A DNA stretch of 64,000 nt from Bdellovibrionales bacterium (lineage in GTDB: Bacteria > Bdellovibrionota > Bdellovibrionia > Bdellovibrionales > JAMPXM01). The notes beneath the pieces are model-generated. The model was not told where the DNA came from, searched no databases, and saw only the letters and a list, made by a program, of their open reading frames with translations. The stretch lies in contig JAYUEN010000107.1 of the NCBI GenBank assembly GCA_043739185.1, forward strand, positions 106-64,105, in the 5' to 3' direction. Below, in pieces: positions 1 to 64,000 of this stretch. Every line of letters starts with the position of its first letter. Positions within the stretch are counted from its first letter, which is position 1. The position numbers were made by a program, and so were the translations under genes.

Positions 1-1
1 T

Positions 2-493
2 TCAAAAACAAAAATCATTAAGCGTTACCAAAATCGTAAGCTTTATGACACTCAACAAAGCTGCTATGTGACTCTTGATGATATTGCGAAAATGATTCGC
101 ACAAGTGAAGAAGTCATGGTTATCGACAACAAGACCAAAAATGACATCACTTCAGCGACGCTAACGCAAATAATTTTTGAAGCAGAGAAAAAAGCTTCTC
201 AATATGCGCCACTGTTCACGCTTCGCGAAATTATCCAAAACGGCAACGGTAGTATTTCTAGCTATCTTGCTAAATTAGGTGCTTTTCCAAAAGATTACGC
301 AAAAGAAACACCAGCTGTTGCCGCTCCAGTTCTTGAGCATGCAACTGGCAAGGCTGCTTTTGATGATGTGAAGCAATCTCTTGAAAATCGCGTAGCAAAA
401 GCTGCCGCTGATTCGGCTGATTATGGCACAAATAAATTTGGCGAAGAAGAGACTCCAAGTCTTCCGAATTCAAACAAAAGTTTGAATAGCTAA
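2..493 (+). CDS. phaR: PhaR-like polyhydroxyalkanoate synthesis repressor (5' end cut by window edge)
   Basis: In-frame translation from nt 2 reads SKTKIIKRYQNRKLYDTQQSCYVTLDDIAKMIR, matching the PhaR N-terminal signature IKKYPNRRLYDT..S.Y(I/V)TL.D. There is no stop and no plausible start upstream within the window. A strong intrinsic terminator follows. Confidence 0.7.
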   Translation, partial: SKTKIIKRYQNRKLYDTQQSCYVTLDDIAKMIRTSEEVMVIDNKTKNDITSATLTQIIFEAEKKASQYAPLFTLREIIQNGNGSISSYLAKLGAFPKDYAKETPAVAAPVLEHATGKAAFDDVKQSLENRVAKAAADSADYGTNKFGEEETPSLPNSNKSLNS

Positions 494-515
494 TTTGAAA
501 TTTTGAATTGTTTTT

Positions 516-547
516 AAAAAAGGGGTCGCAAGATCCCTTTTTTTTTA
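516..547 (+). terminator. Rho-independent terminator after the phaR-like gene
   Basis: Stem GGGGTC (522-527) / GATCCC (532-537) with a GCAA loop, followed by a run of 9 T (538-546). Confidence 0.75.
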
Positions 548-639
548 GGAAAAATGCTCGGTGAACAGAAATCGGCAACCAGAAATCTGCAACTGAAACT
601 GCCGACGGCTACCGCCTCCCGCTGCCCGAGATTTGAATT

Positions 640-1917
640 TTATCTAAACGAACGCCAGGTAATAAAGGTCTTCTTTCCCGGCAAGATGCGCACTTCTTGA
701 GACGGCATATTTTCATTGCTTGCTGAGCCTCCTGAAGTAATTCCCTGAGCACTCACTTTGTAGGTTCCTGCTTTTAAAAACTTTCTCGCAATTTGAAAGG
801 TCTCTGGGAGAGTTGACCACTGTCTCAAGTCCGCTCGGTCTGAAGCATTCAAGGCAATGGCAGTTAAATCACCCAAGAGTTTGTTTTTTTGTCGAAGCTG
901 ATCTGCTAGTACGGCCTTCGTTGCCATTCCCGCCAAGCGCTTTGCTACAATCCCAGCATAATCATTTTCAAGGGTCTTGATTTCAATATCTTGTACGCTA
1001 TAAATCGAGCTTGTTAACAACTTATCCATTCCTTCGATTTCAAGCTCTGCACGTTTCGTATAAGTATTGACGGGAAATAATTTCGGAAAGCGCGGCGCAC
1101 CTGGGCGTGGATACTTTCGCGGACCCCAGCCTTGCTGATAGATGAAAACCAATTCGCCGTTCTTAGGAACTTTCCAATCGGAACTAATTTGCACATCCGG
1201 AAAGCTCTTTCGCCATTTTTCAACGTCCTCGTCGCGTCGGGCGCGAATCGCCGCGCGAATAAGATCTGCATGCAAGGGCGTAAAATTTGGAACCAGCTCA
1301 TATGCCTTTTTGTAATCAATATAGGAATCATCATATTTTGCGTCGGCCTCCCAAATCAAACCCGCAAGATATGAGGCATAAGGGCTCTGCTCATAATCTT
1401 TCTTTGCTTCATATTTAAATTTATAGAGCTTCTCATTTACTTTTCGCACTTCAACCAAAGCGTCGTCGAGTTCACCGAGCATCAAATAGTTTATCGCATT
1501 GACTGAATTGATCAGAATTTTTTCAAAATCATCGCCTTTATATTGAACCATTTCCGCATTTAAAATGAGCGAACTCGCCTCGCGCGACAAGCTCGTATAA
1601 TCTTGAATGTCGGCAATTTTATCCGCTTTACCTAATATACGAGCGCTCTCTTTATAATTACCCGCCTGCTGAAGAGCCACCGCATAATCTAGAACATAAA
1701 CTAATTGATCTTTACCCTCTGCCTCTGCAAGCGGCTTGAGAGATTGTGCGGCCTTTTCAAAGTTGTGTGCGGAAAGATCGGTTCGAGCCGACTCTACTTT
1801 TGATTGATAGGTCGCGCACCCCAAGACCAGAGATGCGCTTAAAATTAATACGCCTGAAAGCAAAGCTTTTGTGGCGTCGACCTTCTTAAATAAATCCAAA
1901 GAATTATCTTTCATCAC
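640..1917 (-). CDS. Helical-repeat (TPR-like) lipoprotein of unknown function, partner of the LpoB-like gene
   Basis: 425-aa ORF with a signal/lipobox-like N-terminus (LSASLVLGC) and a helical-repeat body. It starts 6 nt after the stop of the upstream LpoB-like gene on the same strand. Confidence 0.55.
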   Translation of the reverse strand: MMKDNSLDLFKKVDATKALLSGVLILSASLVLGCATYQSKVESARTDLSAHNFEKAAQSLKPLAEAEGKDQLVYVLDYAVALQQAGNYKESARILGKADKIADIQDYTSLSREASSLILNAEMVQYKGDDFEKILINSVNAINYLMLGELDDALVEVRKVNEKLYKFKYEAKKDYEQSPYASYLAGLIWEADAKYDDSYIDYKKAYELVPNFTPLHADLIRAAIRARRDEDVEKWRKSFPDVQISSDWKVPKNGELVFIYQQGWGPRKYPRPGAPRFPKLFPVNTYTKRAELEIEGMDKLLTSSIYSVQDIEIKTLENDYAGIVAKRLAGMATKAVLADQLRQKNKLLGDLTAIALNASDRADLRQWSTLPETFQIARKFLKAGTYKVSAQGITSGGSASNENMPSQEVRILPGKKTFITWRSFR

Positions 1918-1923
1918 TTACTA

Positions 1924-2517
1924 CTATAAACCCACTGATTGCTTTTTATATTTTTTGCGAAGCTGTTTATAGTCCTGCCAAGCGCTCACATTGGTTTTCA
2001 AGTTTGTGAGTTTCAGAGTAACCTTGTAATAAACGCTTTTGTTTTTACCGGCCTCTTGAACTATTGAATCCAATCTTCCATTGATAATATAGTCTGCGCC
2101 AATTTGGCCGCCGGGGCCCTTCTTTGTTTCGCCATTTACCATTCCGGAGTTTTGATACTCATATTCTTTGGCTACGTCTTCGCGTGCTTCTTTATCTACG
2201 AAAGCGACGCGGCCACCGCGCTGAAGCTCGACGCTCACCATATCCATGATGCTTTGGGTGTCGATATGTTCATCGGTTTTGTTTTGCAAATTCGTCACCA
2301 TGACTATTGGTGGTTTCTTGGCTTGAGAAACCGCTGGAGATTGAACCAAGCTAGCAACTAAGTCTTGAACGACTTTTTGCATATCTGTTTCGCTCCATTG
2401 GTCATTTAAATTATTTTCCTTAGAGACATCGTCATAGTCTCCTTTTACGAAGGCTTTGGGGCCGCATCCAGTCGCAAGAACACAACTTGCTGCCAATAAT
2501 AATAGTACTTTCTTCAT
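1924..2517 (-). CDS. LpoB/YcfM-like penicillin-binding-protein activator lipoprotein
   Basis: 197-aa ORF with lipoprotein signal MKKVLLLLAASCVLATGC. The body (PIVMVTNLQNKTDEHIDTQSIMDMVSVELQRGGRVAFVD ... GADYIINGRLDSI ... YYKVTLKLTNLKT) matches the LpoB-type fold family as I recall it. Confidence 0.6.
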   Translation of the reverse strand: MKKVLLLLAASCVLATGCGPKAFVKGDYDDVSKENNLNDQWSETDMQKVVQDLVASLVQSPAVSQAKKPPIVMVTNLQNKTDEHIDTQSIMDMVSVELQRGGRVAFVDKEAREDVAKEYEYQNSGMVNGETKKGPGGQIGADYIINGRLDSIVQEAGKNKSVYYKVTLKLTNLKTNVSAWQDYKQLRKKYKKQSVGL

Positions 2518-2622
2518 TTGATCTCCTTGTTATATTGAACTCTCTAAGCTTATGCATTTCGGATAGAGGGTGCAAACTACTGCATTGAGCGTCATCAAAT
2601 TCGTGAAACGGACTGCAAATTT

Positions 2623-3090
2623 TTGCTTTGGTTTCAATTGGGGTGGTCTGGGTGTGATCGGTATTGCATGAATCACACAGCTATGACATCTCAAAAACTA
2701 AAAATGATGAGTTCAGACGTTTGCACTGCCGCGCTTGCTTTTGATGCATTTCAAGCCTTACGCAGTTTGGAGGTTGAGGAGGTTTGGGTGCTCGCCCTTG
2801 GTCCTAGCCTGAAAATAATCGATGTAAAAATGATTTTTCGCGGCAGTGTCAGCACCTGTATGATTCATCCTCGTGAAATTTTTCGTTTCGCTCTTATGAG
2901 CAACGCCTGCAATCTCATCATTGGGCACAATCACCCAAGTCAAGAGCCGCATCCTTCTGTTGCTGATATTGAAATAACAAAACAGCTTGTCCTTGTTGGG
3001 AAACTAATTGAAATTCCTATTCTCGATCATCTCATAATTACACGTGGGGGTTATGTCAGTCTGCGCGCCAAGGCCTGGTGTGATTTTTAA
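2623..3090 (+). CDS. RadC-like JAB/MPN domain protein (short form)
   Basis: The C-terminal half carries the RadC JAMM signature GHNHPSQEPHPSVADIEITKQLVLVGKLIEIPILDHLII. The ORF-track start is TTG at 2623. An ATG a few codons downstream (MNHTAM...) is an equally plausible start. Confidence 0.75.
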   Translation: MLWFQLGWSGCDRYCMNHTAMTSQKLKMMSSDVCTAALAFDAFQALRSLEVEEVWVLALGPSLKIIDVKMIFRGSVSTCMIHPREIFRFALMSNACNLIIGHNHPSQEPHPSVADIEITKQLVLVGKLIEIPILDHLIITRGGYVSLRAKAWCDF

Positions 3091-3094
3091 TCTA

Positions 3095-3736
3095 TTAGCG
3101 CGAGGCTCCACCGGTTGCTTGAGTGTCTTCACTTTGTGGGCTGCGATCAATTGTTACTTCACCAGTCTTCGAATCATATTGAATTTCAAGATTCAAGGCA
3201 GCCGTTCGTTTTTTCAATCTTTCTAAAAAAATGGCTCGGTCTTGTTGCTCTTCACGCAAGGCCTGTTCGTAAATTGCATGATCAACTGCGAGCTCTCTCG
3301 GAATATAGACATCGGGATAAGAATTGCGATCGTCTTTAAGGCGGTCATGAATTTGAAGTTGTGTATTGGCTTCACTCGACAAATCCACGCCCTTTAATAG
3401 CCGGTCCGGAATATCTTTCGGGCCCAAATACTTTCCTGATAAACTTATCATTTCCTGCTCTTTTTTAATTTCTGCTGAAATTCTCTGATTGTTAATTTCG
3501 AGTCCTTCGACTTTTCGCTTTCGATCAAATGAGGTTTCAGGATCAATTTGACTCGTTATACGCAAGGGTCTCACCGAAGAAAAACTCGTTTGATTTTGTT
3601 GTTTATGAAATAAAAAGAGCGAGAAAAAAACCAGCCCAAATCCGAAAACCATAAATGCGATGGAGGCGAATGAAGGACTCTCCGCATTCTCACTGTTTTT
3701 CGCAGTCTTGAGATTGGTTTTTTGTTTGTCAGGCAT
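3095..3736 (-). CDS. Membrane-anchored hypothetical protein
   Basis: 213-aa ORF with one N-terminal TM helix (FASIAFMVFGFGLVFFSLFLF) and a charged helical C-terminal part. No recognisable family. Confidence 0.5.
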   Translation of the reverse strand: MPDKQKTNLKTAKNSENAESPSFASIAFMVFGFGLVFFSLFLFHKQQNQTSFSSVRPLRITSQIDPETSFDRKRKVEGLEINNQRISAEIKKEQEMISLSGKYLGPKDIPDRLLKGVDLSSEANTQLQIHDRLKDDRNSYPDVYIPRELAVDHAIYEQALREEQQDRAIFLERLKKRTAALNLEIQYDSKTGEVTIDRSPQSEDTQATGGASR

Positions 3737-3786
3737 TGATCTTTATCGGCCAAAGCGCCAGTTAACTTGACTAAGATGAGTCTTGC

Positions 3787-5775
3787 TCAAGCCTGTCCTG
3801 GACCGGCAATGGGTAAAAGTATCTTAAATTCGGTCCCCTTCTCGATAGTAGAGGTGACCAAAATATCGCCATCATGCTTTTTGACGATTCCATAAGAAAT
3901 ACTCAGGCCGAGCCCGGTGCCTTGACCCACGGTCTTTGTGGTAAAAAATGGGTCAAAAATTTTCTCTAAAGTGTCTCCCGGGATGCCCTTGCCGGAGTCC
4001 CGAATGCTAATCTCTACAAAATTGTTTTTAAGAATTCTCGGATTCTGAATTGAGGATTTACTGGCAGATTTAAGGTTGGTCTTGATCCAAATATCGCCCT
4101 TGCCTTCAATGGCTTGAGCCGCATTTGACAGAATATTCATAAACACTTGATTGATTTGACTCGCGTAACACATAACCTCAGGAAGTTCGGCAAACTCTGA
4201 GTGGACTTCAATTCGACCCTTGATCTCGCCAGACAATAATTTCAATGTGGCCTCGATACTTTCCTTTAAGTTCACGGACTTCAACTTAGCCTCTTCAAGG
4301 CGAGAAAAGTTCCTGAGTCCCAAGACAATATCCCGAGTTCTGCGGGCGCCATCTTCACAAGAATTTATCAATTTGGGCATATCTTGAACGATGAAATCAA
4401 AATCGATTTTAGCTTTTAATTCAGCTAATCTTTCTGGGTTCTTTTCGGTGTCTTCAATAAGCTGCAAAAGTTTTTGCGAATACTCCCGCAGATGATTCAT
4501 ATTGCTAAAAATAAATCCGATGGGATTGTTCAACTCATGGGCCACGCCGGCAACGAGTTGACCAAGACTTGCCATTTTAGCTGAATGAACCAGACGGGAT
4601 TGCGTATCTTTTAGTTCAGAATAAGCCGCCTCTATTTCTTTGATTTTCTTCTCTAAGTCTGTGCGTGCTTGTTTTACGCTCTTCACCATTTCATTGAAAC
4701 TATCGGCAAGAAGACCAATTTCATTTTCGCTTGATACTGAAATTTCGACGGCCTCTCCTCGGCGGTTCATCATTTGGGTGGCCTGAACCAATTCATTGAG
4801 CGGACGCATGACAGTACGTGCAGACAAAAAGGCCATAATCAATACTAAAAAAGCAATTGCAACCAACATCGTAAAGAAAGCATAGTTTACGTTTTTCATT
4901 GTGGCTTTCGACTTTTCTTTCGATGCACCGACACCAACGAAGATTTTTTCTTCTCCCCATGAGATGGGCGCAATCATAAATCCAAATGGCTCATCTCTCA
5001 CAACTATATCAAATATGCTATTTCCTGCGTTTAATACTGAATTTTTCAAAGACTCTTGCGGATAGAGAAGAAAGTCAGGATGGCTGGCCGCAACTATTGC
5101 GCCTTTGCCATCAAATAAAATGAGTTCAAGACTCAGGCGTTTTTTGATTCCCTCTAAGAATGAACTTCCCAGATTTATGATCTCTTCAATATAACCTACC
5201 ACTTTGCCGGCGCGCTCGATTTTCGTGATGGTAACAAGATCAAAACTTTTGTCTTTCGCGGGTTGAGCCAAAAGGATTTCTCCCTTAGTGGCTACCAAAG
5301 AAAGGTAGTTTGCGGATAAGCAAATCTCCTCTCCCGACTTTGCAACTTTTGCTTCTGTACTCGCGGATTCATCTTTGTTCATGCTCGCCACTAAGCAGGC
5401 GTCTCGCCCAAAGATTGAAAGTTCTCGCAGGTATGTATTGCGCATGGATTGCAACATATGAGCTTTTGCTTGGGTCATCGAATTTGTCGCCAAATAGGTT
5501 GCGAGCAAAGTATCCGAACGATGCTCTGCAGATCTTTGTTTGAGGTAGGATTCAAAACTTGCTACCAATGCGGTGACTTCTCTGACATTTGCAGAAAGTC
5601 TCTGGCCAAGTTCGGTATTGATGGCTTTTTCAAAACGACTTACAGAGTAGCCGGTTACAAACCCCAGTGGGACTACAGACAATAAGAGAAACCAAATGAT
5701 CAAAATCGTTTGCAACGACTTGCGAGGTTTCTTCAATTTGTGCTCGTTTAAATTTTGATTTTCATTCATTCGCAC
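3787..5775 (-). CDS. Sensor histidine kinase (two TM helices, periplasmic sensor domain, HAMP, HisKA, HATPase_c)
   Basis: H-box GVAHELNNPIGFI, HAMP-like segment (RPLNELVQATQMM ... LADSFNEMVKSV) and G-boxes DSGKGIP and GTGLGLSISYGIV. It has no receiver domain. Its start overlaps the upstream gene by 14 nt. Confidence 0.9.
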   Translation of the reverse strand: MRMNENQNLNEHKLKKPRKSLQTILIIWFLLLSVVPLGFVTGYSVSRFEKAINTELGQRLSANVREVTALVASFESYLKQRSAEHRSDTLLATYLATNSMTQAKAHMLQSMRNTYLRELSIFGRDACLVASMNKDESASTEAKVAKSGEEICLSANYLSLVATKGEILLAQPAKDKSFDLVTITKIERAGKVVGYIEEIINLGSSFLEGIKKRLSLELILFDGKGAIVAASHPDFLLYPQESLKNSVLNAGNSIFDIVVRDEPFGFMIAPISWGEEKIFVGVGASKEKSKATMKNVNYAFFTMLVAIAFLVLIMAFLSARTVMRPLNELVQATQMMNRRGEAVEISVSSENEIGLLADSFNEMVKSVKQARTDLEKKIKEIEAAYSELKDTQSRLVHSAKMASLGQLVAGVAHELNNPIGFIFSNMNHLREYSQKLLQLIEDTEKNPERLAELKAKIDFDFIVQDMPKLINSCEDGARRTRDIVLGLRNFSRLEEAKLKSVNLKESIEATLKLLSGEIKGRIEVHSEFAELPEVMCYASQINQVFMNILSNAAQAIEGKGDIWIKTNLKSASKSSIQNPRILKNNFVEISIRDSGKGIPGDTLEKIFDPFFTTKTVGQGTGLGLSISYGIVKKHDGDILVTSTIEKGTEFKILLPIAGPGQA

Positions 5776-6793
5776 GCTCGACCCATAGAATAATGCGAAT
5801 TTGACCTGGTGGCATCACTCTTGGGTGAGAATCTTTTGAGAACCGGACGGGACCAAAGCCATGCAAATATTCGACAAGCTTTTCATAATTCTCTTCTGGT
5901 ATTGAAAAGTGATAATAGCTTCCTTTATTGTCTTTGCGCCAACCCAACTCGACCTCTCCAGCTTTTCGGCCACCGAGCTCTAAAATTTGTTGTGCAATGA
6001 TCGGCGTTCTCTCGTCTAACTCATCAATTTTCATAGTACCGCGAAAGACAAAGCCATTGGTTTTCTTTTCGCCACTTTGCTCATTTGCATCTTCATTTTC
6101 ATCATTTCCTACGGATTTGTTGCTGGAACTTCCGGACGAGGACGGCCCGGACCCGGCAACGGCTTTTGCGGCCTTCGGATTGATTTTGAGTAATTGCGGC
6201 TGCGCGGAAGGGATCACAATGGGCTCGGCGTGCTCATCTCCGCTGGCCTCTTGCCCGTCTGCGGCTCCGCCTTCGTCTTCATCCGTATCCGTCGGAAGAT
6301 TTTGAGCCAAGAGTGCTTGAGCGTCGCGTTTTTCTGGATCGTCGGTCTCGAGCGCGGCATCTTGTGGTTTCATAACTTGCGTTAATACGACCTCTTGACT
6401 AGATTTGTGTCGCAATTTCAGAAGAACAGAGCGCGGCAAACTCATGACCAAGAGAACGAGAACCAAGCAGCCAGAGACCGCATAACTTGAAATGCGAAAA
6501 GCTTGGTTCCAGTTTTTAAAGTGTGCGTAGTGAACCAAGAGAGAAGAAACACTTTCTGCGTGCCTCAATTGCTCAGCAAAATTTTCATTTATTTTAACTT
6601 TTGAAAGTTGCTCTGCAAAGTCGAGGCCCTTGGTAATTTGATTGAGCGTTCGCTGCGTTTCGACATCACTAACTAATATTTTCTTTACCAATTCATGGCG
6701 TGAAGAATCCAATTTGTTCTCATAATAATCGAGCAGCATTTCTCGCGCCTGAAAGATGCTTTGACGAAACGTCACTTTTGATCCTCTACACAA
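5762..6793 (-). CDS. Membrane protein, possible anti-sigma-like factor
   Basis: 343-aa ORF with a cytoplasmic N-terminus, one TM helix (YAVSGCLVLVLLVMSL), an acidic low-complexity linker and a C-terminal globular domain. It overlaps both neighbouring genes. The role is inferred only from its position after a sigma-region-4-like gene. Confidence 0.4.
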   Translation of the reverse strand: MCRGSKVTFRQSIFQAREMLLDYYENKLDSSRHELVKKILVSDVETQRTLNQITKGLDFAEQLSKVKINENFAEQLRHAESVSSLLVHYAHFKNWNQAFRISSYAVSGCLVLVLLVMSLPRSVLLKLRHKSSQEVVLTQVMKPQDAALETDDPEKRDAQALLAQNLPTDTDEDEGGAADGQEASGDEHAEPIVIPSAQPQLLKINPKAAKAVAGSGPSSSGSSSNKSVGNDENEDANEQSGEKKTNGFVFRGTMKIDELDERTPIIAQQILELGGRKAGEVELGWRKDNKGSYYHFSIPEENYEKLVEYLHGFGPVRFSKDSHPRVMPPGQIRIILWVERANE

Positions 6794-7271
6794 ATCCCAA
6801 GTAATTTTGCAGCTCTCGCAATTCGAAACCGAATGGTTCCCTGACTGACACTCTGTGCTTCACTCAAATCGGATTCACTAAATCCCAAAACTCGCGTTGC
6901 CAAAAGTGCGAGAATTTCGTCGGGGCGGGCCTGCCGACTAAATTTATTCCAGGCCGCCATGGTCTGTGGAGTAATGCCAATGAGTTGATTCGACCAATTC
7001 ATTGACGGCCCGGCTTTATCGTTCTTATTAACAATGCTTTTTTGTCTCAATCCCAAAATATGCTTTGAAAATTGTTCCCATAACTCAACGGCCTTAAAAA
7101 GTGCCTGCTTTCGTATGTTTTTTTCGTCTTGATTTTTTTCAGACTGAAATCGCGATTTAAGATGAGCAATTACTTTTTGGGTGTTTTGAATTGAAAGCTT
7201 TTCATCAAGTGTAGCCATGACAAAAAATAAATAAATTTCTTTATTCAATTCTGCACTAGGGCTGAAACTCA

Positions 7272-7272
<1 letters not shown>
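6772..7272 (-). CDS. Sigma-70 region-4-like HTH protein (no recognisable region 2)
   Basis: The C-terminus ILALLATRVLGFSESDLSEAQSVSQGTIRFRIARAAKLLG matches the ECF sigma region 4 pattern (L..R.vlG.S..eia...gvs.GTV..R..RA...L). I place the start at the ATG at 7272, which overlaps the mreB stop in TAATG. The longer ORF-track start at 7341 lies inside mreB. Confidence 0.5.
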
Positions 7273-8363
<1,091 letters not shown>

Positions 8364-8587
8364 CTACGCCCCATAGCTCATAGCGTTTAATGCTAGATAA
8401 AAACGCAAATATGGCCACGCCGAATATAACTCTAGGCAGAGTAAAAAAGGGAGTCAACACAGGATCTTGCTCTGTCGCGTCGCAGTTTTACTTTCTAGAA
8501 TTTTAGCCCTCAGTCTATACTTGGGAGCCCATCAATCTGCTGAAAAATCTTGAGCTGGTGCCTGGGCATTTCTGAAGGAGTTCACTA

Positions 8588-9055
8588 GTGAAACAAGAAG
8601 AAGTTTTTGAAAAGTTAAAATTTTATTTTGAAACCCGCTCAACTGCAAAGTGGGTGCTTGGCCTACTAAGGCCTGGTGTTGAGATTGGTCTGGTTGTTGG
8701 CAATCAAATTGAATGCGCCATTCTTTACCTTGACGGCCAACCAAGAGTCGAGCGCAGAGAAGCGAAAAATCCAAGCTTTGTCTTTTACACAGAGCCTGAA
8801 ACAATCGAAACCCTTATAAACTCAAAGTCAGATGATATCGCTGAGGTTGGAATTAATATTTTTACTGAAATTCTCACCGGTAATATTCGCGTTGAAATCA
8901 AATCGAGTTGGCGAGAAATTTTGCACAATGGCTACTTTGAGATCTTTAAAAGTGGCGGCCATAAATTGACCGGCGTTCTCGCAACTCAAGGCGCCCTCAG
9001 TATGATGAAGGTCCTTGCTTTTATTGATAAAATGAAAAACTCAAAGCCCTCGTAG
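8588..9055 (+). CDS. Hypothetical protein
   Basis: 155-aa ORF with a GTG start, coding-like composition and no recognised motif. Its 3' end is 5 nt from the glpD stop (convergent). Confidence 0.45.
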   Translation: MKQEEVFEKLKFYFETRSTAKWVLGLLRPGVEIGLVVGNQIECAILYLDGQPRVERREAKNPSFVFYTEPETIETLINSKSDDIAEVGINIFTEILTGNIRVEIKSSWREILHNGYFEIFKSGGHKLTGVLATQGALSMMKVLAFIDKMKNSKPS

Positions 9056-9060
9056 TCTCT

Positions 9061-10749
9061 TTATCGCCAAGACAACTCTCGCTGAATATGGGCCTGTAAG
9101 GCCCGGCACTCATCGAGAGTTTTCTGCTGATCCCAGTGCAATTCGTCGGCAAAAATTTTAGAAATCGTCGGCAAAAGACTGAGACCATGATCAAGATGTG
9201 AGAGAAAGAGTGGCGCTCTTCGCGTATAAAAATCAGTCAAACGAAAACACATACTCTGATGAATGGCCTGATGAGCCTCGAGTCCCCACAGAAGAAGCTT
9301 GTCCGAATGAGTCTGGGATTCAGTGGACTTTGTCGCAAACAGCAAGTCAGTCTTTTTATATTTTTCTAAAATTTCGTAGGCTTCTTCGCCATGCCTAAAG
9401 AACAAGACTTCTGCAATCGTTTTTGATATTTTTTCGCTCTTTGCAATTTCAGCTATGCGATATTCAATTTCATTTAACTTCTCAATCGTCGCATGGGGAT
9501 TTAACGCCACTTTTGTCTGTGAATTTCGAAATTTGATTTGATCTTCTAGCGAAAAAGTCTTGAGCGCCGTCTCGACCGTTTGCTCTGCCATCAAGCGATA
9601 GGTCGTATATTTGCCGCCGGCAACAAAAGTCACATTTTGTGGGTCTTCAATGATGAGATGCTCACGACTGGTTTTACTTTCAGTTTCAGCGCCATCATCA
9701 ACCAGCGGCCTGACGCCAGCATAAGACGCCACAATATCATTTTGTTTGAGTAAGGCTCCAGGAAAATACTCACGCGCAACATTCAATAGATACTCAACGT
9801 CTTGCGGAGTCGTATTGACTTCAAGCGGGTCTTTTTGAAAGTCTGTATCGGTTGTTCCGATGATGACCATTTCATGTCGAGGTATGGCGAAAACAATCCT
9901 CTTGTCATTGTCAGCGGCCATCACCACAGCTTGAGAAAGTGGTATCCGATCTCGTCGAAAAGTGAGGTGCACGCCCTTTGAGGGCCGCAAAATTTTCTTC
10001 CAGTTTTTTACAATTTGTGGCGCGACCAAATCGGTCCACGGGCCGGTTGTGCTAATAATATGTTTGGCTCGCACCAGAAACTTTTTCTTTGAAAGTTGAT
10101 CTTCTACTTCTAATGCCTTTACTTTACCATGCTCGAATTTTGATCCGATGACTTTGGCATAACTAATTGGAATCGCGCCCAATTTATGCGCCGACCTCAA
10201 GGTTTCGATGACCAATCGATCATCGTCCATATAAGCATCAGAATAGACAAATGATCCGACGAGATCTCGGCCCTGCAATAGTGGTATGCGATTGAGGGTG
10301 GCTTCAGAATCCAAGCGCTCATGCATTTCAGGTGCTTCAAACATTGAAAGCGCATCATAAAGCCACATTCCGAGGCCCATTTTTAACATTCCCACCCGAG
10401 AGCTCTGGTAAAGTGGCAAAACAAAACGCAAAGGATGAACGAGGTGAGGCGCAATTTCGAACAGCAATCTGCGCTCAGAGAGTGCTTCAAATACGAGTCC
10501 GAATTCAAGATTCTCTAGATAGCGAATTCCCCCGTGGATCAATTTACTTGAACGCGAACTGGTGCCTTGAGCAAAATCTTGCGCTTCAACAAGAGCAACT
10601 TTCATACCCCGTGAAGCTGCGTCTCTGGCGGCCCCGGCGCCTGTGATGCCGCCACCAATAATAAGAAGATCAAACTCTTCCTCTGCCAATCGTTGAATTC
10701 CTGAAGCTCGCTCGTTGAAAGAAAATTGTTTCATTTTAGATAATTCCAT
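9061..10749 (-). CDS. glpD: FAD-dependent glycerol-3-phosphate dehydrogenase
   Basis: The N-terminal dinucleotide-binding and GlpD signature DLLIIGGGITGAGAARDAASRGMKVALVEAQDFAQGTSSRSSKLIHGGIRYLE is present. The 562-aa length is consistent. Confidence 0.9.
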   Translation of the reverse strand: MELSKMKQFSFNERASGIQRLAEEEFDLLIIGGGITGAGAARDAASRGMKVALVEAQDFAQGTSSRSSKLIHGGIRYLENLEFGLVFEALSERRLLFEIAPHLVHPLRFVLPLYQSSRVGMLKMGLGMWLYDALSMFEAPEMHERLDSEATLNRIPLLQGRDLVGSFVYSDAYMDDDRLVIETLRSAHKLGAIPISYAKVIGSKFEHGKVKALEVEDQLSKKKFLVRAKHIISTTGPWTDLVAPQIVKNWKKILRPSKGVHLTFRRDRIPLSQAVVMAADNDKRIVFAIPRHEMVIIGTTDTDFQKDPLEVNTTPQDVEYLLNVAREYFPGALLKQNDIVASYAGVRPLVDDGAETESKTSREHLIIEDPQNVTFVAGGKYTTYRLMAEQTVETALKTFSLEDQIKFRNSQTKVALNPHATIEKLNEIEYRIAEIAKSEKISKTIAEVLFFRHGEEAYEILEKYKKTDLLFATKSTESQTHSDKLLLWGLEAHQAIHQSMCFRLTDFYTRRAPLFLSHLDHGLSLLPTISKIFADELHWDQQKTLDECRALQAHIQRELSWR

Positions 10750-11180
10750 TCGCCGATATCGTTTATTTGTTGTCGGACCTGAAACTTTTCTAAGTATGAC
10801 TTGTTTTTACTAAAGTCTGCAAACAAAACTCGCTGCAGATGTTTTTCGCGGGCGGTTTTGATGGCGATCTCGATCAAATACTCCGTGATTTCTTGGTCAA
10901 CTCCCAGAATCATTTCAACCCACAGACTTTGGGTTTGGCGATTTAAAAATAAGAGTGGTTGCGCAAGAAAGAATCCAACAACCTGATCTGATGGCGAGGT
11001 GGCGACGAAGCTCCAACCACATTTTAAATAATGCTCGAGTGATTCTTTTCGCCAAGCTGCCGTCCACGAATCAAACATAAAAGCGGTAGCGTCCTCTGAC
11101 CTCTTAGACAAAAACTCATTTGCAAAACTATAAATACGATCTTGATCAATAGCTGAAGCAACAAAAAATTGATTGGGCAT
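10731..11180 (-). CDS. Hypothetical protein, possibly GNAT-fold
   Basis: 149-aa ORF overlapping the glpD start by 19 nt. It has a weak GNAT-like beta-alpha pattern (VVGFFLAQ ... IEIAIKTAREKHLQRVLF). Confidence 0.35.
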   Translation of the reverse strand: MPNQFFVASAIDQDRIYSFANEFLSKRSEDATAFMFDSWTAAWRKESLEHYLKCGWSFVATSPSDQVVGFFLAQPLLFLNRQTQSLWVEMILGVDQEITEYLIEIAIKTAREKHLQRVLFADFSKNKSYLEKFQVRQQINDIGEWNYLK

Positions 11181-11213
11181 AATGAATCCACGTTTTATTT
11201 TTGAGGTTTCTTA

Positions 11214-11263
11214 TAAGACTCGTCCAGAAATAAATTGTAGAATTTATTTCTGGACGAGTCTTA
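11214..11263. repeat. Perfect 23-bp inverted repeat (4-nt spacer) in a divergent promoter region
   Basis: TAAGACTCGTCCAGAAATAAATT (11214-11236), GTAG spacer, AATTTATTTCTGGACGAGTCTTA (11241-11263). It lies between a minus-strand start at 11180 and a plus-strand start at 11285. Confidence 0.9.
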
Positions 11264-11284
11264 ATTCAGCAGTGATAATACTTT

Positions 11285-12073
11285 ATGCAATCAACTTCTG
11301 CCACTCCCATTACTGAATTTTCTGATACTTTGACCCGTGAGTTAGAGACTCAGATCTTAAAGGCCAAAAAGCCCAATACAAAGTCCTTTGCTGCATTTGA
11401 TGCAGACGGCACTCTTTGGGATACTGACGTCGGTGATATTTTCTTTTTATATCAAATCAAAAACTGCAATTTACCCAATATGCCAGCCGACCCGTGGCAG
11501 CACTATATGAATTTAAAATCTCAAGATCGAGTCAAAGCCTATTATTGGTTGGCGCAAATTAGCGCCGGGCAAAAGCTGTCGCAAGTGCACGCTTGGGCAA
11601 AATCAGCTCTACTAGATTTTGAAAATAGCCACGGGCCACTTCCGATTCTGAAGTCAAATTTGCGCCTTATTCAATTTCTTAAAAAGACGGGCGTCGATGT
11701 TTTTGTGGTAACTGCTTCGGTGAAATGGGCGGTTGAACCCGCTGCCGCACGACTTGGAATTCCTCCTGAGAATGTCTTAGGTTTTCATACTGAGGTTGAC
11801 GACGGAATTGTAACCGAACGCCCCATAGCACCACCGACATATCGCCAAGGTAAAGCGGATGCAGTTTTGAAGGCGAGTGGCGGCGTCGCTCCAATCTTTT
11901 GTGCGGGTAATACCTTCGGTGATACCGCCATGCTCAATTGCGCTTCGGCAGTTAGACTCGCAGTGCGTACGCAAAGCACCCTAGATACTCATAGCCCTTT
12001 ACTAGAGGAAGAGCTTATCCTGCAAAAAGAGGCGCAAGAAAAGCACTGGTTCACTCACGCCTTTCGACCATAA
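11285..12073 (+). CDS. HAD-superfamily hydrolase (subfamily IB, phosphoserine-phosphatase-like)
   Basis: HAD motif I FDADGTLWDTD, a later VTAS motif and a C-terminal GNTFGDTAM (motif IV-like). Confidence 0.7.
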   Translation: MQSTSATPITEFSDTLTRELETQILKAKKPNTKSFAAFDADGTLWDTDVGDIFFLYQIKNCNLPNMPADPWQHYMNLKSQDRVKAYYWLAQISAGQKLSQVHAWAKSALLDFENSHGPLPILKSNLRLIQFLKKTGVDVFVVTASVKWAVEPAAARLGIPPENVLGFHTEVDDGIVTERPIAPPTYRQGKADAVLKASGGVAPIFCAGNTFGDTAMLNCASAVRLAVRTQSTLDTHSPLLEEELILQKEAQEKHWFTHAFRP

Positions 12074-12146
12074 GGAGGCCTACTTCCCGTAGGCCGGCAC
12101 AAGCTGACGACGAAGGCAACGAAGCTCCCACTAATTTTGAGCTCAT

Positions 12147-13484
12147 CTACGCACGAAAGAACTTTGGCGTCTCATTCATCATAGTTTCGACATCTGAAAT
12201 CTCTTTTGGGCATTTCAATGTTAAATTGTCATAGCCAGTATCGGTAACCAAGATATTGTCTTCAATTCGCACGCCAATTCCGCGAAGCTCTTTTGGCGCA
12301 CTTTCGTCATTTGCAGGAATATAGAGCCCTGGTTCGACGGTAAATAAAAACCCCGACTCAATTCTGCGCGGCTCACCACCAACTAAGTAGAGCCCGGCAT
12401 CATGAACATCCATACCCAAATAATGACTCACGCCATGCATATAATATTTTTTAAAATCAAGATTCTGAATGAGTTCGGCGCGATTTCCGTGCAGCAATTT
12501 TAATTCGATCATCAAGTCCGTTAACATTTCAATCGTTGTTTCTTGCAGTTTTTGAAATGCAAGCCCCGGTTTAACCATATCAATGATTTTCTTTTGAACT
12601 TGCAAAACGCCATTATAAACTGTTTTTTGGGCGGGGCTAAATTTTCCGTTGATAGGATAATCTCGGGTGATATCACCGGTATAATAATTAAATTCAGCAC
12701 CCGCATCGATCAATAAAAGTTCGCCATCTTTGCACACCTGATCGTTGAATACATAGTGCAATGTCGTTGCATTGGCTCCGGTTGCTACAATAGTTCCGTA
12801 GCCCTCGCGCTTTGCACCCAAGAGCATACTGGTTCCCAAAAACACACCTTGAAGCTGATTTTCAGTAACACCAGGCTTAGTAAATCGCATGACTTCGCAG
12901 TGAGCCTCTGCAGAGATTTCACAGGCTTTTCGAATACTCACCAGTTCTTCGTTCGATTTTTTTAGACGTAATTCTCCCAAAAGTTCCCGCGCATCGTATA
13001 TCGGCAAAACGCCTCTGCCGCTACGGCCATGGCTGGCCCGCACACTTTGCACCAGCTTCAAGATCTCATGATCGAATTCAGAATGAATTCCCCATTGATG
13101 ATAAATTTTATCAACAGGTTTTAAGAGTTCTGTGGCCTTTTCGGCAAATTCAGAAATAAGGTAACACTGATCAATATGAAATTCGGACGCCGCACCCGAT
13201 GGCCCGTAACGAAAACCATCCCAAGTTTCACGCTCCTGATCCTTTGGCCTGACAAACAAAATTGTTTCGGGACTCATACCAGGTCTAAAAATAAAAATAC
13301 TTTCAGGCTCTTCAAACCCAGTCAAATAAAACAAATTGCTGTCTTGGCGATAGGGATGAGAAACATCATTGTTACGAATATATTCTGGATGAGAATGTAG
13401 GATGAGCGCACTTCCTGAAATTTTAGTTTTTAACTGCGCCCGTCGCTCTTTAAAATTTTGAATATTATGCGAAGATTTTCTCAT
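12147..13484 (-). CDS. pepP: Xaa-Pro aminopeptidase (M24B)
   Basis: M24B metal-ligand motifs are present: LIDAGAEFNYYTGDITR, HGVSHYLGMDVHD, FTVEPGLY and GVRIEDN. Confidence 0.9.
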   Translation of the reverse strand: MRKSSHNIQNFKERRAQLKTKISGSALILHSHPEYIRNNDVSHPYRQDSNLFYLTGFEEPESIFIFRPGMSPETILFVRPKDQERETWDGFRYGPSGAASEFHIDQCYLISEFAEKATELLKPVDKIYHQWGIHSEFDHEILKLVQSVRASHGRSGRGVLPIYDARELLGELRLKKSNEELVSIRKACEISAEAHCEVMRFTKPGVTENQLQGVFLGTSMLLGAKREGYGTIVATGANATTLHYVFNDQVCKDGELLLIDAGAEFNYYTGDITRDYPINGKFSPAQKTVYNGVLQVQKKIIDMVKPGLAFQKLQETTIEMLTDLMIELKLLHGNRAELIQNLDFKKYYMHGVSHYLGMDVHDAGLYLVGGEPRRIESGFLFTVEPGLYIPANDESAPKELRGIGVRIEDNILVTDTGYDNLTLKCPKEISDVETMMNETPKFFRA

Positions 13485-13493
13485 TATGACCCC

Positions 13494-14531
13494 TTAAAAT
13501 CCATATTGGTTTACAAGTTTACTGACTACGTCTTTAGCAGAATTAGCACCCTGTTCAATTAAATTTCTTCTCAGTTCAAAATCAATTATTGAAACATTTG
13601 ACGTATTGACCTGAATGATTTGATTCACGCCATTGATTTTTGAGCGGTTGAGTTCGTGTTGGAGTTGACTCATCAATACTTGCTCTACCGGATATTCTCC
13701 GCGAATGGACTTAGGAAAAACGTCCCCGCCAGACATGACATTCACAAAAATGACCAAGTTAATATTTCTGGCTCGCAAAAAATTGGCGGCCTCTTCAACC
13801 TCAAAGGGCGCCGCTACAAAAGAGCGATTGTCTGCAAAATAAGGCGGATAAGGCAAGCATTTGCTCAAGCCATCACGAAGTGAGCCCTTACCTAAAAAAA
13901 CCAAGCGATCTTGGCTAAGATTATAGGTTGGGCAGGCAAATTCAATTTTTGTCTTTTCAAATAAATTGCCGCCAAAAACTTGATTTAAATAGTCTGCAAA
14001 TATTGAAACTTGTTCAGGCTTGATTCGTGAGCCTAAAAAGCCCTTGCCCGGAACATCACTTTCTCGCATTCGCATGGCTTTGAATTCAAGCTCATTGACC
14101 TGGCCTTGCATGGAATACAAGCCGCCCATAAGCGCTCCCCATTCAAGTCCAATAACATAGTTAATTGGAATTCGCGCTCGCGAGAATTCTTTCAATACAC
14201 CTATATGTGCGAAGCTTCTCATGCCACCTGGTCCCAAAATTATCCCCACCCGTGGACTCTCTTTTGGAAGAGGAATTTCAACCGGCGCAACTGGTGCTCC
14301 TGAAATATTTTGATTGGGCGTACTCACAACAACATTTGGTGCAGGCGTCGGTGCTGTCTCTGGGGTCGATGTTTTATGGCCACCCTTTTTTGCTTCTTGG
14401 TCGCGCACACTCACAACCGAAGTAGGGTTGGCATCATGACGCGTAGAAAGCGCGTTGCAACCTACCACCAAGAATAGGCTCCACAAACCTAAAATATAAA
14501 ACAGCTTTTGCATTTGCTCGGTATCTCCCAA
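13494..14531 (-). CDS. Patatin-like phospholipase-domain lipoprotein with a degenerate catalytic dyad
   Basis: Lipobox LFLVVGC. Patatin block 1 is GIILGPGGMRSFAHIGVLKEF. At the position of the GxSxG nucleophile elbow the sequence reads GLEWGALMGGLY (Ser replaced by Glu). Confidence 0.65.
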   Translation of the reverse strand: MGDTEQMQKLFYILGLWSLFLVVGCNALSTRHDANPTSVVSVRDQEAKKGGHKTSTPETAPTPAPNVVVSTPNQNISGAPVAPVEIPLPKESPRVGIILGPGGMRSFAHIGVLKEFSRARIPINYVIGLEWGALMGGLYSMQGQVNELEFKAMRMRESDVPGKGFLGSRIKPEQVSIFADYLNQVFGGNLFEKTKIEFACPTYNLSQDRLVFLGKGSLRDGLSKCLPYPPYFADNRSFVAAPFEVEEAANFLRARNINLVIFVNVMSGGDVFPKSIRGEYPVEQVLMSQLQHELNRSKINGVNQIIQVNTSNVSIIDFELRRNLIEQGANSAKDVVSKLVNQYGF

Positions 14532-14541
14532 TGGCCGCGAG

Positions 14542-15414
14542 TTAGTTTTTTCTAGCTAAGTTGAATCGAACCATTTCACGCAAACTTTCAGCCTTCTGAT
14601 CCCATCCAGACAAATGCTCCAAACACTTTTCGGTCAACTGATTCAAATAAAGTTGTGCTTCTTTTTCACCCATAAAGCTAGTGTAACTTGTACCCTTATC
14701 TTCTGGGTGATCCAAAAGATCATCTTTTACTTGAAAGGCCAAGCCGAGACTCAAGCCGAACTGTAAGAGATCGGAAGCTTGCTGTACGCTTGCTCCACAG
14801 GCTAAACCAGCACCCTCAATTGAGGCCATAATCAGCGCTCCGGTTTTCTGTTGGTTCAACAATCTCAATTCATCAAATTCTGAAAGCTTTTTCTCGTGGC
14901 TTTCAAGATCTCTAATTTGGCCTGATATCATTCCGTGCATACCTGCGGCCCGAGACAGGGTGCTGACGAGCTTAAGTCCCAATTCCGGTTTAGAAGAATA
15001 TTTCTCAGCAATAATTGAAAAGGCCTCGGTCAAAAGTGCATCGCCAGCTAAAAGCGCTGTCGCCTCTCCGAATACTTTGTGGTTCGAAGCTTCCCCTCTA
15101 CGAAAATCATCATCGTCTACACAAGGAAGATCATCATGGATGAGCGAGTAGGTATGCACACATTCAAGTGCCGCAGCAAAGGCTATGACTTTTTGGGTCT
15201 GGCCGCCCAGCGCTTCAGCGGTAAGGCACGCGAGACCTGCGCGAAAACGCTTCGCCGCCTTTTGTAAGAGTGAATAGCGAACAGCATCTAAAATTAAGCT
15301 GTGAATTTCAGGAGTTTTTTTAAAGTGCTGACTCAAGAAATCTTCAACTAGCTGAGCATACAATTTATTTTTTGCCTCGAGTGGGTTTTTGGTTTCACTC
15401 ATTTTATTTATCAC
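14542..15414 (-). CDS. ispA: Farnesyl diphosphate synthase / geranyltranstransferase
   Basis: First and second Asp-rich motifs are present: LIHDDLPCVDDDDFRRG and FQVKDDLLD. Confidence 0.9.
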   Translation of the reverse strand: MINKMSETKNPLEAKNKLYAQLVEDFLSQHFKKTPEIHSLILDAVRYSLLQKAAKRFRAGLACLTAEALGGQTQKVIAFAAALECVHTYSLIHDDLPCVDDDDFRRGEASNHKVFGEATALLAGDALLTEAFSIIAEKYSSKPELGLKLVSTLSRAAGMHGMISGQIRDLESHEKKLSEFDELRLLNQQKTGALIMASIEGAGLACGASVQQASDLLQFGLSLGLAFQVKDDLLDHPEDKGTSYTSFMGEKEAQLYLNQLTEKCLEHLSGWDQKAESLREMVRFNLARKN

Positions 15415-15628
15415 TTGTCGAAAAGTCTTGAGTCAACGGCGCCCCGGCTTGATCAAAACCCATCAAAATCTTCACCTTTTGCTCGGCATCGTTAAGCTGC
15501 GTATTGCATTCTCGAGAAAGCTTCACGCCTTCTTCAAACAGCTTAAGCGATTCTTCAAGGGCCAGTTCTCCGGCCTCCATTTTTTCGACTATAGTTTCAA
15601 GTCGAGTCAGCTTTTTTTCAAAATCCAT
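15404..15628 (-). CDS. xseB: Exodeoxyribonuclease VII small subunit
   Basis: 74-aa protein FEKKLTRLETIVEKMEAGELALEESLKLFEEGVKLSRECNTQL, the typical XseB pattern. It lies directly downstream of xseA. Confidence 0.9.
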   Translation of the reverse strand: MDFEKKLTRLETIVEKMEAGELALEESLKLFEEGVKLSRECNTQLNDAEQKVKILMGFDQAGAPLTQDFSTSDK

Positions 15629-15639
15629 AAGCTTCGCTC

Positions 15640-17163
15640 CTATTCCTTTTTTGCTAATAACTGTGTAATTTTTGCAAGAGCCTCGCCCTTTGCAAAGCGC
15701 ACTTGAATTTCTTGTCCTAGTTTCAAACTCTTTGAATCTTTAATAATTTGTCCCTCTGCTTTAACAATCGAATAGCCACGCTCTACCACCCGTAGCGGGC
15801 TCAAAGAATCGAGCAAAGAAAAGTAAGCTTTCAGGCTTTGGGTTCTTCGCTGCAAAAGATTTTGCATTTGAGTTTGTATTCTTGCCTGCAGAGTTTCGAT
15901 ACGAACTCGCGACCGACCCAACAAGGCCTCAGGTGTTCCGAGACGATGGGTCAAAATTTCAAGGCCCATTATATGTTCACTCAAATAACGATTGACGGAT
16001 AGCTCGAGGCGAATCATCAAATCATCATTTCGCTGGGACATATCTTGCAGCATCCTCGCGGGATCGATCAAAGCTCTGGCTAACAAATTAATCTTTTGTT
16101 TCAACATTTGAATTTGGCGATTGAAACTGGCCTGAAGACTGCGCTCACCATTTCTAATTTTATTTTGCAAATCCTCGGCGTTTTGCACAACTAGCTCGGC
16201 CGCAGCTGAAGGTGTCGGCGCCCTCAAGTCAGCAACAAAATCTGCGATGGTAAAATCAATTTCGTGTCCCACCGCTGATATAGTCGGAACTCGAGAGGCC
16301 GCAATTGCTCGCGCCACACGCTCGTCATTAAATGCCCAGAGATCTTCGATTGAACCGCCGCCGCGACCAACAATTAAAACATCAACATCTCGCATGCGAT
16401 TTGCGGACTCAATGCCTGCGACAACTTCCGACGGCGCCTGATCTCCCTGAACTTTGGCCGGGATCAAGGTGATGCGCGCACCTCGATATCGCCTACCCAA
16501 AACATTGAGCATATCGCGAATTGCGGCGCCTGTTGGAGAGGTGACTATTGCTATATGGTGTGGCAGCGCAGGCAAACTTCTTTTTCGCTCTGGAGCAAAC
16601 AAGCCTTCGGCTTGAAGTTTCTCTTTGAGCTGTTCGAAGGCTTTTTGCAAAGCTCCTGCGCCCACAGGTTCCATAAGTTCTGCAAAAATTTGATAATTTC
16701 CGCGCGGTTCGTAAACCGTTACTTTTCCGCGCACCAAAACTTCCATGCCGTCATGCGGTTTAAATTTTAGCTGCTGATTGAAGCCGCGAAACATAACTGC
16801 CGAAATTTGAGCCTTAGAGTCTTTCAATGAAAAATAATAATGCCCTGATGTATGGGCTTTAAAGTTAGATATTTCGCCCTTGATCCAAACCAGGGGAAAT
16901 TCACCTTCTAAAATATTTTTGATCCATTTGTTAAGCTCATATATTGAAAGCACTTGCGGAGCTGTTTTACCTGCCGACTTAGCTTCACTTTTGCCGGCCT
17001 CATCTGCGGCTTTTTCATTGATACCTTCTTGGGGCAAGGTCGACGTGTTTGGGTGTGCAATCGTCTTTGGCGCCTGCGCAAATTCTAGGGGCGCCCAGTT
17101 GAGTTCTGAAAAATTAAATTGCTCTTGTTCTTTTGCCACTCGATTGCCCTCGCGCTCAAGCAA
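15640..17163 (-). CDS. xseA: Exodeoxyribonuclease VII large subunit
   Basis: OB-fold N-terminal motif VWIKGEISNFKAHTSGHYYFSLKD and catalytic core GRGGGSIEDLWAFNDE. An N-terminal extension of about 70 aa means the true start may be further downstream. Confidence 0.9.
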   Translation of the reverse strand: MLEREGNRVAKEQEQFNFSELNWAPLEFAQAPKTIAHPNTSTLPQEGINEKAADEAGKSEAKSAGKTAPQVLSIYELNKWIKNILEGEFPLVWIKGEISNFKAHTSGHYYFSLKDSKAQISAVMFRGFNQQLKFKPHDGMEVLVRGKVTVYEPRGNYQIFAELMEPVGAGALQKAFEQLKEKLQAEGLFAPERKRSLPALPHHIAIVTSPTGAAIRDMLNVLGRRYRGARITLIPAKVQGDQAPSEVVAGIESANRMRDVDVLIVGRGGGSIEDLWAFNDERVARAIAASRVPTISAVGHEIDFTIADFVADLRAPTPSAAAELVVQNAEDLQNKIRNGERSLQASFNRQIQMLKQKINLLARALIDPARMLQDMSQRNDDLMIRLELSVNRYLSEHIMGLEILTHRLGTPEALLGRSRVRIETLQARIQTQMQNLLQRRTQSLKAYFSLLDSLSPLRVVERGYSIVKAEGQIIKDSKSLKLGQEIQVRFAKGEALAKITQLLAKKE

Positions 17164-17198
17164 ATTACGTTTTCGAGGGCCTGCCAGTCAAGTTAGAA

Positions 17199-17429
17199 TC
17201 AAGAAAACCAGAGGTTTTCAAGTACCCAAAGTCCGCCTACAAAAAAGCTAACCCAGGCAAGCGAGCTATGAGACTTGAGGCGATTCCAGGCGTCGTTTGG
17301 TACGAATTTCGCCCCTAATTTTTGCGTGATTTTTAAGTTCAATACGAGAATCAGGGCTGCTCCGTAAATGAAAACAATAAGCGGAAATATGTGGTCGAGT
17401 TTTTGAATAAAGCCATTTGAATATTCCAT
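17199..17429 (-). CDS. Small two-TM membrane protein (hypothetical)
   Basis: The ORF encodes two hydrophobic helices (IFPLIVFIYGAALILVL and LAWVSFFVGGLWVL). The start is placed at the internal ATG (MEYSNG). The ORF-track start is 17462. Confidence 0.3.
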   Translation of the reverse strand: MEYSNGFIQKLDHIFPLIVFIYGAALILVLNLKITQKLGAKFVPNDAWNRLKSHSSLAWVSFFVGGLWVLENLWFS

Positions 17430-17546
17430 AATCTCTTCTCGGAACTTTAAGTGTTCCCTCAATACGGACCAAGAGACAGATTTGAAGACCTGTAAAAACG
17501 CAATTTTTATTTTTTCAAGACTAAAATCTCATCTCGACGCAAGTTT

Positions 17547-17825
17547 ATTTTGTAGGATTCAATACAGGGCCAGTGCTTTTGCTTGCGAAATTTGACCTGA
17601 ACAAAAGAGCTTGTTATGATTTGGGTAAGGTATCTGTGGCATTATGCACAGAAGTAAAGAAACCCTACAAGTATAGAGATAGGGGACCGTCCCTGGAAAT
17701 GGTGTGCAAGCTCTGCCTTCGGGACCAGAGAAGCCTAAAGTTTCTATCATGGTCACCCACCTTAACAAATACGGGTTTCTCATTTCTGTTTGCGCCACAG
17801 GTCCCTATTTTTTTTAAAACAAAAT
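17547..17825 (+). ncRNA. Candidate 6S RNA (SsrS-like), unusually long
   Basis: A non-coding 646-bp gap contains, in the same order and with similar spacing as E. coli 6S RNA (recalled from memory), GGGCCAGT (17567), CCAGAGAAGCCTAAA (17725-17739), CACCTTAAC (17758) and GGGTTT (17773). An irregular closing stem is possible: 17566-17576 with 17794-17806, and 17547-17553 with 17819-17825. Boundaries are approximate. Confidence 0.4.
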
Positions 17826-18062
17826 CAGCGAACCCATAAACTGCCTACAGCAAAACCGAAACTGTTCACCGAAACCGAAACAGCAGACCGCCAACTGCTG
17901 ACCGCTGCCGGCAAACCGACATCCGCACCCAAGCCCTTTGCCCAGATCCTCTCCTCAATCATGAGATCTGATTCCTTCACCCAGGATTATTTGAGAAACT
18001 ATGTTTGAAACTTTCTCAATATGAAACACATTACAATTTGAATAATCATTAGGGCTGTTTTG

Positions 18063-18078
18063 TGGCACCTGTGTTGCA
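18063..18078 (+). promoter_or_regulatory. Sigma-54 (-24/-12) promoter
   Basis: TGGCACctgtgTTGCA matches the TGGCAC-N5-TTGCW consensus exactly, with GG-N10-GC spacing. It lies about 30 nt upstream of the ATG at 18109. A GGAGGG Shine-Dalgarno sits at 18094-18099. Confidence 0.75.
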
Positions 18079-18108
18079 CATTTAGACAGTAGCGGAGGGC
18101 AGATCCAA

Positions 18109-19932
18109 ATGAAGGCATTTACAACGTTTAAGTTTTTGACGCTTGCGAGTTTGCTGTTTTACACCGGGCAAAGTTTTGGAGGAGATACTATTGTCGACTC
18201 CAAGGCGCAAGCAGATGCCGCCGCCAATAAGTGTGCCGCCGCACTCAGCGCCTCAACACAATTAAAGATTCCACAAAATGGTACTGCCACCGATTATTCT
18301 CTCGATGTTTTTAAGACTGCTCAAAAGAACAATCCAAAAGCCTATCAGAAGTTTACAAATTGTTTGAATGGCGACAGCGTTACCAGCAATACCAGTGGTG
18401 AGGATGCCAAGTGCGAACGCGCTCGCGATGCAATTACAAAAGATGTCGAAGCTCTGGATAAGGACTGTAAAAGCAATCCACGCGTCGATACCGACAAACT
18501 TTCAGATGATACCGACGTCATCAATACGGCCGATCCCGCAACCGCCGCGAAATCAAAATGGGGGCGATGTCTGCAAAACGCAACCAGCTGCAAGAAATCA
18601 ACTTTTGGCGATAATGATTCTGCCGACAAGTGCACTGAGCAGTCCCTTGAAGAACTAAGCAAGACCGGCGTCAGTGATGAAAAATTAAAGAGCTTTTGCC
18701 AAGATAATTATCCCGCCTCTTGTGGAGCCATGAATAAAACCGATTTGAAAACCACGGCTCGAGATCTTGATAAAGATTTAACTTCTGAACTGAGCGATCT
18801 GCAAAAAGACATCGTCGCAAAGAAACAAGAAATCCAAGAAAACCAAGACAAATTGATTGAAGCGGACAAGAAACTTCAGGCCCTGCCTGCAAAGTTCACG
18901 CAACAAACTAAAGATCTGCAAAAGCAATACGAAGCCTTTGTGGCCGCCAATAATCTGAAGTTAGATGCGAGCCTTGAAAATTACTATAAAGCGATTGCGA
19001 GCGATCAAAACGCCATTCGCATCGCAGCTTCTGCGGTTACTATGGCAGACGCCGCTAGCTTTGATGCCAAAAATAAATTTGTGGGCGCATGCAAAGCAAA
19101 GGCGAAGGCAATGGCCGATAAGGAATATCCCTCTGGAGGAGTAAATTATGGCGGTCAAAACGCACTCATTACTAGCAAATCCCGCTGGGCAGACTACTAT
19201 CAAAAACAACTAGATCAAATGTATTATGGAGACGACGTTAGCGTTTGCGACAATGGCAATTATGCTAATTCTAGATTGGCTTTGTTAAACGCTGAAAAGG
19301 CGCAGGCCGATGCGCAATCTCAACTCTTACAAGATCAAAATCAACTCAGCATTGCGCTTCAACAAGTCGCAAGTAAAAAAGGCGATGCCGGCTACAAAGC
19401 ACTAACAGATCAGGCCGACAAGGTGAATCAATTGGCAGCTCAACAAAAAGATGAATACACGGGCATGATAACTGAGCGCCAAAAACTTCAGAAAAAGGCT
19501 ATTGAGTTGCCTCAAGAGCTCGCAAAAATTGAGGCAAAGGTTACCGCCTCCTCAAAGAAACGCCAATGTATTCAGACCATGCGTTCGTGCGCATCAGTTC
19601 CCGGAATTCCAAACGGAAGTTCGAAAGATGTTCCGGATCTTGAAATGTCGATAAGCGACGTCGACAATATCATTAAGGAGTGCCGAACGGCCGCGAAATC
19701 CTGCAATTCTGCTCAACTAGACGATGCCACGCTAAAATCAACAAGTATTACAAAATTCAATACTGACTTTCCGTTGTTCACCGGCGTCGATAGGGCGAAA
19801 ATTTTAACTGCTGCGGCTCCATTTGATGTTGACACACCTTCGTGCGAAGATGCCATTGCCTCAAAAATGGAGGCCAATGGCTCCGTCATTGATAAGACGA
19901 AAAAGACCAAAGGCTCAGGTACTTCTAAGTAA
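18109..19932 (+). CDS. Secreted Cys-rich / coiled-coil protein of unknown function
   Basis: 607-aa ORF with signal peptide MKAFTTFKFLTLASLLFYTGQSFG. Cys-rich N- and C-terminal regions flank a long Q/K/A/L-rich predicted coiled coil. A good RBS and a sigma-54 promoter lie upstream. Confidence 0.7.
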   Translation: MKAFTTFKFLTLASLLFYTGQSFGGDTIVDSKAQADAAANKCAAALSASTQLKIPQNGTATDYSLDVFKTAQKNNPKAYQKFTNCLNGDSVTSNTSGEDAKCERARDAITKDVEALDKDCKSNPRVDTDKLSDDTDVINTADPATAAKSKWGRCLQNATSCKKSTFGDNDSADKCTEQSLEELSKTGVSDEKLKSFCQDNYPASCGAMNKTDLKTTARDLDKDLTSELSDLQKDIVAKKQEIQENQDKLIEADKKLQALPAKFTQQTKDLQKQYEAFVAANNLKLDASLENYYKAIASDQNAIRIAASAVTMADAASFDAKNKFVGACKAKAKAMADKEYPSGGVNYGGQNALITSKSRWADYYQKQLDQMYYGDDVSVCDNGNYANSRLALLNAEKAQADAQSQLLQDQNQLSIALQQVASKKGDAGYKALTDQADKVNQLAAQQKDEYTGMITERQKLQKKAIELPQELAKIEAKVTASSKKRQCIQTMRSCASVPGIPNGSSKDVPDLEMSISDVDNIIKECRTAAKSCNSAQLDDATLKSTSITKFNTDFPLFTGVDRAKILTAAAPFDVDTPSCEDAIASKMEANGSVIDKTKKTKGSGTSK

Positions 19933-19956
19933 AACTTCAATACAGCTTTCGACGCG

Positions 19957-19976
19957 GCCCCCACTCATTTGGGGGC
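19957..19976 (+). terminator. Putative terminator hairpin after the secreted-protein gene
   Basis: GCCCCC (19957-19962) / GGGGGC (19971-19976) with an 8-nt loop, 25 nt after the stop. The downstream tract is only T-poor (TGAAATTT). Confidence 0.4.
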
Positions 19977-20119
19977 TGAAATTTGCTCGCCGCTTGAATA
20001 TCTGAACTATTCAAAGTATCATTATTTGTTTCAATTATAAGTGAAAACATTCAACACCTGGGACCCAATAGGCATCTAGTAGCCAACCAGCACGAAAACA
20101 ACAGAGCGAGTTTTTAGCA

Positions 20120-22876
20120 GTGAAATTAAAATACATTCTTATAGTCGTTTTTTCTTTAGGCTTCCTAGCAATCGGTGGCGGCGCACTCCTATTTTTTTCA
20201 GCTTCTGCCAATCTTCCCCAAATTATGAAGGTCGAAGATTACAAACCTCTTTTGGTATCCGATGTTTTTGCTCGGGGTGGAGAAAAAATCGGCGAGTTCT
20301 CAAGAGAAAATCGCATTTTAGTGCCTTTTGATAAAATCCCAAAGTTGCTGATCAATTCATTCATTGCTGCTGAAGACGATACTTTTTATGAACATGGTGG
20401 TCTTAACTATTTGGCGATTTTGCGCGCGACACTTGCGAATTTGCGTGCGGGCCGTACCAAACAGGGGGCCTCAACGATTACGCAACAGGTTGCAAAATCT
20501 TTGCTTCTCACTCCAGAGCGCACTCTTTCTCGTAAAATCAAAGAGGCTTTGCTCTCCTATAAAATGGAAGAGAATCTTTCTAAACAAAATATTCTCTACC
20601 TATATCTCAATCAAATTTATTTTGGCGAAGGGGCCTACGGTGTGGCGGCGGCAGCGCAAACCTACTTCAGAAAAAACATCGAGGACCTTAGCATTGCCGA
20701 AATGGCGATGTTGGCCGGCCTACCACAATCCCCTGAGCGCTATGCTCCGTCAAAACACCCGCAACAAGCAAAAGATCGTCAGCGCTATGTTTTGAATCGT
20801 ATGCAAATTGTTGGTTTTATCAATAAAGAGCAAGAAGAAAAAGCTCTCAACGAACCCATTCAAGTTTATTTAGGCAAAGAATATAAAAGTGTCGCGCCAT
20901 TTTATGTTGAAACACTTCGCCAGATGTTGGTTCCAGAAATTGGCGAGGATCGCTTGCTCAATGAAGGCGTTAAAATTTACACCAGTCTGGATTATTCACT
21001 CCAACAAGAGGCGAACATACAAGTGCACGACGGCTTAAGAAACCTTGATAAGCGACAAGGCTATCGAGGTGTCTTAAAGCACATAAATTCAAACGAAGAA
21101 ATGACTGAGTTTTTACTGGCCAGCCGCAAGAACCTGGTTCGCGAATTTGCGCCGGTTCGCATGATTGAAGCTAGCGGAAATGCCCCTAAAGAATTGCCAA
21201 TTACAATTTTTCATAAGAAGGACGCCGCGGGAAATACTTTAAGTAATATCCCTCCATATGTGGCAAAGGGACAAATTCTTGAGGCCGTTGTGAGTCGAAT
21301 TGACGATAAGCTCGGGCTAACCGAAGTAAGATTTGGCGACGGCCAAGCCTTGATTGATGCTTCTGATATTGCTTGGGCGAGAAAGCCCGATACGACCATC
21401 ACAAGTGAAGCAGCTCCCAAAGTTACCAAGCCCTCACAAATATTCAAAGAAGGCGATGTCATTCAAATTAAAGTAAGCGGCGAGCGCTTTTCTTCTCCGC
21501 GCATGGTGAAAGATTTGACGCCCGGAAAATCTAAGATGACACCTGAAAATTTGAAGCTAGTTCACAGCACCTGGGAATACGCACAAGCAAGTCTCGAGCA
21601 AGAACCCCAAGTAGAGGCTTCACTTTTGTCTTTTGATCAGACCACTCAAGAGGTGACCGCAATGGTCGGTGGCAGTGATTTTAAAATCACAAAATACAAT
21701 CGAGCTCTGCAAGCAAAAAGACAAACCGGCTCTTCTTTTAAAGCCTTGGTTTATACTTCGGCACTTGATAAAGGCTGGACGCCGGCAAGCCCCGTCGCAG
21801 ATACGCCCGTTGTTTTTGAAGAAAAAGATGCCGCTGCCGAAGAGGGGCAAGACGATATCAAAAAGTACAAACCTCACAATTATGAAAATAAATTTATGGG
21901 CGAAATGCTTTTTAGAAATGCCTTGATTCGTTCACTGAATATTCCAACCGTAAAAATTTTAACCGATGTTGGCATTGATTGGGCCACCCAATATGCACGT
22001 CGCCTCGGAATTTTTTCTCCTCTTGCAAATGATATCACCATGGGTCTTGGCTCGAGCGGAATTACGCTTTTTGAAATGACCAAAGCTTTTTCTCAAATGG
22101 GCAGACTCGGCAAGCGCATACGCCCCTTATTGATTCAAAAAGTTGTCGACCACTCCGGAAAAGTAATTCTTGAAAAGCTTTCCCTTGATAAAAAATTTGA
22201 AAAGGACCTCGACCCCATTGATAAGCAATTCGAAGACAAACGAAAAGAGTATCTTGCTTCGAGGGCCGATGAGGCTCCTGCGCCGCTGGCATCTCCTACT
22301 TCGGCCGCCAGCGCGGATCACCAAGAGAAAAATAACGATCTCCCGGTTGCAAAGTTTAAAACTCCACATCTATTTTTTGAAGATCCTGAACAACTCATAT
22401 CGCCAGAAACCGCGTATCTCATAACCAGCATTTTAAGAGGCGTCATTTACGATGAGGGTGGAACTGCGGCTCGCGCCCGCGCACTCAATCGGCCCGCCGC
22501 CGGTAAAACGGGTACGACCAATGGCTTTTTTGATACTTGGTTTATTGGCTTCACTCCACAAATTGCAACCGGGGTTTGGGTTGGCTTTGATCAAGAAAGA
22601 ACTCTCGGCGTAGGTGAGGCCGGTGCGAAAACGGCATTGCCGATTTGGCTAGAGTATATGAAGTTTGCCCATAAAAATTTGCCGGTTTTGGATTTTCCCA
22701 AACCAGATAATATAGTATTTGCCAATATCGACAATTTAACAGGTAAACTTGCTTCTTCAACTTCTACCAAAATTGTTCATCAAGCTTTTCTGCGCGGGAC
22801 AGAACCAAAGACTTTAAATGATTCTTCAAATTCAAAATCCGACGCCGATTTGATTAAAGAGGACCTTTCTGATTGA
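20120..22876 (+). CDS. mrcA: Class A penicillin-binding protein 1A (transglycosylase/transpeptidase)
   Basis: GT51 motifs EDDTFYEHGG, GASTITQQVAK and RKIKE. Transpeptidase motifs SSFK and KTGTTNG. The start is GTG and an N-terminal TM anchor is present. Confidence 0.95.
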   Translation: MKLKYILIVVFSLGFLAIGGGALLFFSASANLPQIMKVEDYKPLLVSDVFARGGEKIGEFSRENRILVPFDKIPKLLINSFIAAEDDTFYEHGGLNYLAILRATLANLRAGRTKQGASTITQQVAKSLLLTPERTLSRKIKEALLSYKMEENLSKQNILYLYLNQIYFGEGAYGVAAAAQTYFRKNIEDLSIAEMAMLAGLPQSPERYAPSKHPQQAKDRQRYVLNRMQIVGFINKEQEEKALNEPIQVYLGKEYKSVAPFYVETLRQMLVPEIGEDRLLNEGVKIYTSLDYSLQQEANIQVHDGLRNLDKRQGYRGVLKHINSNEEMTEFLLASRKNLVREFAPVRMIEASGNAPKELPITIFHKKDAAGNTLSNIPPYVAKGQILEAVVSRIDDKLGLTEVRFGDGQALIDASDIAWARKPDTTITSEAAPKVTKPSQIFKEGDVIQIKVSGERFSSPRMVKDLTPGKSKMTPENLKLVHSTWEYAQASLEQEPQVEASLLSFDQTTQEVTAMVGGSDFKITKYNRALQAKRQTGSSFKALVYTSALDKGWTPASPVADTPVVFEEKDAAAEEGQDDIKKYKPHNYENKFMGEMLFRNALIRSLNIPTVKILTDVGIDWATQYARRLGIFSPLANDITMGLGSSGITLFEMTKAFSQMGRLGKRIRPLLIQKVVDHSGKVILEKLSLDKKFEKDLDPIDKQFEDKRKEYLASRADEAPAPLASPTSAASADHQEKNNDLPVAKFKTPHLFFEDPEQLISPETAYLITSILRGVIYDEGGTAARARALNRPAAGKTGTTNGFFDTWFIGFTPQIATGVWVGFDQERTLGVGEAGAKTALPIWLEYMKFAHKNLPVLDFPKPDNIVFANIDNLTGKLASSTSTKIVHQAFLRGTEPKTLNDSSNSKSDADLIKEDLSD

Positions 22877-25800
22877 GCACTCCTTCTGACCACAATCAAG
22901 TAAACCCACAAAGTGCGCCAGCGGCAAAAGACAAGCAGCCAGCGCAAGCGCGCAAATCAATTCATATTTGGGGAATCAAACAAAATAATCTTAAAAGTAT
23001 TGAAGTTCAAATTCAGCTTGGCTCATTTACCGTCATCTGCGGACCGAGCGGCTCTGGCAAAAGCTCACTTGCCTTTGAAACTCTCTATGCGGAAGGTCAG
23101 CGAAGATATATTGAGTCCCTCAATAACTACGCAAGGCAATTTCTCGGCAAGGCGCCCAAGCCTGATATTGAAGGCATAAATAATATTCCTCCGGCCATCG
23201 CAATTGAGCAGAAAAATTCGGTTAAAACATCCCGCTCAAGTGTGGGTACAACAACTGAGGTGATTGATTACTTACGTCTTCTCTATGAAAAAATCGGCCG
23301 TGCGTATTGTCCAACATATGGTTTTGCAATTGAAAAGACTTCTGTTACCGCTGCAACCAAACTCAGCTTAGAAAAATTCTCGGGCCAACGAGGATATATT
23401 TTGACCCCAGTTCTTGCCGCGGGCCGAGTGCTGTCAGGACAGCAAATTCATAAGATGCTTTTGCAAGAGGGTTTTACGCGCATATATATTCCGATAGCAC
23501 CAATACCTCCTTCGGTCAGCGAGCAGAAAAAAGTAACTTCGAAAAAGGCCAAATTCTCAAAAGCGAAAACCACACCGTTACCAGGAATTTCTTCGACTCC
23601 GCTTTGTCAAAACCCCGAGGAGATTCATGAAATCGGAAGAATTTTAGAGATCACGCCAAAGTCAGCCAAAGAACTTCCGAACGAAGATTATTGTATCGTC
23701 ATTGATCGTATGCAGTTTACTGCAGACGAAGAAGGCCGCCTCGCCGACTCACTTGGCGTTGCCTATCGAAGCGCGCTAAAATTCAATCCTCAACTAATAA
23801 GTGGGCGCGCCAGCGTGGTGACACTTGACGGAAAGCAGGCCAACTTTTCAGAGGAGAATTCTTGTGCTGTCTGCGGATTTAACTTTCCGGCGATCACTTC
23901 AAGCTTGTTTAGTTTTAATAATCCAGTTGGCGCCTGCCAGACGTGCAATGGTTTTGGGAATATCTTGAGTCTTGATGAACACAAGGTCATTCCAAATGAT
24001 AATCTCACCATTGCTGAAGGCGCGCTTCATCCCTTCACCATGCCTTCTGCTGCTCGAGATCGCAAAGCACTTAACTCCTTTTGTAAGAAGGCTGAGATTG
24101 ATATTCATACTCCTTGGCGTGATTTGCCAAAAGCTCAGCGGGAGCGCATCTGGAAAGGCGATGATTTATTCTTCGGCGTGCTCGGACTTTTTGAATATCT
24201 CGAGACAAAGAAATATAAAATGCACGTTCGCGTTTTCATTTCCCGTTATAAGAGTCCCTTTTCATGTTCAAAATGCAAGGGAACTCGGCTGCGCACTGAG
24301 AGCGAATTTATTAAGGTGGTCGGAAAATCCATTTCTGAATTGTCCGCGATGACAATCGGTGATCTCTACTTATTTCTGCAAAAACTTGAGCTGAGCCCCA
24401 TGCAAAAAGATATGGCGGGAGATATTCTTTCTCAACTCGTCGCACGTCTCGGTTTTTTAAATGAAGTGGGCTGTGATTATTTGACTATCGATCGTCCGAC
24501 TCGAACCCTGAGTGGAGGAGAATTTCAGCGCTTGTCGCTCGCAAAACAGCTCGGCATGGGGCTTTCACAAACGCTTTATGTTCTGGATGAACCTACCGTT
24601 GGTTTGCACCCACGGGACAATGACCGTCTTATCAGTGTCTTAAAAAAGCTCAATCAAATCGGGAATACCTTGGTCGTGGTTGAACACGATCACGATGTTA
24701 TTGCCAACTCTACGCATATAATTGAATTGGGGCCAGGCTCAGGACATTTGGGTGGTGAAATTATTTTTGCCGGCAAGACCGAAGACTTTTATTCCGCTCC
24801 AAACTCCAATACCGCTGGCTTTTTGCGACGCAATCGCATTTGGGCACCAGTGCGTACTCCACGACCTGTCGAAATTGAATCCTATAAATATGTTTTTGAA
24901 ATTTCAGGTTGCTCAGGAAATAATTTGAAGAATGTCCACGCCCGCATTCCCCTCAATCGTCTGGTAACTGTGACCGGCGTTTCTGGCTCGGGAAAGTCAA
25001 CTTTGGTTTCTCAGACTTTATTTCCGGCACTGGCTCACAAACTCGGTCTTGAATATGAAAAGGCTCAGCCTTTTAAAGCGATGACCGGCTATGAGCATAT
25101 CAAAAGTGTTCTTTTCATTGATCAGAGCCCTATTGGCAAAACCGCAAGAAGTAGTCCGGTAACTTATTTAAAAATATTCGATGCCATTCGAAGCATAATG
25201 GCCGGCTCAAGTGAAGCCAGATCTCGAGGGTATTTGCCAGGAACTTTCAGTTTAAATGTCGATGGTGGCCGCTGCCCTGTTTGTAAGGGCCTTGGCTTTC
25301 AAATCATTGATATGATGTTTATGGATGATGTTAAGCTCATTTGCGATGCCTGCGAAGGAAAAAAGTTTCGCGGCGAGGTCTTAGAAATCACCTACAAAGA
25401 CCGAAATATTTTTCAAATTTTAAATTTAACTGTCGCTGAAGCCATGGATTTCTTTGTCTCCTACCCCAATATTCGCAAGCCACTTTCATTTTTAAAGGAA
25501 GTTGGCTTGGATTATATTCGCATCGGTCAGGCCGCCAATACCTTTAGCGGTGGAGAGTCTCAGCGGCTCAAAATTGCCCGAGAATTTATCAATACCCAGC
25601 AGAAGGCAAGCTTGTATATTTTAGACGAACCCACCACTGGTTTGCATTTTAAAGAAATTGAAATGCTCATGCGAGTTCTCAATAAACTTGTCGAGGGTGG
25701 CGGGAGTGTCTTACTGATTGAACACAATTTAGATGTTATTCGCTCTTCAGACTATATTATAGACATGGGTCCTGAAGCCGGTATTAAGGGCGGAAGAATC

Positions 25801-25935
25801 ACCGCAGAAGGCAGTCCTGAGCAAATCATGGCAAACAAGAATAGTTTAACCGGCCAATACTTGAAAGAATATTTAGGCGCAACTCCAAGTCCAAAAACTT
25901 CATCCAAAAAAAGCTCACACATCAGTATCTCCTAA
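22873..25935 (+). CDS. uvrA: Excinuclease ABC subunit A
   Basis: GPSGSGKSSLAFETLYAEGQRRYIESL, two ABC modules (LSGGEFQRL and FSGGESQRL) and Zn-finger Cys pairs. The TTG start overlaps the mrcA stop by 4 nt. Confidence 0.95.
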   Translation: MSTPSDHNQVNPQSAPAAKDKQPAQARKSIHIWGIKQNNLKSIEVQIQLGSFTVICGPSGSGKSSLAFETLYAEGQRRYIESLNNYARQFLGKAPKPDIEGINNIPPAIAIEQKNSVKTSRSSVGTTTEVIDYLRLLYEKIGRAYCPTYGFAIEKTSVTAATKLSLEKFSGQRGYILTPVLAAGRVLSGQQIHKMLLQEGFTRIYIPIAPIPPSVSEQKKVTSKKAKFSKAKTTPLPGISSTPLCQNPEEIHEIGRILEITPKSAKELPNEDYCIVIDRMQFTADEEGRLADSLGVAYRSALKFNPQLISGRASVVTLDGKQANFSEENSCAVCGFNFPAITSSLFSFNNPVGACQTCNGFGNILSLDEHKVIPNDNLTIAEGALHPFTMPSAARDRKALNSFCKKAEIDIHTPWRDLPKAQRERIWKGDDLFFGVLGLFEYLETKKYKMHVRVFISRYKSPFSCSKCKGTRLRTESEFIKVVGKSISELSAMTIGDLYLFLQKLELSPMQKDMAGDILSQLVARLGFLNEVGCDYLTIDRPTRTLSGGEFQRLSLAKQLGMGLSQTLYVLDEPTVGLHPRDNDRLISVLKKLNQIGNTLVVVEHDHDVIANSTHIIELGPGSGHLGGEIIFAGKTEDFYSAPNSNTAGFLRRNRIWAPVRTPRPVEIESYKYVFEISGCSGNNLKNVHARIPLNRLVTVTGVSGSGKSTLVSQTLFPALAHKLGLEYEKAQPFKAMTGYEHIKSVLFIDQSPIGKTARSSPVTYLKIFDAIRSIMAGSSEARSRGYLPGTFSLNVDGGRCPVCKGLGFQIIDMMFMDDVKLICDACEGKKFRGEVLEITYKDRNIFQILNLTVAEAMDFFVSYPNIRKPLSFLKEVGLDYIRIGQAANTFSGGESQRLKIAREFINTQQKASLYILDEPTTGLHFKEIEMLMRVLNKLVEGGGSVLLIEHNLDVIRSSDYIIDMGPEAGIKGGRITAEGSPEQIMANKNSLTGQYLKEYLGATPSPKTSSKKSSHISIS

Positions 25936-25954
25936 TGATAGAGTCATTTTCAAT

Positions 25955-27682
25955 ATGAAAGAACTTTTCAGCACTCTTCAAAAACTTTGGCCTTTTATGA
26001 AGCCCTTCAAGAAAAGGCTTTTTGTGGTTTTTCTCTCCGGCGCTTTTATGGCAGCGCTTTCACCGGTTGCCATTGAACTCGTTAATAAACTTTACCACGC
26101 TTTTGATGAAAAGGACGCGGCTGCCGCAAAATGGATTCCCTATTCCTTTCCCGTTTTGTTTTTATTTCTTGGAAGCGCAAGATATTTACACACGAAAGTC
26201 ACCAAATATACTGCAGAACTTATCTTGGCCAGGATACGACGACGCCTCGTTGAACAATTTGTTCATTTGAATTTGAGCTTTCACAACTCATTCGAGGCCG
26301 GAACTGGTGGACTCATCAATCGCGTTCTCAGCGACACCGGTATTTTACTTGAAGGTTTGTTTTTTATAGTTGCGATCTTTCGCGAACCCATTCTGATTAT
26401 AGTATTGTTTATTCAGATGATCATGATCAACTGGCAACTAACCGCTTTTAGCCTAACGCTTGCGCCGGTTTTCATAATTATGATGAAACAAATTCGCAAG
26501 AGCTTAAGAAAGTACGGGCATCTCAATCGCGAAGCTATGGATAGCCTCACCAGCACGCTCAAAGAAAGCCTTGATGGCGTCCGCATCATTCAGTCATTTA
26601 ATCTAGAAGACAAAATCATGCGTCGCTTTGACGGCAATCAGAACGACTATCTCGATACGCGAAATAAAATTATTACTCGCGAAGAAGCCATTAGCCCAGT
26701 TAATGAATTTATGGGTGCCTTGGGTTTTATGGGCTTCTCAATATTTGCATTTCATCAGATTTTGGGCGGAACTTCTACGCCGGCTGAGTTTACGGCCTTT
26801 GTTATGGCTGCCGGTATACTTCAACCTCCAATTAAAAACTTTCAAACGGCCATGGTTAAAATGCAGCAAAGCTATGTGGTTTGCGAACGCTTGTTTAAAC
26901 TTATTGATAGCGATATGCGCGTTCCACAGATTAAAAATCCACGCCCGTTTCCTCGAGCTTGGCAATGCATTCGCTTTCAAAACGTGAGCTTTGCATACGG
27001 AAAAGAATTGGTTTTGAAGAACTTTTCAATGACTGTAAATCGCGGCGAAGTCGTGGCTCTCGTCGGAGAAAGCGGGAGCGGCAAATCAACCGTAGTGAAT
27101 TTATTGGGTCGCTTTTTCGACCCCACCTCGGGACAAATTTTTGTAGATGATACTCCCATTAACGAATTTGATTTAAAAGATTTACGCAAAAATATAGCGC
27201 TGGTAACTCAAGACGTATTTCTCTTTCGCGATACCATTTCTGAAAATATTCAATCTGGAAATCTAGATCGCATCGATCGAAATGTCGAAGCTGCGGCTCG
27301 TGCTGCCAACGCTCACCATTTTATTTCAAATTTTCCTCAAGCCTATAATAATCAAGTTGGCGAGCGTGGCGGCTTTTTGTCCGGTGGAGAAAAGCAACGA
27401 ATCAGTATCGCCCGCGCTATCTTTAAAGATGCTCCAATTCTCATTCTCGACGAGGCCACCAGCGCTTTGGATAGTGTAAGCGAAATGGAAGTCCAAAAAG
27501 GCCTTCAAAAGCTCATGGAAGGCCGTACCGCCTTTGTTATTGCCCATCGACTGTCTACAGTTTTCAATTCGAATCGAATTGTCGTTATGAAAAAGGGTGA
27601 GGTCGTCGAGTCCGGTGATCATCGCAGCCTGCTTGAAAAAGGCGGCGAATATTCTAATTTTTATAATTTGCAGAAGACCTAA
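25955..27682 (+). CDS. ABC transporter, fused permease/ATPase (MsbA-like lipid exporter family)
   Basis: Six-TM N-terminal domain, Walker A GESGSGKST, signature LSGGEKQRISIARA and Walker B ILILDEATSALD. Confidence 0.85.
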   Translation: MKELFSTLQKLWPFMKPFKKRLFVVFLSGAFMAALSPVAIELVNKLYHAFDEKDAAAAKWIPYSFPVLFLFLGSARYLHTKVTKYTAELILARIRRRLVEQFVHLNLSFHNSFEAGTGGLINRVLSDTGILLEGLFFIVAIFREPILIIVLFIQMIMINWQLTAFSLTLAPVFIIMMKQIRKSLRKYGHLNREAMDSLTSTLKESLDGVRIIQSFNLEDKIMRRFDGNQNDYLDTRNKIITREEAISPVNEFMGALGFMGFSIFAFHQILGGTSTPAEFTAFVMAAGILQPPIKNFQTAMVKMQQSYVVCERLFKLIDSDMRVPQIKNPRPFPRAWQCIRFQNVSFAYGKELVLKNFSMTVNRGEVVALVGESGSGKSTVVNLLGRFFDPTSGQIFVDDTPINEFDLKDLRKNIALVTQDVFLFRDTISENIQSGNLDRIDRNVEAAARAANAHHFISNFPQAYNNQVGERGGFLSGGEKQRISIARAIFKDAPILILDEATSALDSVSEMEVQKGLQKLMEGRTAFVIAHRLSTVFNSNRIVVMKKGEVVESGDHRSLLEKGGEYSNFYNLQKT

Positions 27683-27685
27683 GGA

Positions 27686-27794
27686 CGCCAAAATGTACCT
27701 GCTTAGTTTTGGAGGCGCACCGCAACTTAGCGATTCCTAAATTTGGAGTTATCTGTGCGGTGCGCCTCCAAAACTAAGCAGGTACATTTTGGCG
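27686..27794. repeat. Dispersed palindromic element, copy 1 (39-bp perfect arms, 31-nt loop)
   Basis: The left arm 27686-27724 (CGCCAAAATGTACCTGCTTAGTTTTGGAGGCGCACCGCA) is the exact reverse complement of 27756-27794. It shares the 22-nt core AAATGTACCTGCTTAGTTTTGG with the element at 63003-63113. Confidence 0.9.
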
Positions 27795-27856
27795 CCCGCC
27801 ATCTAAAACTTCGACAGCCCAAATCTAACAAGGCTGACCCGGGCCAGTATTTATTT

Positions 27857-27872
27857 TGGCTTGGCGCTTGCT
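27857..27872 (+). promoter_or_regulatory. Candidate sigma-54 promoter
   Basis: TGGCTTggcgcTTGCT has correct GG-N10-GC spacing with TTGC at -12. It lies about 70 nt upstream of the ATG at 27941. Confidence 0.45.
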
Positions 27873-27940
27873 TTGTTTCTATAACATAGCAATTTCATAT
27901 AATTATTTTTGCAATATGCAAACTTACGAAAGCACATTGA

Positions 27941-29260
27941 ATGCGAACAGATTCTTACTATTCGAAATCTAAACATTGGTTCGCACGCTTTACCTTGAGT
28001 ATTTTTCTTTTGAATTTGGTTTGTGGCAATGGTGTCGCCGCAGATTCACCGTCTGATGGTTTAGCAAATGCGCCAATTGCATCTGAAGCAAAGGAGCCCA
28101 CTCGCTACTCACCTGGGGCCGCCGAGAATGCATTAATAGATGCAGAATATCTGGCCGAACTAGCAAAACTCTATCTTCCTGAAATAAACAGACAGCTTGA
28201 AAATATGGTCCCCATGGCAGACTTGAAATATGAAGAATGGCGCTCACGCAAAATTGCTTACCTAGTGGCTCAGAGTAGCTCCTTTGTTAAGACGCTATCG
28301 AATCAAATCTTTTTAAATCATCCAGATGTTTTGTATTTTCGCATTGGCTACGAAATCGCATCTTGGGCTGCTGTCGCACCTCTTGCCGTGTCTGGTCATC
28401 CAGGTTTGATCGCTGCCCTACATTTTCCTGCAATCGGAACTATATCAACTGGCGCTTACTTCATTACCAAGACGTGGATAGAAAAGCGCCACCTTAAAAA
28501 GCAGTATGGTGTTGATCCCGATAAGGTTGACGATCTTCATATGCGGTTGGTTACGGAGGAGGCGGTTAAATCAATTCGCCTTCACGTTTTAAACGACGAA
28601 AATATGACTCATTTTTTCGCCGTAGGAAAACGTACTGTGCTCAAAGCCACTTCTGGCGAGTATTCTCCAGATTTTATTGCCGTTAACGAGCTCGAAGATT
28701 TGATCGACAATCCAGACTTTCTTAACAAGGCTAGAAACTTGAGTCTCGAGCCAAGCCTTTATGAAGAACTACTAATACAAAAAGTCCTATCAACACCTGA
28801 ATTGAAAACTCGATTAATTGCGAGAGTAAAGTCCCTGAAACCTCTTAATTTTGATTCATGGGGCCTGTGGGTAACTGAAACCGAAGCCTTTTTAAATCGC
28901 GCTCGAGTCGAAGCTACGCTGCAGGAACTCAAGGCAATAAAAATTTTAAAGGCCGCCATAGACTTCAAAACTTTAAAAAATTCTGCAAACTTAGCGGAAT
29001 CTGTAGATGACCGGATTGAACATTTCAAAAAAGTTTATGCCGAAGCTCATGCCCAAAGAAGCATTCTTCGAAAACAAATAATCGATGCCGATGCCGCTCA
29101 GAAAAAGGTAATCGCTGCAATTTTAAAGGGTGAAAAGCCAGATGAAGTAAGCGTAAAGGAAGACTTTCACAGGCAGCGCGCGAGTGTGCTTGTGGGCTTT
29201 GAAATGTATAAAAACTATTATTCAGAATATGCCGTCGTCTGCGAAGATTACTTTAAATAA
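27941..29260 (+). CDS. Hypothetical protein with signal/anchor sequence and hydrophobic segments
   Basis: 439-aa ORF with a hydrophobic N-terminus (FTLSIFLLNLVCGNGVAA), an internal hydrophobic stretch (IASWAAVAPLAVSGHPGLIAALHFPAIGTISTGAYFI) and a helical C-terminal half. No family recognised. Confidence 0.55.
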   Translation: MRTDSYYSKSKHWFARFTLSIFLLNLVCGNGVAADSPSDGLANAPIASEAKEPTRYSPGAAENALIDAEYLAELAKLYLPEINRQLENMVPMADLKYEEWRSRKIAYLVAQSSSFVKTLSNQIFLNHPDVLYFRIGYEIASWAAVAPLAVSGHPGLIAALHFPAIGTISTGAYFITKTWIEKRHLKKQYGVDPDKVDDLHMRLVTEEAVKSIRLHVLNDENMTHFFAVGKRTVLKATSGEYSPDFIAVNELEDLIDNPDFLNKARNLSLEPSLYEELLIQKVLSTPELKTRLIARVKSLKPLNFDSWGLWVTETEAFLNRARVEATLQELKAIKILKAAIDFKTLKNSANLAESVDDRIEHFKKVYAEAHAQRSILRKQIIDADAAQKKVIAAILKGEKPDEVSVKEDFHRQRASVLVGFEMYKNYYSEYAVVCEDYFK

Positions 29261-29362
29261 TTTAGAAATTCAAAATCTGGTAGACAGACTTCAGTTAACA
29301 GAAACCGATAAACTGAAGACAGCTTCGACTCAAGCAACGGCCACAGCAAACATTAAAAAGCC

Positions 29363-29677
29363 ATGCCTATCAGGTTTTTCGTTTTAAAGTCTAGTCTAAG
29401 TCTAGACCCAAATCCCATCACAGTCGAAGTCAGCGACCATGGTGATAATTCACTGAGCTTTCCGGTTGTTGGCATTGAAAATAGTGATAGTCGAGCTCTG
29501 CTTCAGTTTCAAGATGGACCATTTTATACAGCGCTTGTTGTCGACGGTGGAAGCCGTATTTTAGGAAGTATCAATTCAAATCAAATGTTTTTAAAAGTTG
29601 TTCCGGATCAGAATAATTATCTCTTGTTGCCAAGTGGCAGTCCCGTTGAAGAACAATACAGCATTCGAATTCCCTAG
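29363..29677 (+). CDS. Small hypothetical protein
   Basis: 104-aa ORF with no recognisable motif. A 9-bp-stem hairpin follows at about 29690-29716. Confidence 0.35.
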   Translation: MPIRFFVLKSSLSLDPNPITVEVSDHGDNSLSFPVVGIENSDSRALLQFQDGPFYTALVVDGGSRILGSINSNQMFLKVVPDQNNYLLLPSGSPVEEQYSIRIP

Positions 29678-29945
29678 GGCAGATCCTGTTCTTGTCGAAT
29701 TTTTTATTCGACAAGTGGCGCGCATTTCTACAGTCTGAAATCACTGTCTCGAATTGAATCGACCGCCTCAAATCATTCATTTCTATTGCGTTTTGAACTC
29801 AAAATCTTAGGCCTTGGTCTAGATCGTCTAAGCATTATTCGATATTTTCGAGAAAATTAAAGTTGTCCATTTTATTGACGATAAGAAGTTATGCAATGCT
29901 GGAGAACTTTAAAAGTATCTCCATAAACTTTAGAGGGAGTCGGTC

Positions 29946-31502
29946 ATGATTAATTGGGATGAATTTGATCATATACATGTGATTAAAAAATTAAAGCAAA
30001 TCTTAGGTGCTTGGTGGAGCATTGATGTCGTATTCACAGATGAGCGCGGCTATCTAAGAGGCTTTGACAAATCAAAGACGGCTACATTTAATCCCGCGGT
30101 ATCTACTTATTTAAATAAGGATGCCGGCGCCGAAAACTTTTCAGGCTTGGTAACCAAAGCTCTCGACGATATGAGGCTTTCTGAAAATCGATATAGTTTT
30201 CGTAAGTGGGAAATGGCGGGCTTTGATGTCGCGGTATTTCCGATAATGATCGACAATGACGTTATGGGTTCGGTTGTGGCAATGGGCTTTTTCAAAGATC
30301 AATCTACGCCTCAACGCCTTGAAGAAATTAGAGAGCGCCTCGCAGCCTTTGGCGCTTCTTCGGATGTCATTGAAGCCTCACTCACTAAGTTTAAATATTT
30401 AGACGATGCGGATCGTGAGCACTTTAGCGAACTGGTAGATCTGGTTGCACAAGAAGTAATTACTCTGCATGTTGAGATCACTCAAAGAGAAAATCGCATC
30501 AAAGAACTCAACAAAGAATTGGGCTCACGTTATAAATACGATAATATGATTGGTAAATCGAAGCCAATGCAATCGTTGTATGCTCTTCTTGATAAAGTTA
30601 AAACCGCAGACAGCACGGTTCTCATTCAAGGAGAAAATGGTACTGGTAAAGAATTGATCGCCAAAGCTATTCACTACAATTCGGTTCGCAAAGAGAAGTC
30701 ATTTGTTATTCAGAACTGCTCTGCTTTCAATGACAATTTACTTGAGTCCGAATTATTTGGACACGTAAAGGGTTCTTTCACTGGCGCGATCAAAGATAAA
30801 AAGGGCTTGTTTGAAATCGCAGATAAAGGGACCTTCTTTTTAGATGAGATTGGTGATACTTCTCCGCAAATGCAAGTGAAGCTACTTCGAGTTTTACAAG
30901 AAGGGACTTTTACTCCTGTTGGAGCAACCGAGCCCCGCAAGGTAGACGTTCGAATTATCGCAGCGACCAATCGTACCCTCAAAGATATGGTTGAAGCTGG
31001 AACCTTTAGAGAAGACTTATTTTATCGCTTAAACGTTATTAATATTCGTGTTCCACCCTTGCGAGAGCGCAAAGAGGATATTCCGGTTTTGGCAGAATTC
31101 TTTCTTTCGAAATCAGCCGAAAAGGGCGGTCCGAAAAAGATTTTGACTAAGAGAGCCCTTGAAAAGCTCTATGACTATCCATTTCCAGGAAATGTGAGAG
31201 AACTGCAAAATGAGATGGAGCGCCTCGTGGTGTTGAGTGGTGTTGAGACGAAATTGACTGCCGATATGCTTTCGCCAAAAATTATTGAAGCAAGTGATAA
31301 AGGCAAAGTTCAAGGTGCACGCGTACACGGAAAACTCAAGGATGCACTTGAAGACCTTGAGAGAGATTTAATTAAAGATGGCTTGCGCAGAACTGGCTGG
31401 AACAAATCGAAACTCGCAAAAGAACTTGGCATTAGCCGCGCCGGCCTCATTATGAAGGTCGAAAAGTACGGTCTCGATAAGAGACGTTTGTTGAAAGCTT
31501 AG
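29946..31502 (+). CDS. Sigma-54-dependent transcriptional activator (bEBP) with an N-terminal sensory domain and a Fis-type HTH
   Basis: AAA+ Walker A GENGTGKELIAKAIH, sigma-54 contact loop GSFTGA (GAFTGA variant), ESELFGH, Walker B FFLDEIG and C-terminal HTH KSKLAKELGISRAGLIMKVEKYGL. An AGAGGGAG Shine-Dalgarno lies upstream. Confidence 0.9.
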   Translation: MINWDEFDHIHVIKKLKQILGAWWSIDVVFTDERGYLRGFDKSKTATFNPAVSTYLNKDAGAENFSGLVTKALDDMRLSENRYSFRKWEMAGFDVAVFPIMIDNDVMGSVVAMGFFKDQSTPQRLEEIRERLAAFGASSDVIEASLTKFKYLDDADREHFSELVDLVAQEVITLHVEITQRENRIKELNKELGSRYKYDNMIGKSKPMQSLYALLDKVKTADSTVLIQGENGTGKELIAKAIHYNSVRKEKSFVIQNCSAFNDNLLESELFGHVKGSFTGAIKDKKGLFEIADKGTFFLDEIGDTSPQMQVKLLRVLQEGTFTPVGATEPRKVDVRIIAATNRTLKDMVEAGTFREDLFYRLNVINIRVPPLRERKEDIPVLAEFFLSKSAEKGGPKKILTKRALEKLYDYPFPGNVRELQNEMERLVVLSGVETKLTADMLSPKIIEASDKGKVQGARVHGKLKDALEDLERDLIKDGLRRTGWNKSKLAKELGISRAGLIMKVEKYGLDKRRLLKA

Positions 31503-31535
31503 TTTTCAGACTCTAAAATAAACATTTTCGAAATT

Positions 31536-31564
31536 GAGAGCGCCCTAAAGGCGCTCTTTTTTTG
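31536..31564 (+). terminator. Rho-independent terminator after the bEBP gene
   Basis: GAGAGCGCC / GGCGCTCTT stem with a CTAAA loop, followed by a T-run (TCTTTTTTT). Confidence 0.75.
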
Positions 31565-31771
31565 GGGGCCATTCGATCTGCAGGCTGATCTCCGAAACTG
31601 CCATACGGTTTACAGCTGCTGCTGCCGTTTAAACTGCTTTGAATTCTAGATTTAAAACCAGAACAACGAGAAGAAAATAGAGCCAATTCGCCGTCGAGAA
31701 ACTAGCCACTTGACCATAAAATGTTCATTGATTTTTTGCTCGGGAATCTTGATTTCTTAGGGTATAATTGA

Positions 31772-32191
31772 GTGATGTGCACGCGATTTATATTAGACTC
31801 CATTTTAATTGTTCTTCTAAGCTTTGTTGTTTCATCGTGCGTAACTTCTAAGGAGAAGCGCGTTGAACAGATTCGCGTTGGTATGCTCAAGGATGAAGTT
31901 TTAGAAGCCGCAGGTTCTCCTACCACTTTTGCTCGAAGCCAGGGTCGAGACCGCTGGATCTACAGAGTCGTAAAGGGGTCTGATATCAACTCTATTGAAG
32001 TTCAATTTATTGGTGGCAAGGCTGTTTATGTTGGTCCGCCGCCGGTACCTGCTCTCAGCGCAGAGGAACAAGATAAATACAATCAGCTATACAATCAAAA
32101 GCAAGAGGCCGCCGAGAATCGCATAATTGAAGAACGCAAGAAAAAGAAGCGCGCGCTACACCCACAAGACCCTGTCGAAGAAGATCTTTAG
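31772..32191 (+). CDS. BamE/SmpA-OmlA-like outer-membrane lipoprotein
   Basis: Lipobox LSFVVSSC and an SmpA_OmlA-like core IRVGMLKDEVLEAAGSPTTFARSQGRDRWIYRV. A basic C-terminal tail follows. A perfect TATAAT lies about 10 nt upstream. Confidence 0.5.
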   Translation: MMCTRFILDSILIVLLSFVVSSCVTSKEKRVEQIRVGMLKDEVLEAAGSPTTFARSQGRDRWIYRVVKGSDINSIEVQFIGGKAVYVGPPPVPALSAEEQDKYNQLYNQKQEAAENRIIEERKKKKRALHPQDPVEEDL

Positions 32192-32213
32192 AACCCTTAG
32201 ATTTCAATAATAT

Positions 32214-32825
32214 TTATTTAGCCAGTACGATGCGCTTCGGATCAACGACTGCCGCTGGCTTTCGCTCTAATTCTGCCTCAGTCGAGACCGCTGGCTTTTT
32301 ATGTTCGACTGAATAGTGAAGATCAAAGTTGGTTTTGGTTTTATCTAACTTACCTTGAATGCTGAGGTCAAAGTGGCTCTCGTCTGCCGACAGAGGTTCT
32401 TCGCGCTGATATTTATGCGCCGAAAAATTTCCTTTTTCAGGATGCTTAAAGCGAATGTGTAACAGCAATTTTTTATAATCCGCATAATCTTTCTTCATTT
32501 CATCACTCTTGAGTGTAATCAACTTTGAAAGCTCAACAATTTCATAGGACTTTTTAGTCTCTGCCTTTTTGACGTATAGCTCTTCAATTTCCGCTTTGGA
32601 TTTTTCTAAAACACTCTTCAACTTTTGCACTCGCGTTTCATCGTCGCGCCACTCTCTGGTCAATGCATCTTCTAGCGGCTTTTTAATGGTTTTCTCGGCG
32701 CCTTCTTCTTCAACGCCCGGTAAGGGTGGCGCCTCGCCCGCACGCGCCCAACAGGCCAATAAAAATAAAATAATAAAAAGAAGTTTAGGGAGCGGAGCTA
32801 TTCTGTTCGGCCTGTGTAATCGCAT
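32214..32825 (-). CDS. Secreted charged/coiled-coil hypothetical protein
   Basis: 203-aa ORF with signal peptide LLFIILFLLACWARAG and a K/E-rich helical body. It overlaps the upstream gene by 41 nt. Confidence 0.5.
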   Translation of the reverse strand: MRLHRPNRIAPLPKLLFIILFLLACWARAGEAPPLPGVEEEGAEKTIKKPLEDALTREWRDDETRVQKLKSVLEKSKAEIEELYVKKAETKKSYEIVELSKLITLKSDEMKKDYADYKKLLLHIRFKHPEKGNFSAHKYQREEPLSADESHFDLSIQGKLDKTKTNFDLHYSVEHKKPAVSTEAELERKPAAVVDPKRIVLAK

Positions 32826-33447
32826 ATTGGTCCCACCGAATTTTCACCGGCAAGCGCTTGATCCGATTGATCAAAATGGAAGCCTTGACGGGCGACAAAT
32901 TCTTCAACAACAACTCGCCTTTTTTAATCTGAGCAATAATGGCTTGAGCGTCCCAGTTGAAGCGAGTGTCGTTAATAGCTTCTCGTAAAAATTCACGAAT
33001 TTCTTTAGAGTCAATGTCTGATATTGAGACGTTATAGACAAATGCTCCATCTTTTCCTTGAGAAAATTCAGAATTCGCGTATTCGCTTATGTTCAAGCTT
33101 TCTGTACCGGGTTGAAGATTCGCAAATGGATCATTCTGAGAAATTTCAACTGGCGGCGGAGCATCGGATTGAAAAAGTGAAAAGCCAGAGCTGGGATCTT
33201 TGCCTTCCATTTGAGTCAGCTCAAGCACTGCAATCTGAGAAACCTCTTGTCCATCATTCACCGCGACGGTTGGCGCCGTCGGCGTACTCACGGCCGCAAT
33301 AGGGGCGGGTGCTGTTGGCTGAGCGGTCGCCACACTTTCAACGATATTGCCGTTGAAGTCGAGAACCGATGGGTGCCCACAACTCGGACAAAGCACAAGA
33401 CCCGAATCCTGTAATAGCTCTGCCTGACATTTTGGACAATTTGCCAT
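32785..33447 (-). CDS. Zinc-ribbon protein of unknown function
   Basis: N-terminal MANCPKCQAELLQDSGLVLCPSCGH (CxxC-N13-CxxC), a P/A/T-rich linker and a conserved-looking C-terminal domain. It starts 12 nt after the secA stop. Confidence 0.5.
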   Translation of the reverse strand: MANCPKCQAELLQDSGLVLCPSCGHPSVLDFNGNIVESVATAQPTAPAPIAAVSTPTAPTVAVNDGQEVSQIAVLELTQMEGKDPSSGFSLFQSDAPPPVEISQNDPFANLQPGTESLNISEYANSEFSQGKDGAFVYNVSISDIDSKEIREFLREAINDTRFNWDAQAIIAQIKKGELLLKNLSPVKASILINRIKRLPVKIRWDQYAITQAEQNSSAP

Positions 33448-33458
33448 CTAGTCCCTCA

Positions 33459-36167
33459 CTAAAATCGCTTTTTCTTTTTGTTTCGCTCAAGTTCTCGGCG
33501 ATCTTTGCGTGACATATTCGAGCCACCTGCGCCGCTCCCACCGCCACCTTCACCACCGCCCGAATAGATGAGGCGTTGTTTGCGTTTGGGTTGAAGTGCT
33601 TGTAGCGCAACTTCAGAGTCTGCATTGCCGCTATCATCGTCCTCATAGTCTTCGTCAGACTCTTCGCTTTCAGGGTCCATGATTTCTTTGGGCGGCTGGT
33701 GCGGCTCACCTTGTTGCTGTTGCACCAACTGAATTTTTAAGAACTTCTCTACTACTTCGGCTTTAATTGCGAAGTTCATTTCTTCGAATTTTTTAAAAGC
33801 CTCTTGCTTGTATTCGACGAGAGGATCTTTCTGTGCATAAGCACGCAAATTGATCCATTCGCGAAGCTGATCAATTCCCTGCAAATGATCTTTCCAACGT
33901 TGATCAATGGTTTGCAACAAAATCATTTTCTCAACTTGTTTAAAGTACGGACCGAGCTTCACGATTTGTTCGTCGAAGGCGCGCTTCACTTCTTTTTTTA
34001 CAACTTCGGTCAGCTCCGCAGCACTATGAATATTTCCGGGGCTGAGAGCGAGCTGCAAGCCGTACTGTTGAACAATTGCGGTGCTGAGGCCTGGCAAATT
34101 CCATTGTTCAGGCTTCAATCTCTCTTCTGCAAAAGTATCTAATATTGTACCGGTCACATCGGACAACATATCTACGATAATCTGATCAAGGCGATCACCA
34201 CCTTGAAGAACTTCTTTTCTCAAACCATAAATTACGAGGCGTTGCTTATTCATGACGTCGTCGTATTCTAATAAATGCTTTCGAATGTCAAAATTGTGAC
34301 CTTCTACTTTTCTTTGTGCGCCTTCAATCGAAGAAGAAACCATCCCTGCTGTGATCGGCTCGTCTTCTGGCATATTCATCGCATTCATGAGCTTTTGAAT
34401 TCTTTCGCCATTGAACTTTCTCATGAGATCATCATCAAGCGCCAAATAAAATCGCGATGCGCCCGGATCGCCTTGGCGACCTGAACGGCCCCGCAATTGA
34501 TTGTCGATACGACGAGACTCGTGTCTTTCGGTTCCGATAATTTTGAGTCCACCGGCCTCGATCACTTGTTTTTTTTCAGCCTCGCAAACGTTTTTGAAAT
34601 CTTCGACCGCCTTGTGAAACTCCTCACTTTCGTGATCTTTTACTTTGTGCTTTGCCAGTCCTTCAGGGTTTCCGCCAAGCACAATATCAGTGCCTCGGCC
34701 GGCCATATTGGTGGCAATGGTGACAGATCCTTTGCGACCCGCTTGTGCTACAATTTCTGCTTCGCGCTCGTGAGCTTTCGCATTTAAAACATTATGTGGA
34801 ATGCCCGCGCGTTTGAGATATGTACTAATATGTTCGGAACGCTCAATACTCACAGTACCGACTAGAACCGGCTGACCCATTTTTTGACATTCAATAATAT
34901 CTTTTATGATGGCGTTGTATTTGCCGTTGGCATTTTTATAAATCACGTCTTCGGTATCAAGTCTGCGTACCGGCCTATTGGTAGGAATTACCGAAACCTC
35001 GAGATTATAAATCTTTTTCATCTCGACAGCTTCGGTTTCAGCAGTTCCCGTCATGCCGGCAAGCTTTTTATACATTCGAAATAAGTTTTGAAACGTGATG
35101 GTTGCAAGCGTTTGATTTTCATTTTTTACTTTAACATTCTCTTTCGCTTCAACGGCTTGGTGAAGACCATCACTCCAGCGGCGCCCCTCCATCAGGCGAC
35201 CCGTGAATTCATCGACAATGATGACTTCATCATCTTTCACCATATAGTCGACATCTTTTGAGTAAAGGTGATGCGCTTTTAGCCCCTGATAAATATGATG
35301 CAAGAGCGCGATATGTTCAGGGTCATACAAATTGCCAATCTTAAGAAGTTCTTCGCAGCGAGAGTTGCCGTCTTCAGTCAAAGAAACTGTTTTGGTTTTC
35401 TCCTCCATAGTGAAATCGATTTCTTTTTTCAAAAATGGAATGATCGCATTGATTGTATAATATTTATCAACCGCATCTTCTGCAGCACCTGAGATAATGA
35501 GCGGCGTTCGCGCCTCATCAATCAAAATCGAGTCACACTCATCGACAATTGCAAAGTTGAGCGGGCGCTGCGTGTATTCGCGCAAGTCAAACTTCATATT
35601 GTCGCGCAAATAGTCGAAACCTAATTCGTTATTAGTTGCATAGGTGATGTCGGCATTATAGGCCTCTTGCTTTTCTTCATCACTTTGCCCGTGCTTGATC
35701 ACTCCGGTTTTGAGTCCCAGCCAAGAATAAAGTTTGCCCATCCATTCGGCGTCACGACTTGCAAGATAGTCATTCACCGTCACGACGTGAACACCTTTGC
35801 CCTCAAGCGCATTCAAATAAACTGCTAAGGTAGCAACAAGTGTTTTGCCTTCCCCGGTTTTCATCTCAGCAATACATCCACGGTGTAAAATTATACCGCC
35901 GATGAGCTGCACATCATAATGGCGCATTCCTAGCACCCTTGTTGAGGCTTCGCGACAGACGGCAAAAGCTTCAGGCAAAATTTGATCTAAGCTTTCACCT
36001 TTTGCGAGGCGGGCTTTGAACTCAGGCGTTTTTTGTTGGAGCTCAGCGTCCGAGAGCGACTTCATTTTTGCATCAAAAGAATTAACATTATCAACAATCG
36101 GCTGAAGTCGCTTCATTTCACGTTGATGTTGAGTTCCAAAAACTTTCGCTAACAATGTGGTAACCAT
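33459..36167 (-). CDS. secA: Preprotein translocase ATPase SecA
   Basis: N-terminal LLAKVFGTQHQREMKRLQPIV, Walker A MKTGEGKTL and DEAD-like VDECDSILIDEARTPLIISG. The start is placed at ATG 36167, preceded by a GAGGA Shine-Dalgarno. The ORF-track TTG at 36179 is less likely. Confidence 0.95.
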   Translation of the reverse strand: MVTTLLAKVFGTQHQREMKRLQPIVDNVNSFDAKMKSLSDAELQQKTPEFKARLAKGESLDQILPEAFAVCREASTRVLGMRHYDVQLIGGIILHRGCIAEMKTGEGKTLVATLAVYLNALEGKGVHVVTVNDYLASRDAEWMGKLYSWLGLKTGVIKHGQSDEEKQEAYNADITYATNNELGFDYLRDNMKFDLREYTQRPLNFAIVDECDSILIDEARTPLIISGAAEDAVDKYYTINAIIPFLKKEIDFTMEEKTKTVSLTEDGNSRCEELLKIGNLYDPEHIALLHHIYQGLKAHHLYSKDVDYMVKDDEVIIVDEFTGRLMEGRRWSDGLHQAVEAKENVKVKNENQTLATITFQNLFRMYKKLAGMTGTAETEAVEMKKIYNLEVSVIPTNRPVRRLDTEDVIYKNANGKYNAIIKDIIECQKMGQPVLVGTVSIERSEHISTYLKRAGIPHNVLNAKAHEREAEIVAQAGRKGSVTIATNMAGRGTDIVLGGNPEGLAKHKVKDHESEEFHKAVEDFKNVCEAEKKQVIEAGGLKIIGTERHESRRIDNQLRGRSGRQGDPGASRFYLALDDDLMRKFNGERIQKLMNAMNMPEDEPITAGMVSSSIEGAQRKVEGHNFDIRKHLLEYDDVMNKQRLVIYGLRKEVLQGGDRLDQIIVDMLSDVTGTILDTFAEERLKPEQWNLPGLSTAIVQQYGLQLALSPGNIHSAAELTEVVKKEVKRAFDEQIVKLGPYFKQVEKMILLQTIDQRWKDHLQGIDQLREWINLRAYAQKDPLVEYKQEAFKKFEEMNFAIKAEVVEKFLKIQLVQQQQGEPHQPPKEIMDPESEESDEDYEDDDSGNADSEVALQALQPKRKQRLIYSGGGEGGGGSGAGGSNMSRKDRRELERNKKKKRF

Positions 36168-36324
36168 AATAATCCTCAAAATCCTCTAATCAAAAGAGAC
36201 AAATTTCTCAGTGATTATGATATCATGAAGATTGGCCTGCGATCTATCTAAACCTCATGGCTAAGCAATTCGGGGCACGCTTAACGCGAAGCCAAACGAA
36301 GCCTCGGAATCAAAGGATACTGGC

Positions 36325-37317
36325 CTATAAATTCATTTTGTAATTAGCTTCAAAATCCGCAATTTGGGTGCCCGCATAAAGTTGCTTTATCGTTTTGAAA
36401 ACCATGTCCTCATCAGAAATCCAAAAAGCTTCTCGGCGCGAGACTTCAAGATTACGCGCCTGCTCCTCTAAAACACGAAAATCCTGCCTGACCAAAATCC
36501 CGGTAAAGAATTTGAACATTGGCTTTTTTACTAATCTAAAAAACCCGGCTTTTTTAAATTGAAAAACCAGTGACCCGGCGCTCATCCTTTCCTTTCTTTC
36601 GCTTACAAAAAGACTAACTCTTAAATCCAGGCCTGCCGGGCTCCAGTACTCCAGTACGGCCACATCCGGATGAAAATACTTGCCAATTGTTTTGCTTCGC
36701 TGGCCTTCAAATATTTGACTGATGATACCCTTCGGGGTGGCTTCATTTAAATATTCAACCGAAAGGCATTGCTCCGTTGATTGATAGCGTGCCTTTACGT
36801 CTACCGAAACCCGATCACTCGAAGCTCTCAAAAAAGGCGCATGAATATAATGGGTATGAAGTGGATCAAGTAAGTTTTCTAGAATATGAATTTTCTGCGC
36901 CTTAATGCTGCAGCTATGACGAAAGCCGTCCATCTCTGCTTCTTCGAGGTTGGTCATCCAAGTCGGCAAAGCGGTTTCCGAATGATCTGAAATAAAAAGC
37001 AGTTCGCCAAAATTTCGAATCGCAAAACTCTTCAAACAAAGTTTTGGTGTCAGACCTTCGACAAAGCCAGGCCGCGCCAGGAGATTCCCTAGAGAATCAA
37101 AGCTCCAGCCATGATAGGAGCATTTTAAGTTGTACTCCTCGCCTGTTTTTTCAAGCAGGCCCTCACTCAGCGGAAAGCCGCGATGCGGGCAGTAGTCTAA
37201 AAATGCGCGATAAGTTTTCTTTACTTGGAATACAACAATCGCCTGTCCTTTAAAAAACAAGCGATTGGGGCGACCTTCTACTAAGTTTTTCGAATCCTCC
37301 AGAAAATGCCAGCTCAC
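36325..37317 (-). CDS. Rieske [2Fe-2S] non-heme-iron oxygenase
   Basis: Rieske ligands CPHRGFPL ... CSYHGWSF and mononuclear iron motif DPLHTHYIH (D-x2-H-x4-H). It starts 3 nt after the stop of the upstream 470-aa gene. Confidence 0.85.
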   Translation of the reverse strand: MSWHFLEDSKNLVEGRPNRLFFKGQAIVVFQVKKTYRAFLDYCPHRGFPLSEGLLEKTGEEYNLKCSYHGWSFDSLGNLLARPGFVEGLTPKLCLKSFAIRNFGELLFISDHSETALPTWMTNLEEAEMDGFRHSCSIKAQKIHILENLLDPLHTHYIHAPFLRASSDRVSVDVKARYQSTEQCLSVEYLNEATPKGIISQIFEGQRSKTIGKYFHPDVAVLEYWSPAGLDLRVSLFVSERKERMSAGSLVFQFKKAGFFRLVKKPMFKFFTGILVRQDFRVLEEQARNLEVSRREAFWISDEDMVFKTIKQLYAGTQIADFEANYKMNL

Positions 37318-37320
37318 AGA

Positions 37321-38733
37321 TTACTTTGCTCCAAATCCTCCGGCGACATCATTGAGCACGCGCAAGCTTCGTGCGATCGAATCCGAATCGGTGGTTTCGA
37401 AGTATTGCTGGTAAATTTCGGTATTCCAAGCTTTTGCGCTCCCTTGATGAAAATTTCGATACTCAACTGCTTTGGTTCCCTCTTTAAGTTCAAGATTCAC
37501 CGTGTTTTTATATTTCATGTCAAAATCATTCGGAAAAAACTTTTTCAAATCTTCTGGCGCTTCATTGTTGAAGACCTTGGGCAAATATACTTTCGCGGTT
37601 TTGCCGGTCACTAAACTTCGCACCATTTTGCCCGCAAATAAGCGTTCAAGATTAGCAAGATAAAGATCGGCCGTTGATTTATCAAGACTGATCAGTGCAT
37701 TTGGCAAAGAAAAGCCTGCGTTGGCAGGACGGGCTTTGAGACCACTCCAGGCATCGGTCATGCGATCCAAAGCTTCTCCTATATAGACACCCGCCTCTGT
37801 CATAAACTTTTGACCAATATTTTCTTTTTTATTTAGCTTCCAAAGTTTGGCGTTTTGGGGCTTCTGAAGAAGTTTATAAATCTCATCTCCCGTCACCCCG
37901 TCAACGGCTAGAAATGTACCCTTAACAAAAGCATCGAAGCCGTAAAGGCCACCCACTTGCTTGGCAAAATCTAGAGCACCATTCTGATTATAAGCACATA
38001 AAAAATCCATACTTGCTACGCTTAAATCATATTGAGCAATTAGCAGTTGCAATTCCTCAGTGCCAAAGCTCAGTTCGCGATTCAAGCCATCAGCAAAAGA
38101 GTCTGCACCTGCAGAGATACGACGATCCCACTTAAATACGCGCGCATTCGAAATTTGATTAAGCGCCGAAATGAGATCGTTGGTTTTCATTCGAAGCGTA
38201 TCATTAATAAAAGTCTGAATTGCGGCCTCGTTTTCGATTTTGCCAACAAGGACGCCCTCAATCTCGAAGGGACTTGCCAAATAATCTAAGAGTGCGCCAG
38301 AGGCCTGAGCCGGACTAAAGAGGCTGATGCCGGCTACATTTTGTTTTATAAAAGACACGATGAGCGATTGAATATTGTGATTATCCGCAGAGCCTCTTTC
38401 GAAAAAGGGTCGTACTCGCCAAAAAAAGCCACGCACAGCCTCTAAATAGATGAGGTGTGCATTTAAAAACTGCGCCGACGGATCGTGAATCTTCGCGCGA
38501 TTCGCCTTAGCAGATTCTATTAAAGCTTGAAAATCATTTGCGGTCTTTGCATCCAAAACTTTTTTAACCAATTGTTCGTATTCGCTCTCAGAAGACGGCG
38601 TTCGTTTTTCTTCTTCTGCTTTGGCCTGTGCCTTTTTATAGCCCGGGGCCTGCAGTCCCCGCCAAATCAAATCTTCTGACTTTGCGGCCGCCAATACGGG
38701 CACTAACAAAAGCATCAAAAACAATTTTTTCAT
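37321..38733 (-). CDS. Secreted hypothetical protein
   Basis: 470-aa ORF with signal peptide MKKLFLMLLLVPVLAAA. No recognisable family. It is tightly coupled to the Rieske oxygenase gene. Confidence 0.6.
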   Translation of the reverse strand: MKKLFLMLLLVPVLAAAKSEDLIWRGLQAPGYKKAQAKAEEEKRTPSSESEYEQLVKKVLDAKTANDFQALIESAKANRAKIHDPSAQFLNAHLIYLEAVRGFFWRVRPFFERGSADNHNIQSLIVSFIKQNVAGISLFSPAQASGALLDYLASPFEIEGVLVGKIENEAAIQTFINDTLRMKTNDLISALNQISNARVFKWDRRISAGADSFADGLNRELSFGTEELQLLIAQYDLSVASMDFLCAYNQNGALDFAKQVGGLYGFDAFVKGTFLAVDGVTGDEIYKLLQKPQNAKLWKLNKKENIGQKFMTEAGVYIGEALDRMTDAWSGLKARPANAGFSLPNALISLDKSTADLYLANLERLFAGKMVRSLVTGKTAKVYLPKVFNNEAPEDLKKFFPNDFDMKYKNTVNLELKEGTKAVEYRNFHQGSAKAWNTEIYQQYFETTDSDSIARSLRVLNDVAGGFGAK

Positions 38734-38839
38734 TTCAATTCTCCTGGTTTTAAAAAGTCAGAATATCTTAAATCTAACACTAGTAGAATCCTCTATGCAT
38801 TTTAATTTACAAACATGGTCGATGGTTGGGCCCAGCTAA

Positions 38840-40567
38840 CTATTTTTTAAAAACATACTGGCCCAGCACCAGCATATCGAGACCCGAAGTGAAAAATACC
38901 GCAAGCGCATCTTCAACATCGTGAATAATCGGACGGCCCATGACATTGAAGCTCGTATTGAGCAGGACCGGGACTTTGGTCTTTTTATAAAAGCTATTGA
39001 GCAAAGCATAAAATCTTGGATTGTCTTCTTTTCTCACGCTTTGCACTCGCCCCGTTTCGTTGCAATGCACGACTGCAGGGGCGATTTCGGTGTTCTTAAA
39101 CCTCAATGTTCTCTCCATATAAGGAGAGTATTGATAGTTGTGAAAAAGCTCGGGGCCCTTTTCATCTAGAATACTCGGCGCAAAAGGCCTGAACTCTTCT
39201 CGAAACTTAATGCGTTCATTGATGTGATCCTTGGTCTTGGCTTTTCGGGGATCAGCCAAAATCGAGCGATTGCCAAGTGCCCGCGGACCAAACTCCGCCC
39301 GACCTTGTACCCAACCTACAAGCTTTCCTTCTGAAAGTTCTTTTGAAACCTCCTCAATCAATTCGTTTTCACTGAAAAATTTAGCCTTTAGGCCTCCGAG
39401 TCGTATGGCGCGTTCAATTGTTTCTGTTGAAATCTCTGAACCTAAAAATGCGGTATGTGCATTGAGTGGTCGTTGTTTCGGATGATCTTTCATCCAACTC
39501 AAATAAGCCGAACCGATTGCATTTCCGTCGTCACCGGGCGCCATTGAAATATGCAAATTTTTAAATGGCGTTCTCTCCAAAAGGACCCCATTACAAGATG
39601 AGTTGAGTGCACAGCCTCCGCCCAAAATGAGATTGGCGCCACCCCATTTACTGTGAACCTGCACAAGTAACTCACACATCAATTCTTCAAAAATCGCTTG
39701 CCCTGCGAAAGCGAGATTGGCCGCCTCAAGGGGACTTCGAAACTTTTCTCGGAGACTTAGGAGTTTCGTGAGTTGCTCGGCATATCGCGGGGACTTCTGA
39801 ATGCTCTGATTTTTAATTTTTAGCAGAGATCGACATAAATTTTCATATTCACTTTGCATTTTTCCATAAGGGGCGAGGCCCATCACCTTCCACTCTTCGC
39901 CGGCAAGTGGATCAAAGCCGCAGGCCCAACAAACCGCCGCATAAAAAAGACCCAAACTTGCAAAATCAGCAAAGCTCTTGGTTTTGATTCTTTCGATCTT
40001 GGCGTTTTCAAATGAAAAAATCGCCTGGCTCGTAGCTTCACCTGCGCCGTCAACTATCACGCAGATTGCATTATCAAACGGACTCGAATAGCACGCCGTT
40101 GCTGCATGACAAAGGTGATGTTCCCAGCCTATTTTTTTCAAGTTTTGCAACTTCTTCATTTCAAAAAGACGATATTCTAGATTCAATAGCATATCGCGAT
40201 TGTTGATAGGGGCTCCGTACATAGCTTGGCGAAAGGAGTGGGTCTCCATTTGTTGGCCCAATTGAGAAAAGCGCGCATGAAAGCTCGCTTGCAAATTCAA
40301 TATTTTTTTTGTTAGCCAGGACCATTTGAGAATGTCATCTGACCAAGAAAGTCCGGCAACTATTGGCCCATCATTGACATACTTTTTCAAAATACCATCT
40401 AAAAATAGTACAGGGTCCGGAGAAGTATTCCAGGCGCGCTTGTTTTTTAAAACTCTCTCATTGGCTTCGGCAAATAGCAACTGACCGGCTTCATTCAGAA
40501 CTGCAATTGCAGAATCATGTGAAGTGGTGCCAAAACCTAAATATGTCGCCATGCTTGCAATTCCCAT
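38840..40567 (-). CDS. Carbamoyltransferase (NodU/CmcH family)
   Basis: N-terminal YLGFGTTSHDSAIAVL (ASKHA-like carbamoyltransferase N domain), the C-terminal signature RAEFGPRALGNRSILADPR and LNTSFNV. Confidence 0.85.
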   Translation of the reverse strand: MGIASMATYLGFGTTSHDSAIAVLNEAGQLLFAEANERVLKNKRAWNTSPDPVLFLDGILKKYVNDGPIVAGLSWSDDILKWSWLTKKILNLQASFHARFSQLGQQMETHSFRQAMYGAPINNRDMLLNLEYRLFEMKKLQNLKKIGWEHHLCHAATACYSSPFDNAICVIVDGAGEATSQAIFSFENAKIERIKTKSFADFASLGLFYAAVCWACGFDPLAGEEWKVMGLAPYGKMQSEYENLCRSLLKIKNQSIQKSPRYAEQLTKLLSLREKFRSPLEAANLAFAGQAIFEELMCELLVQVHSKWGGANLILGGGCALNSSCNGVLLERTPFKNLHISMAPGDDGNAIGSAYLSWMKDHPKQRPLNAHTAFLGSEISTETIERAIRLGGLKAKFFSENELIEEVSKELSEGKLVGWVQGRAEFGPRALGNRSILADPRKAKTKDHINERIKFREEFRPFAPSILDEKGPELFHNYQYSPYMERTLRFKNTEIAPAVVHCNETGRVQSVRKEDNPRFYALLNSFYKKTKVPVLLNTSFNVMGRPIIHDVEDALAVFFTSGLDMLVLGQYVFKK

Positions 40568-40669
40568 TTTATTTTCTCAAGTTGACATTCTACTTCATTT
40601 TGCAAGAATGCCAAGCGCGGGCTGGTTACTTTTTTGGGAACCGCGCCATAAGCGATCGCGAGATTTAAT

Positions 40670-42802
40670 TTGAACTCATTAATCCGTCGTTTTTACTTTC
40701 ACTTTACTAGGCGAAAACTTCAGGCTGTGTTTGCGGCGCTTCTATTGATTTTTTTATCGCTCCCAGCATTGCAATTGAAATTCAAGACTGAAATAAAGGA
40801 TTTGCTAGAAGGCAACTCGCCTGAGGTCTCGCAATACAAAGAAAATCTTAAGCTTTTTCAGCCTGCGAATCGCTTGATTGCTCTTTTGTCAAAGCGCGAT
40901 CAAAGCGTTTGGCGTGAAGCGGATTTGATAAATCTCAAAACCTGGATAACTGAAACAAAAGCTCAATACAAATTTGTAGAAAATATCCTTTCACCCTTAT
41001 CCATACGAACCGCCGTCTTTGATTCAAAAAAATCGCAATTGAACTTCCCCCTGATTCTCCATCCTGAGGGCTCAATCCAAACGCTAGATTGGGACCGCTT
41101 TTCAACTTCGTACTGGGCTCCTTTCTTCTTGGGAAATGATCGCAAAAGTCTCATTTTGAGTTTTACTTTGAACAGCCAAGCCGGCCCGCCAGAACTGAAA
41201 TTACTCACACAAATGAAGGACGCTCCGGGAAATTTTACGATGGCGTGGACTGGCGACCAAATTTTCAAACTCTTTTCTGAAAATGCTATGAAGAAAATGT
41301 CTTGGTTGAATCTCATTGGCGTTTGCGCTCTCTTTGCATTTATCTGTTTGCTCTTCTCAAGTTGGACCGCTGGTCTTTTCACTATTCTTTCGGTTCTCTT
41401 GGGAATTCTGCCGATATTTGGCTTCATCGGGCTCGCCGGACAGGCTATAGATTTGCTCACCTCGAATTTGTTTTTACTCTTATTGATTGCCACCATTGAA
41501 GACGTCTTATTGGTTTTTTATTTTAGCGCTAAAAAGAATACTTCGATAGAAAGGAGCCTCGAAGAATTACTTCTGCCGTGCTTTTATACTTCACTAACGA
41601 CGGCAGTGGCTTTTGGCAGCCTGGGTGTTTCAGAAATTCCGATGGTTCGTCAATTTGCTTTATGGAGTAGTCTCGGTGCGTTTACCGAATGGTTTGTCGT
41701 CTTCTTTGTTGTTCCTGAACTCTTAAACAATTTTAAAAGGCAACGGCTTGAACTACTTTGGCTTCCTCGGATGCCAATATTTAAATTTAAGGCCCTCTCT
41801 TTTTGGATTAAAATTCTTTTGCTGCCCCTCGTAGCAGCACCAATATTGATATCAAAACTCAATTATAACGCCAGCCCGTTTGACATATTTAATTCGAATC
41901 ATCCGGTTCTTCACGTAAGAGAGAAATTGAGTGAAAGTCGCCATTGGGAAAATTCAATAGAAGTGGTTTTTTCAAATGATTTGCCAGTAAACACTGAAAA
42001 GTCCCTATTGTTACAAATGCAAAGTATTTCAAATATAAGCTGGATCGAACACCCTTATTTGATGCTCGAAGATTCGCTCACAAATGAGCTCTCTGCAGAA
42101 ATGAAAGATCTTGCTTTGAGCCAACTGCAATTCTCAGACTATGCAAAAAAATATTTCGCGGAAAACCGCCACCGCGGATTTTTATATATTCAAAATTCAG
42201 ACATGCCCTCCGTATCGCAAACCAAACAGCAGCTAGAGCAAATTTGTAATGAGCGCTGTCATATAACCGGAGAGCTGATTGCCTTTGGCGAATATTCTCG
42301 CGCCTTGGTTCGAACACTAAGCGAGAGTTTCATTTTCAGTTTGTTTTTAATATTAGTGGTTTTGTTTCTAATCTGTCGGCAGCTGAATATAAGCCGCCTG
42401 CACTTTATCTTTGCTTCCGTTCTTTGGGGCCCCTGCATGATGGTTTTGTTTTTCTTTTTTACCCATACTGCCGTTAGCTTAGTGAATTGCATTTTGCTTT
42501 CAACGGTTGTTGGTCTTTCTGGCGACTTCATGATTCAAGTCATGTTCAATCAAAAGCAAGGCTCCCTGGAGACCTCACTCGCCGCTTTTGGGCCTGCAAG
42601 TATGCTTTTGACCTTTCTTTTGGTGGGCTTGTGCGTCCCTTTTCTGTGGTCGCCTTTCGGAAATGTTCAAACCACAGGTTGGTTGCTGATGTTGAGCATA
42701 TTTTTAATTTCAATCGGAGATGTGCTGATTTTTAAACTGCTTTTGAGTTATAATTTGAAAATTTTCAAAAGCGGAAGCGCAATTGAAAACAATAAGGCTT
42801 GA
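40670..42802 (+). CDS. MMPL/RND-superfamily membrane exporter
   Basis: 710-aa ORF (TTG start) with two blocks of multiple TM helices separated by soluble loops, an architecture typical of predicted MMPL-type exporters. Its 3' end overlaps the convergent acyltransferase-like gene by 55 nt. Confidence 0.65.
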   Translation: MNSLIRRFYFHFTRRKLQAVFAALLLIFLSLPALQLKFKTEIKDLLEGNSPEVSQYKENLKLFQPANRLIALLSKRDQSVWREADLINLKTWITETKAQYKFVENILSPLSIRTAVFDSKKSQLNFPLILHPEGSIQTLDWDRFSTSYWAPFFLGNDRKSLILSFTLNSQAGPPELKLLTQMKDAPGNFTMAWTGDQIFKLFSENAMKKMSWLNLIGVCALFAFICLLFSSWTAGLFTILSVLLGILPIFGFIGLAGQAIDLLTSNLFLLLLIATIEDVLLVFYFSAKKNTSIERSLEELLLPCFYTSLTTAVAFGSLGVSEIPMVRQFALWSSLGAFTEWFVVFFVVPELLNNFKRQRLELLWLPRMPIFKFKALSFWIKILLLPLVAAPILISKLNYNASPFDIFNSNHPVLHVREKLSESRHWENSIEVVFSNDLPVNTEKSLLLQMQSISNISWIEHPYLMLEDSLTNELSAEMKDLALSQLQFSDYAKKYFAENRHRGFLYIQNSDMPSVSQTKQQLEQICNERCHITGELIAFGEYSRALVRTLSESFIFSLFLILVVLFLICRQLNISRLHFIFASVLWGPCMMVLFFFFTHTAVSLVNCILLSTVVGLSGDFMIQVMFNQKQGSLETSLAAFGPASMLLTFLLVGLCVPFLWSPFGNVQTTGWLLMLSIFLISIGDVLIFKLLLSYNLKIFKSGSAIENNKA

Positions 42803-43836
42803 AGAATTCGAAAGCCAATTCGGCGTGGCCATGACAAATGCTTTATATAAACGGCGCTGTACTCAATCACTGGCCGCCCCCCGCGCAGCCGCTTAAATTC
42901 AGAGGCTCCAGAGCTCAAATTAACTAGGAGCTTGCGCTCTTTTGCATACCGAAGCGCCAGCGCAATCAAGAGCCGGTAAAGACCTTCTTTTTGCGGCCGT
43001 CGAGTATCATAACCTACAATTGGCACAGTCAATACTTCGTCCACAATAAAATACCCCACGACCCCTTGCAGCTCACCCTTCTCGTCTCGCAAGCCAAAGA
43101 GCTTCATGACCCCAGACTCTTGGCAAAGCTTGAGATAGCTTGCTGAAAAGGCCGGGTTATACTGCGAATATTTTTCTAAATAAAGCAAAGCATATAGCTC
43201 TTCACTGCGCTGAAAATCCTGATCTGAGAACTCAGTGCCGTTTACGATTTGCAAACTGCTGCGATCTAATAGTTTTTGATCGCGAAACATATTTTTCGAC
43301 TTGATCTGTTGACCAATTCGAAAATCGAAAAAGTATACCTGCCGCGAAGGAATCAAGCTAAATCCGAGCCGACGAAGTCCGTGGATCAGGTCGGCATTCG
43401 TAAAGTAATTCAGCGAGCGGAAAATTATAAAATGTTGATCGGCTTTTCGAATACTTTCTTTTGCCCATTCAGAAAATGCCGTTTCGGAGTTTTTGGGGTA
43501 GAGATTAGTTGATAGTAACCAATTGTTAATGCTTATAGACTGATTCAGCCGCATAGCTTTCAGCAAATAGGATAGGGGCAACAAGATGAGTCCTAAAAGC
43601 CCGAGTATCATTGGTAGCTTTTTCAGCTCTTGACGTGAATACAGTATGAGCGCCGAGTACGGTGATACCACATAAGAAGCGTTGAACTCGGCAAAGTTGG
43701 CCGTACTAGGCGACCAGAAATCTTTCTTCTGACTCCAACTCAATTGAGTCATGACGTTTGGAATCAATTTTTGGATTTCTTCCTTGCCGACAAATTTACT
43801 TCGAAATTCGGAGTGCGGCCAATTTTTATCAGCCAT
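42748..43836 (-). CDS. FemAB/CelD-like GNAT-fold acyl/aminoacyl-transferase (putative)
   Basis: The C-terminal block GELQGVVGYFIVDEVLTVPIVGYDTRRPQKEGLYRLLIALALRYAKERKLLVNLSSGASEFKRLRGG resembles the CelD/FemAB-type acetyltransferase domain. It is the last gene of the six-gene operon. Confidence 0.45.
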   Translation of the reverse strand: MADKNWPHSEFRSKFVGKEEIQKLIPNVMTQLSWSQKKDFWSPSTANFAEFNASYVVSPYSALILYSRQELKKLPMILGLLGLILLPLSYLLKAMRLNQSISINNWLLSTNLYPKNSETAFSEWAKESIRKADQHFIIFRSLNYFTNADLIHGLRRLGFSLIPSRQVYFFDFRIGQQIKSKNMFRDQKLLDRSSLQIVNGTEFSDQDFQRSEELYALLYLEKYSQYNPAFSASYLKLCQESGVMKLFGLRDEKGELQGVVGYFIVDEVLTVPIVGYDTRRPQKEGLYRLLIALALRYAKERKLLVNLSSGASEFKRLRGGRPVIEYSAVYIKHLSWPRRIGFRILQALLFSIALPLLKIFKL

Positions 43837-44968
43837 TGTATTCGAAGTCCTCAGATGAGATTTGCAATACCGATTTTTTTGAACCCAATGAAATTAAAAT
43901 AAATTGTGCAAACGAAATATACTGCCCGAACATCGGCAAAGGATCTTTAAAATCCCAAGTCATATCTTTTCCGCGAACCAGATCATTATAAAATTGTATC
44001 CAACGACTTGGCAGAAAGCTCATTGGTGTAGCATAAATTACCATTGCCGCCGCTAGCATACGGGGCTGCCTACGGTCGGCAAAAAGAATACCTTTATTTA
44101 AATTGAAAAAACAATCCGTCAAACGGCTATCAAAAAAACTCACCCCACTTGTCGCCCGAGGGTTGCATTCGAGCAGCCAAAAGTTTTGATCGTGCTGATC
44201 GAGGATTAAATCAAAAGCAACCTGACCGTGAAACTCATTTTTATGCGCGAACTCGATGCAAAAATTCAACAGGCGCTCATCATAAAAAGCTTCTAAATAA
44301 ATTCCGGCTCCTTGGCCGACTCGAAAAGTAGGTCGATACGCACAGAAAGCCTTGAGCTCTCCCTTAAAACAAACGGCATAAATGCAAACCTCAAGACCCT
44401 TTTTCTTGAGTTGTGCTACCCAACTTCCCTGGGACCAATCAAGCGTTTGCGCAAGCTGGTCTTCGCTCGGACCAATAATCGTTTTTGCCGCAAACCTTGA
44501 GTAAACCGGTTTGAAAACAAAGTTCTCAGACTTTAACTTTAATTGCTGCCAATCGGCTGCAGACGTCAACAGAAATGTCTCGGGGGTTTGAATCGACCAA
44601 GCTTGAGATGCTTGAGAAAAGAACATTTTGTTGTGTAGACTCTCGAGTTTTTCGAAATGATCACAAAAAATAGCATCCATTTTCATTTGATTCTTAAGTT
44701 TTGCGAAATAAAAGACCTCTTCGCAAGTCGGAACAATTAGATCATAATGATTTTCGCTTTGAAGCTTCATAATTTTTTCGGCGAATTCATTAAAAGCAAA
44801 GCGTGGCGACGGGCTTTTATAAAACTTTCTAACACGAGAAGAAAATCGGGCCATCGGATAGTTGATCGACTCAACAATATCGACCCTACTGTTCTGATCA
44901 AAAAATTGTCTCGTCAGTGCGAGACTTACTGGAGCCCTCGCTCCGGCAATTAGGATTTTGTTTGCCAT
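43829..44968 (-). CDS. ATP-grasp ligase
   Basis: N-terminal pre-ATP-grasp Rossmann-like KILIAGARAPVSLALTR and C-terminal ATP-grasp motif FWLLECNPRATSG. It overlaps the upstream gene by 19 nt. Confidence 0.7.
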   Translation of the reverse strand: MANKILIAGARAPVSLALTRQFFDQNSRVDIVESINYPMARFSSRVRKFYKSPSPRFAFNEFAEKIMKLQSENHYDLIVPTCEEVFYFAKLKNQMKMDAIFCDHFEKLESLHNKMFFSQASQAWSIQTPETFLLTSAADWQQLKLKSENFVFKPVYSRFAAKTIIGPSEDQLAQTLDWSQGSWVAQLKKKGLEVCIYAVCFKGELKAFCAYRPTFRVGQGAGIYLEAFYDERLLNFCIEFAHKNEFHGQVAFDLILDQHDQNFWLLECNPRATSGVSFFDSRLTDCFFNLNKGILFADRRQPRMLAAAMVIYATPMSFLPSRWIQFYNDLVRGKDMTWDFKDPLPMFGQYISFAQFILISLGSKKSVLQISSEDFEYNG

Positions 44969-46245
44969 AAATTTACTATTCTTTGACGCTTCATTTGGGT
45001 CGGCAAAAACTCTTCGTTTGCCAATATACTAATTTTAAGCCAATCCGCCTTTTTCGATACTAAAACTTCTTTAAGTTTCAATCTGAGCTCGGTCTCTTCG
45101 GTTGGACTCAACGTCTTATCGAGTGTGATCTGAATTTCACACGGCCCGCGCTGTTCAACTCGGTAATTCCAATTGAAACAGTTTTGAGAGCCCATAAATT
45201 GTCTAAAAAAATCAGGAAAAAACTCTCGCTTTTCTCCCCACTCACTTTCAAAACTTAGAATTTGATCTGCACGTCCTTCAATAGCACTCAATGCCAAACT
45301 CGGATTGCCGCAGGGACATGGATTTTGGCCAGCTCTAAGTATATCATCAAGTTGATAACGTATGATTGACTGCGTTTTTCGCTTCACATCTGAAATAATT
45401 GGTAAAAATCGGCCTTCCGAAATTTCCTTCTTCTCAATGATATAGAGCCCTTCATTTAAATGAATTTGGCCGTAACGACAGGACACGCCCAAAAAGCCTT
45501 CTGTTGCCTGATATATTTCTAAGAACTGGCAATCGTTATCGCAGCTAAAATAGTCTTTAATTCGAATTCTCTCTCTCGTCTCAAGCACATCTGCTCCACA
45601 TAAAACAAAATGCGGGTGAATATCAGCCCTTGGAACAAGATTCATATATTTTAAATAAAAATTGGGCACGGACATTAAAACACTTGGCCTGAAATTTTTC
45701 AGCTGTGTGGCGGTTTCTTCTATCGGGGCGTTGAGATTGAAAAATTTGAGTTTCAGCCAACCCAAATTGATACCATCGTAAAGACTGCTGTGGGTGCGAA
45801 AGACAAAGGCGATGTTCTGTTTCTTAAAGAAGGACCAGCCCAGAATCTTAGCCAAAATCGCGCCCGCCCAAAGCCCGACTTCACGAGAGTTCAAAATAAA
45901 CACACCCCGCTTGCCAGAGGTGCCGGTCGACAGTCCAATAGTCAAATGGGCTTTCTTTTTCAGATAGTCACCGCTATTTTCAAGCTTCTCGCAAAATTGG
46001 TAAGCCTCTTCTAAACCGATTCCTGGCAGATTGAATTGCTCGAAGTCTTTTAAATATTTTGCCTTATCAATGATAGGGATTTCTTCCCAGTTTTTGATTT
46101 TTTGTCTTTGATAGTATTTGTAGCTTGTAAGTCGCTTTAAAATGTTTTTTTTGTTTCTTAATTTCGAGCGCTCTAGAGCCGCCAAAGATTTTGCAGAAAA
46201 AAACATTTCTCGAAAAAATGAAAGCAACATCCAAAGTGCTGTCAT
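44950..46245 (-). CDS. Adenylate-forming enzyme (coenzyme F390 synthetase / PaaK / CapK-like)
   Basis: P-loop-like AMP-binding motif STGTSGKRGVF, with ATEG and a C-terminal small domain. The start is placed at ATG 46245, which forms an ATGA overlap with the MBL gene stop. The ORF-track start is 46284. Confidence 0.7.
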   Translation of the reverse strand: MTALWMLLSFFREMFFSAKSLAALERSKLRNKKNILKRLTSYKYYQRQKIKNWEEIPIIDKAKYLKDFEQFNLPGIGLEEAYQFCEKLENSGDYLKKKAHLTIGLSTGTSGKRGVFILNSREVGLWAGAILAKILGWSFFKKQNIAFVFRTHSSLYDGINLGWLKLKFFNLNAPIEETATQLKNFRPSVLMSVPNFYLKYMNLVPRADIHPHFVLCGADVLETRERIRIKDYFSCDNDCQFLEIYQATEGFLGVSCRYGQIHLNEGLYIIEKKEISEGRFLPIISDVKRKTQSIIRYQLDDILRAGQNPCPCGNPSLALSAIEGRADQILSFESEWGEKREFFPDFFRQFMGSQNCFNWNYRVEQRGPCEIQITLDKTLSPTEETELRLKLKEVLVSKKADWLKISILANEEFLPTQMKRQRIVNLWQTKS

Positions 46246-47084
46246 TCGAGGCCGCCACTCAATTTCAGAAAAGTTTCTATACAATGCGAGGGAATCAGCT
46301 GAAGTTCAGGTTGTTTCAAATACAAAGTGTGAATTTTCGAAAAAGTTTTGAGATACTCTTTTGAACTATCAAAGACGAGTCCGGCCACACGCGGAGGTGG
46401 CCGCATTTCTCTCAATGCTTTGAGGCTCCAAGAAGCGTCGGCAATCATAAAACATTTACCATTTTTTTCGGAATTGAAAACCAAGCCAACTTGTCCTTCT
46501 TTATGGCCAGGAAGATCAATCGCAATAAGCGACCCATCTCCGAATAAATCGGCCCCTGAAAATACGAATTGACTGGCCGCTTGTCCGCTCCATGTTCTGC
46601 AGTCATCAATCCAAACAACTCGCTTTAGGAAATCCTTTGGCAAAAGATGTGGAAGATACGCATTGAGCAAATTTCGCCATGCACTTTTGCCATAATTGTT
46701 TTGAAAGGCACTCTTGCGACATAAAAATTTTGCCTTTTTAAAATCTTTTAAGCCCGCAATATGATCTCCATGAAAATGCGATATGACAATCCAGTTTACC
46801 TCAGCCGGAGCGATGCCGCGCGTTTTCAGCTGCTGGGCCGCCGTCTGATTTTTTGAAATAAAACCCGGACTAATGAGTGGGTAGATATTCTCTGGCCATT
46901 TGACTCTACGATTGTATTCGGGGTGGTAGCCGGTATCAAAAAGTATAACGCCCTCTTGAGGATGCCGAATGATTGCAAACAGCGAAGGAAACTCACAAGA
47001 CCGAAAAGACCCATTTTTCATACTGAGAATCTCGGGGTGACGACAAAAGCCCGCCTTACAAAGTTCAAACTCTAATCTTTTCAT
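46242..47084 (-). CDS. Metallo-beta-lactamase-fold hydrolase
   Basis: HxHxDH motif ISHFHGDHIAG, with downstream His/Asp ligands (LPGHKEG, DASW). It forms an ATGA overlap with the SDR gene. Confidence 0.85.
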   Translation of the reverse strand: MKRLEFELCKAGFCRHPEILSMKNGSFRSCEFPSLFAIIRHPQEGVILFDTGYHPEYNRRVKWPENIYPLISPGFISKNQTAAQQLKTRGIAPAEVNWIVISHFHGDHIAGLKDFKKAKFLCRKSAFQNNYGKSAWRNLLNAYLPHLLPKDFLKRVVWIDDCRTWSGQAASQFVFSGADLFGDGSLIAIDLPGHKEGQVGLVFNSEKNGKCFMIADASWSLKALREMRPPPRVAGLVFDSSKEYLKTFSKIHTLYLKQPELQLIPSHCIETFLKLSGGLE

Positions 47085-48061
47085 GTGAACGTCCTTAAGC
47101 CTTTTATTTCTGACAGGGCCTCAAACACCGACTGAGCGGGTCGATACCCCAATTCACTTTTAATTTTGCCAATGTCAAAGCTTTGGCTTTTCGAAATGAG
47201 ATCGAGCGAATAGCGGCTCAGTGGTGGTTCATGATCTGTAATTTTTGCCCAGGCTTTTTCGAAAAGAGGCGCAAAAAAATTGAGCGGAGCACTTTTTAGT
47301 GGAACCCACTTCACCTTTAAATTCAGATTTTTGGCCACCGCAAACAATAACTCACGAATGAGAATGGGCTCGTCATTCGTCAAATTGTAAAGCTCTCCGG
47401 AACGTTCTGCGGGCGCAAGCATCGCGAGCTCAACTGCCGCACAAATACTTGCAACCGGGGTCAAATCAATGCTCGCCATACCTTCATCAATAAGCGGAAA
47501 AAAACCCTTGTTCATAAGCTTTAATATTCGCGGCAAGAGTGTTTGATCATAAAGACTTATGATCGCACGTGGGCGCAGCGTGATCACCGAAAGTCCTTTC
47601 TTATAAAACTCATTGGCAATTTTTTCGCTCTGAAGCTTGGTCGAGGCATAACTCGTTTTTTGCTCTCGAGGCAATGGTGAGGCCTCAGTTAAATTGGTCC
47701 GGCTGGTGCCATCATAATAAACGGATGTAGTTGATATATGAATGACTCGCTTAACGTTGGCCGCGGCCGACCATTCGAAAAGCCTTCGACTCGCAATGAG
47801 GTTTGGCGCTTCAAAATCAAGGGGTGGTCCCCAGGGGCGAGTCAGCGCCGCAGAATGAATGACAAAATCGGCACGCAAAAATTCTTTGGCCAAATTCTCT
47901 TCACAGAGATCGGCCCGAATGGTTTTTATGCCTTTACTGCTTAAATATTCGAGGCGTTTTGTTTGGCGCCCAATGGCCACAACTTCATATTTCTTTTCAT
48001 GCAGATTTAAGCAAAGTGGCAAACCCAAAGATCCTGTGGCGCCAGTGACAATGACCTTCAT
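47081..48061 (-). CDS. NAD(P)-dependent epimerase/dehydratase-family extended SDR
   Basis: Rossmann motif MKVIVTGATGSLG and catalytic YASTK (YxxxK). It forms a TAATG overlap with the KAS III gene. Confidence 0.85.
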   Translation of the reverse strand: MKVIVTGATGSLGLPLCLNLHEKKYEVVAIGRQTKRLEYLSSKGIKTIRADLCEENLAKEFLRADFVIHSAALTRPWGPPLDFEAPNLIASRRLFEWSAAANVKRVIHISTTSVYYDGTSRTNLTEASPLPREQKTSYASTKLQSEKIANEFYKKGLSVITLRPRAIISLYDQTLLPRILKLMNKGFFPLIDEGMASIDLTPVASICAAVELAMLAPAERSGELYNLTNDEPILIRELLFAVAKNLNLKVKWVPLKSAPLNFFAPLFEKAWAKITDHEPPLSRYSLDLISKSQSFDIGKIKSELGYRPAQSVFEALSEIKGLRTFT

Positions 48062-49047
48062 TAGTAAACCAAAATGCTTCCGCTTATTGAGATGCCCGCG
48101 CCCGTTCCAATTAGAAGAATTTTATCTCCGCGCTTGGCCTTCTCTTTAAGACAATTGTCGAGAGCTATTGGTAATGATGCGGACACCTGATTGCCATGAG
48201 TTTGAATGATATTAATCAGTTTTTCATCTGCAAAATCGAGCTTTCGGCTCAATTGCAATATCGCTGTAGGACTCGCTTGATGTGGAACCACCCAATCAAT
48301 TTCAGAAAGTTGCAGATTGGCTTTTTTCAAAAGCTGAGAAACAAATTGTGGCAGATACCGAGAGGCCAATTTGTAAATGCCCCGGCCCTCCATGCGAAAA
48401 AGATAATCATCGGGGTCGTCTGGCGGAGTGACAATATTGAAACGCGAGCCTCCGGCCTTGATCTCACAAAGCTTTGCACCGATCGAGTATGTATTCGAAA
48501 GGCTTGCCATGATTTTTGAAGGGCCCTGATCATCAGCCTCAACTATAACGGCAGAGGCGCCATCGGCTATGATGCTTGCGACTTCGAGCTCCTTCCAGTT
48601 GATGCCCTTGCTGCCAACTTCTGAATTGACCAAGGCGATTCGGTGGTAACGTTTTGTAATTAGAAAGCTCGCGGCCACGTCAAGAGCGGTCAGAAAACTC
48701 GTGCATGTTGAATTGATATCAAAACAAGGAATGCCGGAGTCCCCAAGTCCCATTTTGTGATGAAGTAAGACCGCGGTAGAAGGAATGGGCTGCTCAGGCA
48801 TGGCTCCACCAAAAATGATGAGATCTAAATCTGTGGCCTTAAGGCGGGAACACTCAAGTGCCGAAGCAAGTGCCTTGGCTGCCATTTCTGAAATGGTTTC
48901 GTTCTCTGAAACATAGCGATGTTCGACATCAAAGTGCTCAAGCCCAATCTCTCTTTGTAAACTTTGACTGCTTTTCTCATGGGCCTGCTTAGCAGTGAGG
49001 CTGGTTTTAGGGAGATACACTCCCGTTCCTAAAATTTTTGTATTCAT
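48061..49047 (-). CDS. 3-oxoacyl-ACP synthase III (FabH-like KAS III)
   Basis: The Cys-His-Asn triad contexts are intact: DINSTCTSF, VPHQAS and HGNQVSAS. The C-terminal GTGAGIS motif is present. It is the first gene of the six-gene operon. Confidence 0.85.
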   Translation of the reverse strand: MNTKILGTGVYLPKTSLTAKQAHEKSSQSLQREIGLEHFDVEHRYVSENETISEMAAKALASALECSRLKATDLDLIIFGGAMPEQPIPSTAVLLHHKMGLGDSGIPCFDINSTCTSFLTALDVAASFLITKRYHRIALVNSEVGSKGINWKELEVASIIADGASAVIVEADDQGPSKIMASLSNTYSIGAKLCEIKAGGSRFNIVTPPDDPDDYLFRMEGRGIYKLASRYLPQFVSQLLKKANLQLSEIDWVVPHQASPTAILQLSRKLDFADEKLINIIQTHGNQVSASLPIALDNCLKEKAKRGDKILLIGTGAGISISGSILVY

Positions 49048-49146
49048 CTTTGCCTTGGGCCCCCAAGTATTTTTCCTCAGACTTAACTTCAGACCAGAAC
49101 TTTTCTAGCACAAATTCAGGTTCAAGTAGACTATAAACTCCCTTTT

Positions 49147-49653
49147 TCAAATCGACTTAATTTGTAGTTGCCTGAGCGCTTCAAAAACCGAAATAGCGAC
49201 AGCATTAGAGAGATTCAAGCTTCGGGTCGGACCTGGCATAGGCAAGAAACAGGCTCCTGCGTCATTAAGTCCTATAATCTCTCTTGTAAGACCTGAGGTT
49301 TCTTTACCGAAAACCAACCAATCCCCTTCTTGAAATTCAACCTCATAGAGTGATTTAGGAGTTCCAGTTTCAACGAAAAAAACCCGCGACTTATTATCGA
49401 CCTTCTCCCACCATGCCTCAACTGAATGGTGAAAGTACCAACGCAAATGCTCCCAATAATCGAGCCCAGCACGCTTTACCCGGCTTTCAGAAATTTCGAA
49501 ACCAAGAGGCCCCACTAAATGAAGCTCTGAATTTGTCCCAACACAGGTTCGAGCAATATTGCCTGTATTTTGGGGAATCAGGGCTTCGACCAATACAACG
49601 CGACAAAGCGGAGATTTAATTTTTTCAGGTGGACTAAACTTCGGCTGTTCCAT
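49147..49653 (-). CDS. trmL: tRNA (cytidine/uridine-2'-O)-methyltransferase TrmL (SpoU family)
   Basis: VVLVEALIPQNTGNIARTCVGTNSELHLVGPLGFEISESRVKRAGLDYWEHL and a C-terminal SLNLSNAVAI knot motif. Confidence 0.85.
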   Translation of the reverse strand: MEQPKFSPPEKIKSPLCRVVLVEALIPQNTGNIARTCVGTNSELHLVGPLGFEISESRVKRAGLDYWEHLRWYFHHSVEAWWEKVDNKSRVFFVETGTPKSLYEVEFQEGDWLVFGKETSGLTREIIGLNDAGACFLPMPGPTRSLNLSNAVAISVFEALRQLQIKSI

Positions 49654-49717
49654 AAATTATTTCTAACCAATAAAGACCTTGATACATACTCGAAGAAGTT
49701 TAAAAGTAAAGCGCTGA

Positions 49718-50071
<354 letters not shown>

Positions 50072-50103
50072 TTAGAATTAAAACACCAAACCAAGGAGCA
50101 CAA

Positions 50104-51519
50104 ATGTCACCGAAAGAGGTTATAGAGTTCGCCCACAAAAATGGCGCAAAGATGGTCGACTTAAAATTTATTGATCTCCCAGGGGCTTGGCAACATTTTA
50201 CGATTCCGATTTCGCAGCTCAATGCTGATCTTTTCGAAACCGGGCTCATGTTTGATGGTAGCTCGATTCGTGGTTGGCGCAATATTCATGAGTCCGATAT
50301 GAATGTTCGTCCTGATGCCAATACCGCCATGATGGACAATTTCATGGAGGTTCCCACGCTTTCTCTCTTGTGTGATGTTCACGTTCCTGAAACCGGCGAA
50401 GCCTATGAACGCGATCCAAGACAGATTGTAAAAAAGGCCCTGGCTTATTTGAAATCTACGGGTATTGCTGACACCGCCTATTTTGGTCCCGAAGCAGAGT
50501 TTTTTATTTTCGACGATATTCGCTATGAGCAAACATCGAATCGTGGTTTTTATCAAATCGACTCCGACGAAGGCGCGTGGAATACCGGCCGCAACGAAGA
50601 CGGAAAGAACTTGGGTTACAAGCCGCGCGCAAAAGAAGGTTATTTCCCGGTTTTGCCAACGGATAGTCACCATGATATTCGAACTGAAATTTGTTTAGAA
50701 CTCGAAAAATGTGGAATGGAAGTCGAGCGCCAACATCACGAAGTCGCAAGCGCGGGCCAAGGCGAAATTAATTTTAAGTATGCTGATATTTTGAAAACGG
50801 GCGACAATTTGATGTGGTTCAAATACATCGTAAAAAACGTTGCTCGCAGACATAATAAAACCGCAACCTTTATGCCCAAGCCACTTTTTGGCGACAATGG
50901 CTCAGGCATGCATTGTCATGTTTCTCTCTGGAAAAATGGCACACCACTTTTTGCCGGAGATAAATATGCCGGGCTTTCTCAGTTGGCTCTCTATTTTATC
51001 GGTGGAATATTAAAACACGCCCCCGCTATGTGTGCGATTACAAATCCGACAACAAATTCTTATAAGCGTCTGGTTCCGGGTTTTGAGGCACCAAATAAAT
51101 TTGCATATAGTTATCGCAATCGTTCGGCGGCCATTCGAATTCCAAATACAGGCTCAAGCCCTAAGGCCAAGCGTCTAGAATTTCGCACACCAGACCCAAG
51201 TGCGAATATTTATCTTTGTTTGGCGGCTATCTTAATGGCCGGAATTGACGGAATCCAAAATAAAATAAATCCTGGCGAGCCGATGGATAAAGATATCTAT
51301 GGTCTGCCCCCACAAGAGCTGGCCAAAGTCCCTAGTGCTCCGCCCACCCTTGATGTTGCTCTGAATAATCTGCGCGAAGGTTCGGAGTTTTTGAAGCGCG
51401 GTGACGTTTTTACAAGTGATTTGCTAGATACGTGGATCGATTACAAATATGAGAAAGAAGTAATCCCCATGCAACAGCGCCCGACCCCGTACGAGTTTTA
51501 TCTTTACTTTGATTTGTAA
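50104..51519 (+). CDS. glnA: Glutamine synthetase type I
   Basis: GSI motifs [35 protein letters not shown] and [13 protein letters not shown]. An AAGGAG Shine-Dalgarno lies upstream. Confidence 0.95.
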
Positions 51520-51565
51520 TCGAAGTGATAATTATTTACTGAACTACTATTGAAGGGGCTTTCAG

Positions 51566-51928
51566 ATGAGCAGTGAAGAGTTTATTCCGTTCATGGTTTA
51601 TGAATGGCTACAAATTGAAGACGAAACCCTTACCATTGGAATAAATGAAGAGGGCCTAAGTGAGATCACAGAAATTACTGCGGTCAATTTACCTGCTGAA
51701 AATGACGAAGTAGTTGCTGACGAAATTTGTGGGGAGCTCGAAACCGAAGAAGGCCCTCTCAATATTTATTGCCCCGTTGACGGCAAAGTTATTGAAATCA
51801 ATGCTGCGGTTCTTGAAAATCCTTCTCTTATTCAAGAGGATCCTTTTGGAGATGGCTGGCTCATTCGTGTTGAAGCCTCAAACTTAGATGAGCTTGAAGA
51901 GCTCACCAATCCAACGGAAGGCGATTAG
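51566..51928 (+). CDS. Glycine-cleavage H-protein-like protein lacking the lipoyl-lysine
   Basis: GcvH-like over its full length (YEWL ... TIGINEEG ... NLP ... YCPVDGKVIEIN ... DPFGDGWLIRVE). At the ESVKAASD position it reads ETEEGPLN, so the lipoylated Lys is Glu. Confidence 0.75.
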   Translation: MSSEEFIPFMVYEWLQIEDETLTIGINEEGLSEITEITAVNLPAENDEVVADEICGELETEEGPLNIYCPVDGKVIEINAAVLENPSLIQEDPFGDGWLIRVEASNLDELEELTNPTEGD

Positions 51929-51933
51929 TTCGT

Positions 51934-52689
51934 ATGTCTTTTTGGGCAAAAATACAAACCACTTTGGCACGAGCCTGGGTCGAGCGCGACAATCGTCTTC
52001 GCGTTGCCGATCATGAAAAAATAACTTTTCATATTAAAGATGAATCACTCGAAATAAAAAAATTGCGCGTGCAAAATATTTCGACTGGAGGCGTAGGTCT
52101 CTTTCCTTCTGAATTTCCCAACGCAGGACTCGGTCGAAATATTGAAGCCGAAATCAGAATTTCTGGTGGCTCACATACAAATGATGTTCAAAGAACCGCC
52201 ACCTTTAAGATTCATGCGACCATTGTACATGTAGGCGAATCGACTATTGGTTTGCGTTTTACCCAAGTTCATCATGAATTTGAAGCTGCACTTGATCAGT
52301 ATTTTAAAGTCGAATTGCTCGCCTCAAAGCTGACTCTAGTCGACAAAAGGTATTTGAAGGCTGAAAATGATATTATCCCATTGTGGCTGACCGATGGGCG
52401 AGAAAATGAAGTCTATATATTGGCAGACAAGACCAATATTCTCGGCTTTCATCTCTGTTTTTTGGGTCACTATATTGAAGACGATAAGGCCGGCGGCATT
52501 CGCGTAGGTCAGATTACTGCTCCCACACCTGAAAATACGGCCCCAGGCTATAGCTCGTCAGAGGTGATCGAAATGACTCCGCGAGCTCAGCAATTGAGTT
52601 TGCGCCTGGCGCGAGATTTCGTTTCAAATGTAAAGGGCATTCCACCCGATCTTATGAGAGTACTCTTATCAAAGCTTGCTGTTAACTAA
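51934..52689 (+). CDS. PilZ-domain protein with a C-terminal extension
   Basis: The N-terminal region carries the (D/N)xSxxG motif NISTGGVGL, preceded by RDNRLRV in place of RRxxxR. It starts 5 nt after the GcvH-like gene. Confidence 0.55.
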   Translation: MSFWAKIQTTLARAWVERDNRLRVADHEKITFHIKDESLEIKKLRVQNISTGGVGLFPSEFPNAGLGRNIEAEIRISGGSHTNDVQRTATFKIHATIVHVGESTIGLRFTQVHHEFEAALDQYFKVELLASKLTLVDKRYLKAENDIIPLWLTDGRENEVYILADKTNILGFHLCFLGHYIEDDKAGGIRVGQITAPTPENTAPGYSSSEVIEMTPRAQQLSLRLARDFVSNVKGIPPDLMRVLLSKLAVN

Positions 52690-52719
52690 TCTGATTCAAG
52701 CTGTGCCAGGGGCACGCAA

Positions 52720-53079
52720 CTAGTGTTTATGCGTAATTGATTTGATCTTATTTTTTTCATCAACAAAAACCAAATTCGGCTTGTGTTCACGAACCTCGGT
52801 ATCTTTAACACTAATAAATGCGGCGATGATAACAATATCACCCTTGCAAACCAATCTTGCCGCAGCTCCGTTGAGGCAAATTTCTGCTGGTTTACCGTGA
52901 ATCACATAAGTCGCGAAACGCGCGCCATTATTGCAATTGTAAATCTCAACTTTTTCAAATTCATATAATCCTGCGGCATCACATAAAATCGGATCAATTG
53001 AAATCGAGCCCTCATAATTGAGGTCGGCATCAGTAACTACTCCGCGGTGAATTTTACATTTAAGCATCGTTAATTCCAT
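52720..53079 (-). CDS. panD: Aspartate 1-decarboxylase
   Basis: MLKCKIHRGVVTDADLNYEGSISID includes the self-processing G-S site. The length is typical. Confidence 0.9.
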   Translation of the reverse strand: MELTMLKCKIHRGVVTDADLNYEGSISIDPILCDAAGLYEFEKVEIYNCNNGARFATYVIHGKPAEICLNGAAARLVCKGDIVIIAAFISVKDTEVREHKPNLVFVDEKNKIKSITHKH

Positions 53080-53093
53080 GATCTCTTCCCCTA

Positions 53094-53864
53094 CTAAACG
53101 TTCATTTTTAAAGCGTAATTTAATCCTTTTAAAACCAAGTCCGGGACAACTAAATCAAAAAGCCCCGCCTTTTCAAAAAGACTTGAGAATCCACCGGTTG
53201 CAATGACTCGGGTTTTTGCACCAGCAAAGCATTCTTGGGTGAGGCGCTCTTTTATTTCTTTAACCATTCCGATATTTCCAAAATAAAGCCCCGATTGAAT
53301 GCTTTCAACGGTCGATCTTCCAAGCGTTTCTTTGAGCGGAGTGATCTCAACTGAGGGTAGTTTTGCAGTTCGAGTTTCAAGAGCCTCCATTGAGATGCGA
53401 AGTCCTGCTAAAATAACGCCGCCAAGATATTCCCGATCACTATTGATTGCACAAAAAGTTGTGGCCGTACCAAAATCAACGATGAGTAGGTTTTCATTTG
53501 GAAAAAGTTGTGTTGCCGCAATCGAATTTGCAATTCGATCGGCCCCAACCTCAAGCGGATTGCGATATTTTATTTTCAAGCCGGTCTTAACTCCTGCTTG
53601 TAAAACGAAGGGGGTTTTACCAAAGTATTTTATGCATGCATTCCTTAAGGAATACACTGCATCCGGCACAACTGAGCACATCGCCACTTGTTTAATCGCC
53701 TCAGGATCCATATCATTTTCTCTTAAAACTGCGCGCAAAAACATACCAAGCTCGTCGCTTGAGGCGCGAAATTCAGAGGTTCGGCGAAATTGCATCTTCA
53801 GCTTATCGCCATCAAAAACTCCACCTAGAATTTGGGTGTTCCCAACATCAAGACATAAAATCAT
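53094..53864 (-). CDS. coaX: Type III pantothenate kinase
   Basis: N-terminal [16 protein letters not shown], internal VDFGTATTF and GGFSSLF, the ASKHA motifs typical of CoaX. Confidence 0.9.
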
Positions 53865-55195
53865 TTGTTTTGCTCCTGCTTTAGCCCATCCTCTGACGCC
53901 GGCTCAAGGGCTTTTTCAACGGTTTTTTTCCTTAAGGCAACTTGTGCGCCCACGAGATTCTCAAGGGCAGAGGAAAGTTCATTTTTATTTTTCACTTCTG
54001 TTATCATGCGACTCGAATCATAAATCTGGGCCAGATGCTGACTCGCTTTAACCGCTGAAATTTCATTTTGAACAATGAGATCCGCGCGCGAACCTTCAAA
54101 TAATTTCTTAACCGCCTTTTCGCCCTCTTGTTGTGTGGGATTCACTAAGAGCTTAAAGGCCACCAAAACCAGATCACGATTTCGCGAAAGTCTTCGAATT
54201 TGGTCAATGAGCTTTGGCGTTTTCTTAAGCCGCAGACTCATTTCAATATCCGAATCAAGCTTAGACCCTTCTTGAGCAGACATGGTGCTTGATTCGGTTT
54301 CAATTTTGTCGATCGTAAAATCACTGACCGCGGCCGCGTGTACGACGGCATCAAAATGATTGTTCTTAAGAAGATTTTCAAGTGACCTTTGTAGATCAGC
54401 AAAGCTCGTAAATGAAACTTTTTGCACTGGCAAATCTGGCTGAATAGATTCTTGCGCACTCACGAAAGTAACACGATGACCTTTGGCAGAAAAATAATCT
54501 GCCAAGTGAGCTCCGGTCCGCCCTGTACTTGAGTTGGTAATCGAGCGCACGCCATCAATGGCCTCTCGGGTGCCGCCAGAAGTGATCAAAACTTTCATCG
54601 CGCTCATTCCCACTTGTTTCAAACCGAGATGTGGAATTCTCTTTTGAATGGCATTCATAATTTGTTCAGGCTCTAAAAGTCTTCCCAGGCCCTCGTCTCC
54701 GCAGGCGAGGACTCCACTTGCCGTTTCTAAAATTTCAATTTGCCAAGATTTTAAAATTTGAATCGAGTGTTGGGTCGATGGATGCAAATACATTTTGGTA
54801 TTCATGGCAGGCACAATCAAATACGGCTTCTTAAAATCATAAGCTAAAAACAATGTTGAAATGAGGTCATCGCCCACTCCATTTGCCAGTTTTGAAAGTG
54901 TGTTGGCGGTCGCCGGGCAGAGAATCACAAGATCGGCCCAATTCATCAAATGAATATGAGCCATATATTCGCCCGGCTGAAAAGTCGAAGTATGTATGGG
55001 CCGCCCGGTGAGTCCTTCAAGAGTCGCTTGGCCAACAAACTCCAGCGCCGATGCAGAGGCAACCACTTGTACTTCGCAGCCCTGCTTAACCAAGGCTGAA
55101 ATGACCGAACAGGCTTTAAAGCACGCAATAGAGCCTGAAAGTTGAAACAAAATTTTTGTCGCTATATTTGGAGAATTAGTTTTTAACATTGTCAA
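53861..55195 (-). CDS. coaBC: Bifunctional phosphopantothenoylcysteine decarboxylase / phosphopantothenate-cysteine ligase
   Basis: Flavoprotein N domain ([10 protein letters not shown] ... PAMNTKMY) and CoaB C domain ([22 protein letters not shown]). It forms a 4-nt overlap with coaX. Confidence 0.9.
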
Positions 55196-55928
55196 TTAAC
55201 CTCACTCCTTCAATTTTTGCAGCAACCAGGCGACGCGACATTTCAGAGGCGACATATTCAACTTCGAACCCGGCGCTTTCAAGCTTAAGCTTTATTTCCG
55301 AATCTGAATACGACGACATAAGACACTTCGCAATCAAGGGCGCTCTTTCTCGCGCCGCTGAGCTCAACAAAACATTTCGAGAACTCATTGCTAAGCCATC
55401 TGCCTCTCTTAAGGTTTCACAGGCAACGACTTCAATTGGCAAGAAAAGGGCTTGAACCATATCTTGTATCAGACGCAATTGTTGAAAATCTTTTTCGCCA
55501 AAATAGGCCTTGTTCGGCGCAACAAGATTGAACAGCTTCAGTACGACTGTCAGCACACCATCAAAATGCCCAGGTCGAAATTGACCCTCTAAAATGCTCG
55601 CTAGTTTATTTTCAGTCAATTTAAAGCGGTAATCATCTTTGTAGATCTCATTTGCATTAGGAAATAACAAATAATCGACGCCACAGCTTTCCGAAAGCTT
55701 TTGATCTGACTCGATCGTATTCGGATACTTTTCGAAGTCTTTTTTGTCATTGAATTGCGTGGGGTTTACAAAAATACTGAGAACACTTATCTCATTTTCT
55801 TGCCGAGACTTTTTAAGTAAAGAGGCGTGGCCCAGGTGTAAAGCGCCCATCGTGGGAACAAAGCCAATGCTCCCCCTGAGGTTTTTGCGAATTTCTAGCC
55901 AATCACTTACGCCCACAACTGTTTTCAT
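55176..55928 (-). CDS. panC: Pantoate-beta-alanine ligase
   Basis: GFVPTMGALHLGHASLL (HIGH-like) and FGEKDFQQL. The start is placed at ATG 55928 (MKTVVG), 1 nt after the panB stop. The ORF-track start at 55988 lies inside panB. Confidence 0.9.
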   Translation of the reverse strand: MKTVVGVSDWLEIRKNLRGSIGFVPTMGALHLGHASLLKKSRQENEISVLSIFVNPTQFNDKKDFEKYPNTIESDQKLSESCGVDYLLFPNANEIYKDDYRFKLTENKLASILEGQFRPGHFDGVLTVVLKLFNLVAPNKAYFGEKDFQQLRLIQDMVQALFLPIEVVACETLREADGLAMSSRNVLLSSAARERAPLIAKCLMSSYSDSEIKLKLESAGFEVEYVASEMSRRLVAAKIEGVRLIDNVKN

Positions 55929-55929
55929 T

Positions 55930-56718
55930 TTAATAACTCTCGCTTTGGTCTGGAAATTTATTGCTTTTGACGTCTCGGTCAAATTCATTCAAGGCAGATT
56001 GCAAGAGCTCAAATCCCTGCAAATAGCGTCGAACAAATTTGGGTTTGAAGTCGTGATTGAAGCCCATCATATCTTGAAAAACCAGCACTTGGCCGTCACA
56101 AGCATTGCCCGCGCCAATTCCTATTGTCGGAATTTTTAAATTTTGTGTAACGTATTCGGCGACTTTTGCAGGAACACACTCAAGGACAACTGCAAAACAA
56201 CCTAATTTTTCAAGCTTCAAGGCCTGCTTCAAAAGCCACTCTGAGGCTTGTTCATCTGTCGCCTGTACTTTAAAGCCGCCAAACTTATGATAAGATTGCG
56301 GCGTCAATCCGAGATGGCCCATGATCGGAATCCCCGAACCCAAGATGTGTGCAAAACAATCTTCGCTTCCTTCGATTCCTTCTATTTTAACTGCTTGCGC
56401 TCCAGCACGCATGATTTGAGAAACCGCGTTCATGCTTTCATCAAGACTTCCTCGATGCGCTAAAAAGGGCATGTCGCCAATGATGAACTTCTCAGGTGCG
56501 CCCGCGCGCACTGCTGCCACGTGAAGCGCCATGAGCTCAGGCGTGGCCTTCAAAGTGTCTTTGTATCCATGCATTGTCATGGCGAGACTGTCACCGACGA
56601 GAATACAATCCATTTCACTTGCTTCAATTATTTTCGCTGACCAGGAGTCATAGCACGTCACCATTGAGATTTTTTTATGTGTTTCTTTCGCTTTGTAAAA
56701 GTCTAAAATATTTTTCAT
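55930..56718 (-). CDS. panB: 3-methyl-2-oxobutanoate hydroxymethyltransferase
   Basis: MVTCYD, LVGDSLAMTMHGY, AVKIEG and GHLGLTPQS are the PanB signatures. Confidence 0.9.
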   Translation of the reverse strand: MKNILDFYKAKETHKKISMVTCYDSWSAKIIEASEMDCILVGDSLAMTMHGYKDTLKATPELMALHVAAVRAGAPEKFIIGDMPFLAHRGSLDESMNAVSQIMRAGAQAVKIEGIEGSEDCFAHILGSGIPIMGHLGLTPQSYHKFGGFKVQATDEQASEWLLKQALKLEKLGCFAVVLECVPAKVAEYVTQNLKIPTIGIGAGNACDGQVLVFQDMMGFNHDFKPKFVRRYLQGFELLQSALNEFDRDVKSNKFPDQSESY

Positions 56719-57479
56719 AGCGCATTCTCCTGTTGTGATTTTTCATAATAATTCACGAACGCCTCGTAGACGCTTTTCATTGGGGTTGGCTTCAATGCAA
56801 GCAAATGTCTCTCGATCGTTTCAAAATCCCTTCGAGCCAGAGGGCCGGTCAAAACTGTCTTTCGTGATTCTGCTGGCGAAATAGCAAATTGATTTATATT
56901 CTGAAAAATTTGATTTAAGTAGGGGCCAAGGACTTCGCCTTTTAATCCAAGCTCTTTTTCAAAACTACGAATCGCATATTCCCAAAGTAAAACCGAAAAA
57001 TTGCCACTCATTGAGCATAGGGCATGGTAAAGCGCGCGTTTTTCTTTCGCTAAAAAAGAATATTGATTTTTAAGTTGTGGCAGCAGTTCATTGAGCTTGG
57101 GAGCGCCCTCTTCAATGACAAAATGCATACTCTCATAAACTTCGCGCGTATAAAATTCGCCCGAAAAGCTCATAAGCGGATGAAAGGACCACGCTCCCAG
57201 AACCACTCGTGCCCCTGAAAAATGAACGCATTTCTTCTTTATTAAGCCTGCTTTATGCTCTTCAATGAATCCTGCAATTGCCGAATCACTAATTGCCAGC
57301 AGAATGATCTCGGTTTCGGCCAGTAAGCTTTGTAGCTCAGCAGGCTTTTGAGCTTTCCGAGACCAGGTTTTAAAAAGAATTTTTTCAAGCTCAAAGTAAT
57401 GTGCAAGATGTTGTGCTAGACGCCCCGAGCCGATAAGCAAAATTGAAGACGAATTTAAATTTTGAGGTACCTGTCGCAC
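56715..57479 (-). CDS. Rossmann-fold / DUF2520-like protein, possible ketopantoate reductase substitute
   Basis: N-terminal dinucleotide-binding pattern ILLIGSGRLAQHLAHYF. It forms a 4-nt overlap with panB and is the first gene of the pan/coa operon. The functional assignment is by context only. Confidence 0.45.
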   Translation of the reverse strand: MRQVPQNLNSSSILLIGSGRLAQHLAHYFELEKILFKTWSRKAQKPAELQSLLAETEIILLAISDSAIAGFIEEHKAGLIKKKCVHFSGARVVLGAWSFHPLMSFSGEFYTREVYESMHFVIEEGAPKLNELLPQLKNQYSFLAKEKRALYHALCSMSGNFSVLLWEYAIRSFEKELGLKGEVLGPYLNQIFQNINQFAISPAESRKTVLTGPLARRDFETIERHLLALKPTPMKSVYEAFVNYYEKSQQENAL

Positions 57480-57599
57480 GGATCAAGTCCTTTTTTAAAT
57501 TGTAAGTTTGCACTCTGTATGCCGGAGTAATATAACGCGGTTCTGCCTGCAGAGTCAACCCATTGACGAATGACCAGGCCGGGTTAATGAATAGAGGAA

Positions 57600-58532
57600 A
57601 TGAAAAAGTTTTATTTTAGTCTGCTTTTACTCGTGTTTTTCGCTGGACTCATGTCCCTCATTGTTCATTTTGGAATAAAAGCTCGTCCCGTTAACATTTT
57701 AAAGCCCTCCTATTTTTCAACTCCAGAAGAAATTGGGGCCGTCATTTTCAGACGTTTTTATAGTGAAATTTCGGCGGACAAGCTCTTAGTACTTGGTGTT
57801 CCGGCCAAAAGCGTTTTTCATCATAATATTGTGGCGGGCCTATTGCGGGTTGCGGCTCACGAGGGCAAGGCGTTTGATGTTTTGATCACAGATCCGCGCC
57901 TACCACAATCCGAATCTTTGCCTCCGCAACTCACCATTATTCCTCTCTCAATCAATGGAGAAGAGCTTGGCGACGCGGGCGCACTCATTAAAAGCCTATT
58001 GGCTCAAGATAAACGCATTCTTGTTTATACGTATTCGACCATGAGTTCGCACCTTCTTGCCGGAAATACGATCGCTCAGCTTGAAAAAACTTTGCACCGA
58101 CCGGTTTTTTCGATAACGACGTCTCAGCTTTCGTTGCGAAACGATCAGGAATATGGATTGGAGCCCCCTTGTGTGGGTTCGGCCCGTGACGAAACTGGGA
58201 CAGCAGATCTTGGCTGCATCATCTTGCAAACCAGTCGCTCTTATTATCGCCGCAATCTAGACCCCACTCGGTATGTCGCAGTCATAGATCAACATGGACG
58301 AAATGATTATCTCCTTTTAAGTTCTGGGCCGAAAGGGTTGGCAAATCACGCAGAGGTTCCCCAGCCCATTGTAAATTCAGCTGGTGCGGGCGCCCCAACT
58401 GCTGAGCTCCCCCCGGAGAAAAAAGAAAAAAAGAAAAGAAATAAATATTATGACGGCTCAAAGCTTGGCTCTAAAAGTGGGTCCACCACTGAAATCGATC
58501 CAAATGAGCAAGTCGAAGAAGATGTAAATTAG
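57600..58532 (+). CDS. Membrane-anchored hypothetical protein
   Basis: 310-aa ORF with a GAGGA Shine-Dalgarno, an N-terminal TM helix (FYFSLLLLVFFAGLMSLIV) and a K/E-rich C-terminal tail. Confidence 0.5.
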   Translation: MKKFYFSLLLLVFFAGLMSLIVHFGIKARPVNILKPSYFSTPEEIGAVIFRRFYSEISADKLLVLGVPAKSVFHHNIVAGLLRVAAHEGKAFDVLITDPRLPQSESLPPQLTIIPLSINGEELGDAGALIKSLLAQDKRILVYTYSTMSSHLLAGNTIAQLEKTLHRPVFSITTSQLSLRNDQEYGLEPPCVGSARDETGTADLGCIILQTSRSYYRRNLDPTRYVAVIDQHGRNDYLLLSSGPKGLANHAEVPQPIVNSAGAGAPTAELPPEKKEKKKRNKYYDGSKLGSKSGSTTEIDPNEQVEEDVN

Positions 58533-58545
58533 AAAGGCCGTATAA

Positions 58546-60948
58546 ATGTCGTATAATCATCAAGAGCGAGATTCATTCTGGCAAAAGCGATGGGAGGCAC
58601 AAAAGGCCTTTGTCGCTGAAACCAATTCTAAAAAACCGAAGTATTATGCTCTTGATATGTTTCCTTATCCTTCTGGGGCAGGCCTTCATATTGGTCATAT
58701 GGCTTCTTATACGCCGACAGATGTGGTTTCTCGCTATAAGCGCACGCGTGGATTCAATGTTTTACATCCCATGGGGTACGATGCTTTTGGTTTGCCTGCC
58801 GAACAGTATGCGATTCAGACTGGCGTACACCCTGCAATCACAACTCAAAAGGCGATTGAAAAATTTCGCGCACAACTCTTTTCATTTGGCTTTAGCTTTG
58901 ATTGGTCCCGCGAAGTATCAACTTGCGATCCTAAATATTATAAATGGACGCAGTTTATTTTCACCAAGCTTTTTGAGCGTGGCCTCGCCTATCAAAAAGA
59001 AGTTCCCGTCAATTGGTGTCCAGAATTAAAAACTGTTTTAGCAAACGAAGAAGTCGTCGACGGAAAATCGGAGCGCGGCGGCCACCCTGTTATTCGTATG
59101 CCCATGAAACAATGGATGCTTAAAATTACCAGCTATGCCGAGCGCCTGTTGAATGATCTCGACAAAGTGGATTGGCCCGAACGCACCAAAGATGGGCAAA
59201 GAAATTGGATTGGCAAATCAAGTGGTGCTAAAATATTTTTTGCAATTGCCGGCTCAGAATCAAAGCTCGAGGTTTTCACCACTCGCCCGGACACCTTATT
59301 TGGCGCGACCTTTATGGTGATATCTCCCGAACATAGCCTTATTAAAAAATTGACCAGCCCCGCGCAAAAAGCTGTGGTAGAAGATTATATCTTGGCCTCC
59401 TCTCGAAAGAGCGAGCTCGATCGAAAAACCAATCTTGAAAAGTCAGGCGTTTTCACTGGCGCCTATGCGCTCCATCCTTTTACCGGAAAGCAAATACCAA
59501 TTTGGACGGCGGACTACGTTTTAACAGATTACGGAACCGGAGCCATCATGGCCGTGCCAGCACATGATCAAAGAGACTTTGAGTTCGCGCAGAAGTTTAA
59601 TCTCCCAATCTTTCGCGTTCTGCACAATAGCACGTCTGAAGATCTGCCTTTTACTGAGGACGGGACCCTTATTAATTCAGATTTTCTCGATGGGCTCAAT
59701 AAAACCCAGGCAATTGAAAAAATGCTCGGCGAACTCAAAGTTCGCAAGCTCGGTGAACTCGAGATTCAATATAAATTGCGCGACTGGCTCTTCAGCAGAC
59801 AGCGCTATTGGGGCGAGCCCTTTCCGATTGTTCATTTTGAAAAATCCGGCGCCAAGGCCTTAGACCTTCATGAGTTGCCCGTGCTATTACCTGAGGTTGC
59901 CGACTATACTCCATCAGAAAATGGCGAAGCGCCGCTAGCCAGAAACCAAGACTGGGTAAAATACTTAAAATCTGGCGAAGCCGGCACTCGCGAAACCGAT
60001 ACCATGCCCGGCTCTGCAGGCTCTAGCTGGTACTTTTTACGTTATTGCGATCCTTTCAACGAATCCACTCCAGTAAGTTTTGAAAATCAAAAATACTGGA
60101 TGCCTGTTGATCTTTATGTCGGCGGCCCTGAACATACAGTTGGCCATCTTTTGTATGCTCGCTTTTGGCAAAAAGTTTTGTTTGATGCTGGCATTGTTTC
60201 AAGCGACGAGCCCTTTCAAAAGCTTGCTCACCAGGGAATGCTCTTGGGCCTTGACGGCGAAAAAATGTCGAAATCCAGAGGAAATGTCATCAATCCTGAC
60301 GATGTAAGAGAAAAGTATGGCGCAGATACTTTGCGTTTATTTATTCTTTTTCTTGGCCCCATGGATCGGGATAAGCCGTGGAATGAAAACGGCATCGACG
60401 GCGTTCAAAGATTTTTGGACCGACTCTGGCGCTGGACGATTGACGAAAATGATCAGTTGCAATTAAAAACCGAACCGACGCCTCCCGAAGTAGAAAAGTT
60501 ATTGCATAAAACCATCAAAAAAGTTGGCGAAGATCTTGAGGCCCTGAGCTTCAATACCGCTATTTCTGCTCTTATGATTTTATTGAATGAGGTCTACAAA
60601 CAAAACTGCAAGTCTATTTCTGCTGTGAAATCAATGGTGCAGATCTTAGCACCAATGGCTCCTCATATTTGTGAAGAGCTGTGGGCCCGAATGGGTGAAA
60701 GCAGCTTGGTATCACTCGCGGCTTGGCCGAGCTATGATCCCGCACTTATTATTGACTCTACAGTCGTGATGGGAGTTCAGGTGAACGGCAAGTCTCGCGG
60801 AACGATTGAAGTCGCCAAAGATGCCACAGAAGCCGTTGCCGTGGCTGCCGCGAAAGAGGTTGCAAGCGTGCAAAATGCCCTCGGCGGAAAACCTATTGAT
60901 AAAATTATTTATAAGGCCGGAAGAATTTTAAATTTAATTGTGAAATGA
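58546..60948 (+). CDS. leuS: Leucyl-tRNA synthetase
   Basis: HIGH motif PYPSGAGLHIGH, KMSKS motif EKMSKSRGN and the CP1 editing domain. Confidence 0.95.
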   Translation: MSYNHQERDSFWQKRWEAQKAFVAETNSKKPKYYALDMFPYPSGAGLHIGHMASYTPTDVVSRYKRTRGFNVLHPMGYDAFGLPAEQYAIQTGVHPAITTQKAIEKFRAQLFSFGFSFDWSREVSTCDPKYYKWTQFIFTKLFERGLAYQKEVPVNWCPELKTVLANEEVVDGKSERGGHPVIRMPMKQWMLKITSYAERLLNDLDKVDWPERTKDGQRNWIGKSSGAKIFFAIAGSESKLEVFTTRPDTLFGATFMVISPEHSLIKKLTSPAQKAVVEDYILASSRKSELDRKTNLEKSGVFTGAYALHPFTGKQIPIWTADYVLTDYGTGAIMAVPAHDQRDFEFAQKFNLPIFRVLHNSTSEDLPFTEDGTLINSDFLDGLNKTQAIEKMLGELKVRKLGELEIQYKLRDWLFSRQRYWGEPFPIVHFEKSGAKALDLHELPVLLPEVADYTPSENGEAPLARNQDWVKYLKSGEAGTRETDTMPGSAGSSWYFLRYCDPFNESTPVSFENQKYWMPVDLYVGGPEHTVGHLLYARFWQKVLFDAGIVSSDEPFQKLAHQGMLLGLDGEKMSKSRGNVINPDDVREKYGADTLRLFILFLGPMDRDKPWNENGIDGVQRFLDRLWRWTIDENDQLQLKTEPTPPEVEKLLHKTIKKVGEDLEALSFNTAISALMILLNEVYKQNCKSISAVKSMVQILAPMAPHICEELWARMGESSLVSLAAWPSYDPALIIDSTVVMGVQVNGKSRGTIEVAKDATEAVAVAAAKEVASVQNALGGKPIDKIIYKAGRILNLIVK

Positions 60949-61083
60949 GCTGAGGACCAACACCAGCTTTCTCGTATTTTTTTCTGGTCTTTTCAAAAGC
61001 GAAAATAAATTATTGTCCTGCACAAATAATTAGTGTACTCCAAACTTAAACATGGCCCGTCCAATTTAAGAGGAGAACCAAAC

Positions 61084-63003
61084 TTGACTCAACCTACAAC
61101 TTGGTCAATTGAAAAAAGTAAGGAATTGTACGGCGTCGGCGCCTGGGGCTCTGGCTATTTTGACGTCAACACCCAAGGAAGTATCTCGGTAACTCCACAG
61201 GGTTCGCAAGGCCCAAATGTAGATTTGATGGAGCTTTGTTTGGATCTTCAAGAGCGCGGAATTCGCTTTCCGATGCTTATTCGCTTTCCCGATATTACAA
61301 AATCTCGCATTGATTTGCTCGCAAAATGCTTTTCGAAAGCAATTGAGGACAATTCTTATAAAGGCTCCTATCGTGGCGTTTATCCAATAAAAGTAAATCA
61401 GCAGCGGCACTTAGTAGAAGAGCTTATTAAGTTTGGTGGCGGCCATCGTCTCGGTCTTGAGTGTGGCTCTAAGCCTGAGCTTCTGGTTGTTCTCGCAATG
61501 ATGAATACTCCCGATGCACTCGTGATCTGCAATGGCTTCAAAGACGTTGAATATATCGAGACCGCCGTACTTTCACAAAAACTGGGTCGCAATACCATAG
61601 TGGTCGTCGATCGTATGATCGAATTGAAAATGATTTTAGATGCCGCTCGAAAATTCAATATGTCTCCAAAGATAGGTTTGCGCGCAAAGCTTCACTCAAA
61701 AGGTGCTGGCAAATGGGTTGATTCAAGCGGAGATCGCTCGAAATTCGGACTCACGCCCATGGAAATCGTTGAATGCGTCGAGACCCTCAAACGCGAAAAT
61801 ATGCTCGATTCTCTCGAGTTGATTCACTTTCATATTGGCTCACAAATCCCTTCGATTTCTTCAGTCAAAAATTCGTTGAAAGAAGGAACACGCTTTTATA
61901 CGGAACTCCACCTTATGGGAGCCAACATTAAGTACATAGATGTCGGCGGCGGACTTGGCGTCGACTACGACGGCTCAGCCCAAACCGATAGCTCAGTCAA
62001 CTATTCCGAACAAGAGTATGCCAACGACGTGGTTTCAATTATTCAAAGTACCTGCGATGAGCGCGGGGTAAAACATCCTGATATCGTGACGGAATCCGGG
62101 CGCGCCTTGGTCGCACATCACTCGGTTTTGGTTTTCAATGTTTTGGGCGTAAATGAAGTTGTGAAAAAAGAAGTCTCGCAACCGCCGGTCAAAGATGACC
62201 ACCGCGTGATTCACGATTTGGCCTATATTTACGAACAACTCAATGCCAATAATATTCATGAATTTTATCACGACGTCATGCACATCAAAGAAACCATTTT
62301 GCAACTCTTTACCTTTGGTGTTTTGAATCTAACTCAAAGATCTAAGGCCGAAAATTTATTTTGGGTCATCGTAACCAAAATGGACTCTGTTGCTTCGAAA
62401 ATGACAGATGCCGAGGACCTTCAGGCCTCACTCAAAGAGCTCTTGTCAGATACATATTTTTGTAATTTCTCGGTATTTCAGTCAATGCCCGACTCCTGGG
62501 CCGTGGGTCAGTTGTTTCCGGTTCTGCCAATTCATCGCCTAAATGAGCAGCCCACACGATTTGCAAAATTGGTCGACCTGACTTGCGATAGTGATGGTAA
62601 AATTGGTCAATTCATCAATCAAGAAAGTCAACCGAAGCAGAAAAAAACCGATCTTGAAGTTCATGAGCTGAATGAAGTGAACCCCTATTATATGGGTGTT
62701 TTCTTGGTTGGCGCCTATCAAGAAATATTGGGTGATCTTCACAATCTTTTTGGAGATACCGACGCCGTTCATATTACCGTAACTAGCGCCGGCTATACTG
62801 TCGATCACGTTGTTGAGGGCGACACTGTCACAGAAGTTTTAAGCTATGTGCAGTATCAGCGCCCCGAGCTCATTGAAAATATTCGCCGAGCATCTGAAGA
62901 GAGCATCCTAAAGGGCAGCATCAACAAGCAAGAGGCAAGGCTACTGATGCGCCACTATGAAGAAGGCCTTTCGGGCTATACGTATCTTGAGGATCCGGAA
63001 TAG
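61084..63003 (+). CDS. speA: Biosynthetic arginine decarboxylase
   Basis: WSIEKSKELYGVGAWGSGYF, PLP-Lys context YPIKVNQQ, GLECGSKPEL and HFHIGSQ. The start is placed at TTG 61084, 7 nt after an AAGAGGAG Shine-Dalgarno. The ORF-track GTG at 61033 is the alternative. Confidence 0.9.
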   Translation: MTQPTTWSIEKSKELYGVGAWGSGYFDVNTQGSISVTPQGSQGPNVDLMELCLDLQERGIRFPMLIRFPDITKSRIDLLAKCFSKAIEDNSYKGSYRGVYPIKVNQQRHLVEELIKFGGGHRLGLECGSKPELLVVLAMMNTPDALVICNGFKDVEYIETAVLSQKLGRNTIVVVDRMIELKMILDAARKFNMSPKIGLRAKLHSKGAGKWVDSSGDRSKFGLTPMEIVECVETLKRENMLDSLELIHFHIGSQIPSISSVKNSLKEGTRFYTELHLMGANIKYIDVGGGLGVDYDGSAQTDSSVNYSEQEYANDVVSIIQSTCDERGVKHPDIVTESGRALVAHHSVLVFNVLGVNEVVKKEVSQPPVKDDHRVIHDLAYIYEQLNANNIHEFYHDVMHIKETILQLFTFGVLNLTQRSKAENLFWVIVTKMDSVASKMTDAEDLQASLKELLSDTYFCNFSVFQSMPDSWAVGQLFPVLPIHRLNEQPTRFAKLVDLTCDSDGKIGQFINQESQPKQKKTDLEVHELNEVNPYYMGVFLVGAYQEILGDLHNLFGDTDAVHITVTSAGYTVDHVVEGDTVTEVLSYVQYQRPELIENIRRASEESILKGSINKQEARLLMRHYEEGLSGYTYLEDPE

Positions 63004-63113
63004 CCCCGAAATGTACCTGCTTAGTTTTGGCAGCGCTGCGCGCCGAAACTATTTTATAGAAAAAACTGAAATGCGCGCGGCGCTGCCAAAACTAAGCAGG
63101 TACATTTCGGGGC
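63003..63113. repeat. Dispersed palindromic element, copy 2 (41-bp arms, one T/G mismatch, 29-nt loop)
   Basis: The left arm 63003-63043 (GCCCCGAAATGTACCTGCTTAGTTTTGGCAGCGCTGCGCGC) pairs with 63073-63113. The core AAATGTACCTGCTTAGTTTTGG is identical to the copy at 27686-27794. The element fills the whole gap between two convergent stop codons. Confidence 0.9.
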
Positions 63114-64000
63114 TCACCGAGGATCCAGTGCGTCCCGTACGGCTTCGCCGATGAGGTTTGACATCACCAAAGTTAAAAATATTGCGGCAGACGGAAAGGC
63201 CGCAAGCCACCAGGCGATGGTAAAGTTTTTGTGGGCTTGATCAAGAAGCTCTCCCCAGCTTGGCGTTGGTGCTGGCAATCCAAATCCTAAAAAGTCGAGA
63301 GCTGCCAGGCCTGAAATTCCGCTCGAAATCATAAAGGGGCTCATCGTAATCCAAGGAGTTAGGCTGTTTGGCAGAATATGGCGGAAAATAACTTTGCTTC
63401 GACTTGAACCCAATGCGTGTGCGGCCTCAATGAATTCGCGCTTTCGAAGTTTTAAAAACTCGGCGCGAAAATAAAGTGAAACTCCTATCCAACCAAAAAT
63501 CGTGGTGAAAAGGATCAACAGCCAAAGACTCGCCTGAAAAATTGAAATTATCGTAATCAGCAAGAGGAGCTGGGGCATTGACTCCATTACTTCAATTATT
63601 CGTTGGCCGATCAGATCGACCCATCCGCCGGCATAGCCCATGAGTGCGCCCAAGATCATTCCGACGAAAGAGCAACAGAGCCAGGTCAGGGCCGCATAAC
63701 CCATTGAATAGCGAAAGCCATAAAGTAAGCGCGTGAGAACGTCTCGCCCTCGGTCGTCGGTGCCAAACCAATTTTCGCGAGAGGGCCGAGATGGATAAGA
63801 CTCTAACTTTGCATTGTGCTCCATCGGATCCCAATGAATGATTGGCCAATAAGCCCAATCATCACCAGCAAATTCAAGCTTACGATAGTCCGTCACCGAC
63901 TCGCCATTGATTCCGAAAAGGCTCGGATGATAGGTTTTCACCACCGGAAAATAAATTTCGCCTTTAAACGTCATGACAATAGGTTTGCTGTTGGCCCAAA
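63114..64000 (-). CDS. ABC transporter permease, oligopeptide/YejE-OppC family (5' end beyond window)
   Basis: The EAA-loop region FIEAAHALGSSRSKVIFRHILPN and multiple TM helices are present. The reading frame stays open upstream of the ATG at 63974 (WANSKPIVMTFKGEIYFP), matching the YejE-type N-terminal region, so the gene continues past nt 64000. Confidence 0.85.
   Translation of the reverse strand, partial: WANSKPIVMTFKGEIYFPVVKTYHPSLFGINGESVTDYRKLEFAGDDWAYWPIIHWDPMEHNAKLESYPSRPSRENWFGTDDRGRDVLTRLLYGFRYSMGYAALTWLCCSFVGMILGALMGYAGGWVDLIGQRIIEVMESMPQLLLLITIISIFQASLWLLILFTTIFGWIGVSLYFRAEFLKLRKREFIEAAHALGSSRSKVIFRHILPNSLTPWITMSPFMISSGISGLAALDFLGFGLPAPTPSWGELLDQAHKNFTIAWWLAAFPSAAIFLTLVMSNLIGEAVRDALDPR

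Follow-up and report, generated by a model that had tools for sequence, protein, structure and literature searches.

Hairpin repeats such as ERIC/IRU, Correia/NEMIS, RUP and YPAL insert near the ends of genes, are co-transcribed with them and can alter the fate of the mRNA. In REPINs, invariant inverted 16-mers are held at a fixed distance of 71 bp, and the spacer between them is variable in sequence but constrained in length and pairing, with frequent compensatory changes (PMC3116915). Here we describe two palindromes, copy 1 and copy 2, which were found in a 64-kb stretch of DNA (referred to as the window, i.e. the whole stretch that was analysed) and which resemble these systems to different degrees. 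The window is ordinary chromosome of an uncultured member of the Bdellovibrionota with a GC content of about 43-45%, and its genes include uvrA, an msbA-like ABC exporter gene, a sigma-54 activator gene, secA, glnA, pantothenate genes, leuS and speA. The 6S/SsrS RNA gene was located at 17628-17807 (plus strand); its Rfam match scores 64.1 bits, the gathering score being 46.4.

Two palindromes with a common core

Copy 1 is a palindrome of 115 bp at 27683-27797, composed of a left arm (27683-27724), a loop (27725-27755) and a right arm (27756-27797). Reading of the sequence confirmed the preliminary description of perfect 39-bp arms (27686-27724 and 27756-27794) around a loop of 31 nt, starting 3 nt past the TAA stop codon of the MsbA-like ABC exporter gene, and the repeat finder extended these arms to 42 nt with a single A/C mismatch near the outer end. 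The second copy, which had been placed at 63003-63113, was also recovered, with arms that reach 63002 and 63114. It is a palindrome of 113 bp with a left arm at 63002-63043, a loop at 63044-63072 and a right arm at 63073-63114, which corresponds to 42-nt arms with one mismatch and a loop of 29 nt according to the repeat finder. That the inner arms are self-complementary within each copy held for copy 1; in copy 2, however, T63037 stands opposite G63079 and forms a G.T pair in the strain of the window. In two further assemblies of this species (L016 and L018), C stands at this site and the stem is perfect. No other local inverted repeat of the window comes close to the two copies in strength, and none comparable to either of them was found in about 150 kb of DNA from relatives.

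Each of the four arms contains the 22-mer AAATGTACCTGCTTAGTTTTGG, in agreement with the earlier statement that the outer core is exactly common to both copies. It occurs exactly four times in the window, twice per copy and on opposite strands, namely at 27691-27712 (plus) and as the reverse complement at 27768-27789 (minus) in copy 1, and at 63009-63030 (plus) and 63086-63107 (minus) in copy 2. From dinucleotide shuffles, 0.01 matches would be expected by chance, and none of 100 shuffles reached four. In its wider form the conserved core reads CC(A/G)AAATGTACCTGCTTAGTTTTGG and thus comprises 22-25 nt within the 42-nt inverted arms. The distance between the core starts (77 bp) and the length of the inner segment (55 nt) are identical in both copies, whereas the loops are indeed unrelated, as only about 39% of their aligned positions are identical, which is the background level. 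Such a constant inner length despite unrelated loops, as read from the two sequences, points to a constraint.

Folding of the transcribed element as RNA led to predicted hairpins of -88.1 kcal/mol (plus strand) and -88.7 kcal/mol (minus strand) for copy 1, with z of about -15, and of -91.6 kcal/mol (plus strand) and -90.8 kcal/mol (minus strand) for copy 2, with z of about -16 to -17. Single arms folded as DNA gave -4.5 to -6.0 kcal/mol with z from -0.3 to +1.5 against shuffles and were therefore no better than shuffled sequences; the sole pairing inside a single arm is a weak 6-bp CCAAAA/TTTTGG. The ends of the arms read GGACGCC/GGCGCCC and AGCCCCG/CGGGGCT. A candidate sigma-54 promoter in the inner arm was rejected on inspection, as the distance between GG and GC is wrong by one. 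A single reading frame runs open through the two cores (MYLLSFG ... PKLSRYI). Another perfect palindrome of the window, located at 11214-11263 in a divergent intergenic region, has 23-bp arms and a 4-nt loop (TAAGACTCGTCCAGAAATAAATT / AATTTATTTCTGGACGAGTCTTA), has no relation to the core and is a possible operator, lying about 20 nt upstream of a HAD-family gene at 11285.

Compensatory differences between the copies

The two copies were aligned without gaps and scored against the hairpin, which yielded 43 stem pairs. Invariant pairs accounted for 32 of these; eight pairs showed two-sided changes, none a one-sided change, and the other three departed only via unpaired cells. Overall, 96.9% of the cells in the stem alignment were paired. 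When the partner was slid by one to three columns as a control, pairing fell to 32-45% and the double changes vanished. Five of the compensated pairs are found inward of the core and three outward of it, so that the outer stem beyond the core also differs with compensation, a feature that the preliminary description had missed. Because the compensated pairs flank both sides, the core is embedded within a longer homologous stem and is not located at its tip. A run of 22 identical nucleotides among 42 pairs with eight differences has a probability of about 0.01 if the differences are placed at random. Both the hairpin and the core are conserved non-randomly, as seen from the compensation of all eight differences and from the length of this run, and to this extent the proposed selection on both is supported.

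All stem pairs are of the Watson-Crick type, with one strain-specific SNP as the only G.U-type exception. Stems of this kind suggest that the complementarity is maintained in the DNA itself or on both strands, and are less like the result of a fold of one RNA strand. The excess conservation of the core in turn suggests a sequence-specific protein partner.

Assembly and genomic context

The element is not an assembly artefact. Copy 2 is traversed by the NCBI-derived window, by an ENA scaffold (L016) and by a MEGAHIT contig (L018), which are identical in the copy except for the one SNP; over their length the latter two are 99.8-99.9% identical to the window. Logan contigs built with k=31 end 30-33 nt inside the arms of both copies, which is what a palindrome exceeding k should cause, and no palindromes were detected at the remaining Logan contig ends that were checked. 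Palindromes like these break short-read assemblies of this organism and affect the contiguity of metagenome-assembled genomes. Contigs found via the proteins at the window edges added 662 bp beyond the window on the right and none on the left.

Both copies are located directly at stop codons. The gene for the MsbA-like ABC exporter (25955-27682, plus strand) ends with a TAA at 27680-27682 that directly abuts copy 1. Upstream of copy 2, speA (61084-63003, plus strand), encoding a biosynthetic arginine decarboxylase, ends with a TAG at 63001-63003 that overlaps the first two bases of the palindrome. On the other side, the TGA at 63114-63116 of a convergent gene for an OppC-type peptide ABC permease (63114-63974, minus strand, running past the window) overlaps its last base. 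Copy 2 fills exactly the whole gap between the two convergent stop codons.

Downstream of copy 1, a small native hairpin (GACAGCC ... GGCTGAC) was read from the alignment at 27813-27838 (plus strand), which we infer to be the positional homologue of the AGACAGTC ... GACTGTCT hairpin after msbA in a relative (L012). It is followed by a terminator-like hairpin with a T-rich tail at 27839-27864 (plus strand), recognized by consensus match only. The left junction of copy 1 reads CTAA (27679-27682, plus strand) and contains the bases of the stop codon; a second CTAA is found at 27803-27806, 5 nt past the right arm. This pair may represent a target-site duplication that includes the stop codon. In the flanks of copy 2 no comparable duplication was seen. 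There, GAGGATCC was considered as a target duplication and rejected, as both of its occurrences are ancestral coding sequence according to the relatives (LEDPE* in SpeA and (L/M)DPR in the permease).

The MsbA of the window ends with ...NLQKT* (27665-27682) and is 6 aa shorter than the homologues in three relatives (L008, L010 and L012), which end with ...NLQMNQ(N/H)(E/D)RM(S/T/A)*; MsbA homologues have variable C-terminal tails. Judging from these termini, copy 1 could have been inserted past an already shortened msbA with duplication of CTAA, or inside the 3' end of the reading frame followed by a change from CAA to TAA. On its other side, copy 1 lies 143 nt upstream of a hypothetical gene of 439 aa. 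This ORF (27941-29260, plus strand), flanked by copy 1 on one side and the sigma-54 activator gene on the other, has no Pfam or NCBIfam match; a 35%-identical homologue of 376 aa is present at its position in L010, and no gene is found there in L008 and L012.

Orthologous sites in relatives

Syntenic loci of relatives were obtained via protein look-ups. After msbA, no element is present in L010 (88% protein identity) or L012 (83%), the latter having a small hairpin only. In L008 (89% MsbA identity), an unrelated imperfect palindromic insertion of 186 bp (8082-8267) directly follows the msbA stop codon; it has 45-nt arms that are 78% complementary, is bordered by CTAA on both sides and uses the same junction as copy 1. 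The presence of this unrelated insertion indicates that the msbA junction accepts palindromic insertions repeatedly.

The closest relative, L022, shows 96% amino acid identity in SpeA, with DNA that is only about 76-82% identical, and has the same convergent order of speA and oppC. A different, near-perfect hairpin (1462-1512) with 25-nt arms and 1 nt between the arms fills its inter-stop gap and thus occupies the slot of copy 2. Homology between copy 2 and this hairpin appeared suggestive by eye but was unsupported by a profile search and was therefore rejected. More distant relatives have other genes after speA and no element. Synteny breaks right after speA (63004 onwards), where four relatives (L019, L023, L026 and L027) differ from the window and L022: an arginase-family, dksA-like or asparaginase gene follows speA in relatives at 82-91% identity, and a convergent opp-type permease operon in the window and L022.

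Judged by these loci, both copies are specific to the lineage of the window, at positions where sister lineages have a simple hairpin or another palindromic insertion. Since the DNA of even the closest relative shows no more than about 76-82% identity, the copies could be of old date, and their divergence could have taken place on the spot, under selection and with no continuing mobility.

The comparison with relatives also revealed a block of about 13 kb (36200-49167) between secA and a spoU-type methylase gene that is absent in L008 and L012. Among its products are a Rieske protein, a carbamoyltransferase, an MMPL transporter, a FabH-like enzyme, an epimerase and a metallo-beta-lactamase-fold protein, along with several unknowns, and the block is probably a lineage-specific biosynthetic island. 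Between spoU and glnB/glnA, an imperfect inverted repeat is present at 49815-50001, with 31-nt arms that are 74% complementary and 125 nt apart. An analogous repeat with 34-nt arms is located at the same intergenic position in L008 (15878-16003), and this may be a conserved regulatory region.

Searches for further copies and partner genes

An exact scan with the 19-mer TGTACCTGCTTAGTTTTGG led to no palindromic copy in 185,579 GTDB representative genomes, JGI metagenomes and IMG/VR, collections from which the species is apparently absent. All matches were single-arm (two in genome contigs, none in viral contigs and four in metagenome contigs), which is in line with chance, as by our rough estimate a few are expected in collections so large. 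Protein look-up gave JGI contigs, one of them 789 kb long, from a relative with 83-91% protein identity. These contigs were presumably among the records scanned, and if so, the core family would not be common to the lineage of that relative. When an nhmmer profile of the four arms was run against about 250 kb of related loci, the known copies and no diverged ones were recovered.

Other approaches were likewise negative within their scope. Plasmids and phages searched by BLAST with copy 1 gave nothing relevant, a full-text literature search with substrings of the core led to one unrelated primer only, and the translation of copy 2 in the frame open through the cores gave no candidate in a set of 5.8 billion proteins. 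No Rfam family was matched at the gathering score by either copy, the only passing match of the window being the 6S RNA located elsewhere; matches to miRNA precursors at a relaxed E-value were below the gathering score and were rejected as reflecting a generic long hairpin. The element contains no ORF of note and matches no named family in Rfam, plasmid and phage BLAST or the literature string search, just as the preliminary description had it. A parent insertion sequence with these ends or this core was not found in any collection scanned.

A RAYT gene, for which a search had been suggested beforehand, did not turn up: about 37 larger ORFs of the window were compared with Pfam and NCBIfam, and no transposase, RAYT or integrase was found among these, a result that covers the window only. 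For about 11 further ORFs of at least 150 aa, such as 20120-22876, 33459-36179 and several at 50104-58532, the identification came from synteny with annotated relatives only. The RAYT search covered window ORFs of at least 150 aa. The known copies therefore amount to two in 64 kb of one genome. It had been argued beforehand that two copies only, together with relatives that lack them, would speak for a chance duplication. The relatives are indeed empty at both orthologous sites and the collections scanned hold no further copy, with this genome itself having been searched over 64 kb.

Possible origin and role of the element

From the anatomy of the palindromes, the compensation in their stems, the conservation of the core above chance, the absence at orthologous sites and the position at stop codons, we give about even chances to an explanation in which both copies belong to a family of dispersed repeats that is restricted to this lineage, non-autonomous and hairpin-forming, with a design like that of REPINs or foldback MITEs; its mobility, its protein partner and its effect on RNA are what we infer from these observations. 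Among the three options offered originally (a REP/MITE-like mobile hairpin, a protein-recognised terminator or insulator, and an mRNA-stabilising 3' structure), the mobile hairpin fits best owing to the REPIN anatomy (PMC3116915), and a canonical terminator does not fit, as there is no U-tract. As members of such a family, the palindromes would carry in their core the recognition site of a mobilising or binding protein encoded elsewhere in the genome. The element would be handled as a single-stranded hairpin, or its arms would be kept identical by template-switch correction of quasi-palindromes, and either route would lead to mirrored, Watson-Crick-only differences in both arms. The inner segment would be free to vary in sequence while its stem part stays paired. 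New elements would insert at the hairpin slot directly behind stop codons or would displace it. Upon co-transcription, a 42-bp stem of about -90 kcal/mol would form, which would probably obstruct transcription or 3' exonucleases; at speA/oppC this obstacle would be bidirectional and would substitute for the simple hairpin of the closest relative.

A more far-reaching version of a mobile repeat, which we consider quite unlikely, would be an undescribed REPIN-like replicator of the Bdellovibrionota, in which the core duplex of 22-25 bp instead of a REP stem-loop is recognised by a non-RAYT enzyme and which invades or replaces post-stop terminator hairpin slots. A replicator that invades such slots would explain the unrelated palindromes at the same junctions in sister lineages.

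The position directly at stop codons may also be explained without any mobility. The palindromes would then be 3' structures selected by the host at few loci and recognised by a protein or an RNase, acting as terminator, insulator, mRNA-stability or translation-coupled element, with the core duplex being what is recognised and selection for pairing preserving the remaining stem. This is possible, though in our view rather doubtful. It would agree with the start of both copies 0-3 nt past a stop codon, with the filling by copy 2 of a convergent inter-stop gap that a simple hairpin occupies in the closest relative, with a core conserved beyond the rest of the stem, with a hairpin predicted to be highly stable on both strands, and with the lack of other copies in the collections scanned, which apparently do not contain this species. 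In E. coli, REP hairpins at most about 15 nt from the stop codon reportedly affect the expression of the upstream gene (Liang, Rudd and Deutscher 2015), which also speaks for a host-selected structure. However, the orthologous sites are empty in every relative examined, so that the role would have to be very recent, there is no U-tract, and stems with Watson-Crick pairs only, one SNP aside, are unusual for selection on one RNA strand. A perfect double-stranded RNA of 42 bp is moreover expected to be a substrate of RNase III rather than a protective cap, and no regulatory logic common to msbA and speA is evident. Arm-to-arm templated correction of quasi-palindromes is an established mutational mechanism that yields mirrored, Watson-Crick-only differences. 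In a further explanation, one palindrome might have been copied once by ectopic recombination or gene conversion, with arms homogenised by template-switch correction, and might be a functionless accident without mobility machinery. That only two copies are known fits this, and a DNA identity of 76-82% to the nearest sampled relative leaves time for the loops to randomise. Neutral homogenisation, though, would spread differences evenly, whereas all eight of them avoid the 22-nt block (P of about 0.01), and the two copies agree in an inner length of exactly 55 nt although their loops are unrelated; an accident of this kind is therefore unlikely.

Highly improbable, finally, is an integron attC-like or other tyrosine-recombinase site (dif/IMEX-like) at a gene-cassette boundary. 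Such a site could account for a hairpin with conserved blocks and a variable centre directly past stop codons and for gene content that varies among relatives near both copies (the 439-aa ORF and the synteny break after speA). It would be difficult to reconcile with ends that lack RYYYAAC/GTTRRRY, with bulge-free stems that have neither extrahelical bases nor a central unpaired spacer, with the lack of an integrase among the window ORFs scanned, with flanking housekeeping genes in conserved order and with the speA/oppC arrangement of L022, which exists without the element. A dif/Xer-like site was rejected as well, as the XerD-arm consensus is absent and the core is unlike the dif of B. bacteriovorus listed in PMC2731167.

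If many copies of the family of dispersed hairpin repeats came to light, the range of REPIN-like hairpin replicators would be widened to include an uncultured lineage of the Bdellovibrionota, and the family would offer a clean case of stem co-variation around a frozen recognition core. In any event, the palindromes occupy positions where terminators are expected and so affect the annotation of 3' ends.

Comparison with known systems

Integron attC sites share with the element conserved boxes, a variable centre, a location just past the stop codon and the logic of a folded strand; the element differs from them in having no R''/R' consensus, extrahelical bases, integrase or cassette array, and an assignment to attC was rejected on the grounds of its ends, its stems and the missing integrase given above. 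Bidirectional terminators are resembled in that copy 2 fills a convergent inter-stop space and replaces a hairpin with 25-bp arms of the relative. In contrast to such terminators, neither a U- nor an A-tract is present, a 42-bp stem with a loop of about 30 nt is far outside the norms, and the same 22-mer recurs 35 kb away. A canonical intrinsic terminator was rejected, as a terminator scan called neither copy and no T-run follows either right arm.

Closer are the palindromic MITEs of about 100-170 bp (ERIC/IRU, Correia/NEMIS, RUP and YPAL), which are also hairpin-folding repeats near gene ends, and L008, a neighbouring lineage, shows an insertion of this kind, accompanied by a duplicated CTAA, at the junction of copy 1. 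MITE copies, however, have a common internal sequence and need pairing at their terminal repeats only, whereas the palindromes described here combine unrelated loops with compensation along the entire stem. With unrelated interiors, no clear target-site duplication and no parent insertion sequence, a classical MITE was rejected.

The most extensive similarities are those to REPINs. Like these, the element is extragenic, about 100 bp long and built from two invariant inverted blocks at a fixed distance (77 bp here compared to the published 71 bp), its spacer is less conserved with length and pairing kept by compensation (eight two-sided and no one-sided changes here), and it forms one long hairpin for which no target-site duplication is expected. 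Differences are that a single arm is not a REP-type imperfect palindrome with its own stem-loop, that no GTAG-type motif is evident and that the arms are paired perfectly over 42 bp. The host of the REPINs is a gammaproteobacterium, while here it is represented by a metagenome-assembled genome of the Bdellovibrionota. REP-RAYT systems comprise tens to hundreds of copies per genome, compared to the two copies known here from 64 kb, and include a cognate single-copy gene for the RAYT (a Y1 HUH transposase) that is flanked by repeats. The element thus appears REPIN-like in its architecture, but we do not file it in the REPIN/RAYT group. It is a modest addition, real and fairly ordinary, to the well-known class of intergenic hairpin repeats.

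Follow-up and report, generated by a model that had tools for sequence, protein, structure and literature searches.

The window analysed here, a 64,000-nucleotide stretch of DNA from a Bdellovibrionales bacterium, contains between secA (33459-36179) on one side and trmL/glnA on the other a locus spanning 36325-49047, in keeping with the approximately 12.7 kb estimated in an earlier, sequence-only reading. Its features are as follows:

36325..37317, minus strand: Rieske [2Fe-2S]/mononuclear-iron oxygenase, 330 aa, displaced core gene 7 (PF00355, 61.5 bits)
37321..38733, minus strand: sp470, exported protein of an unannotated family, 470 aa, with a signal-like N-terminus
38840..40567, minus strand: NodU/CmcH-type (TobZ-like) O-carbamoyltransferase, 575 aa, optional tailoring gene (Carbam_trans_N and Carbam_trans_C)
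40568..40669, no strand: intergenic region between the divergent carbamoyltransferase and RND genes, 102 bp
40670..42802, plus strand: divergent RND-superfamily permease, HAE3/HpnN/MmpL-like, proposed exporter, 710 aa (MMPL, PF03176)
42748..43836, minus strand: GNAT-like protein, 362 aa, core gene 6 (homologues carry the PGAP name 'GNAT family N-acetyltransferase')
43829..44968, minus strand: ATP-grasp ligase (PRK06849-like), core gene 5 (NF005315, 300 bits)
44950..46284, minus strand: F390-synthetase-related adenylate-forming enzyme, core gene 4 (TIGR02304, 284 bits, above the cut-off of 251.9)
46242..47084, minus strand: MBL-fold hydrolase, lactonase-like, core gene 3 (Lactamase_B)
47081..48061, minus strand: extended SDR (OleD/3-beta-HSD-like), core gene 2 (Epimerase, PF01370)
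48061..49047, minus strand: KAS III (FabH-like) condensing enzyme, core gene 1 (ACP_syn_III and ACP_syn_III_C)

The sequence-only reading had described the Rieske, sp470, carbamoyltransferase and RND genes as four tailoring and export genes beside a six-gene operon. All four are in the ORF list at the coordinates and lengths it gave, and a domain search found the domains it had named (Rieske, NodU/CmcH and MMPL/RND). The junctions are also as it described them: 3 nt (tct) lie between the stop codon of sp470, TAA, and the Rieske start codon, GTG, and the RND gene runs into the 3' end of the operon, converging on the GNAT-like gene with a 55-nt overlap (42748-42802). The 40568..40669 intergenic region has promoter-like hexamers on both strands (10/12 matches each), which is weak evidence because the region-wide count, 26 against 19.4 +/- 4.6 in shuffled sequences, is not above background; a terminator scan was likewise not above shuffled background. 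Between 36325 and 49047 there is neither an outer-membrane component nor a redox partner or reductase gene for the Rieske enzyme.

How much of this locus is conserved elsewhere? GTDB species genomes were scanned with an ATP-grasp profile, which gave at least 586 relatives, and the best 80 loci were analysed. These 80 come from at least ten phyla, and just seven protein families recur in them. The GNAT-like gene is present in 65 of the 80, and in 46 of the 61 evaluable loci a same-strand Rieske homologue lies directly downstream of it. Seven genes therefore make up the conserved unit, in the order KASIII-SDR-MBL-F390-ATPgrasp-GNATlike-Rieske, and the division into six operon genes and four accessory genes fails for the Rieske gene. 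The window has all seven families at 36325-49047 and departs from the canonical order in that the RND, carbamoyltransferase and sp470 genes lie between the GNAT-like and Rieske genes. Copies of the seven-gene cluster are also found on plasmids; on a Shinella plasmid the GNAT-like and Rieske genes overlap by 4 nt. A literature search found no paper on the cluster, and papers mentioning 'coenzyme F390 synthetase' held no functional information. Among the uncharacterised biosynthetic operons sampled here, the cluster is one of the more widespread, and the inclusion of the Rieske gene corrects which unit should be cloned or deleted.

Of the core enzymes, the KAS III protein scores 336 bits with PRK07204 (cut-off 402). 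The SDR, which has the motifs GATGSLG and YASTK, has OleD as its top NCBIfam match at 136.5 bits, under the cut-off of 580. The MBL-fold protein has an HFHGDH motif and matches AttM/AhlS lactonases best, all under cut-off. Core gene 4, to which PaaK structures match at 1e-6, probably starts near 46245, giving a protein of 431 aa; the gene call in locus L001 is also 431 aa. The ATP-grasp ligase has 2254 homologues, and its AF2 model (pLDDT 94.5) matched PurK, L-amino-acid ligases and PylC in Foldseek at about 1e-14, i.e. the generic ATP-grasp fold only. The GNAT-like protein, which we take to be membrane-associated, has hydrophobic segments at 71-95 and 342-360 and no Pfam match; a PDB sequence search matched neither it nor the ATP-grasp ligase. 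A FabH-like enzyme, an OleD-like SDR and an adjacent adenylate-forming enzyme, followed by a lactonase-like hydrolase, recall OleABCD and the beta-lactone (lipstatin-type) pathways. However, the SDR is far from the OleD cut-off, the adenylating enzyme is of the PaaK/F390 kind (TIGR02304) and not of the OleC type, and an MBL-fold protein takes the place of OleB, an alpha/beta hydrolase. We take the resemblance as a lead, not as membership.

The Rieske protein has its nearest solved relatives in SxtT, SxtDIOX and DdmC (E about 1e-8). Like these alpha3-type enzymes, and like VanA, it has a Rieske domain, joined here to a possible VanA_C-like catalytic domain, has no beta subunit and keeps the ligands; unlike them it has no reductase gene alongside. 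Its VanA_C score (23.3 bits) is just below the cut-off of 23.5, and a remote homologue in locus L097 reaches 29.5. Conservation of the CxH...CxxH ligands C43, H45, C66 and H69 is 90% or higher among 45 cluster-linked homologues, and the mononuclear iron motif D-x2-H-x4-H with its distal carboxylate (D151, H154, H159, D279) is conserved as well.

The carbamoyltransferase matches PF02543 (120.3 bits) and PF16861 (221.2 bits) over their full length, corresponding to a Kae1-like N-terminal and a YrdC-like C-terminal domain. Its solved relatives are NovN (3.1e-62), GdmN (2e-55) and TobZ (2e-55), with which it shares the two-domain architecture. It contains EHHLCHAATA and MAPGDDGNA, whose HHLCH and GDDG we take to be the metal-binding HxxxH and GDxG of the Kae1-like domain, at positions as in TobZ. 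The setting differs: here it is a lipid-type cluster, there aminoglycoside, aminocoumarin or ansamycin pathways.

The RND protein had been called an MMPL-type exporter. An RND/MMPL match is indeed present (PF03176, 37.1 bits, cut-off 20.5; Sterol-sensing, 25.1 bits), but it is weak, and this divergent permease is far under the curated cut-offs of HAE3 (TIGR00921, 41.8 against 351.9), HpnN (TIGR03480, 21.8 against 751.9) and MmpL (TIGR00833, 16.7 against 874.7). Judged by these sequence scores it is a separate RND subfamily. Hydropathy, a crude method, gives a 1+5/1+5 topology of 12 TM segments, with TM1 at 20-38, loops at 39-212 and 395-549, and further segments between 213-394 and 550-690. 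A single-sequence search of the PDB gave no match; the family profile matched HpnN (8.8e-9) and MmpL5 (4e-8) best, and these share the 12 TM segments and two periplasmic loops. MmpL4 and MmpL5 need a small exported accessory protein (MmpS4/5) encoded next to them. By contrast, sp470 is unrelated to MmpS, and the neighbouring genes are not those of a hopanoid or siderophore pathway.

The sp470 gene has an AGGAG ribosome-binding site, and the protein's N-terminus, MKKLFLMLLLVPVLAAAKSE, is signal-peptide-like, as it is in 139 of 149 family members. No Pfam or NCBIfam family was found even at E = 10, nor any PDB profile match or Foldseek match in PDB or BFVD. The AF2 model (pLDDT 86.6, pTM 0.85) is mostly helical. 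A full HMMER scan yielded 298 remote homologues of about 500 aa, and the family amounts to about 300 clusters at 50% identity; a word-based homologue search, in comparison, returned only the protein itself with sp470 as query and only two proteins with the family alignment. Conserved polar residues are D203, D215, R219, S373, R426 and N427. Two candidate roles were rejected: that of a lipoprotein, there being no Cys in sp470 and a lipobox-like motif in only 4 of 149 family members, and that of a LolA-like or membrane-fusion adaptor, the model being mostly helical. With no recognisable fold or domain to go on, we therefore propose from gene neighbourhood alone that sp470 is a periplasmic partner of the RND exporter; the conserved polar residues would fit an enzyme too.

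What does the neighbourhood show? The closest relatives, of which the nearest is a Bdellovibrionales MAG (ATP-grasp 58% identical), have ATP-grasp proteins 42-58% identical to that of the window and, although rearranged, still hold the same genes within the cluster. In L085 and L088/89 nine genes form one collinear operon, KASIII-SDR-MBL-F390-ATPgrasp-GNATlike-sp470-Rieske-RND; this is the canonical order, with sp470 as an insertion ahead of the Rieske gene and RND as an addition at the end. In L084 and L086/87 the arrangement is split, and the carbamoyltransferase gene lies between those for RND and sp470; L004 is arranged like the window. The carbamoyltransferase is thus present in three of the five closest-clade lineages (L004, L084, L086/87) and absent from L085 and L088/89; sp470 adjoins the Rieske gene throughout the clade, at a spacing of 10 nt or less. 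The earlier suggestion of a functional link between the operon and all four genes agrees with this, for this lineage.

Beyond the clade the pattern changes. In none of the other 79 genome loci that hold the cluster did we find sp470, this exporter or the carbamoyltransferase, and plasmid searches gave no sp470 and one weak RND match. For a metagenome scan a 15-sequence alignment of the sp470 subfamily was used as query. Wherever the flanking DNA extends far enough, sp470 has an RND homologue within 3.5 kb. All seven of the remote metagenomic sp470 loci with long flanks (GC 35-56%) have an RND homologue within 3.5 kb, against 0 of 79 other cluster loci (Fisher p = 2e-10, for loci that are not phylogenetically independent); these counts cover loci sampled via the ATP-grasp profile or sp470 family queries. 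The sp470 and RND-subfamily HMMs match the same loci, the latter matching sp470-carrying loci only, plus L004, whose contig ends before the expected sp470. The seven remote loci lack the ATP-grasp and GNAT-like genes and carry other lipid-type genes (fatty-acid desaturases, fatty-acid hydroxylase, GH3, PAP2). L097, L100 and L102 also have a Rieske homologue, and L091, L098, L104 and L105 have sp470 and RND genes with no Rieske homologue within 10 kb. The sequence-only reading had coupled the secreted protein to the Rieske oxygenase, which is not its primary association, since distant sp470 genes are always near an RND gene and often have no Rieske gene nearby. Nor, by that reading's own criterion for refutation, are sp470 and RND fixed to the six-gene operon: both also occur in loci without its ATP-grasp and GNAT-like genes, and the core occurs without them in 79 of the 80 genome loci. 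The sp470-RND pair is a portable module rather than a set component of the seven-gene pathway.

We consider it probable (about 0.65) that the locus is a lineage-specific elaboration of the widespread seven-gene biosynthetic cluster. A Bdellovibrionota-related clade would have gained a two-gene export module, comprising the divergent RND permease and the exported protein sp470, which represents a new family, and some members would also have gained the TobZ-type O-carbamoyltransferase. In the window these additions would part the Rieske gene from its usual place after the GNAT-like gene, with the RND gene inverted. The gene identities, intact catalytic motifs and conservation patterns described above are direct observations. 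The core is predicted to assemble, in the cytoplasm or at the inner membrane, an acyl-derived amphiphile with an amide or ester link, which the Rieske enzyme would hydroxylate; with carbamoyl phosphate and ATP the carbamoyltransferase would then carbamoylate a hydroxyl group. Hydroxylation and carbamoylation of the operon's product had been proposed before, and we infer them too. The RND permease would move the product out of the inner membrane and sp470 may receive or handle it in the periplasm, much as LolA/LolB-like proteins are proposed to help ApeM and as MmpS proteins help MmpL4/5. Here we infer the substrate, the order in which the steps occur, which way the product is transported and any contact between sp470 and RND.

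The export module of the aryl-polyene (APE) cluster of E. coli CFT073 offers an analogy for the sp470-RND pair. It consists of ApeM (RND/MMPL), ApeL (LolA-like) and ApeN (LolB-like), whose proposed task is to carry the lipid made by the cluster as far as the outer membrane (PMC8253772). Both systems would place an RND/MMPL-annotated permease inside a lipid-type cluster with dedicated exported helper proteins. The analogy stops there, however: the window RND protein is only remotely like ApeM (hhalign probability 34%, BLASTP non-significant), sp470, with its 470 aa and mostly helical model, is unlike a LolA-type protein of about 200 aa, and the window core has different chemistry, with no ACPs and no type II PKS-like set. 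We tentatively suggest, at somewhat less than even odds, that sp470 and RND form a previously undescribed two-component lipid-export system, an inner-membrane HAE3-like permease with a periplasmic new-fold protein of about 500 aa, recruited as a unit by different lipid-building clusters in phylogenetically distant bacteria, and that the seven-gene cluster makes an envelope or secreted amphiphile of a new class in hundreds of species of at least ten phyla. The pairing gives a first functional handle on a family without annotation or structural relative, and points to a portable route for the export of unusual lipids by Gram-negative bacteria.

Could sp470 instead be a periplasmic tailoring enzyme or a subunit for the Rieske step, with the RND protein simply exporting the finished product? 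Its place directly upstream of the Rieske gene in every closest-clade member would be explained, as would the Rieske homologues at three remote loci, and the invariant polar residues do cluster on small beta-sheet elements of the model. Yet the Rieske protein lacks both a signal peptide and a TM segment and therefore lies in a different compartment from sp470, the four remote loci without a Rieske homologue keep the RND gene, and in 46 loci the canonical cluster does with a Rieske gene but without sp470; we regard this explanation as unlikely.

A catabolic or protective locus, in which an external aromatic or lactone compound is broken down by a lactonase-like MBL protein, a PaaK-like ligase and a VanA-like Rieske demethylase and the RND protein expels toxic intermediates, would account for the quorum-quenching lactonases being the best NCBIfam matches of the MBL protein, and for the likeness of the adenylating enzyme to phenylacetate-CoA ligase and of the Rieske protein to DdmC/VanA demethylases. 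All these matches are far under family cut-offs, however, while KAS III, ATP-grasp ligase, GNAT-like protein and O-carbamoyltransferase are anabolic types; the genes conserved with the cluster include none for an uptake system, ring cleavage or beta-oxidation, and the sp470-RND pair travels with lipid-building desaturases, hydroxylase and PAP2, so that we give this reading very little weight. About equally improbable is that the carbamoyltransferase, and perhaps the RND gene with it, stands here by chance or belongs to another pathway, such as glycan or cell-surface modification, leaving the Rieske gene alone in the operon. NodU/CmcH is a broad family, 106 bp separate the carbamoyltransferase and sp470 genes in the window, and L085 and L088/89 have the full nine-gene operon without a carbamoyltransferase. 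But where it does occur, in three differently arranged lineages, it is always flanked by RND and sp470, and these orthologues are 57-68% identical, against 46-58% for the ATP-grasp proteins. The variants with and without the carbamoyltransferase provide a natural comparison for a product search by mass spectrometry. The NodU model itself scores 143 bits on the window carbamoyltransferase (cut-off 1000).

The four genes that the sequence-only reading had described between secA and the six-gene operon were all confirmed in our ORF list, at exactly the same coordinates:

36325-37317, minus strand: Rieske protein, 330 aa; Rieske domain and a borderline VanA_C match (Pfam/NCBIfam)
37321-38733, minus strand: sp470, a signal-peptide protein of 470 aa; no family match in Pfam or NCBIfam
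38840-40567, minus strand: carbamoyltransferase, 575 aa; Carbam_trans_N and Carbam_trans_C
40670-42802, plus strand: RND membrane protein, 710 aa; weak MMPL/sterol-sensing/HAE3 match

The locus is flanked by secA on one side and by trmL and glnA on the other. The sp470 gene has an AGGAG ribosome-binding site and encodes a signal-peptide-like N-terminus (MKKLFLMLLLVPVLAAA/KSE); its stop codon lies 3 nt from the GTG with which the Rieske gene begins. The RND gene is convergent with the last operon gene, which it overlaps by 55 nt.

The operon itself encodes a PRK07204-like KAS III, an extended SDR protein (best match OleD, far under cut-off), an MBL-fold hydrolase with an HFHGDH motif, an F390-synthetase-related adenylating enzyme (TIGR02304, above cut-off), a PRK06849-like ATP-grasp ligase and a 362-aa protein. 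The predicted ATP-grasp structure (pLDDT 94.5) is similar to those of PurK, L-amino-acid ligases and PylC, which fits a carboxylate-amine ligase without pointing to anything more specific. Two stretches of the 362-aa protein are hydrophobic (residues 71-95 and 342-360), and it has no match in Pfam; PGAP labels its homologues in other genomes 'GNAT family N-acetyltransferase', and it is called GNAT-like here. Note that the F390-related gene (44950-46284) is mechanically called as a 444-aa ORF with a TTG start and a 43-nt overlap with the MBL gene. In an identical metagenome contig it is called as 431 aa, starting near 46245 with a 4-nt overlap, and this is probably the real start.

Is the Rieske gene an accessory of a six-gene operon, as had been proposed? 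ATP-grasp homologues were aligned and one genome per GTDB species was scanned with 10-kb flanks, which confirmed at least 586 relatives. The best 80 of the loci are distributed over Pseudomonadota (alpha, beta and gamma), Planctomycetota, Bacteroidota, Chloroflexota, Acidobacteriota, Verrucomicrobiota, Vampirovibrio, Eremiobacterota, Bacillota and Bdellovibrionota. When the window's proteins were compared with these 80 loci by tblastn, 61 loci had enough downstream sequence, and 46 of them have a Rieske homologue (identity 25-31%, coverage 85-98%) immediately 3' of the GNAT-like gene and in the same orientation; in an annotated example, a Shinella plasmid, the two genes share 4 nt. When the ORFs of the best 80 loci were clustered all against all, only seven recurrent families emerged, namely the six operon genes and the Rieske gene. 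The conserved unit is therefore seven genes, and the oxygenase belongs to the core rather than being an add-on. In 45 cluster-linked Rieske proteins the [2Fe-2S] ligands (C43, H45, C66, H69) and the iron motif (D151, H154, H159, D279) are conserved; the closest matches of the window protein are SxtT, SxtDIOX and DdmC (E ~1e-8). A literature search found no publication on the seven-gene cluster.

Six Chloroflexota loci (L023, L047, L058, L062, L064 and L065, from Anaerolineales, Herpetosiphon and Chloroflexota) have the order SDR-MBL-GNATlike-KASIII-ATPgrasp, with neither a Rieske gene nor a detectable F390 homologue; low-oxygen lifestyles might account for the missing oxygenase. Plasmids carry the cluster as well, in Rhizobium, Shinella (L106, NZ_CP132312.1), Bacillus mycoides, Xylella, Deinococcus and Paraburkholderia. 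On a Paenibacillus urinalis plasmid (L107, NZ_CP118102.1) an SDR gene and an OYE-type flavin oxidoreductase gene stand where the Rieske gene would be.

The other three flanking genes have a much narrower distribution. With the exception of L004, none of the best 80 loci has a homologue of sp470, the carbamoyltransferase or the RND subfamily. L004 comes from a Bdellovibrionales MAG, the nearest relative of the window (58% ATP-grasp identity); it has the same gene order, and this relationship suggests a Bdellovibrionota origin for the window. We also compared contigs encoding the nearest ATP-grasp relatives (42-48% identical). Two of these loci (L085 and L088/89) have a collinear nine-gene operon, KASIII-SDR-MBL-F390-ATPgrasp-GNATlike-sp470-Rieske-RND, and lack the carbamoyltransferase. 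Two others (L084 and L086/87) have ATPgrasp-GNATlike-RND on one strand and the carbamoyltransferase on the other, followed by sp470-Rieske, after which F390-MBL-SDR lies on the opposite strand; in L090 only ATPgrasp-GNATlike-Rieske is present. The four flanking genes have thus been kept with the core across at least three different rearrangements, good grounds for a functional link within this lineage, such as had been proposed. The simplest history would be that sp470 entered the gap between the GNAT-like and Rieske genes and RND was appended at the end, that a sub-lineage then acquired the carbamoyltransferase, and that the RND gene was later flipped in the window's ancestor.

Sequence comparison places the carbamoyltransferase clearly with NovN, GdmN and TobZ (E 1e-55 to 1e-62), and it retains the HxxxH and GDDG motifs. 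That it is an unrelated neighbour, as its absence from L085 and L088/89 might suggest, is hard to credit given its presence in L004, L084 and L086/87; its assignment to the locus stands, as an optional member.

The sequence-only reading had paired the secreted protein with the Rieske enzyme. A word-indexed homologue search with sp470 returned only the window's own protein. A full HMMER scan gave 298 remote relatives of ~500 aa, of which two reach 39-40% identity and none of the others exceeds 32%; of 149 family members, 139 start with a signal-like segment and only 4 show a lipobox-like motif. A subfamily alignment led to 15 metagenomic loci. Seven of them have long flanks (L091, L097, L098, L100, L102, L104 and L105; GC 35-56%), and in each an RND homologue (22-30% identity over ~90% of its length) is found no more than 3.5 kb from the sp470 homologue, in divergent, co-directional or convergent orientation. 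The contrast with the cluster loci (7/7 vs 0/79; Fisher p = 2e-10, the loci being non-independent) identifies the RND protein as the constant partner of sp470. None of the seven has the ATP-grasp/GNAT-like core; in six of them no operon gene has a homologue at all, whereas L104 retains KAS III, F390, MBL and SDR homologues. The exporter pair thus also occurs apart from the ATP-grasp/GNAT-like core, the kind of outcome that the sequence-only reading had named as refuting its proposal. These remote loci carry genes for fatty-acid desaturases, a fatty-acid hydroxylase, a GH3-type adenylating enzyme, a PAP2 phosphatase and B12-radical-SAM proteins, and the sp470/RND pair behaves as a portable module joined to different lipid-type gene sets. 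An alternative is that sp470 is a periplasmic enzyme linked to the Rieske step. The two genes adjoin in the window and a Rieske homologue occurs in L097, L100 and L102, but L091, L098, L104 and L105 have sp470 and RND genes with no Rieske homologue within 10 kb; this alternative seems unlikely.

The hybrid in L104 (7451-17124), from which the Rieske gene is also missing, holds in addition two desaturase genes and genes for a fatty-acid hydroxylase and a hexapeptide transferase, and suggests that the first four core genes are a separable sub-module. In two low-GC metagenomic contigs, L098 (15267-21382) and L105 (15204-21310), one radical-SAM gene and four B12-binding radical-SAM paralogs directly adjoin the sp470/GH3/RND genes.

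The RND protein has a 1+5/1+5 TM layout with two large loops. As a single-sequence query it had no match in PDB; a 13-member family profile matched HpnN (8.8e-9) and MmpL5/4 (4e-8 and weaker). Since it falls well below all curated HAE3, HpnN and MmpL cut-offs, it represents a separate RND subfamily. A C-x3-C pair (C526-C530, window 42245-42259), R502, G534 and E535, all in the second periplasmic loop, are invariant in the 13 members; the pair may form a disulfide or serve as a ligand or partner site. The AlphaFold model of sp470 (pLDDT 86.6, pTM 0.85) is mostly helical with few short strands, and a LolA-like assignment was rejected.

The sequence-only reading is therefore supported in part: linkage in this lineage holds, but the conserved operon has seven genes, sp470 goes with the exporter, and the exporter pair is also found apart from the ATP-grasp/GNAT-like core. 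As the best explanation of the architecture we propose, with a probability of about 0.65, a seven-gene core that makes an acyl-derived amphiphile, joined here by an RND/sp470 export pair and a carbamoyltransferase; about the chemistry we are much less confident. The lipid or amphiphile product proposed earlier is plausible, and a catabolic or protective locus, into which a Rieske oxygenase would also fit, is improbable beside the lipid-type genes that accompany sp470 elsewhere. In the core, adenylation would activate the substrate and KAS III condense it, followed by keto-reduction and MBL-type release or ring chemistry; an ATP-grasp/GNAT-type step would form an amide or ester at the membrane. 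The amphiphile would next be oxidized by the Rieske enzyme and, in this lineage, O-carbamoylated by the TobZ-type enzyme, and the RND permease with periplasmic sp470 would take it out of the inner membrane. For export the nearest described analogue is the E. coli aryl-polyene module, in which ApeM occurs with the LolA/LolB-like ApeL and ApeN (PMC8253772). On direct comparison the window's RND protein shows only remote similarity to ApeM, and sp470 is not LolA-like, so the RND/sp470 pair may work like that module without being a member of it.

Beyond secA, at a distance of 2 kb, lies a gene for a sigma-54-dependent transcriptional activator (29946-31502, plus strand; NifA/AtoC/NorR-like) that scores ~350 bits yet stays under every equivalog cut-off; three small ORFs without family matches lie between it and secA. 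There are no tRNA genes in the 64 kb window. A full-length 6S/SsrS RNA gene (17628-17807, plus strand; Rfam RF00013, 64.1 bits vs a gathering score of 46.4) sits in the ORF-poor gap from 17163 to 18109.

Follow-up and report, generated by a model that had tools for sequence, protein, structure and literature searches.

Several described systems share enzymes with the locus analysed here. KAS III, MBL-fold and ANL ligase enzymes are known in combination from pqsA, pqsD and pqsE. The Ole, lipstatin and mycolate pathways offer a second comparison: lipstatin carries an N-formyl-leucine, and mycolates are exported by MmpL3. Peptidoglycan side chains are built by FemX-type enzymes and some ATP-grasp ligases. 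In agreement with a preliminary description of this DNA, we found no characterised pathway in the searchable literature that matches the cassette described below; nor did we find a product, substrate or phenotype for any of its members.

The window, a stretch of 64,000 nucleotides from a Bdellovibrionales bacterium, contains six minus-strand open reading frames spanning 42748-49047, which encode a KAS III-like enzyme, an SDR, an MBL-fold hydrolase, an adenylating ligase, an ATP-grasp ligase and a tandem-GNAT transferase. The preliminary description had called them a translationally coupled operon, and every junction reads as it stated: TAATG between the KAS III and SDR genes (48059-48063), ATGA between the SDR and MBL genes (47081-47084) and again between the MBL and ligase genes (46242-46245), a shared 19 nt between the ligase and ATP-grasp genes (44950-44968) and a shared 8 nt between the ATP-grasp and GNAT genes (43829-43836). 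The second ATGA places the ligase start at ATG 46245, not at the TTG 46284 farther upstream chosen by the ORF lister, and the identical contig L081, on which genes were called independently, likewise gives a length of 431 aa. All catalytic motifs quoted as intact were found in the translations (DINSTCTSF, PHQAS and HGNQVSAS in KAS III; TGATGSLG and YASTK in the SDR; HFHGDH in the MBL protein; STGTSGKRG in the ligase; ECNPRATSG in the ATP-grasp enzyme). The flanks, secA on the one hand and a SpoU/TrmL-type methylase, glnB and glnA on the other, were likewise as reported, as was the lack of any carrier protein, NRPS, PKS or glycosyltransferase gene in 36.3-49.1 kb, where the largest intergenic gaps are about 145 bp. 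The six genes first described are not the whole unit. In the window's lineage it includes four more genes at 36325-42802, giving ten genes at 36325-49047, since the widely conserved set includes a Rieske oxygenase and an exporter and a secreted unknown protein stay with the cluster in most of the close relatives, with a carbamoyltransferase in some.

Relatives of the GNAT, used as marker gene, are encoded in at least 531 species genomes. We kept 80 loci, and the 58 with enough flanking sequence served as the denominator for gene-set counts. The complete set of seven genes (the six plus Rieske) is present in 30/58 loci, with only the ligase missing from nine and only the Rieske gene from eight, and five loci carry the trio of ATP-grasp, GNAT and Rieske alone. 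The ligase is wholly missing from the Planctomycete, Opitutaceae and Holophagae versions. These patterns divide the set into module A (KAS III, SDR, MBL, ligase) and module B (ATP-grasp, GNAT, Rieske), either of which is found alone. The grouping of the genes is far beyond chance: dozens of unrelated genomes have them together, in many cases with the order kept and in some with it changed; the set survives rearrangement in Cytophaga (L088), Paenibacillus, Bacillus, Anaerosolibacter and the locus L084. The co-conservation that the preliminary description had asked to be checked is therefore strong, and the window holds a local ten-gene variant of a modular cassette widespread in bacteria, not the one-off inserted block first suggested.

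Observed here are the genes present and their coupling, the enzyme families and folds, and the co-conservation, modularity and fusions; the reaction order, the substrates, the product chemistry with its lipid character, and export are inferred. The reading we favour, with about even confidence, is that 36325-49047 is one biosynthetic system in which modules A and B, together with lineage-specific export and tailoring functions, make a lipid-like acyl–amino-acid product independently of a carrier protein. Module A would make and activate a 3-oxo, then 3-hydroxy, acyl unit with no dedicated carrier protein. Condensation and keto-reduction would be followed by the release or ring-opening of an intermediate (ester, lactone or thioester), after which the carboxylate set free would be activated again, as an adenylate or a CoA ester. 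In most loci the genes stand in this proposed reaction order. A carrier-independent acyl–amino-acid route had been put forward before; its general idea gains from the FemX/MprF-like fold, the linked MMPL exporter and the lipid partners in Enterobacterales described below. The family calls likewise held under HMM scans, which contradicted none of them, and under fold comparison, and could be refined for three enzymes: a non-canonical KAS III, an OleD-like SDR and a lactonase-like MBL protein.

The KAS III-like condensing enzyme (48061-49047, minus strand, 328 aa) opens module A and carries Pfam ACP_syn_III with its C-terminal domain, scoring 336 bits against NCBIfam PRK07204, under the cut-off of 402. 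Its top solved relatives are MxnB (4v2p, 1e-54) and CorB (4yuc, 1e-51), with FabHs at 1e-46 or weaker, and identities are 33-41% to MxnB/CorB versus 30-36% to FabH. Among 69 cluster-linked orthologues, Cys115 and His256 are invariant and Asn286 is kept in 68. The FabH motif SDEWIxxRTGI and an equivalent of Arg249 are missing, and the position matching FabH Phe87 is aliphatic throughout, with an acidic residue just before it in 52/69. The enzyme shares a C-terminal GTGxGxS motif with MxnB/CorB and lacks the CoA/ACP-contact motifs of FabH. Judged by these comparisons it is a non-canonical FabH relative nearest to MxnB and CorB, which condense head-to-head. Of the priming or condensing role expected earlier, priming in the FabH sense is therefore not assured; since the two sets of identities are similar, it could also be an ordinary decarboxylative primer enzyme using housekeeping ACP. 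PqsD is a detectable relative (6e-19). The enzyme is not an OleA; OleA structures match it at only ~5e-11.

The adjoining extended SDR (47081-48061, minus strand, 326 aa) matches Pfam Epimerase, 3Beta_HSD and NAD_binding_4, and its top NCBIfam matches are both 2-alkyl-3-oxoalkanoate reductase (OleD) models, full length at 1e-39 and 3e-36, making it a candidate OleD-like 3-oxo reductase; the E. coli orthologue repeats the pattern (4e-45). Together with the MxnB/CorB affinity, the GTGxGxS motif, the missing FabH contact motifs and the aliphatic and acidic residues around the Phe87 position, these matches speak for a reading that we nevertheless consider unlikely, in which module A, as a non-orthologous analogue, follows the logic of OleABCD, lipstatin or mycolate biosynthesis. 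KAS III would then join two acyl chains head-to-head and non-decarboxylatively, the SDR would reduce the 2-alkyl-3-oxo product, the adenylating enzyme would cyclise or activate the 3-hydroxy acid via a beta-lactone or other lactone on which the MBL protein acts, and module B would attach an amino acid to the branched lipid through an ester or amide, as in lipstatin, before MMPL export as by MmpL3. A lactonase-like MBL protein, joined to the adenylating enzyme in a natural fusion, and the linkage to an MMPL transporter fit this scheme. The OleD match, however, falls far short of the family cut-off (136 versus 580 bits), KAS III is no OleA and is at most 41% identical to MxnB/CorB, near its identity to FabH, the ligase falls in the PaaK/F390 and not the OleC branch, and an OleB-type hydrolase is missing.

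The MBL-fold hydrolase (46242-47084, minus strand, 280 aa; Pfam Lactamase_B) has as its top NCBIfam and PDB matches the AHL lactonases AttM, AhlS and GcL as well as 4-pyridoxolactonase; no thioesterase-type MBL family, and neither PqsE nor glyoxalase II, is among its listed matches. The thioesterase role first proposed is for this reason not specifically supported, and the sequence points to a lactonase-like enzyme. The PaaK/F390-synthetase-related adenylate-forming enzyme (44950-46245, minus strand, 431 aa) exceeds the cut-off of TIGR02304, 'F390 synthetase-related' (284 bits over 251.9), and its only solved relatives are phenylacetate-CoA ligases, which are distant (8e-7). P0257 (713 aa) is a natural fusion of the two, MBL::ligase.

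These two enzymes also bear on PqsA/PqsD/PqsE logic, which we regard as improbable here and whose product, instead of an envelope lipid, would be a soluble small molecule (N-acyl amino acid or dipeptide), e.g. a signal or antibiotic. The PaaK-like ligase would make the CoA ester of an unusual starter acid, e.g. aryl or branched, KAS III would elongate it using malonyl-CoA or malonyl-ACP, the SDR would reduce the beta-keto group, the MBL protein would act as the thioesterase that frees the acid, and the ATP-grasp enzyme and GNAT would attach it to amino acids. The parallel of KAS III, MBL and ANL ligase with pqsA, pqsD and pqsE, the phenylacetate-CoA ligase relatives, a patchy distribution that includes plasmids and is typical of secondary metabolism, and the 7-gene operons of Pseudomonas and Legionella, which contain neither exporter nor membrane enzymes, are all consistent with it. 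Yet the MBL matches are to lactonases, and the ligase follows the MBL protein both in gene order and in the fusion, which suggests that it acts after hydrolysis and not on a starter acid; the ligase-free Planctomycete, Opitutaceae and Holophagae versions also argue against it. So do the Enterobacterales partners, which are membrane lipid enzymes: module A of Providencia and E. coli shares an operon with genes for PAP2, an OlsE-like fatty-acid hydroxylase and an acyl-CoA desaturase, and module A occurs with PAP2, lipid-hydroxylase and desaturase genes in 674/5,426 complete E. coli genomes.

In the favoured carrier-independent route, module B would link one or two amino-acid-type blocks to the acyl unit by amide or ester bonds. 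The ATP-grasp ligase (43829-44968, minus strand, 379 aa), expected to work via an acyl-phosphate, scores 300 bits against PRK06849, under its cut-off of 406. Its AlphaFold model (pLDDT 94.6) matches L-amino-acid ligases (3vot, 4wd3), PurK, PurT, PylC and CPS in Foldseek at 11-15% identity, and sequence and Foldseek comparison found no close characterised relative. It adjoins the GNAT in all 58 loci and is fused to it in P0377 and P0488. The tandem-GNAT transferase (42748-43836, minus strand, 362 aa) has no Pfam match itself; PF13480 (CelD/BioF2-like GNAT) is found in homologues, one of which gives a weak PF04339 FemAB_like match. Its model (pLDDT 91.9) reaches TM-scores of 0.41-0.50 to aa-tRNA-dependent MprF synthase domains, FemX and Sbb17/Sba18, versus 0.27-0.36 to acetyl-CoA-dependent tandem GNATs. 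The predicted structure thus resembles the aminoacyl-tRNA-dependent MprF and FemX, with a fold that at a TM-score of about 0.5 does not decide between aminoacyl-tRNA and acyl-CoA donors, and the donor would be an aminoacyl-tRNA or acyl thioester. The GNAT family (930 clusters at 50% identity, E<=1e-30) has no conserved transmembrane helix; given this and the exporter-free Pseudomonas and Legionella operons, a soluble product is possible.

The likeness to FemX and MprF is also what favours a decoration of the envelope, an acyl or aminoacyl substituent placed on a polymer or precursor (peptidoglycan, glycan, lipid A) with no free metabolite, as do weak SDR matches to sugar-nucleotide epimerases and dehydratases and a polysaccharide deacetylase gene that two Burkholderiaceae loci carry behind the Rieske gene. 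We hold this to be very unlikely. Lipid reductases, and not sugar enzymes, head the SDR matches, the deacetylase is limited to those two closely related loci, and the cassette is found in monoderms as well as diderms, whose envelopes differ greatly. Neither the block nor the genes recurring across loci include a glycosyltransferase, flippase, polymerase, Wzx/Wzy or nucleotide-sugar and sugar-activating gene, which leaves the amino-acid-amidated glycan substituent of the preliminary description with no support.

According to the favoured reading, the coupled product would then be hydroxylated by the alpha3-type Rieske non-haem iron oxygenase of module B (36325-37317, minus strand, 330 aa), and in the window's organism the new hydroxyl would probably be O-carbamoylated. 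The oxygenase combines Pfam Rieske and VanA_C with CPH...CSYH and DPLHTHYIH motifs, its nearest solved relatives are SxtT, SxtDIOX, DdmC and KshA, and no reductase partner is encoded locally. A homologue lies near the GNAT in 48/58 loci, mostly directly downstream; in the window it is split from the six-gene operon by the exporter, O-carbamoyltransferase and secreted-protein genes. The anaerobes Sporomusa and Anaerosolibacter have versions with no Rieske gene, in keeping with an O2-dependent late tailoring step. The O-carbamoyltransferase (38840-40567, minus strand, 575 aa), a lineage-specific tailoring enzyme with Carbam_trans_N and Carbam_trans_C domains, is closest among solved structures to the natural-product O-carbamoyltransferases NovN (3e-62), GdmN and TobZ, and is cluster-linked in L001 and L084, not in L082 and L085.

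Export of the lipid-like product to the envelope would fall to the MMPL/RND transporter (40670-42802, plus strand, 710 aa), acting together with the secreted protein. The exporter gene is convergent with the GNAT gene, which it overlaps by 55 nt, and its product is of the HAE3, HpnN-like type (Pfam MMPL and Sterol-sensing; NCBIfam HAE3 and HpnN). This linked exporter with its sterol-sensing domain, the OleD-like SDR and the lipid-enzyme partners of module A are hints of a lipid product. Homologues of the exporter are cluster-linked in L001, L082, L084 and L085 in varying arrangements. The secreted protein (37321-38733, minus strand, 470 aa) has a signal-peptide-like N-terminal sequence and no match in Pfam, NCBIfam, PADLOC or PDB; homologues with 23-43% identity are cluster-linked in L082, L083, L084 and L085.

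The six minus-strand ORFs proposed in the preliminary description (42748-49047), which encode in order a KAS III-like enzyme, an SDR, an MBL-fold hydrolase, a ligase, an ATP-grasp protein and a tandem GNAT, are all present, and the tight coupling claimed for them was recovered on the reverse strand at each junction: TAATG at 48059-48063, ATGA at 47081-47084 and at 46242-46245, and overlaps of 19 nt (44950-44968) and 8 nt (43829-43836). Every motif string quoted for these proteins was likewise found in the translations. The ATGA at 46242-46245 sets the ligase start at the ATG at 46245 and its length at 431 aa, as in an independent gene call on an identical contig (L081). Because further genes are linked to the six in close relatives, we take the functional unit in the window to be the ten genes at 36325-49047, bordered by secA on one side and by a SpoU/TrmL-type methylase gene, glnB and glnA on the other. 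The largest intergenic gap within 36.3-49.1 kb is about 105 bp, which leaves no hidden carrier-protein gene. The GNAT gene (minus) and the gene of an MMPL/RND exporter (plus) converge with a 55-nt overlap at 42748-42802, and in the closest relative (locus L001) they converge in much the same way, overlapping by about 48 nt. The RND and carbamoyltransferase genes diverge from a 102-bp gap (40568-40669) in which each strand has one sigma-70-like site with 10/12 matches; a scan of the region gave promoter and terminator counts no higher than expected from shuffling. Rfam matched no riboswitch or leader RNA ahead of the operon in the window's cluster or in seven related loci, and its sole hit in the window at gathering score is a 6S (SsrS) RNA gene at 17628-17807 (+; RF00013, 64 bits).

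The preliminary description had made its reading depend in part on the genes being kept together in other genomes. A GNAT profile scan with one genome per species returned at least 531 loci, and the closest relative with a label was a Bdellovibrionales MAG. For 80 retained loci, gene content was determined by tblastn with the window's proteins; 58 of these had enough flanking DNA. The expected co-conservation was found, with the ATP-grasp gene adjoining the GNAT gene in 58/58 loci. The full set of KAS III, SDR, MBL, ligase, ATP-grasp, GNAT and a Rieske oxygenase gene occurs in 30/58, including loci of Pseudomonas, Legionella, Paenibacillus, Cellvibrio, Thiothrix, Gallionella and Bdellovibrionales, and most loci keep these genes in that order. 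Only the ligase is missing in 9/58 (planctomycetes, Opitutaceae, Holophagae) and only the Rieske gene in 8/58, while five loci, e.g., in Legionella longbeachae, carry the ATP-grasp, GNAT and Rieske trio by itself and four, from Burkholderiaceae, carry the trio with KAS III. The seven genes stand as an operon of their own, amid unrelated neighbours, in Legionella feeleii and Pseudomonas cichorii. Among other neighbours (regulators, transporters, a deacetylase, a SUKH protein), none was common beyond close relatives.

This pattern, together with gene fusions, indicates that the cassette consists of two separable modules: A (KAS III, SDR, MBL hydrolase and ligase) and B (ATP-grasp, GNAT and Rieske oxygenase). 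Searching with the ligase and inspecting genomic context revealed module A without module B, alone behind a PAP2 gene in Xenorhabdus, and followed in Providencia rettgeri by genes for PAP2, a fatty-acid-hydroxylase-superfamily protein and a fatty-acid desaturase. A seven-gene island in E. coli, between narI and tyrTV/RtT-purU, similarly encodes a KAS III-like enzyme, SDR, MBL protein, F390-related ligase, PAP2, a sterol-desaturase-family hydroxylase whose best match is the ornithine-lipid hydroxylase OlsE, and an acyl-CoA desaturase. It is present in 674/5,426 complete genomes (e.g., locus L092, 5158-12039 of NZ_CP141085.1, a record labelled plasmid but carrying the chromosomal narGHJI, purU, galU region), and no characterisation of it was found in the literature searched. 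The alternative partners of module A are thus membrane lipid-modifying enzymes. Convivina has module A with the ATP-grasp gene only, Cytophaga aurantiaca has module B ahead of module A, and one MAG has PAP2, KAS III, SDR and an MBL::ligase fusion (protein P0257; L090, 3157-5298). ATP-grasp::GNAT fusions also occur naturally, as 750-aa proteins (P0377, P0488, P0366) within a GNAT family that comprises 930 clusters at E<=1e-30 in an exhaustive profile search. Occurrence and fusions together point to the MBL protein acting with the ligase and the ATP-grasp protein with the GNAT, and place the Rieske enzyme with module B. Both modules occur without the Rieske gene in Anaerosolibacter, in Sporomusa and on a conjugative Bacillus mycoides plasmid, and the absence of this gene from the cassettes of the strict anaerobes Sporomusa aerivorans (L069) and Anaerosolibacter carboniphilus (L091) fits an O2-dependent tailoring step that can be dispensed with where O2 is lacking.

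The KAS III-like enzyme, which would open the pathway, carries both ACP_syn_III domains (Pfam 3e-18 and 1e-24) and a catalytic triad that is nearly invariant across 69 cluster-linked orthologues (Cys115 69/69, His256 69/69, Asn286 68/69). It falls under the curated FabH cut-offs (PRK07204 336 vs 402, PRK09352 210 vs 249, TIGR00747 188 vs 292), and the position of FabH Phe87 is occupied by I, L, M or V in 69/69 orthologues. In an alignment with the retrieved sequence of Aquifex FabH and a provisional one of E. coli FabH, it lacks the SDEWIxxRTGI motif with Trp32 and Arg36 and an equivalent of Arg249, residues that we take to be the CoA/ACP contacts of FabH. By these features of its sequence, the enzyme is not a canonical FabH. 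Its best solved relatives over the full length are MxnB (1e-54) and CorB (1e-51), ahead of FabHs (1e-46 or weaker), PqsD (6e-19) and OleA (3row, 3s21; about 5e-11), with identities of 33-41% to MxnB/CorB and a similar 30-36% to FabH. MxnB and CorB, like PpyS-type enzymes, are stand-alone ketosynthases that join two acyl chains to give an alpha-pyrone, and the cassette enzyme shares with MxnB and CorB the Cys-His-Asn triad, a GGSR loop and the C-terminal GTGxGxS motif. MxnB and CorB act, however, on ACP-bound chains of giant PKS/NRPS lines, which are absent from the window's cluster. With overall identities so alike, head-to-head condensation by the cassette enzyme is only a lead. The GGSR loop was dismissed as a decisive synapomorphy with MxnB/CorB: Aquifex FabH is without it, but in the provisional E. 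coli FabH sequence a loop about as long is present.

The SDR of module A is an extended SDR whose top NCBIfam matches are the two models of OleD, the 2-alkyl-3-oxoalkanoate reductase, matched over the full length (1e-39 and 3e-36), followed by HpnA, all under their cut-offs (136 bits against 580 for OleD); its E. coli orthologue likewise has OleD first. The MBL protein matches AHL lactonases and 4-pyridoxolactonase, and neither glyoxalase II nor any PqsE-type thioesterase family is among its matches. The ligase, distantly related to phenylacetate-CoA ligases (PaaK-like) and without a Pfam AMP-binding match, passes the trusted cut-off of TIGR02304 (284.2 vs 251.9 bits; residues 20-441 of the 444-aa ORF, model positions 6-429 of 430), and the E. 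coli island ligase scores 755 bits. To belong to TIGR02304 says little about what the ligase does, since this named family has no known reaction. A transposon screen in Pseudomonas syringae pv. actinidiae lists among its reduced-virulence mutants IYO_RS29540, annotated 'Coenzyme F390 synthetase' and a possible member of the cassette (PMC9823363).

Two known carrier-protein-free logics resemble module A, and each suggests a sharper version of the pathway. One would be a head-to-head route of the Ole, lipstatin and mycolate kind. OleABCD and the lipstatin and nocardiolactone systems likewise pack into a few genes condensation by a thiolase-superfamily enzyme, 3-oxo reduction by an extended SDR, adenylate formation and hydrolysis; the cassette SDR is homologous to OleD, and lipstatin carries an amino-acid ester. 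Unlike OleABCD, however, the cassette has a FabH/MxnB-like condensing enzyme in place of OleA, a PaaK/F390-type ligase in place of OleC, an AMP-binding beta-lactone synthetase, and an MBL-fold, lactonase-like protein where OleB is an alpha/beta-hydrolase; it scores far under the family cut-offs and adds an ATP-grasp protein, a tandem GNAT and a Rieske enzyme. The other version would be a starter-extension route like that of PqsA, PqsD and PqsE. There, too, no carrier protein serves the ligase (ANL), the condensing enzyme (KAS III-type) or the hydrolase (MBL-fold), the last of which frees a beta-keto acid. Here again the parts differ, since the cassette MBL protein is lactonase-type and its ligase PaaK/F390-type, with PqsE and PqsA not among their respective matches; the order of action probably differs too, and the later steps are unrelated. 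At the level of sequence the two versions compete.

For the GNAT and the ATP-grasp protein of module B, and for the 470-aa protein of the unit, a PDB sequence search gave no meaningful match. In its predicted structure (pLDDT 94.6) the ATP-grasp protein superposes on L-amino-acid ligases, PurK, PurT, PylC and CPS at TM 0.5-0.65 and is equally far from all of them in sequence (11-15% identity), and E267 and N269 of ECNPRATSG, the E-x-N Mg/ATP motif, are invariant in 25 homologues; judging by its predicted fold, the protein is a genuine ATP-grasp. Even with a threshold of E<=10, the window's GNAT matches no Pfam family, FemAB (PF02388) and DUF2156 (PF09924) included, while its homologues carry PF13480 and one has a weak PF04339 match. 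Its model is a tandem GNAT (pLDDT 91.9) that Foldseek aligned with probability 1.00 and TM 0.41-0.50 to the aa-tRNA-dependent MprF synthase domains, FemX and Sbb17/Sba18, with a worse fit to acetyl-CoA-dependent tandem GNATs (TM 0.27-0.36). MprF aminoacylates lipid, and FemX, VlmA and Sbb17 aminoacylate amines and hydroxyls of small molecules or precursors. Although the predicted fold superposes best on this group (MprF synthase domain, FemX/FemABX, VlmA, Sbb17/Sba18), the cassette GNAT has no significant sequence similarity to it, bears the family signature PF13480 (CelD/BioF2-like) and is always paired, sometimes fused, with the ATP-grasp protein. In the loci examined, the cluster has no recurrent aaRS paralogue next to it. 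Hydrophobic helices in the GNAT, considered as a conserved transmembrane helix, turned out to be specific to the window's lineage. A role of the cassette in glycan or cell-wall decoration has little support.

The Rieske oxygenase of the window (36325-37317), of the alpha3 monooxygenase type, retains its CPH...CSYH cluster ligands and DPLHTHYIH mononuclear iron site, matches Pfam Rieske (7.5e-17) and VanA_C, and has SxtT, DdmC and KshA as its nearest structures. Beyond the seven genes, the window's lineage adds a NovN/GdmN/TobZ-like O-carbamoyltransferase, an HpnN/MmpL-like MMPL/RND transporter and a 470-aa protein (37321-38733, minus) with a signal-peptide-like N-terminus. Four related loci have homologues of this protein (23-43% identity) linked to the cluster, yet it had no match in Pfam, NCBIfam, PADLOC or PDB. 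Linkage of these genes varies among relatives: in L082 the six are followed by genes for the 470-aa homologue, the Rieske enzyme and the MMPL transporter, making nine that overlap and run colinearly; L084 has all ten in a rearranged order; L085 links the RND, 470-aa protein and Rieske genes to the cluster, and L001 the RND and carbamoyltransferase genes. An anti-phage defence role was set aside, since none of the ten proteins matches any PADLOC model at E<=0.001.

The cassette thus resembles OleABCD, PqsADE and FemX/MprF chemistry in parts and is a member of none; its non-ligase enzymes fail the curated cut-offs of the nearest characterised families. That it was uncharacterised, as first described, held up against the non-subscription full-text literature searched, where no match to a known product was found; papers on aaRS-like peptide synthesis and tRNA-deacylase-guided mining describe other systems, and those that mention F390 synthetase bear on other subjects, among them ladderane lipids, methanogens, F420, sulfate reducers and phenol degradation. 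From the enzyme families, folds, operon coupling, co-conservation and fusions that we observed, we propose a two-module, carrier-protein-free acyl–amino-acid pathway with lineage-specific tailoring and export, a model to which we give roughly even chances. Module A would build a 3-oxo and then a 3-hydroxy acyl unit, release or open an ester, lactone or thioester intermediate and re-activate the carboxylate; module B would join this unit to amino-acid-type partners, and the Rieske enzyme may hydroxylate the product. The gene order of most loci matches this proposed order of steps. In the window's lineage, the O-carbamoyltransferase could then cap a hydroxyl, and the HpnN/MmpL-like transporter, with the secreted 470-aa protein, may move the product to the envelope.

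A bolder reading, which we consider improbable although worth stating, is that the cassette is an unrecognised, widespread route to a new class of envelope lipids. Module A would then be a non-orthologous, convergent counterpart of the Ole and mycolate head-to-head machinery, making 2-alkyl-3-hydroxy (or lactone) lipids without a carrier protein, and in module B the MprF/FemX-like enzyme, paired with or fused to the ATP-grasp protein, would aminoacylate the lipid, possibly from aminoacyl-tRNA. The MMPL transporter would export the product in Bdellovibrio-like bacteria, and in ~12% of complete E. coli genomes PAP2, hydroxylase and desaturase would process the same lipid core.

Every enzyme family of the cassette is a known one, and the combination spans Pseudomonas, Legionella, Paenibacillus, Cytophaga, planctomycetes, Opitutaceae and Bdellovibrio-like bacteria. 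Since no assigned product was found for so widespread a cassette, a common bacterial metabolite or lipid probably still awaits description. The pathway has no carrier proteins, NRPS or PKS, and standard genome mining can be expected to overlook it. Acyl–amino-acid bonds formed by an ATP-grasp protein and a FemX/MprF-like transferase, paired or at times fused, would represent chemistry of a new kind. Because small modules occur in tractable hosts, namely E. coli clinical strains, Pseudomonas cichorii and the conjugative Bacillus mycoides plasmid, the identity of the product is directly testable.

The conjugative B. mycoides plasmid p237 (L093) carries its six-gene version beside an IS6 transposase, and on the P. 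amygdali pv. lachrymans megaplasmid pMPPla107 (L094) dozens of hypothetical genes surround an F390-related ligase and a homologue of the ATP-grasp protein, locations that suggest horizontal mobility.
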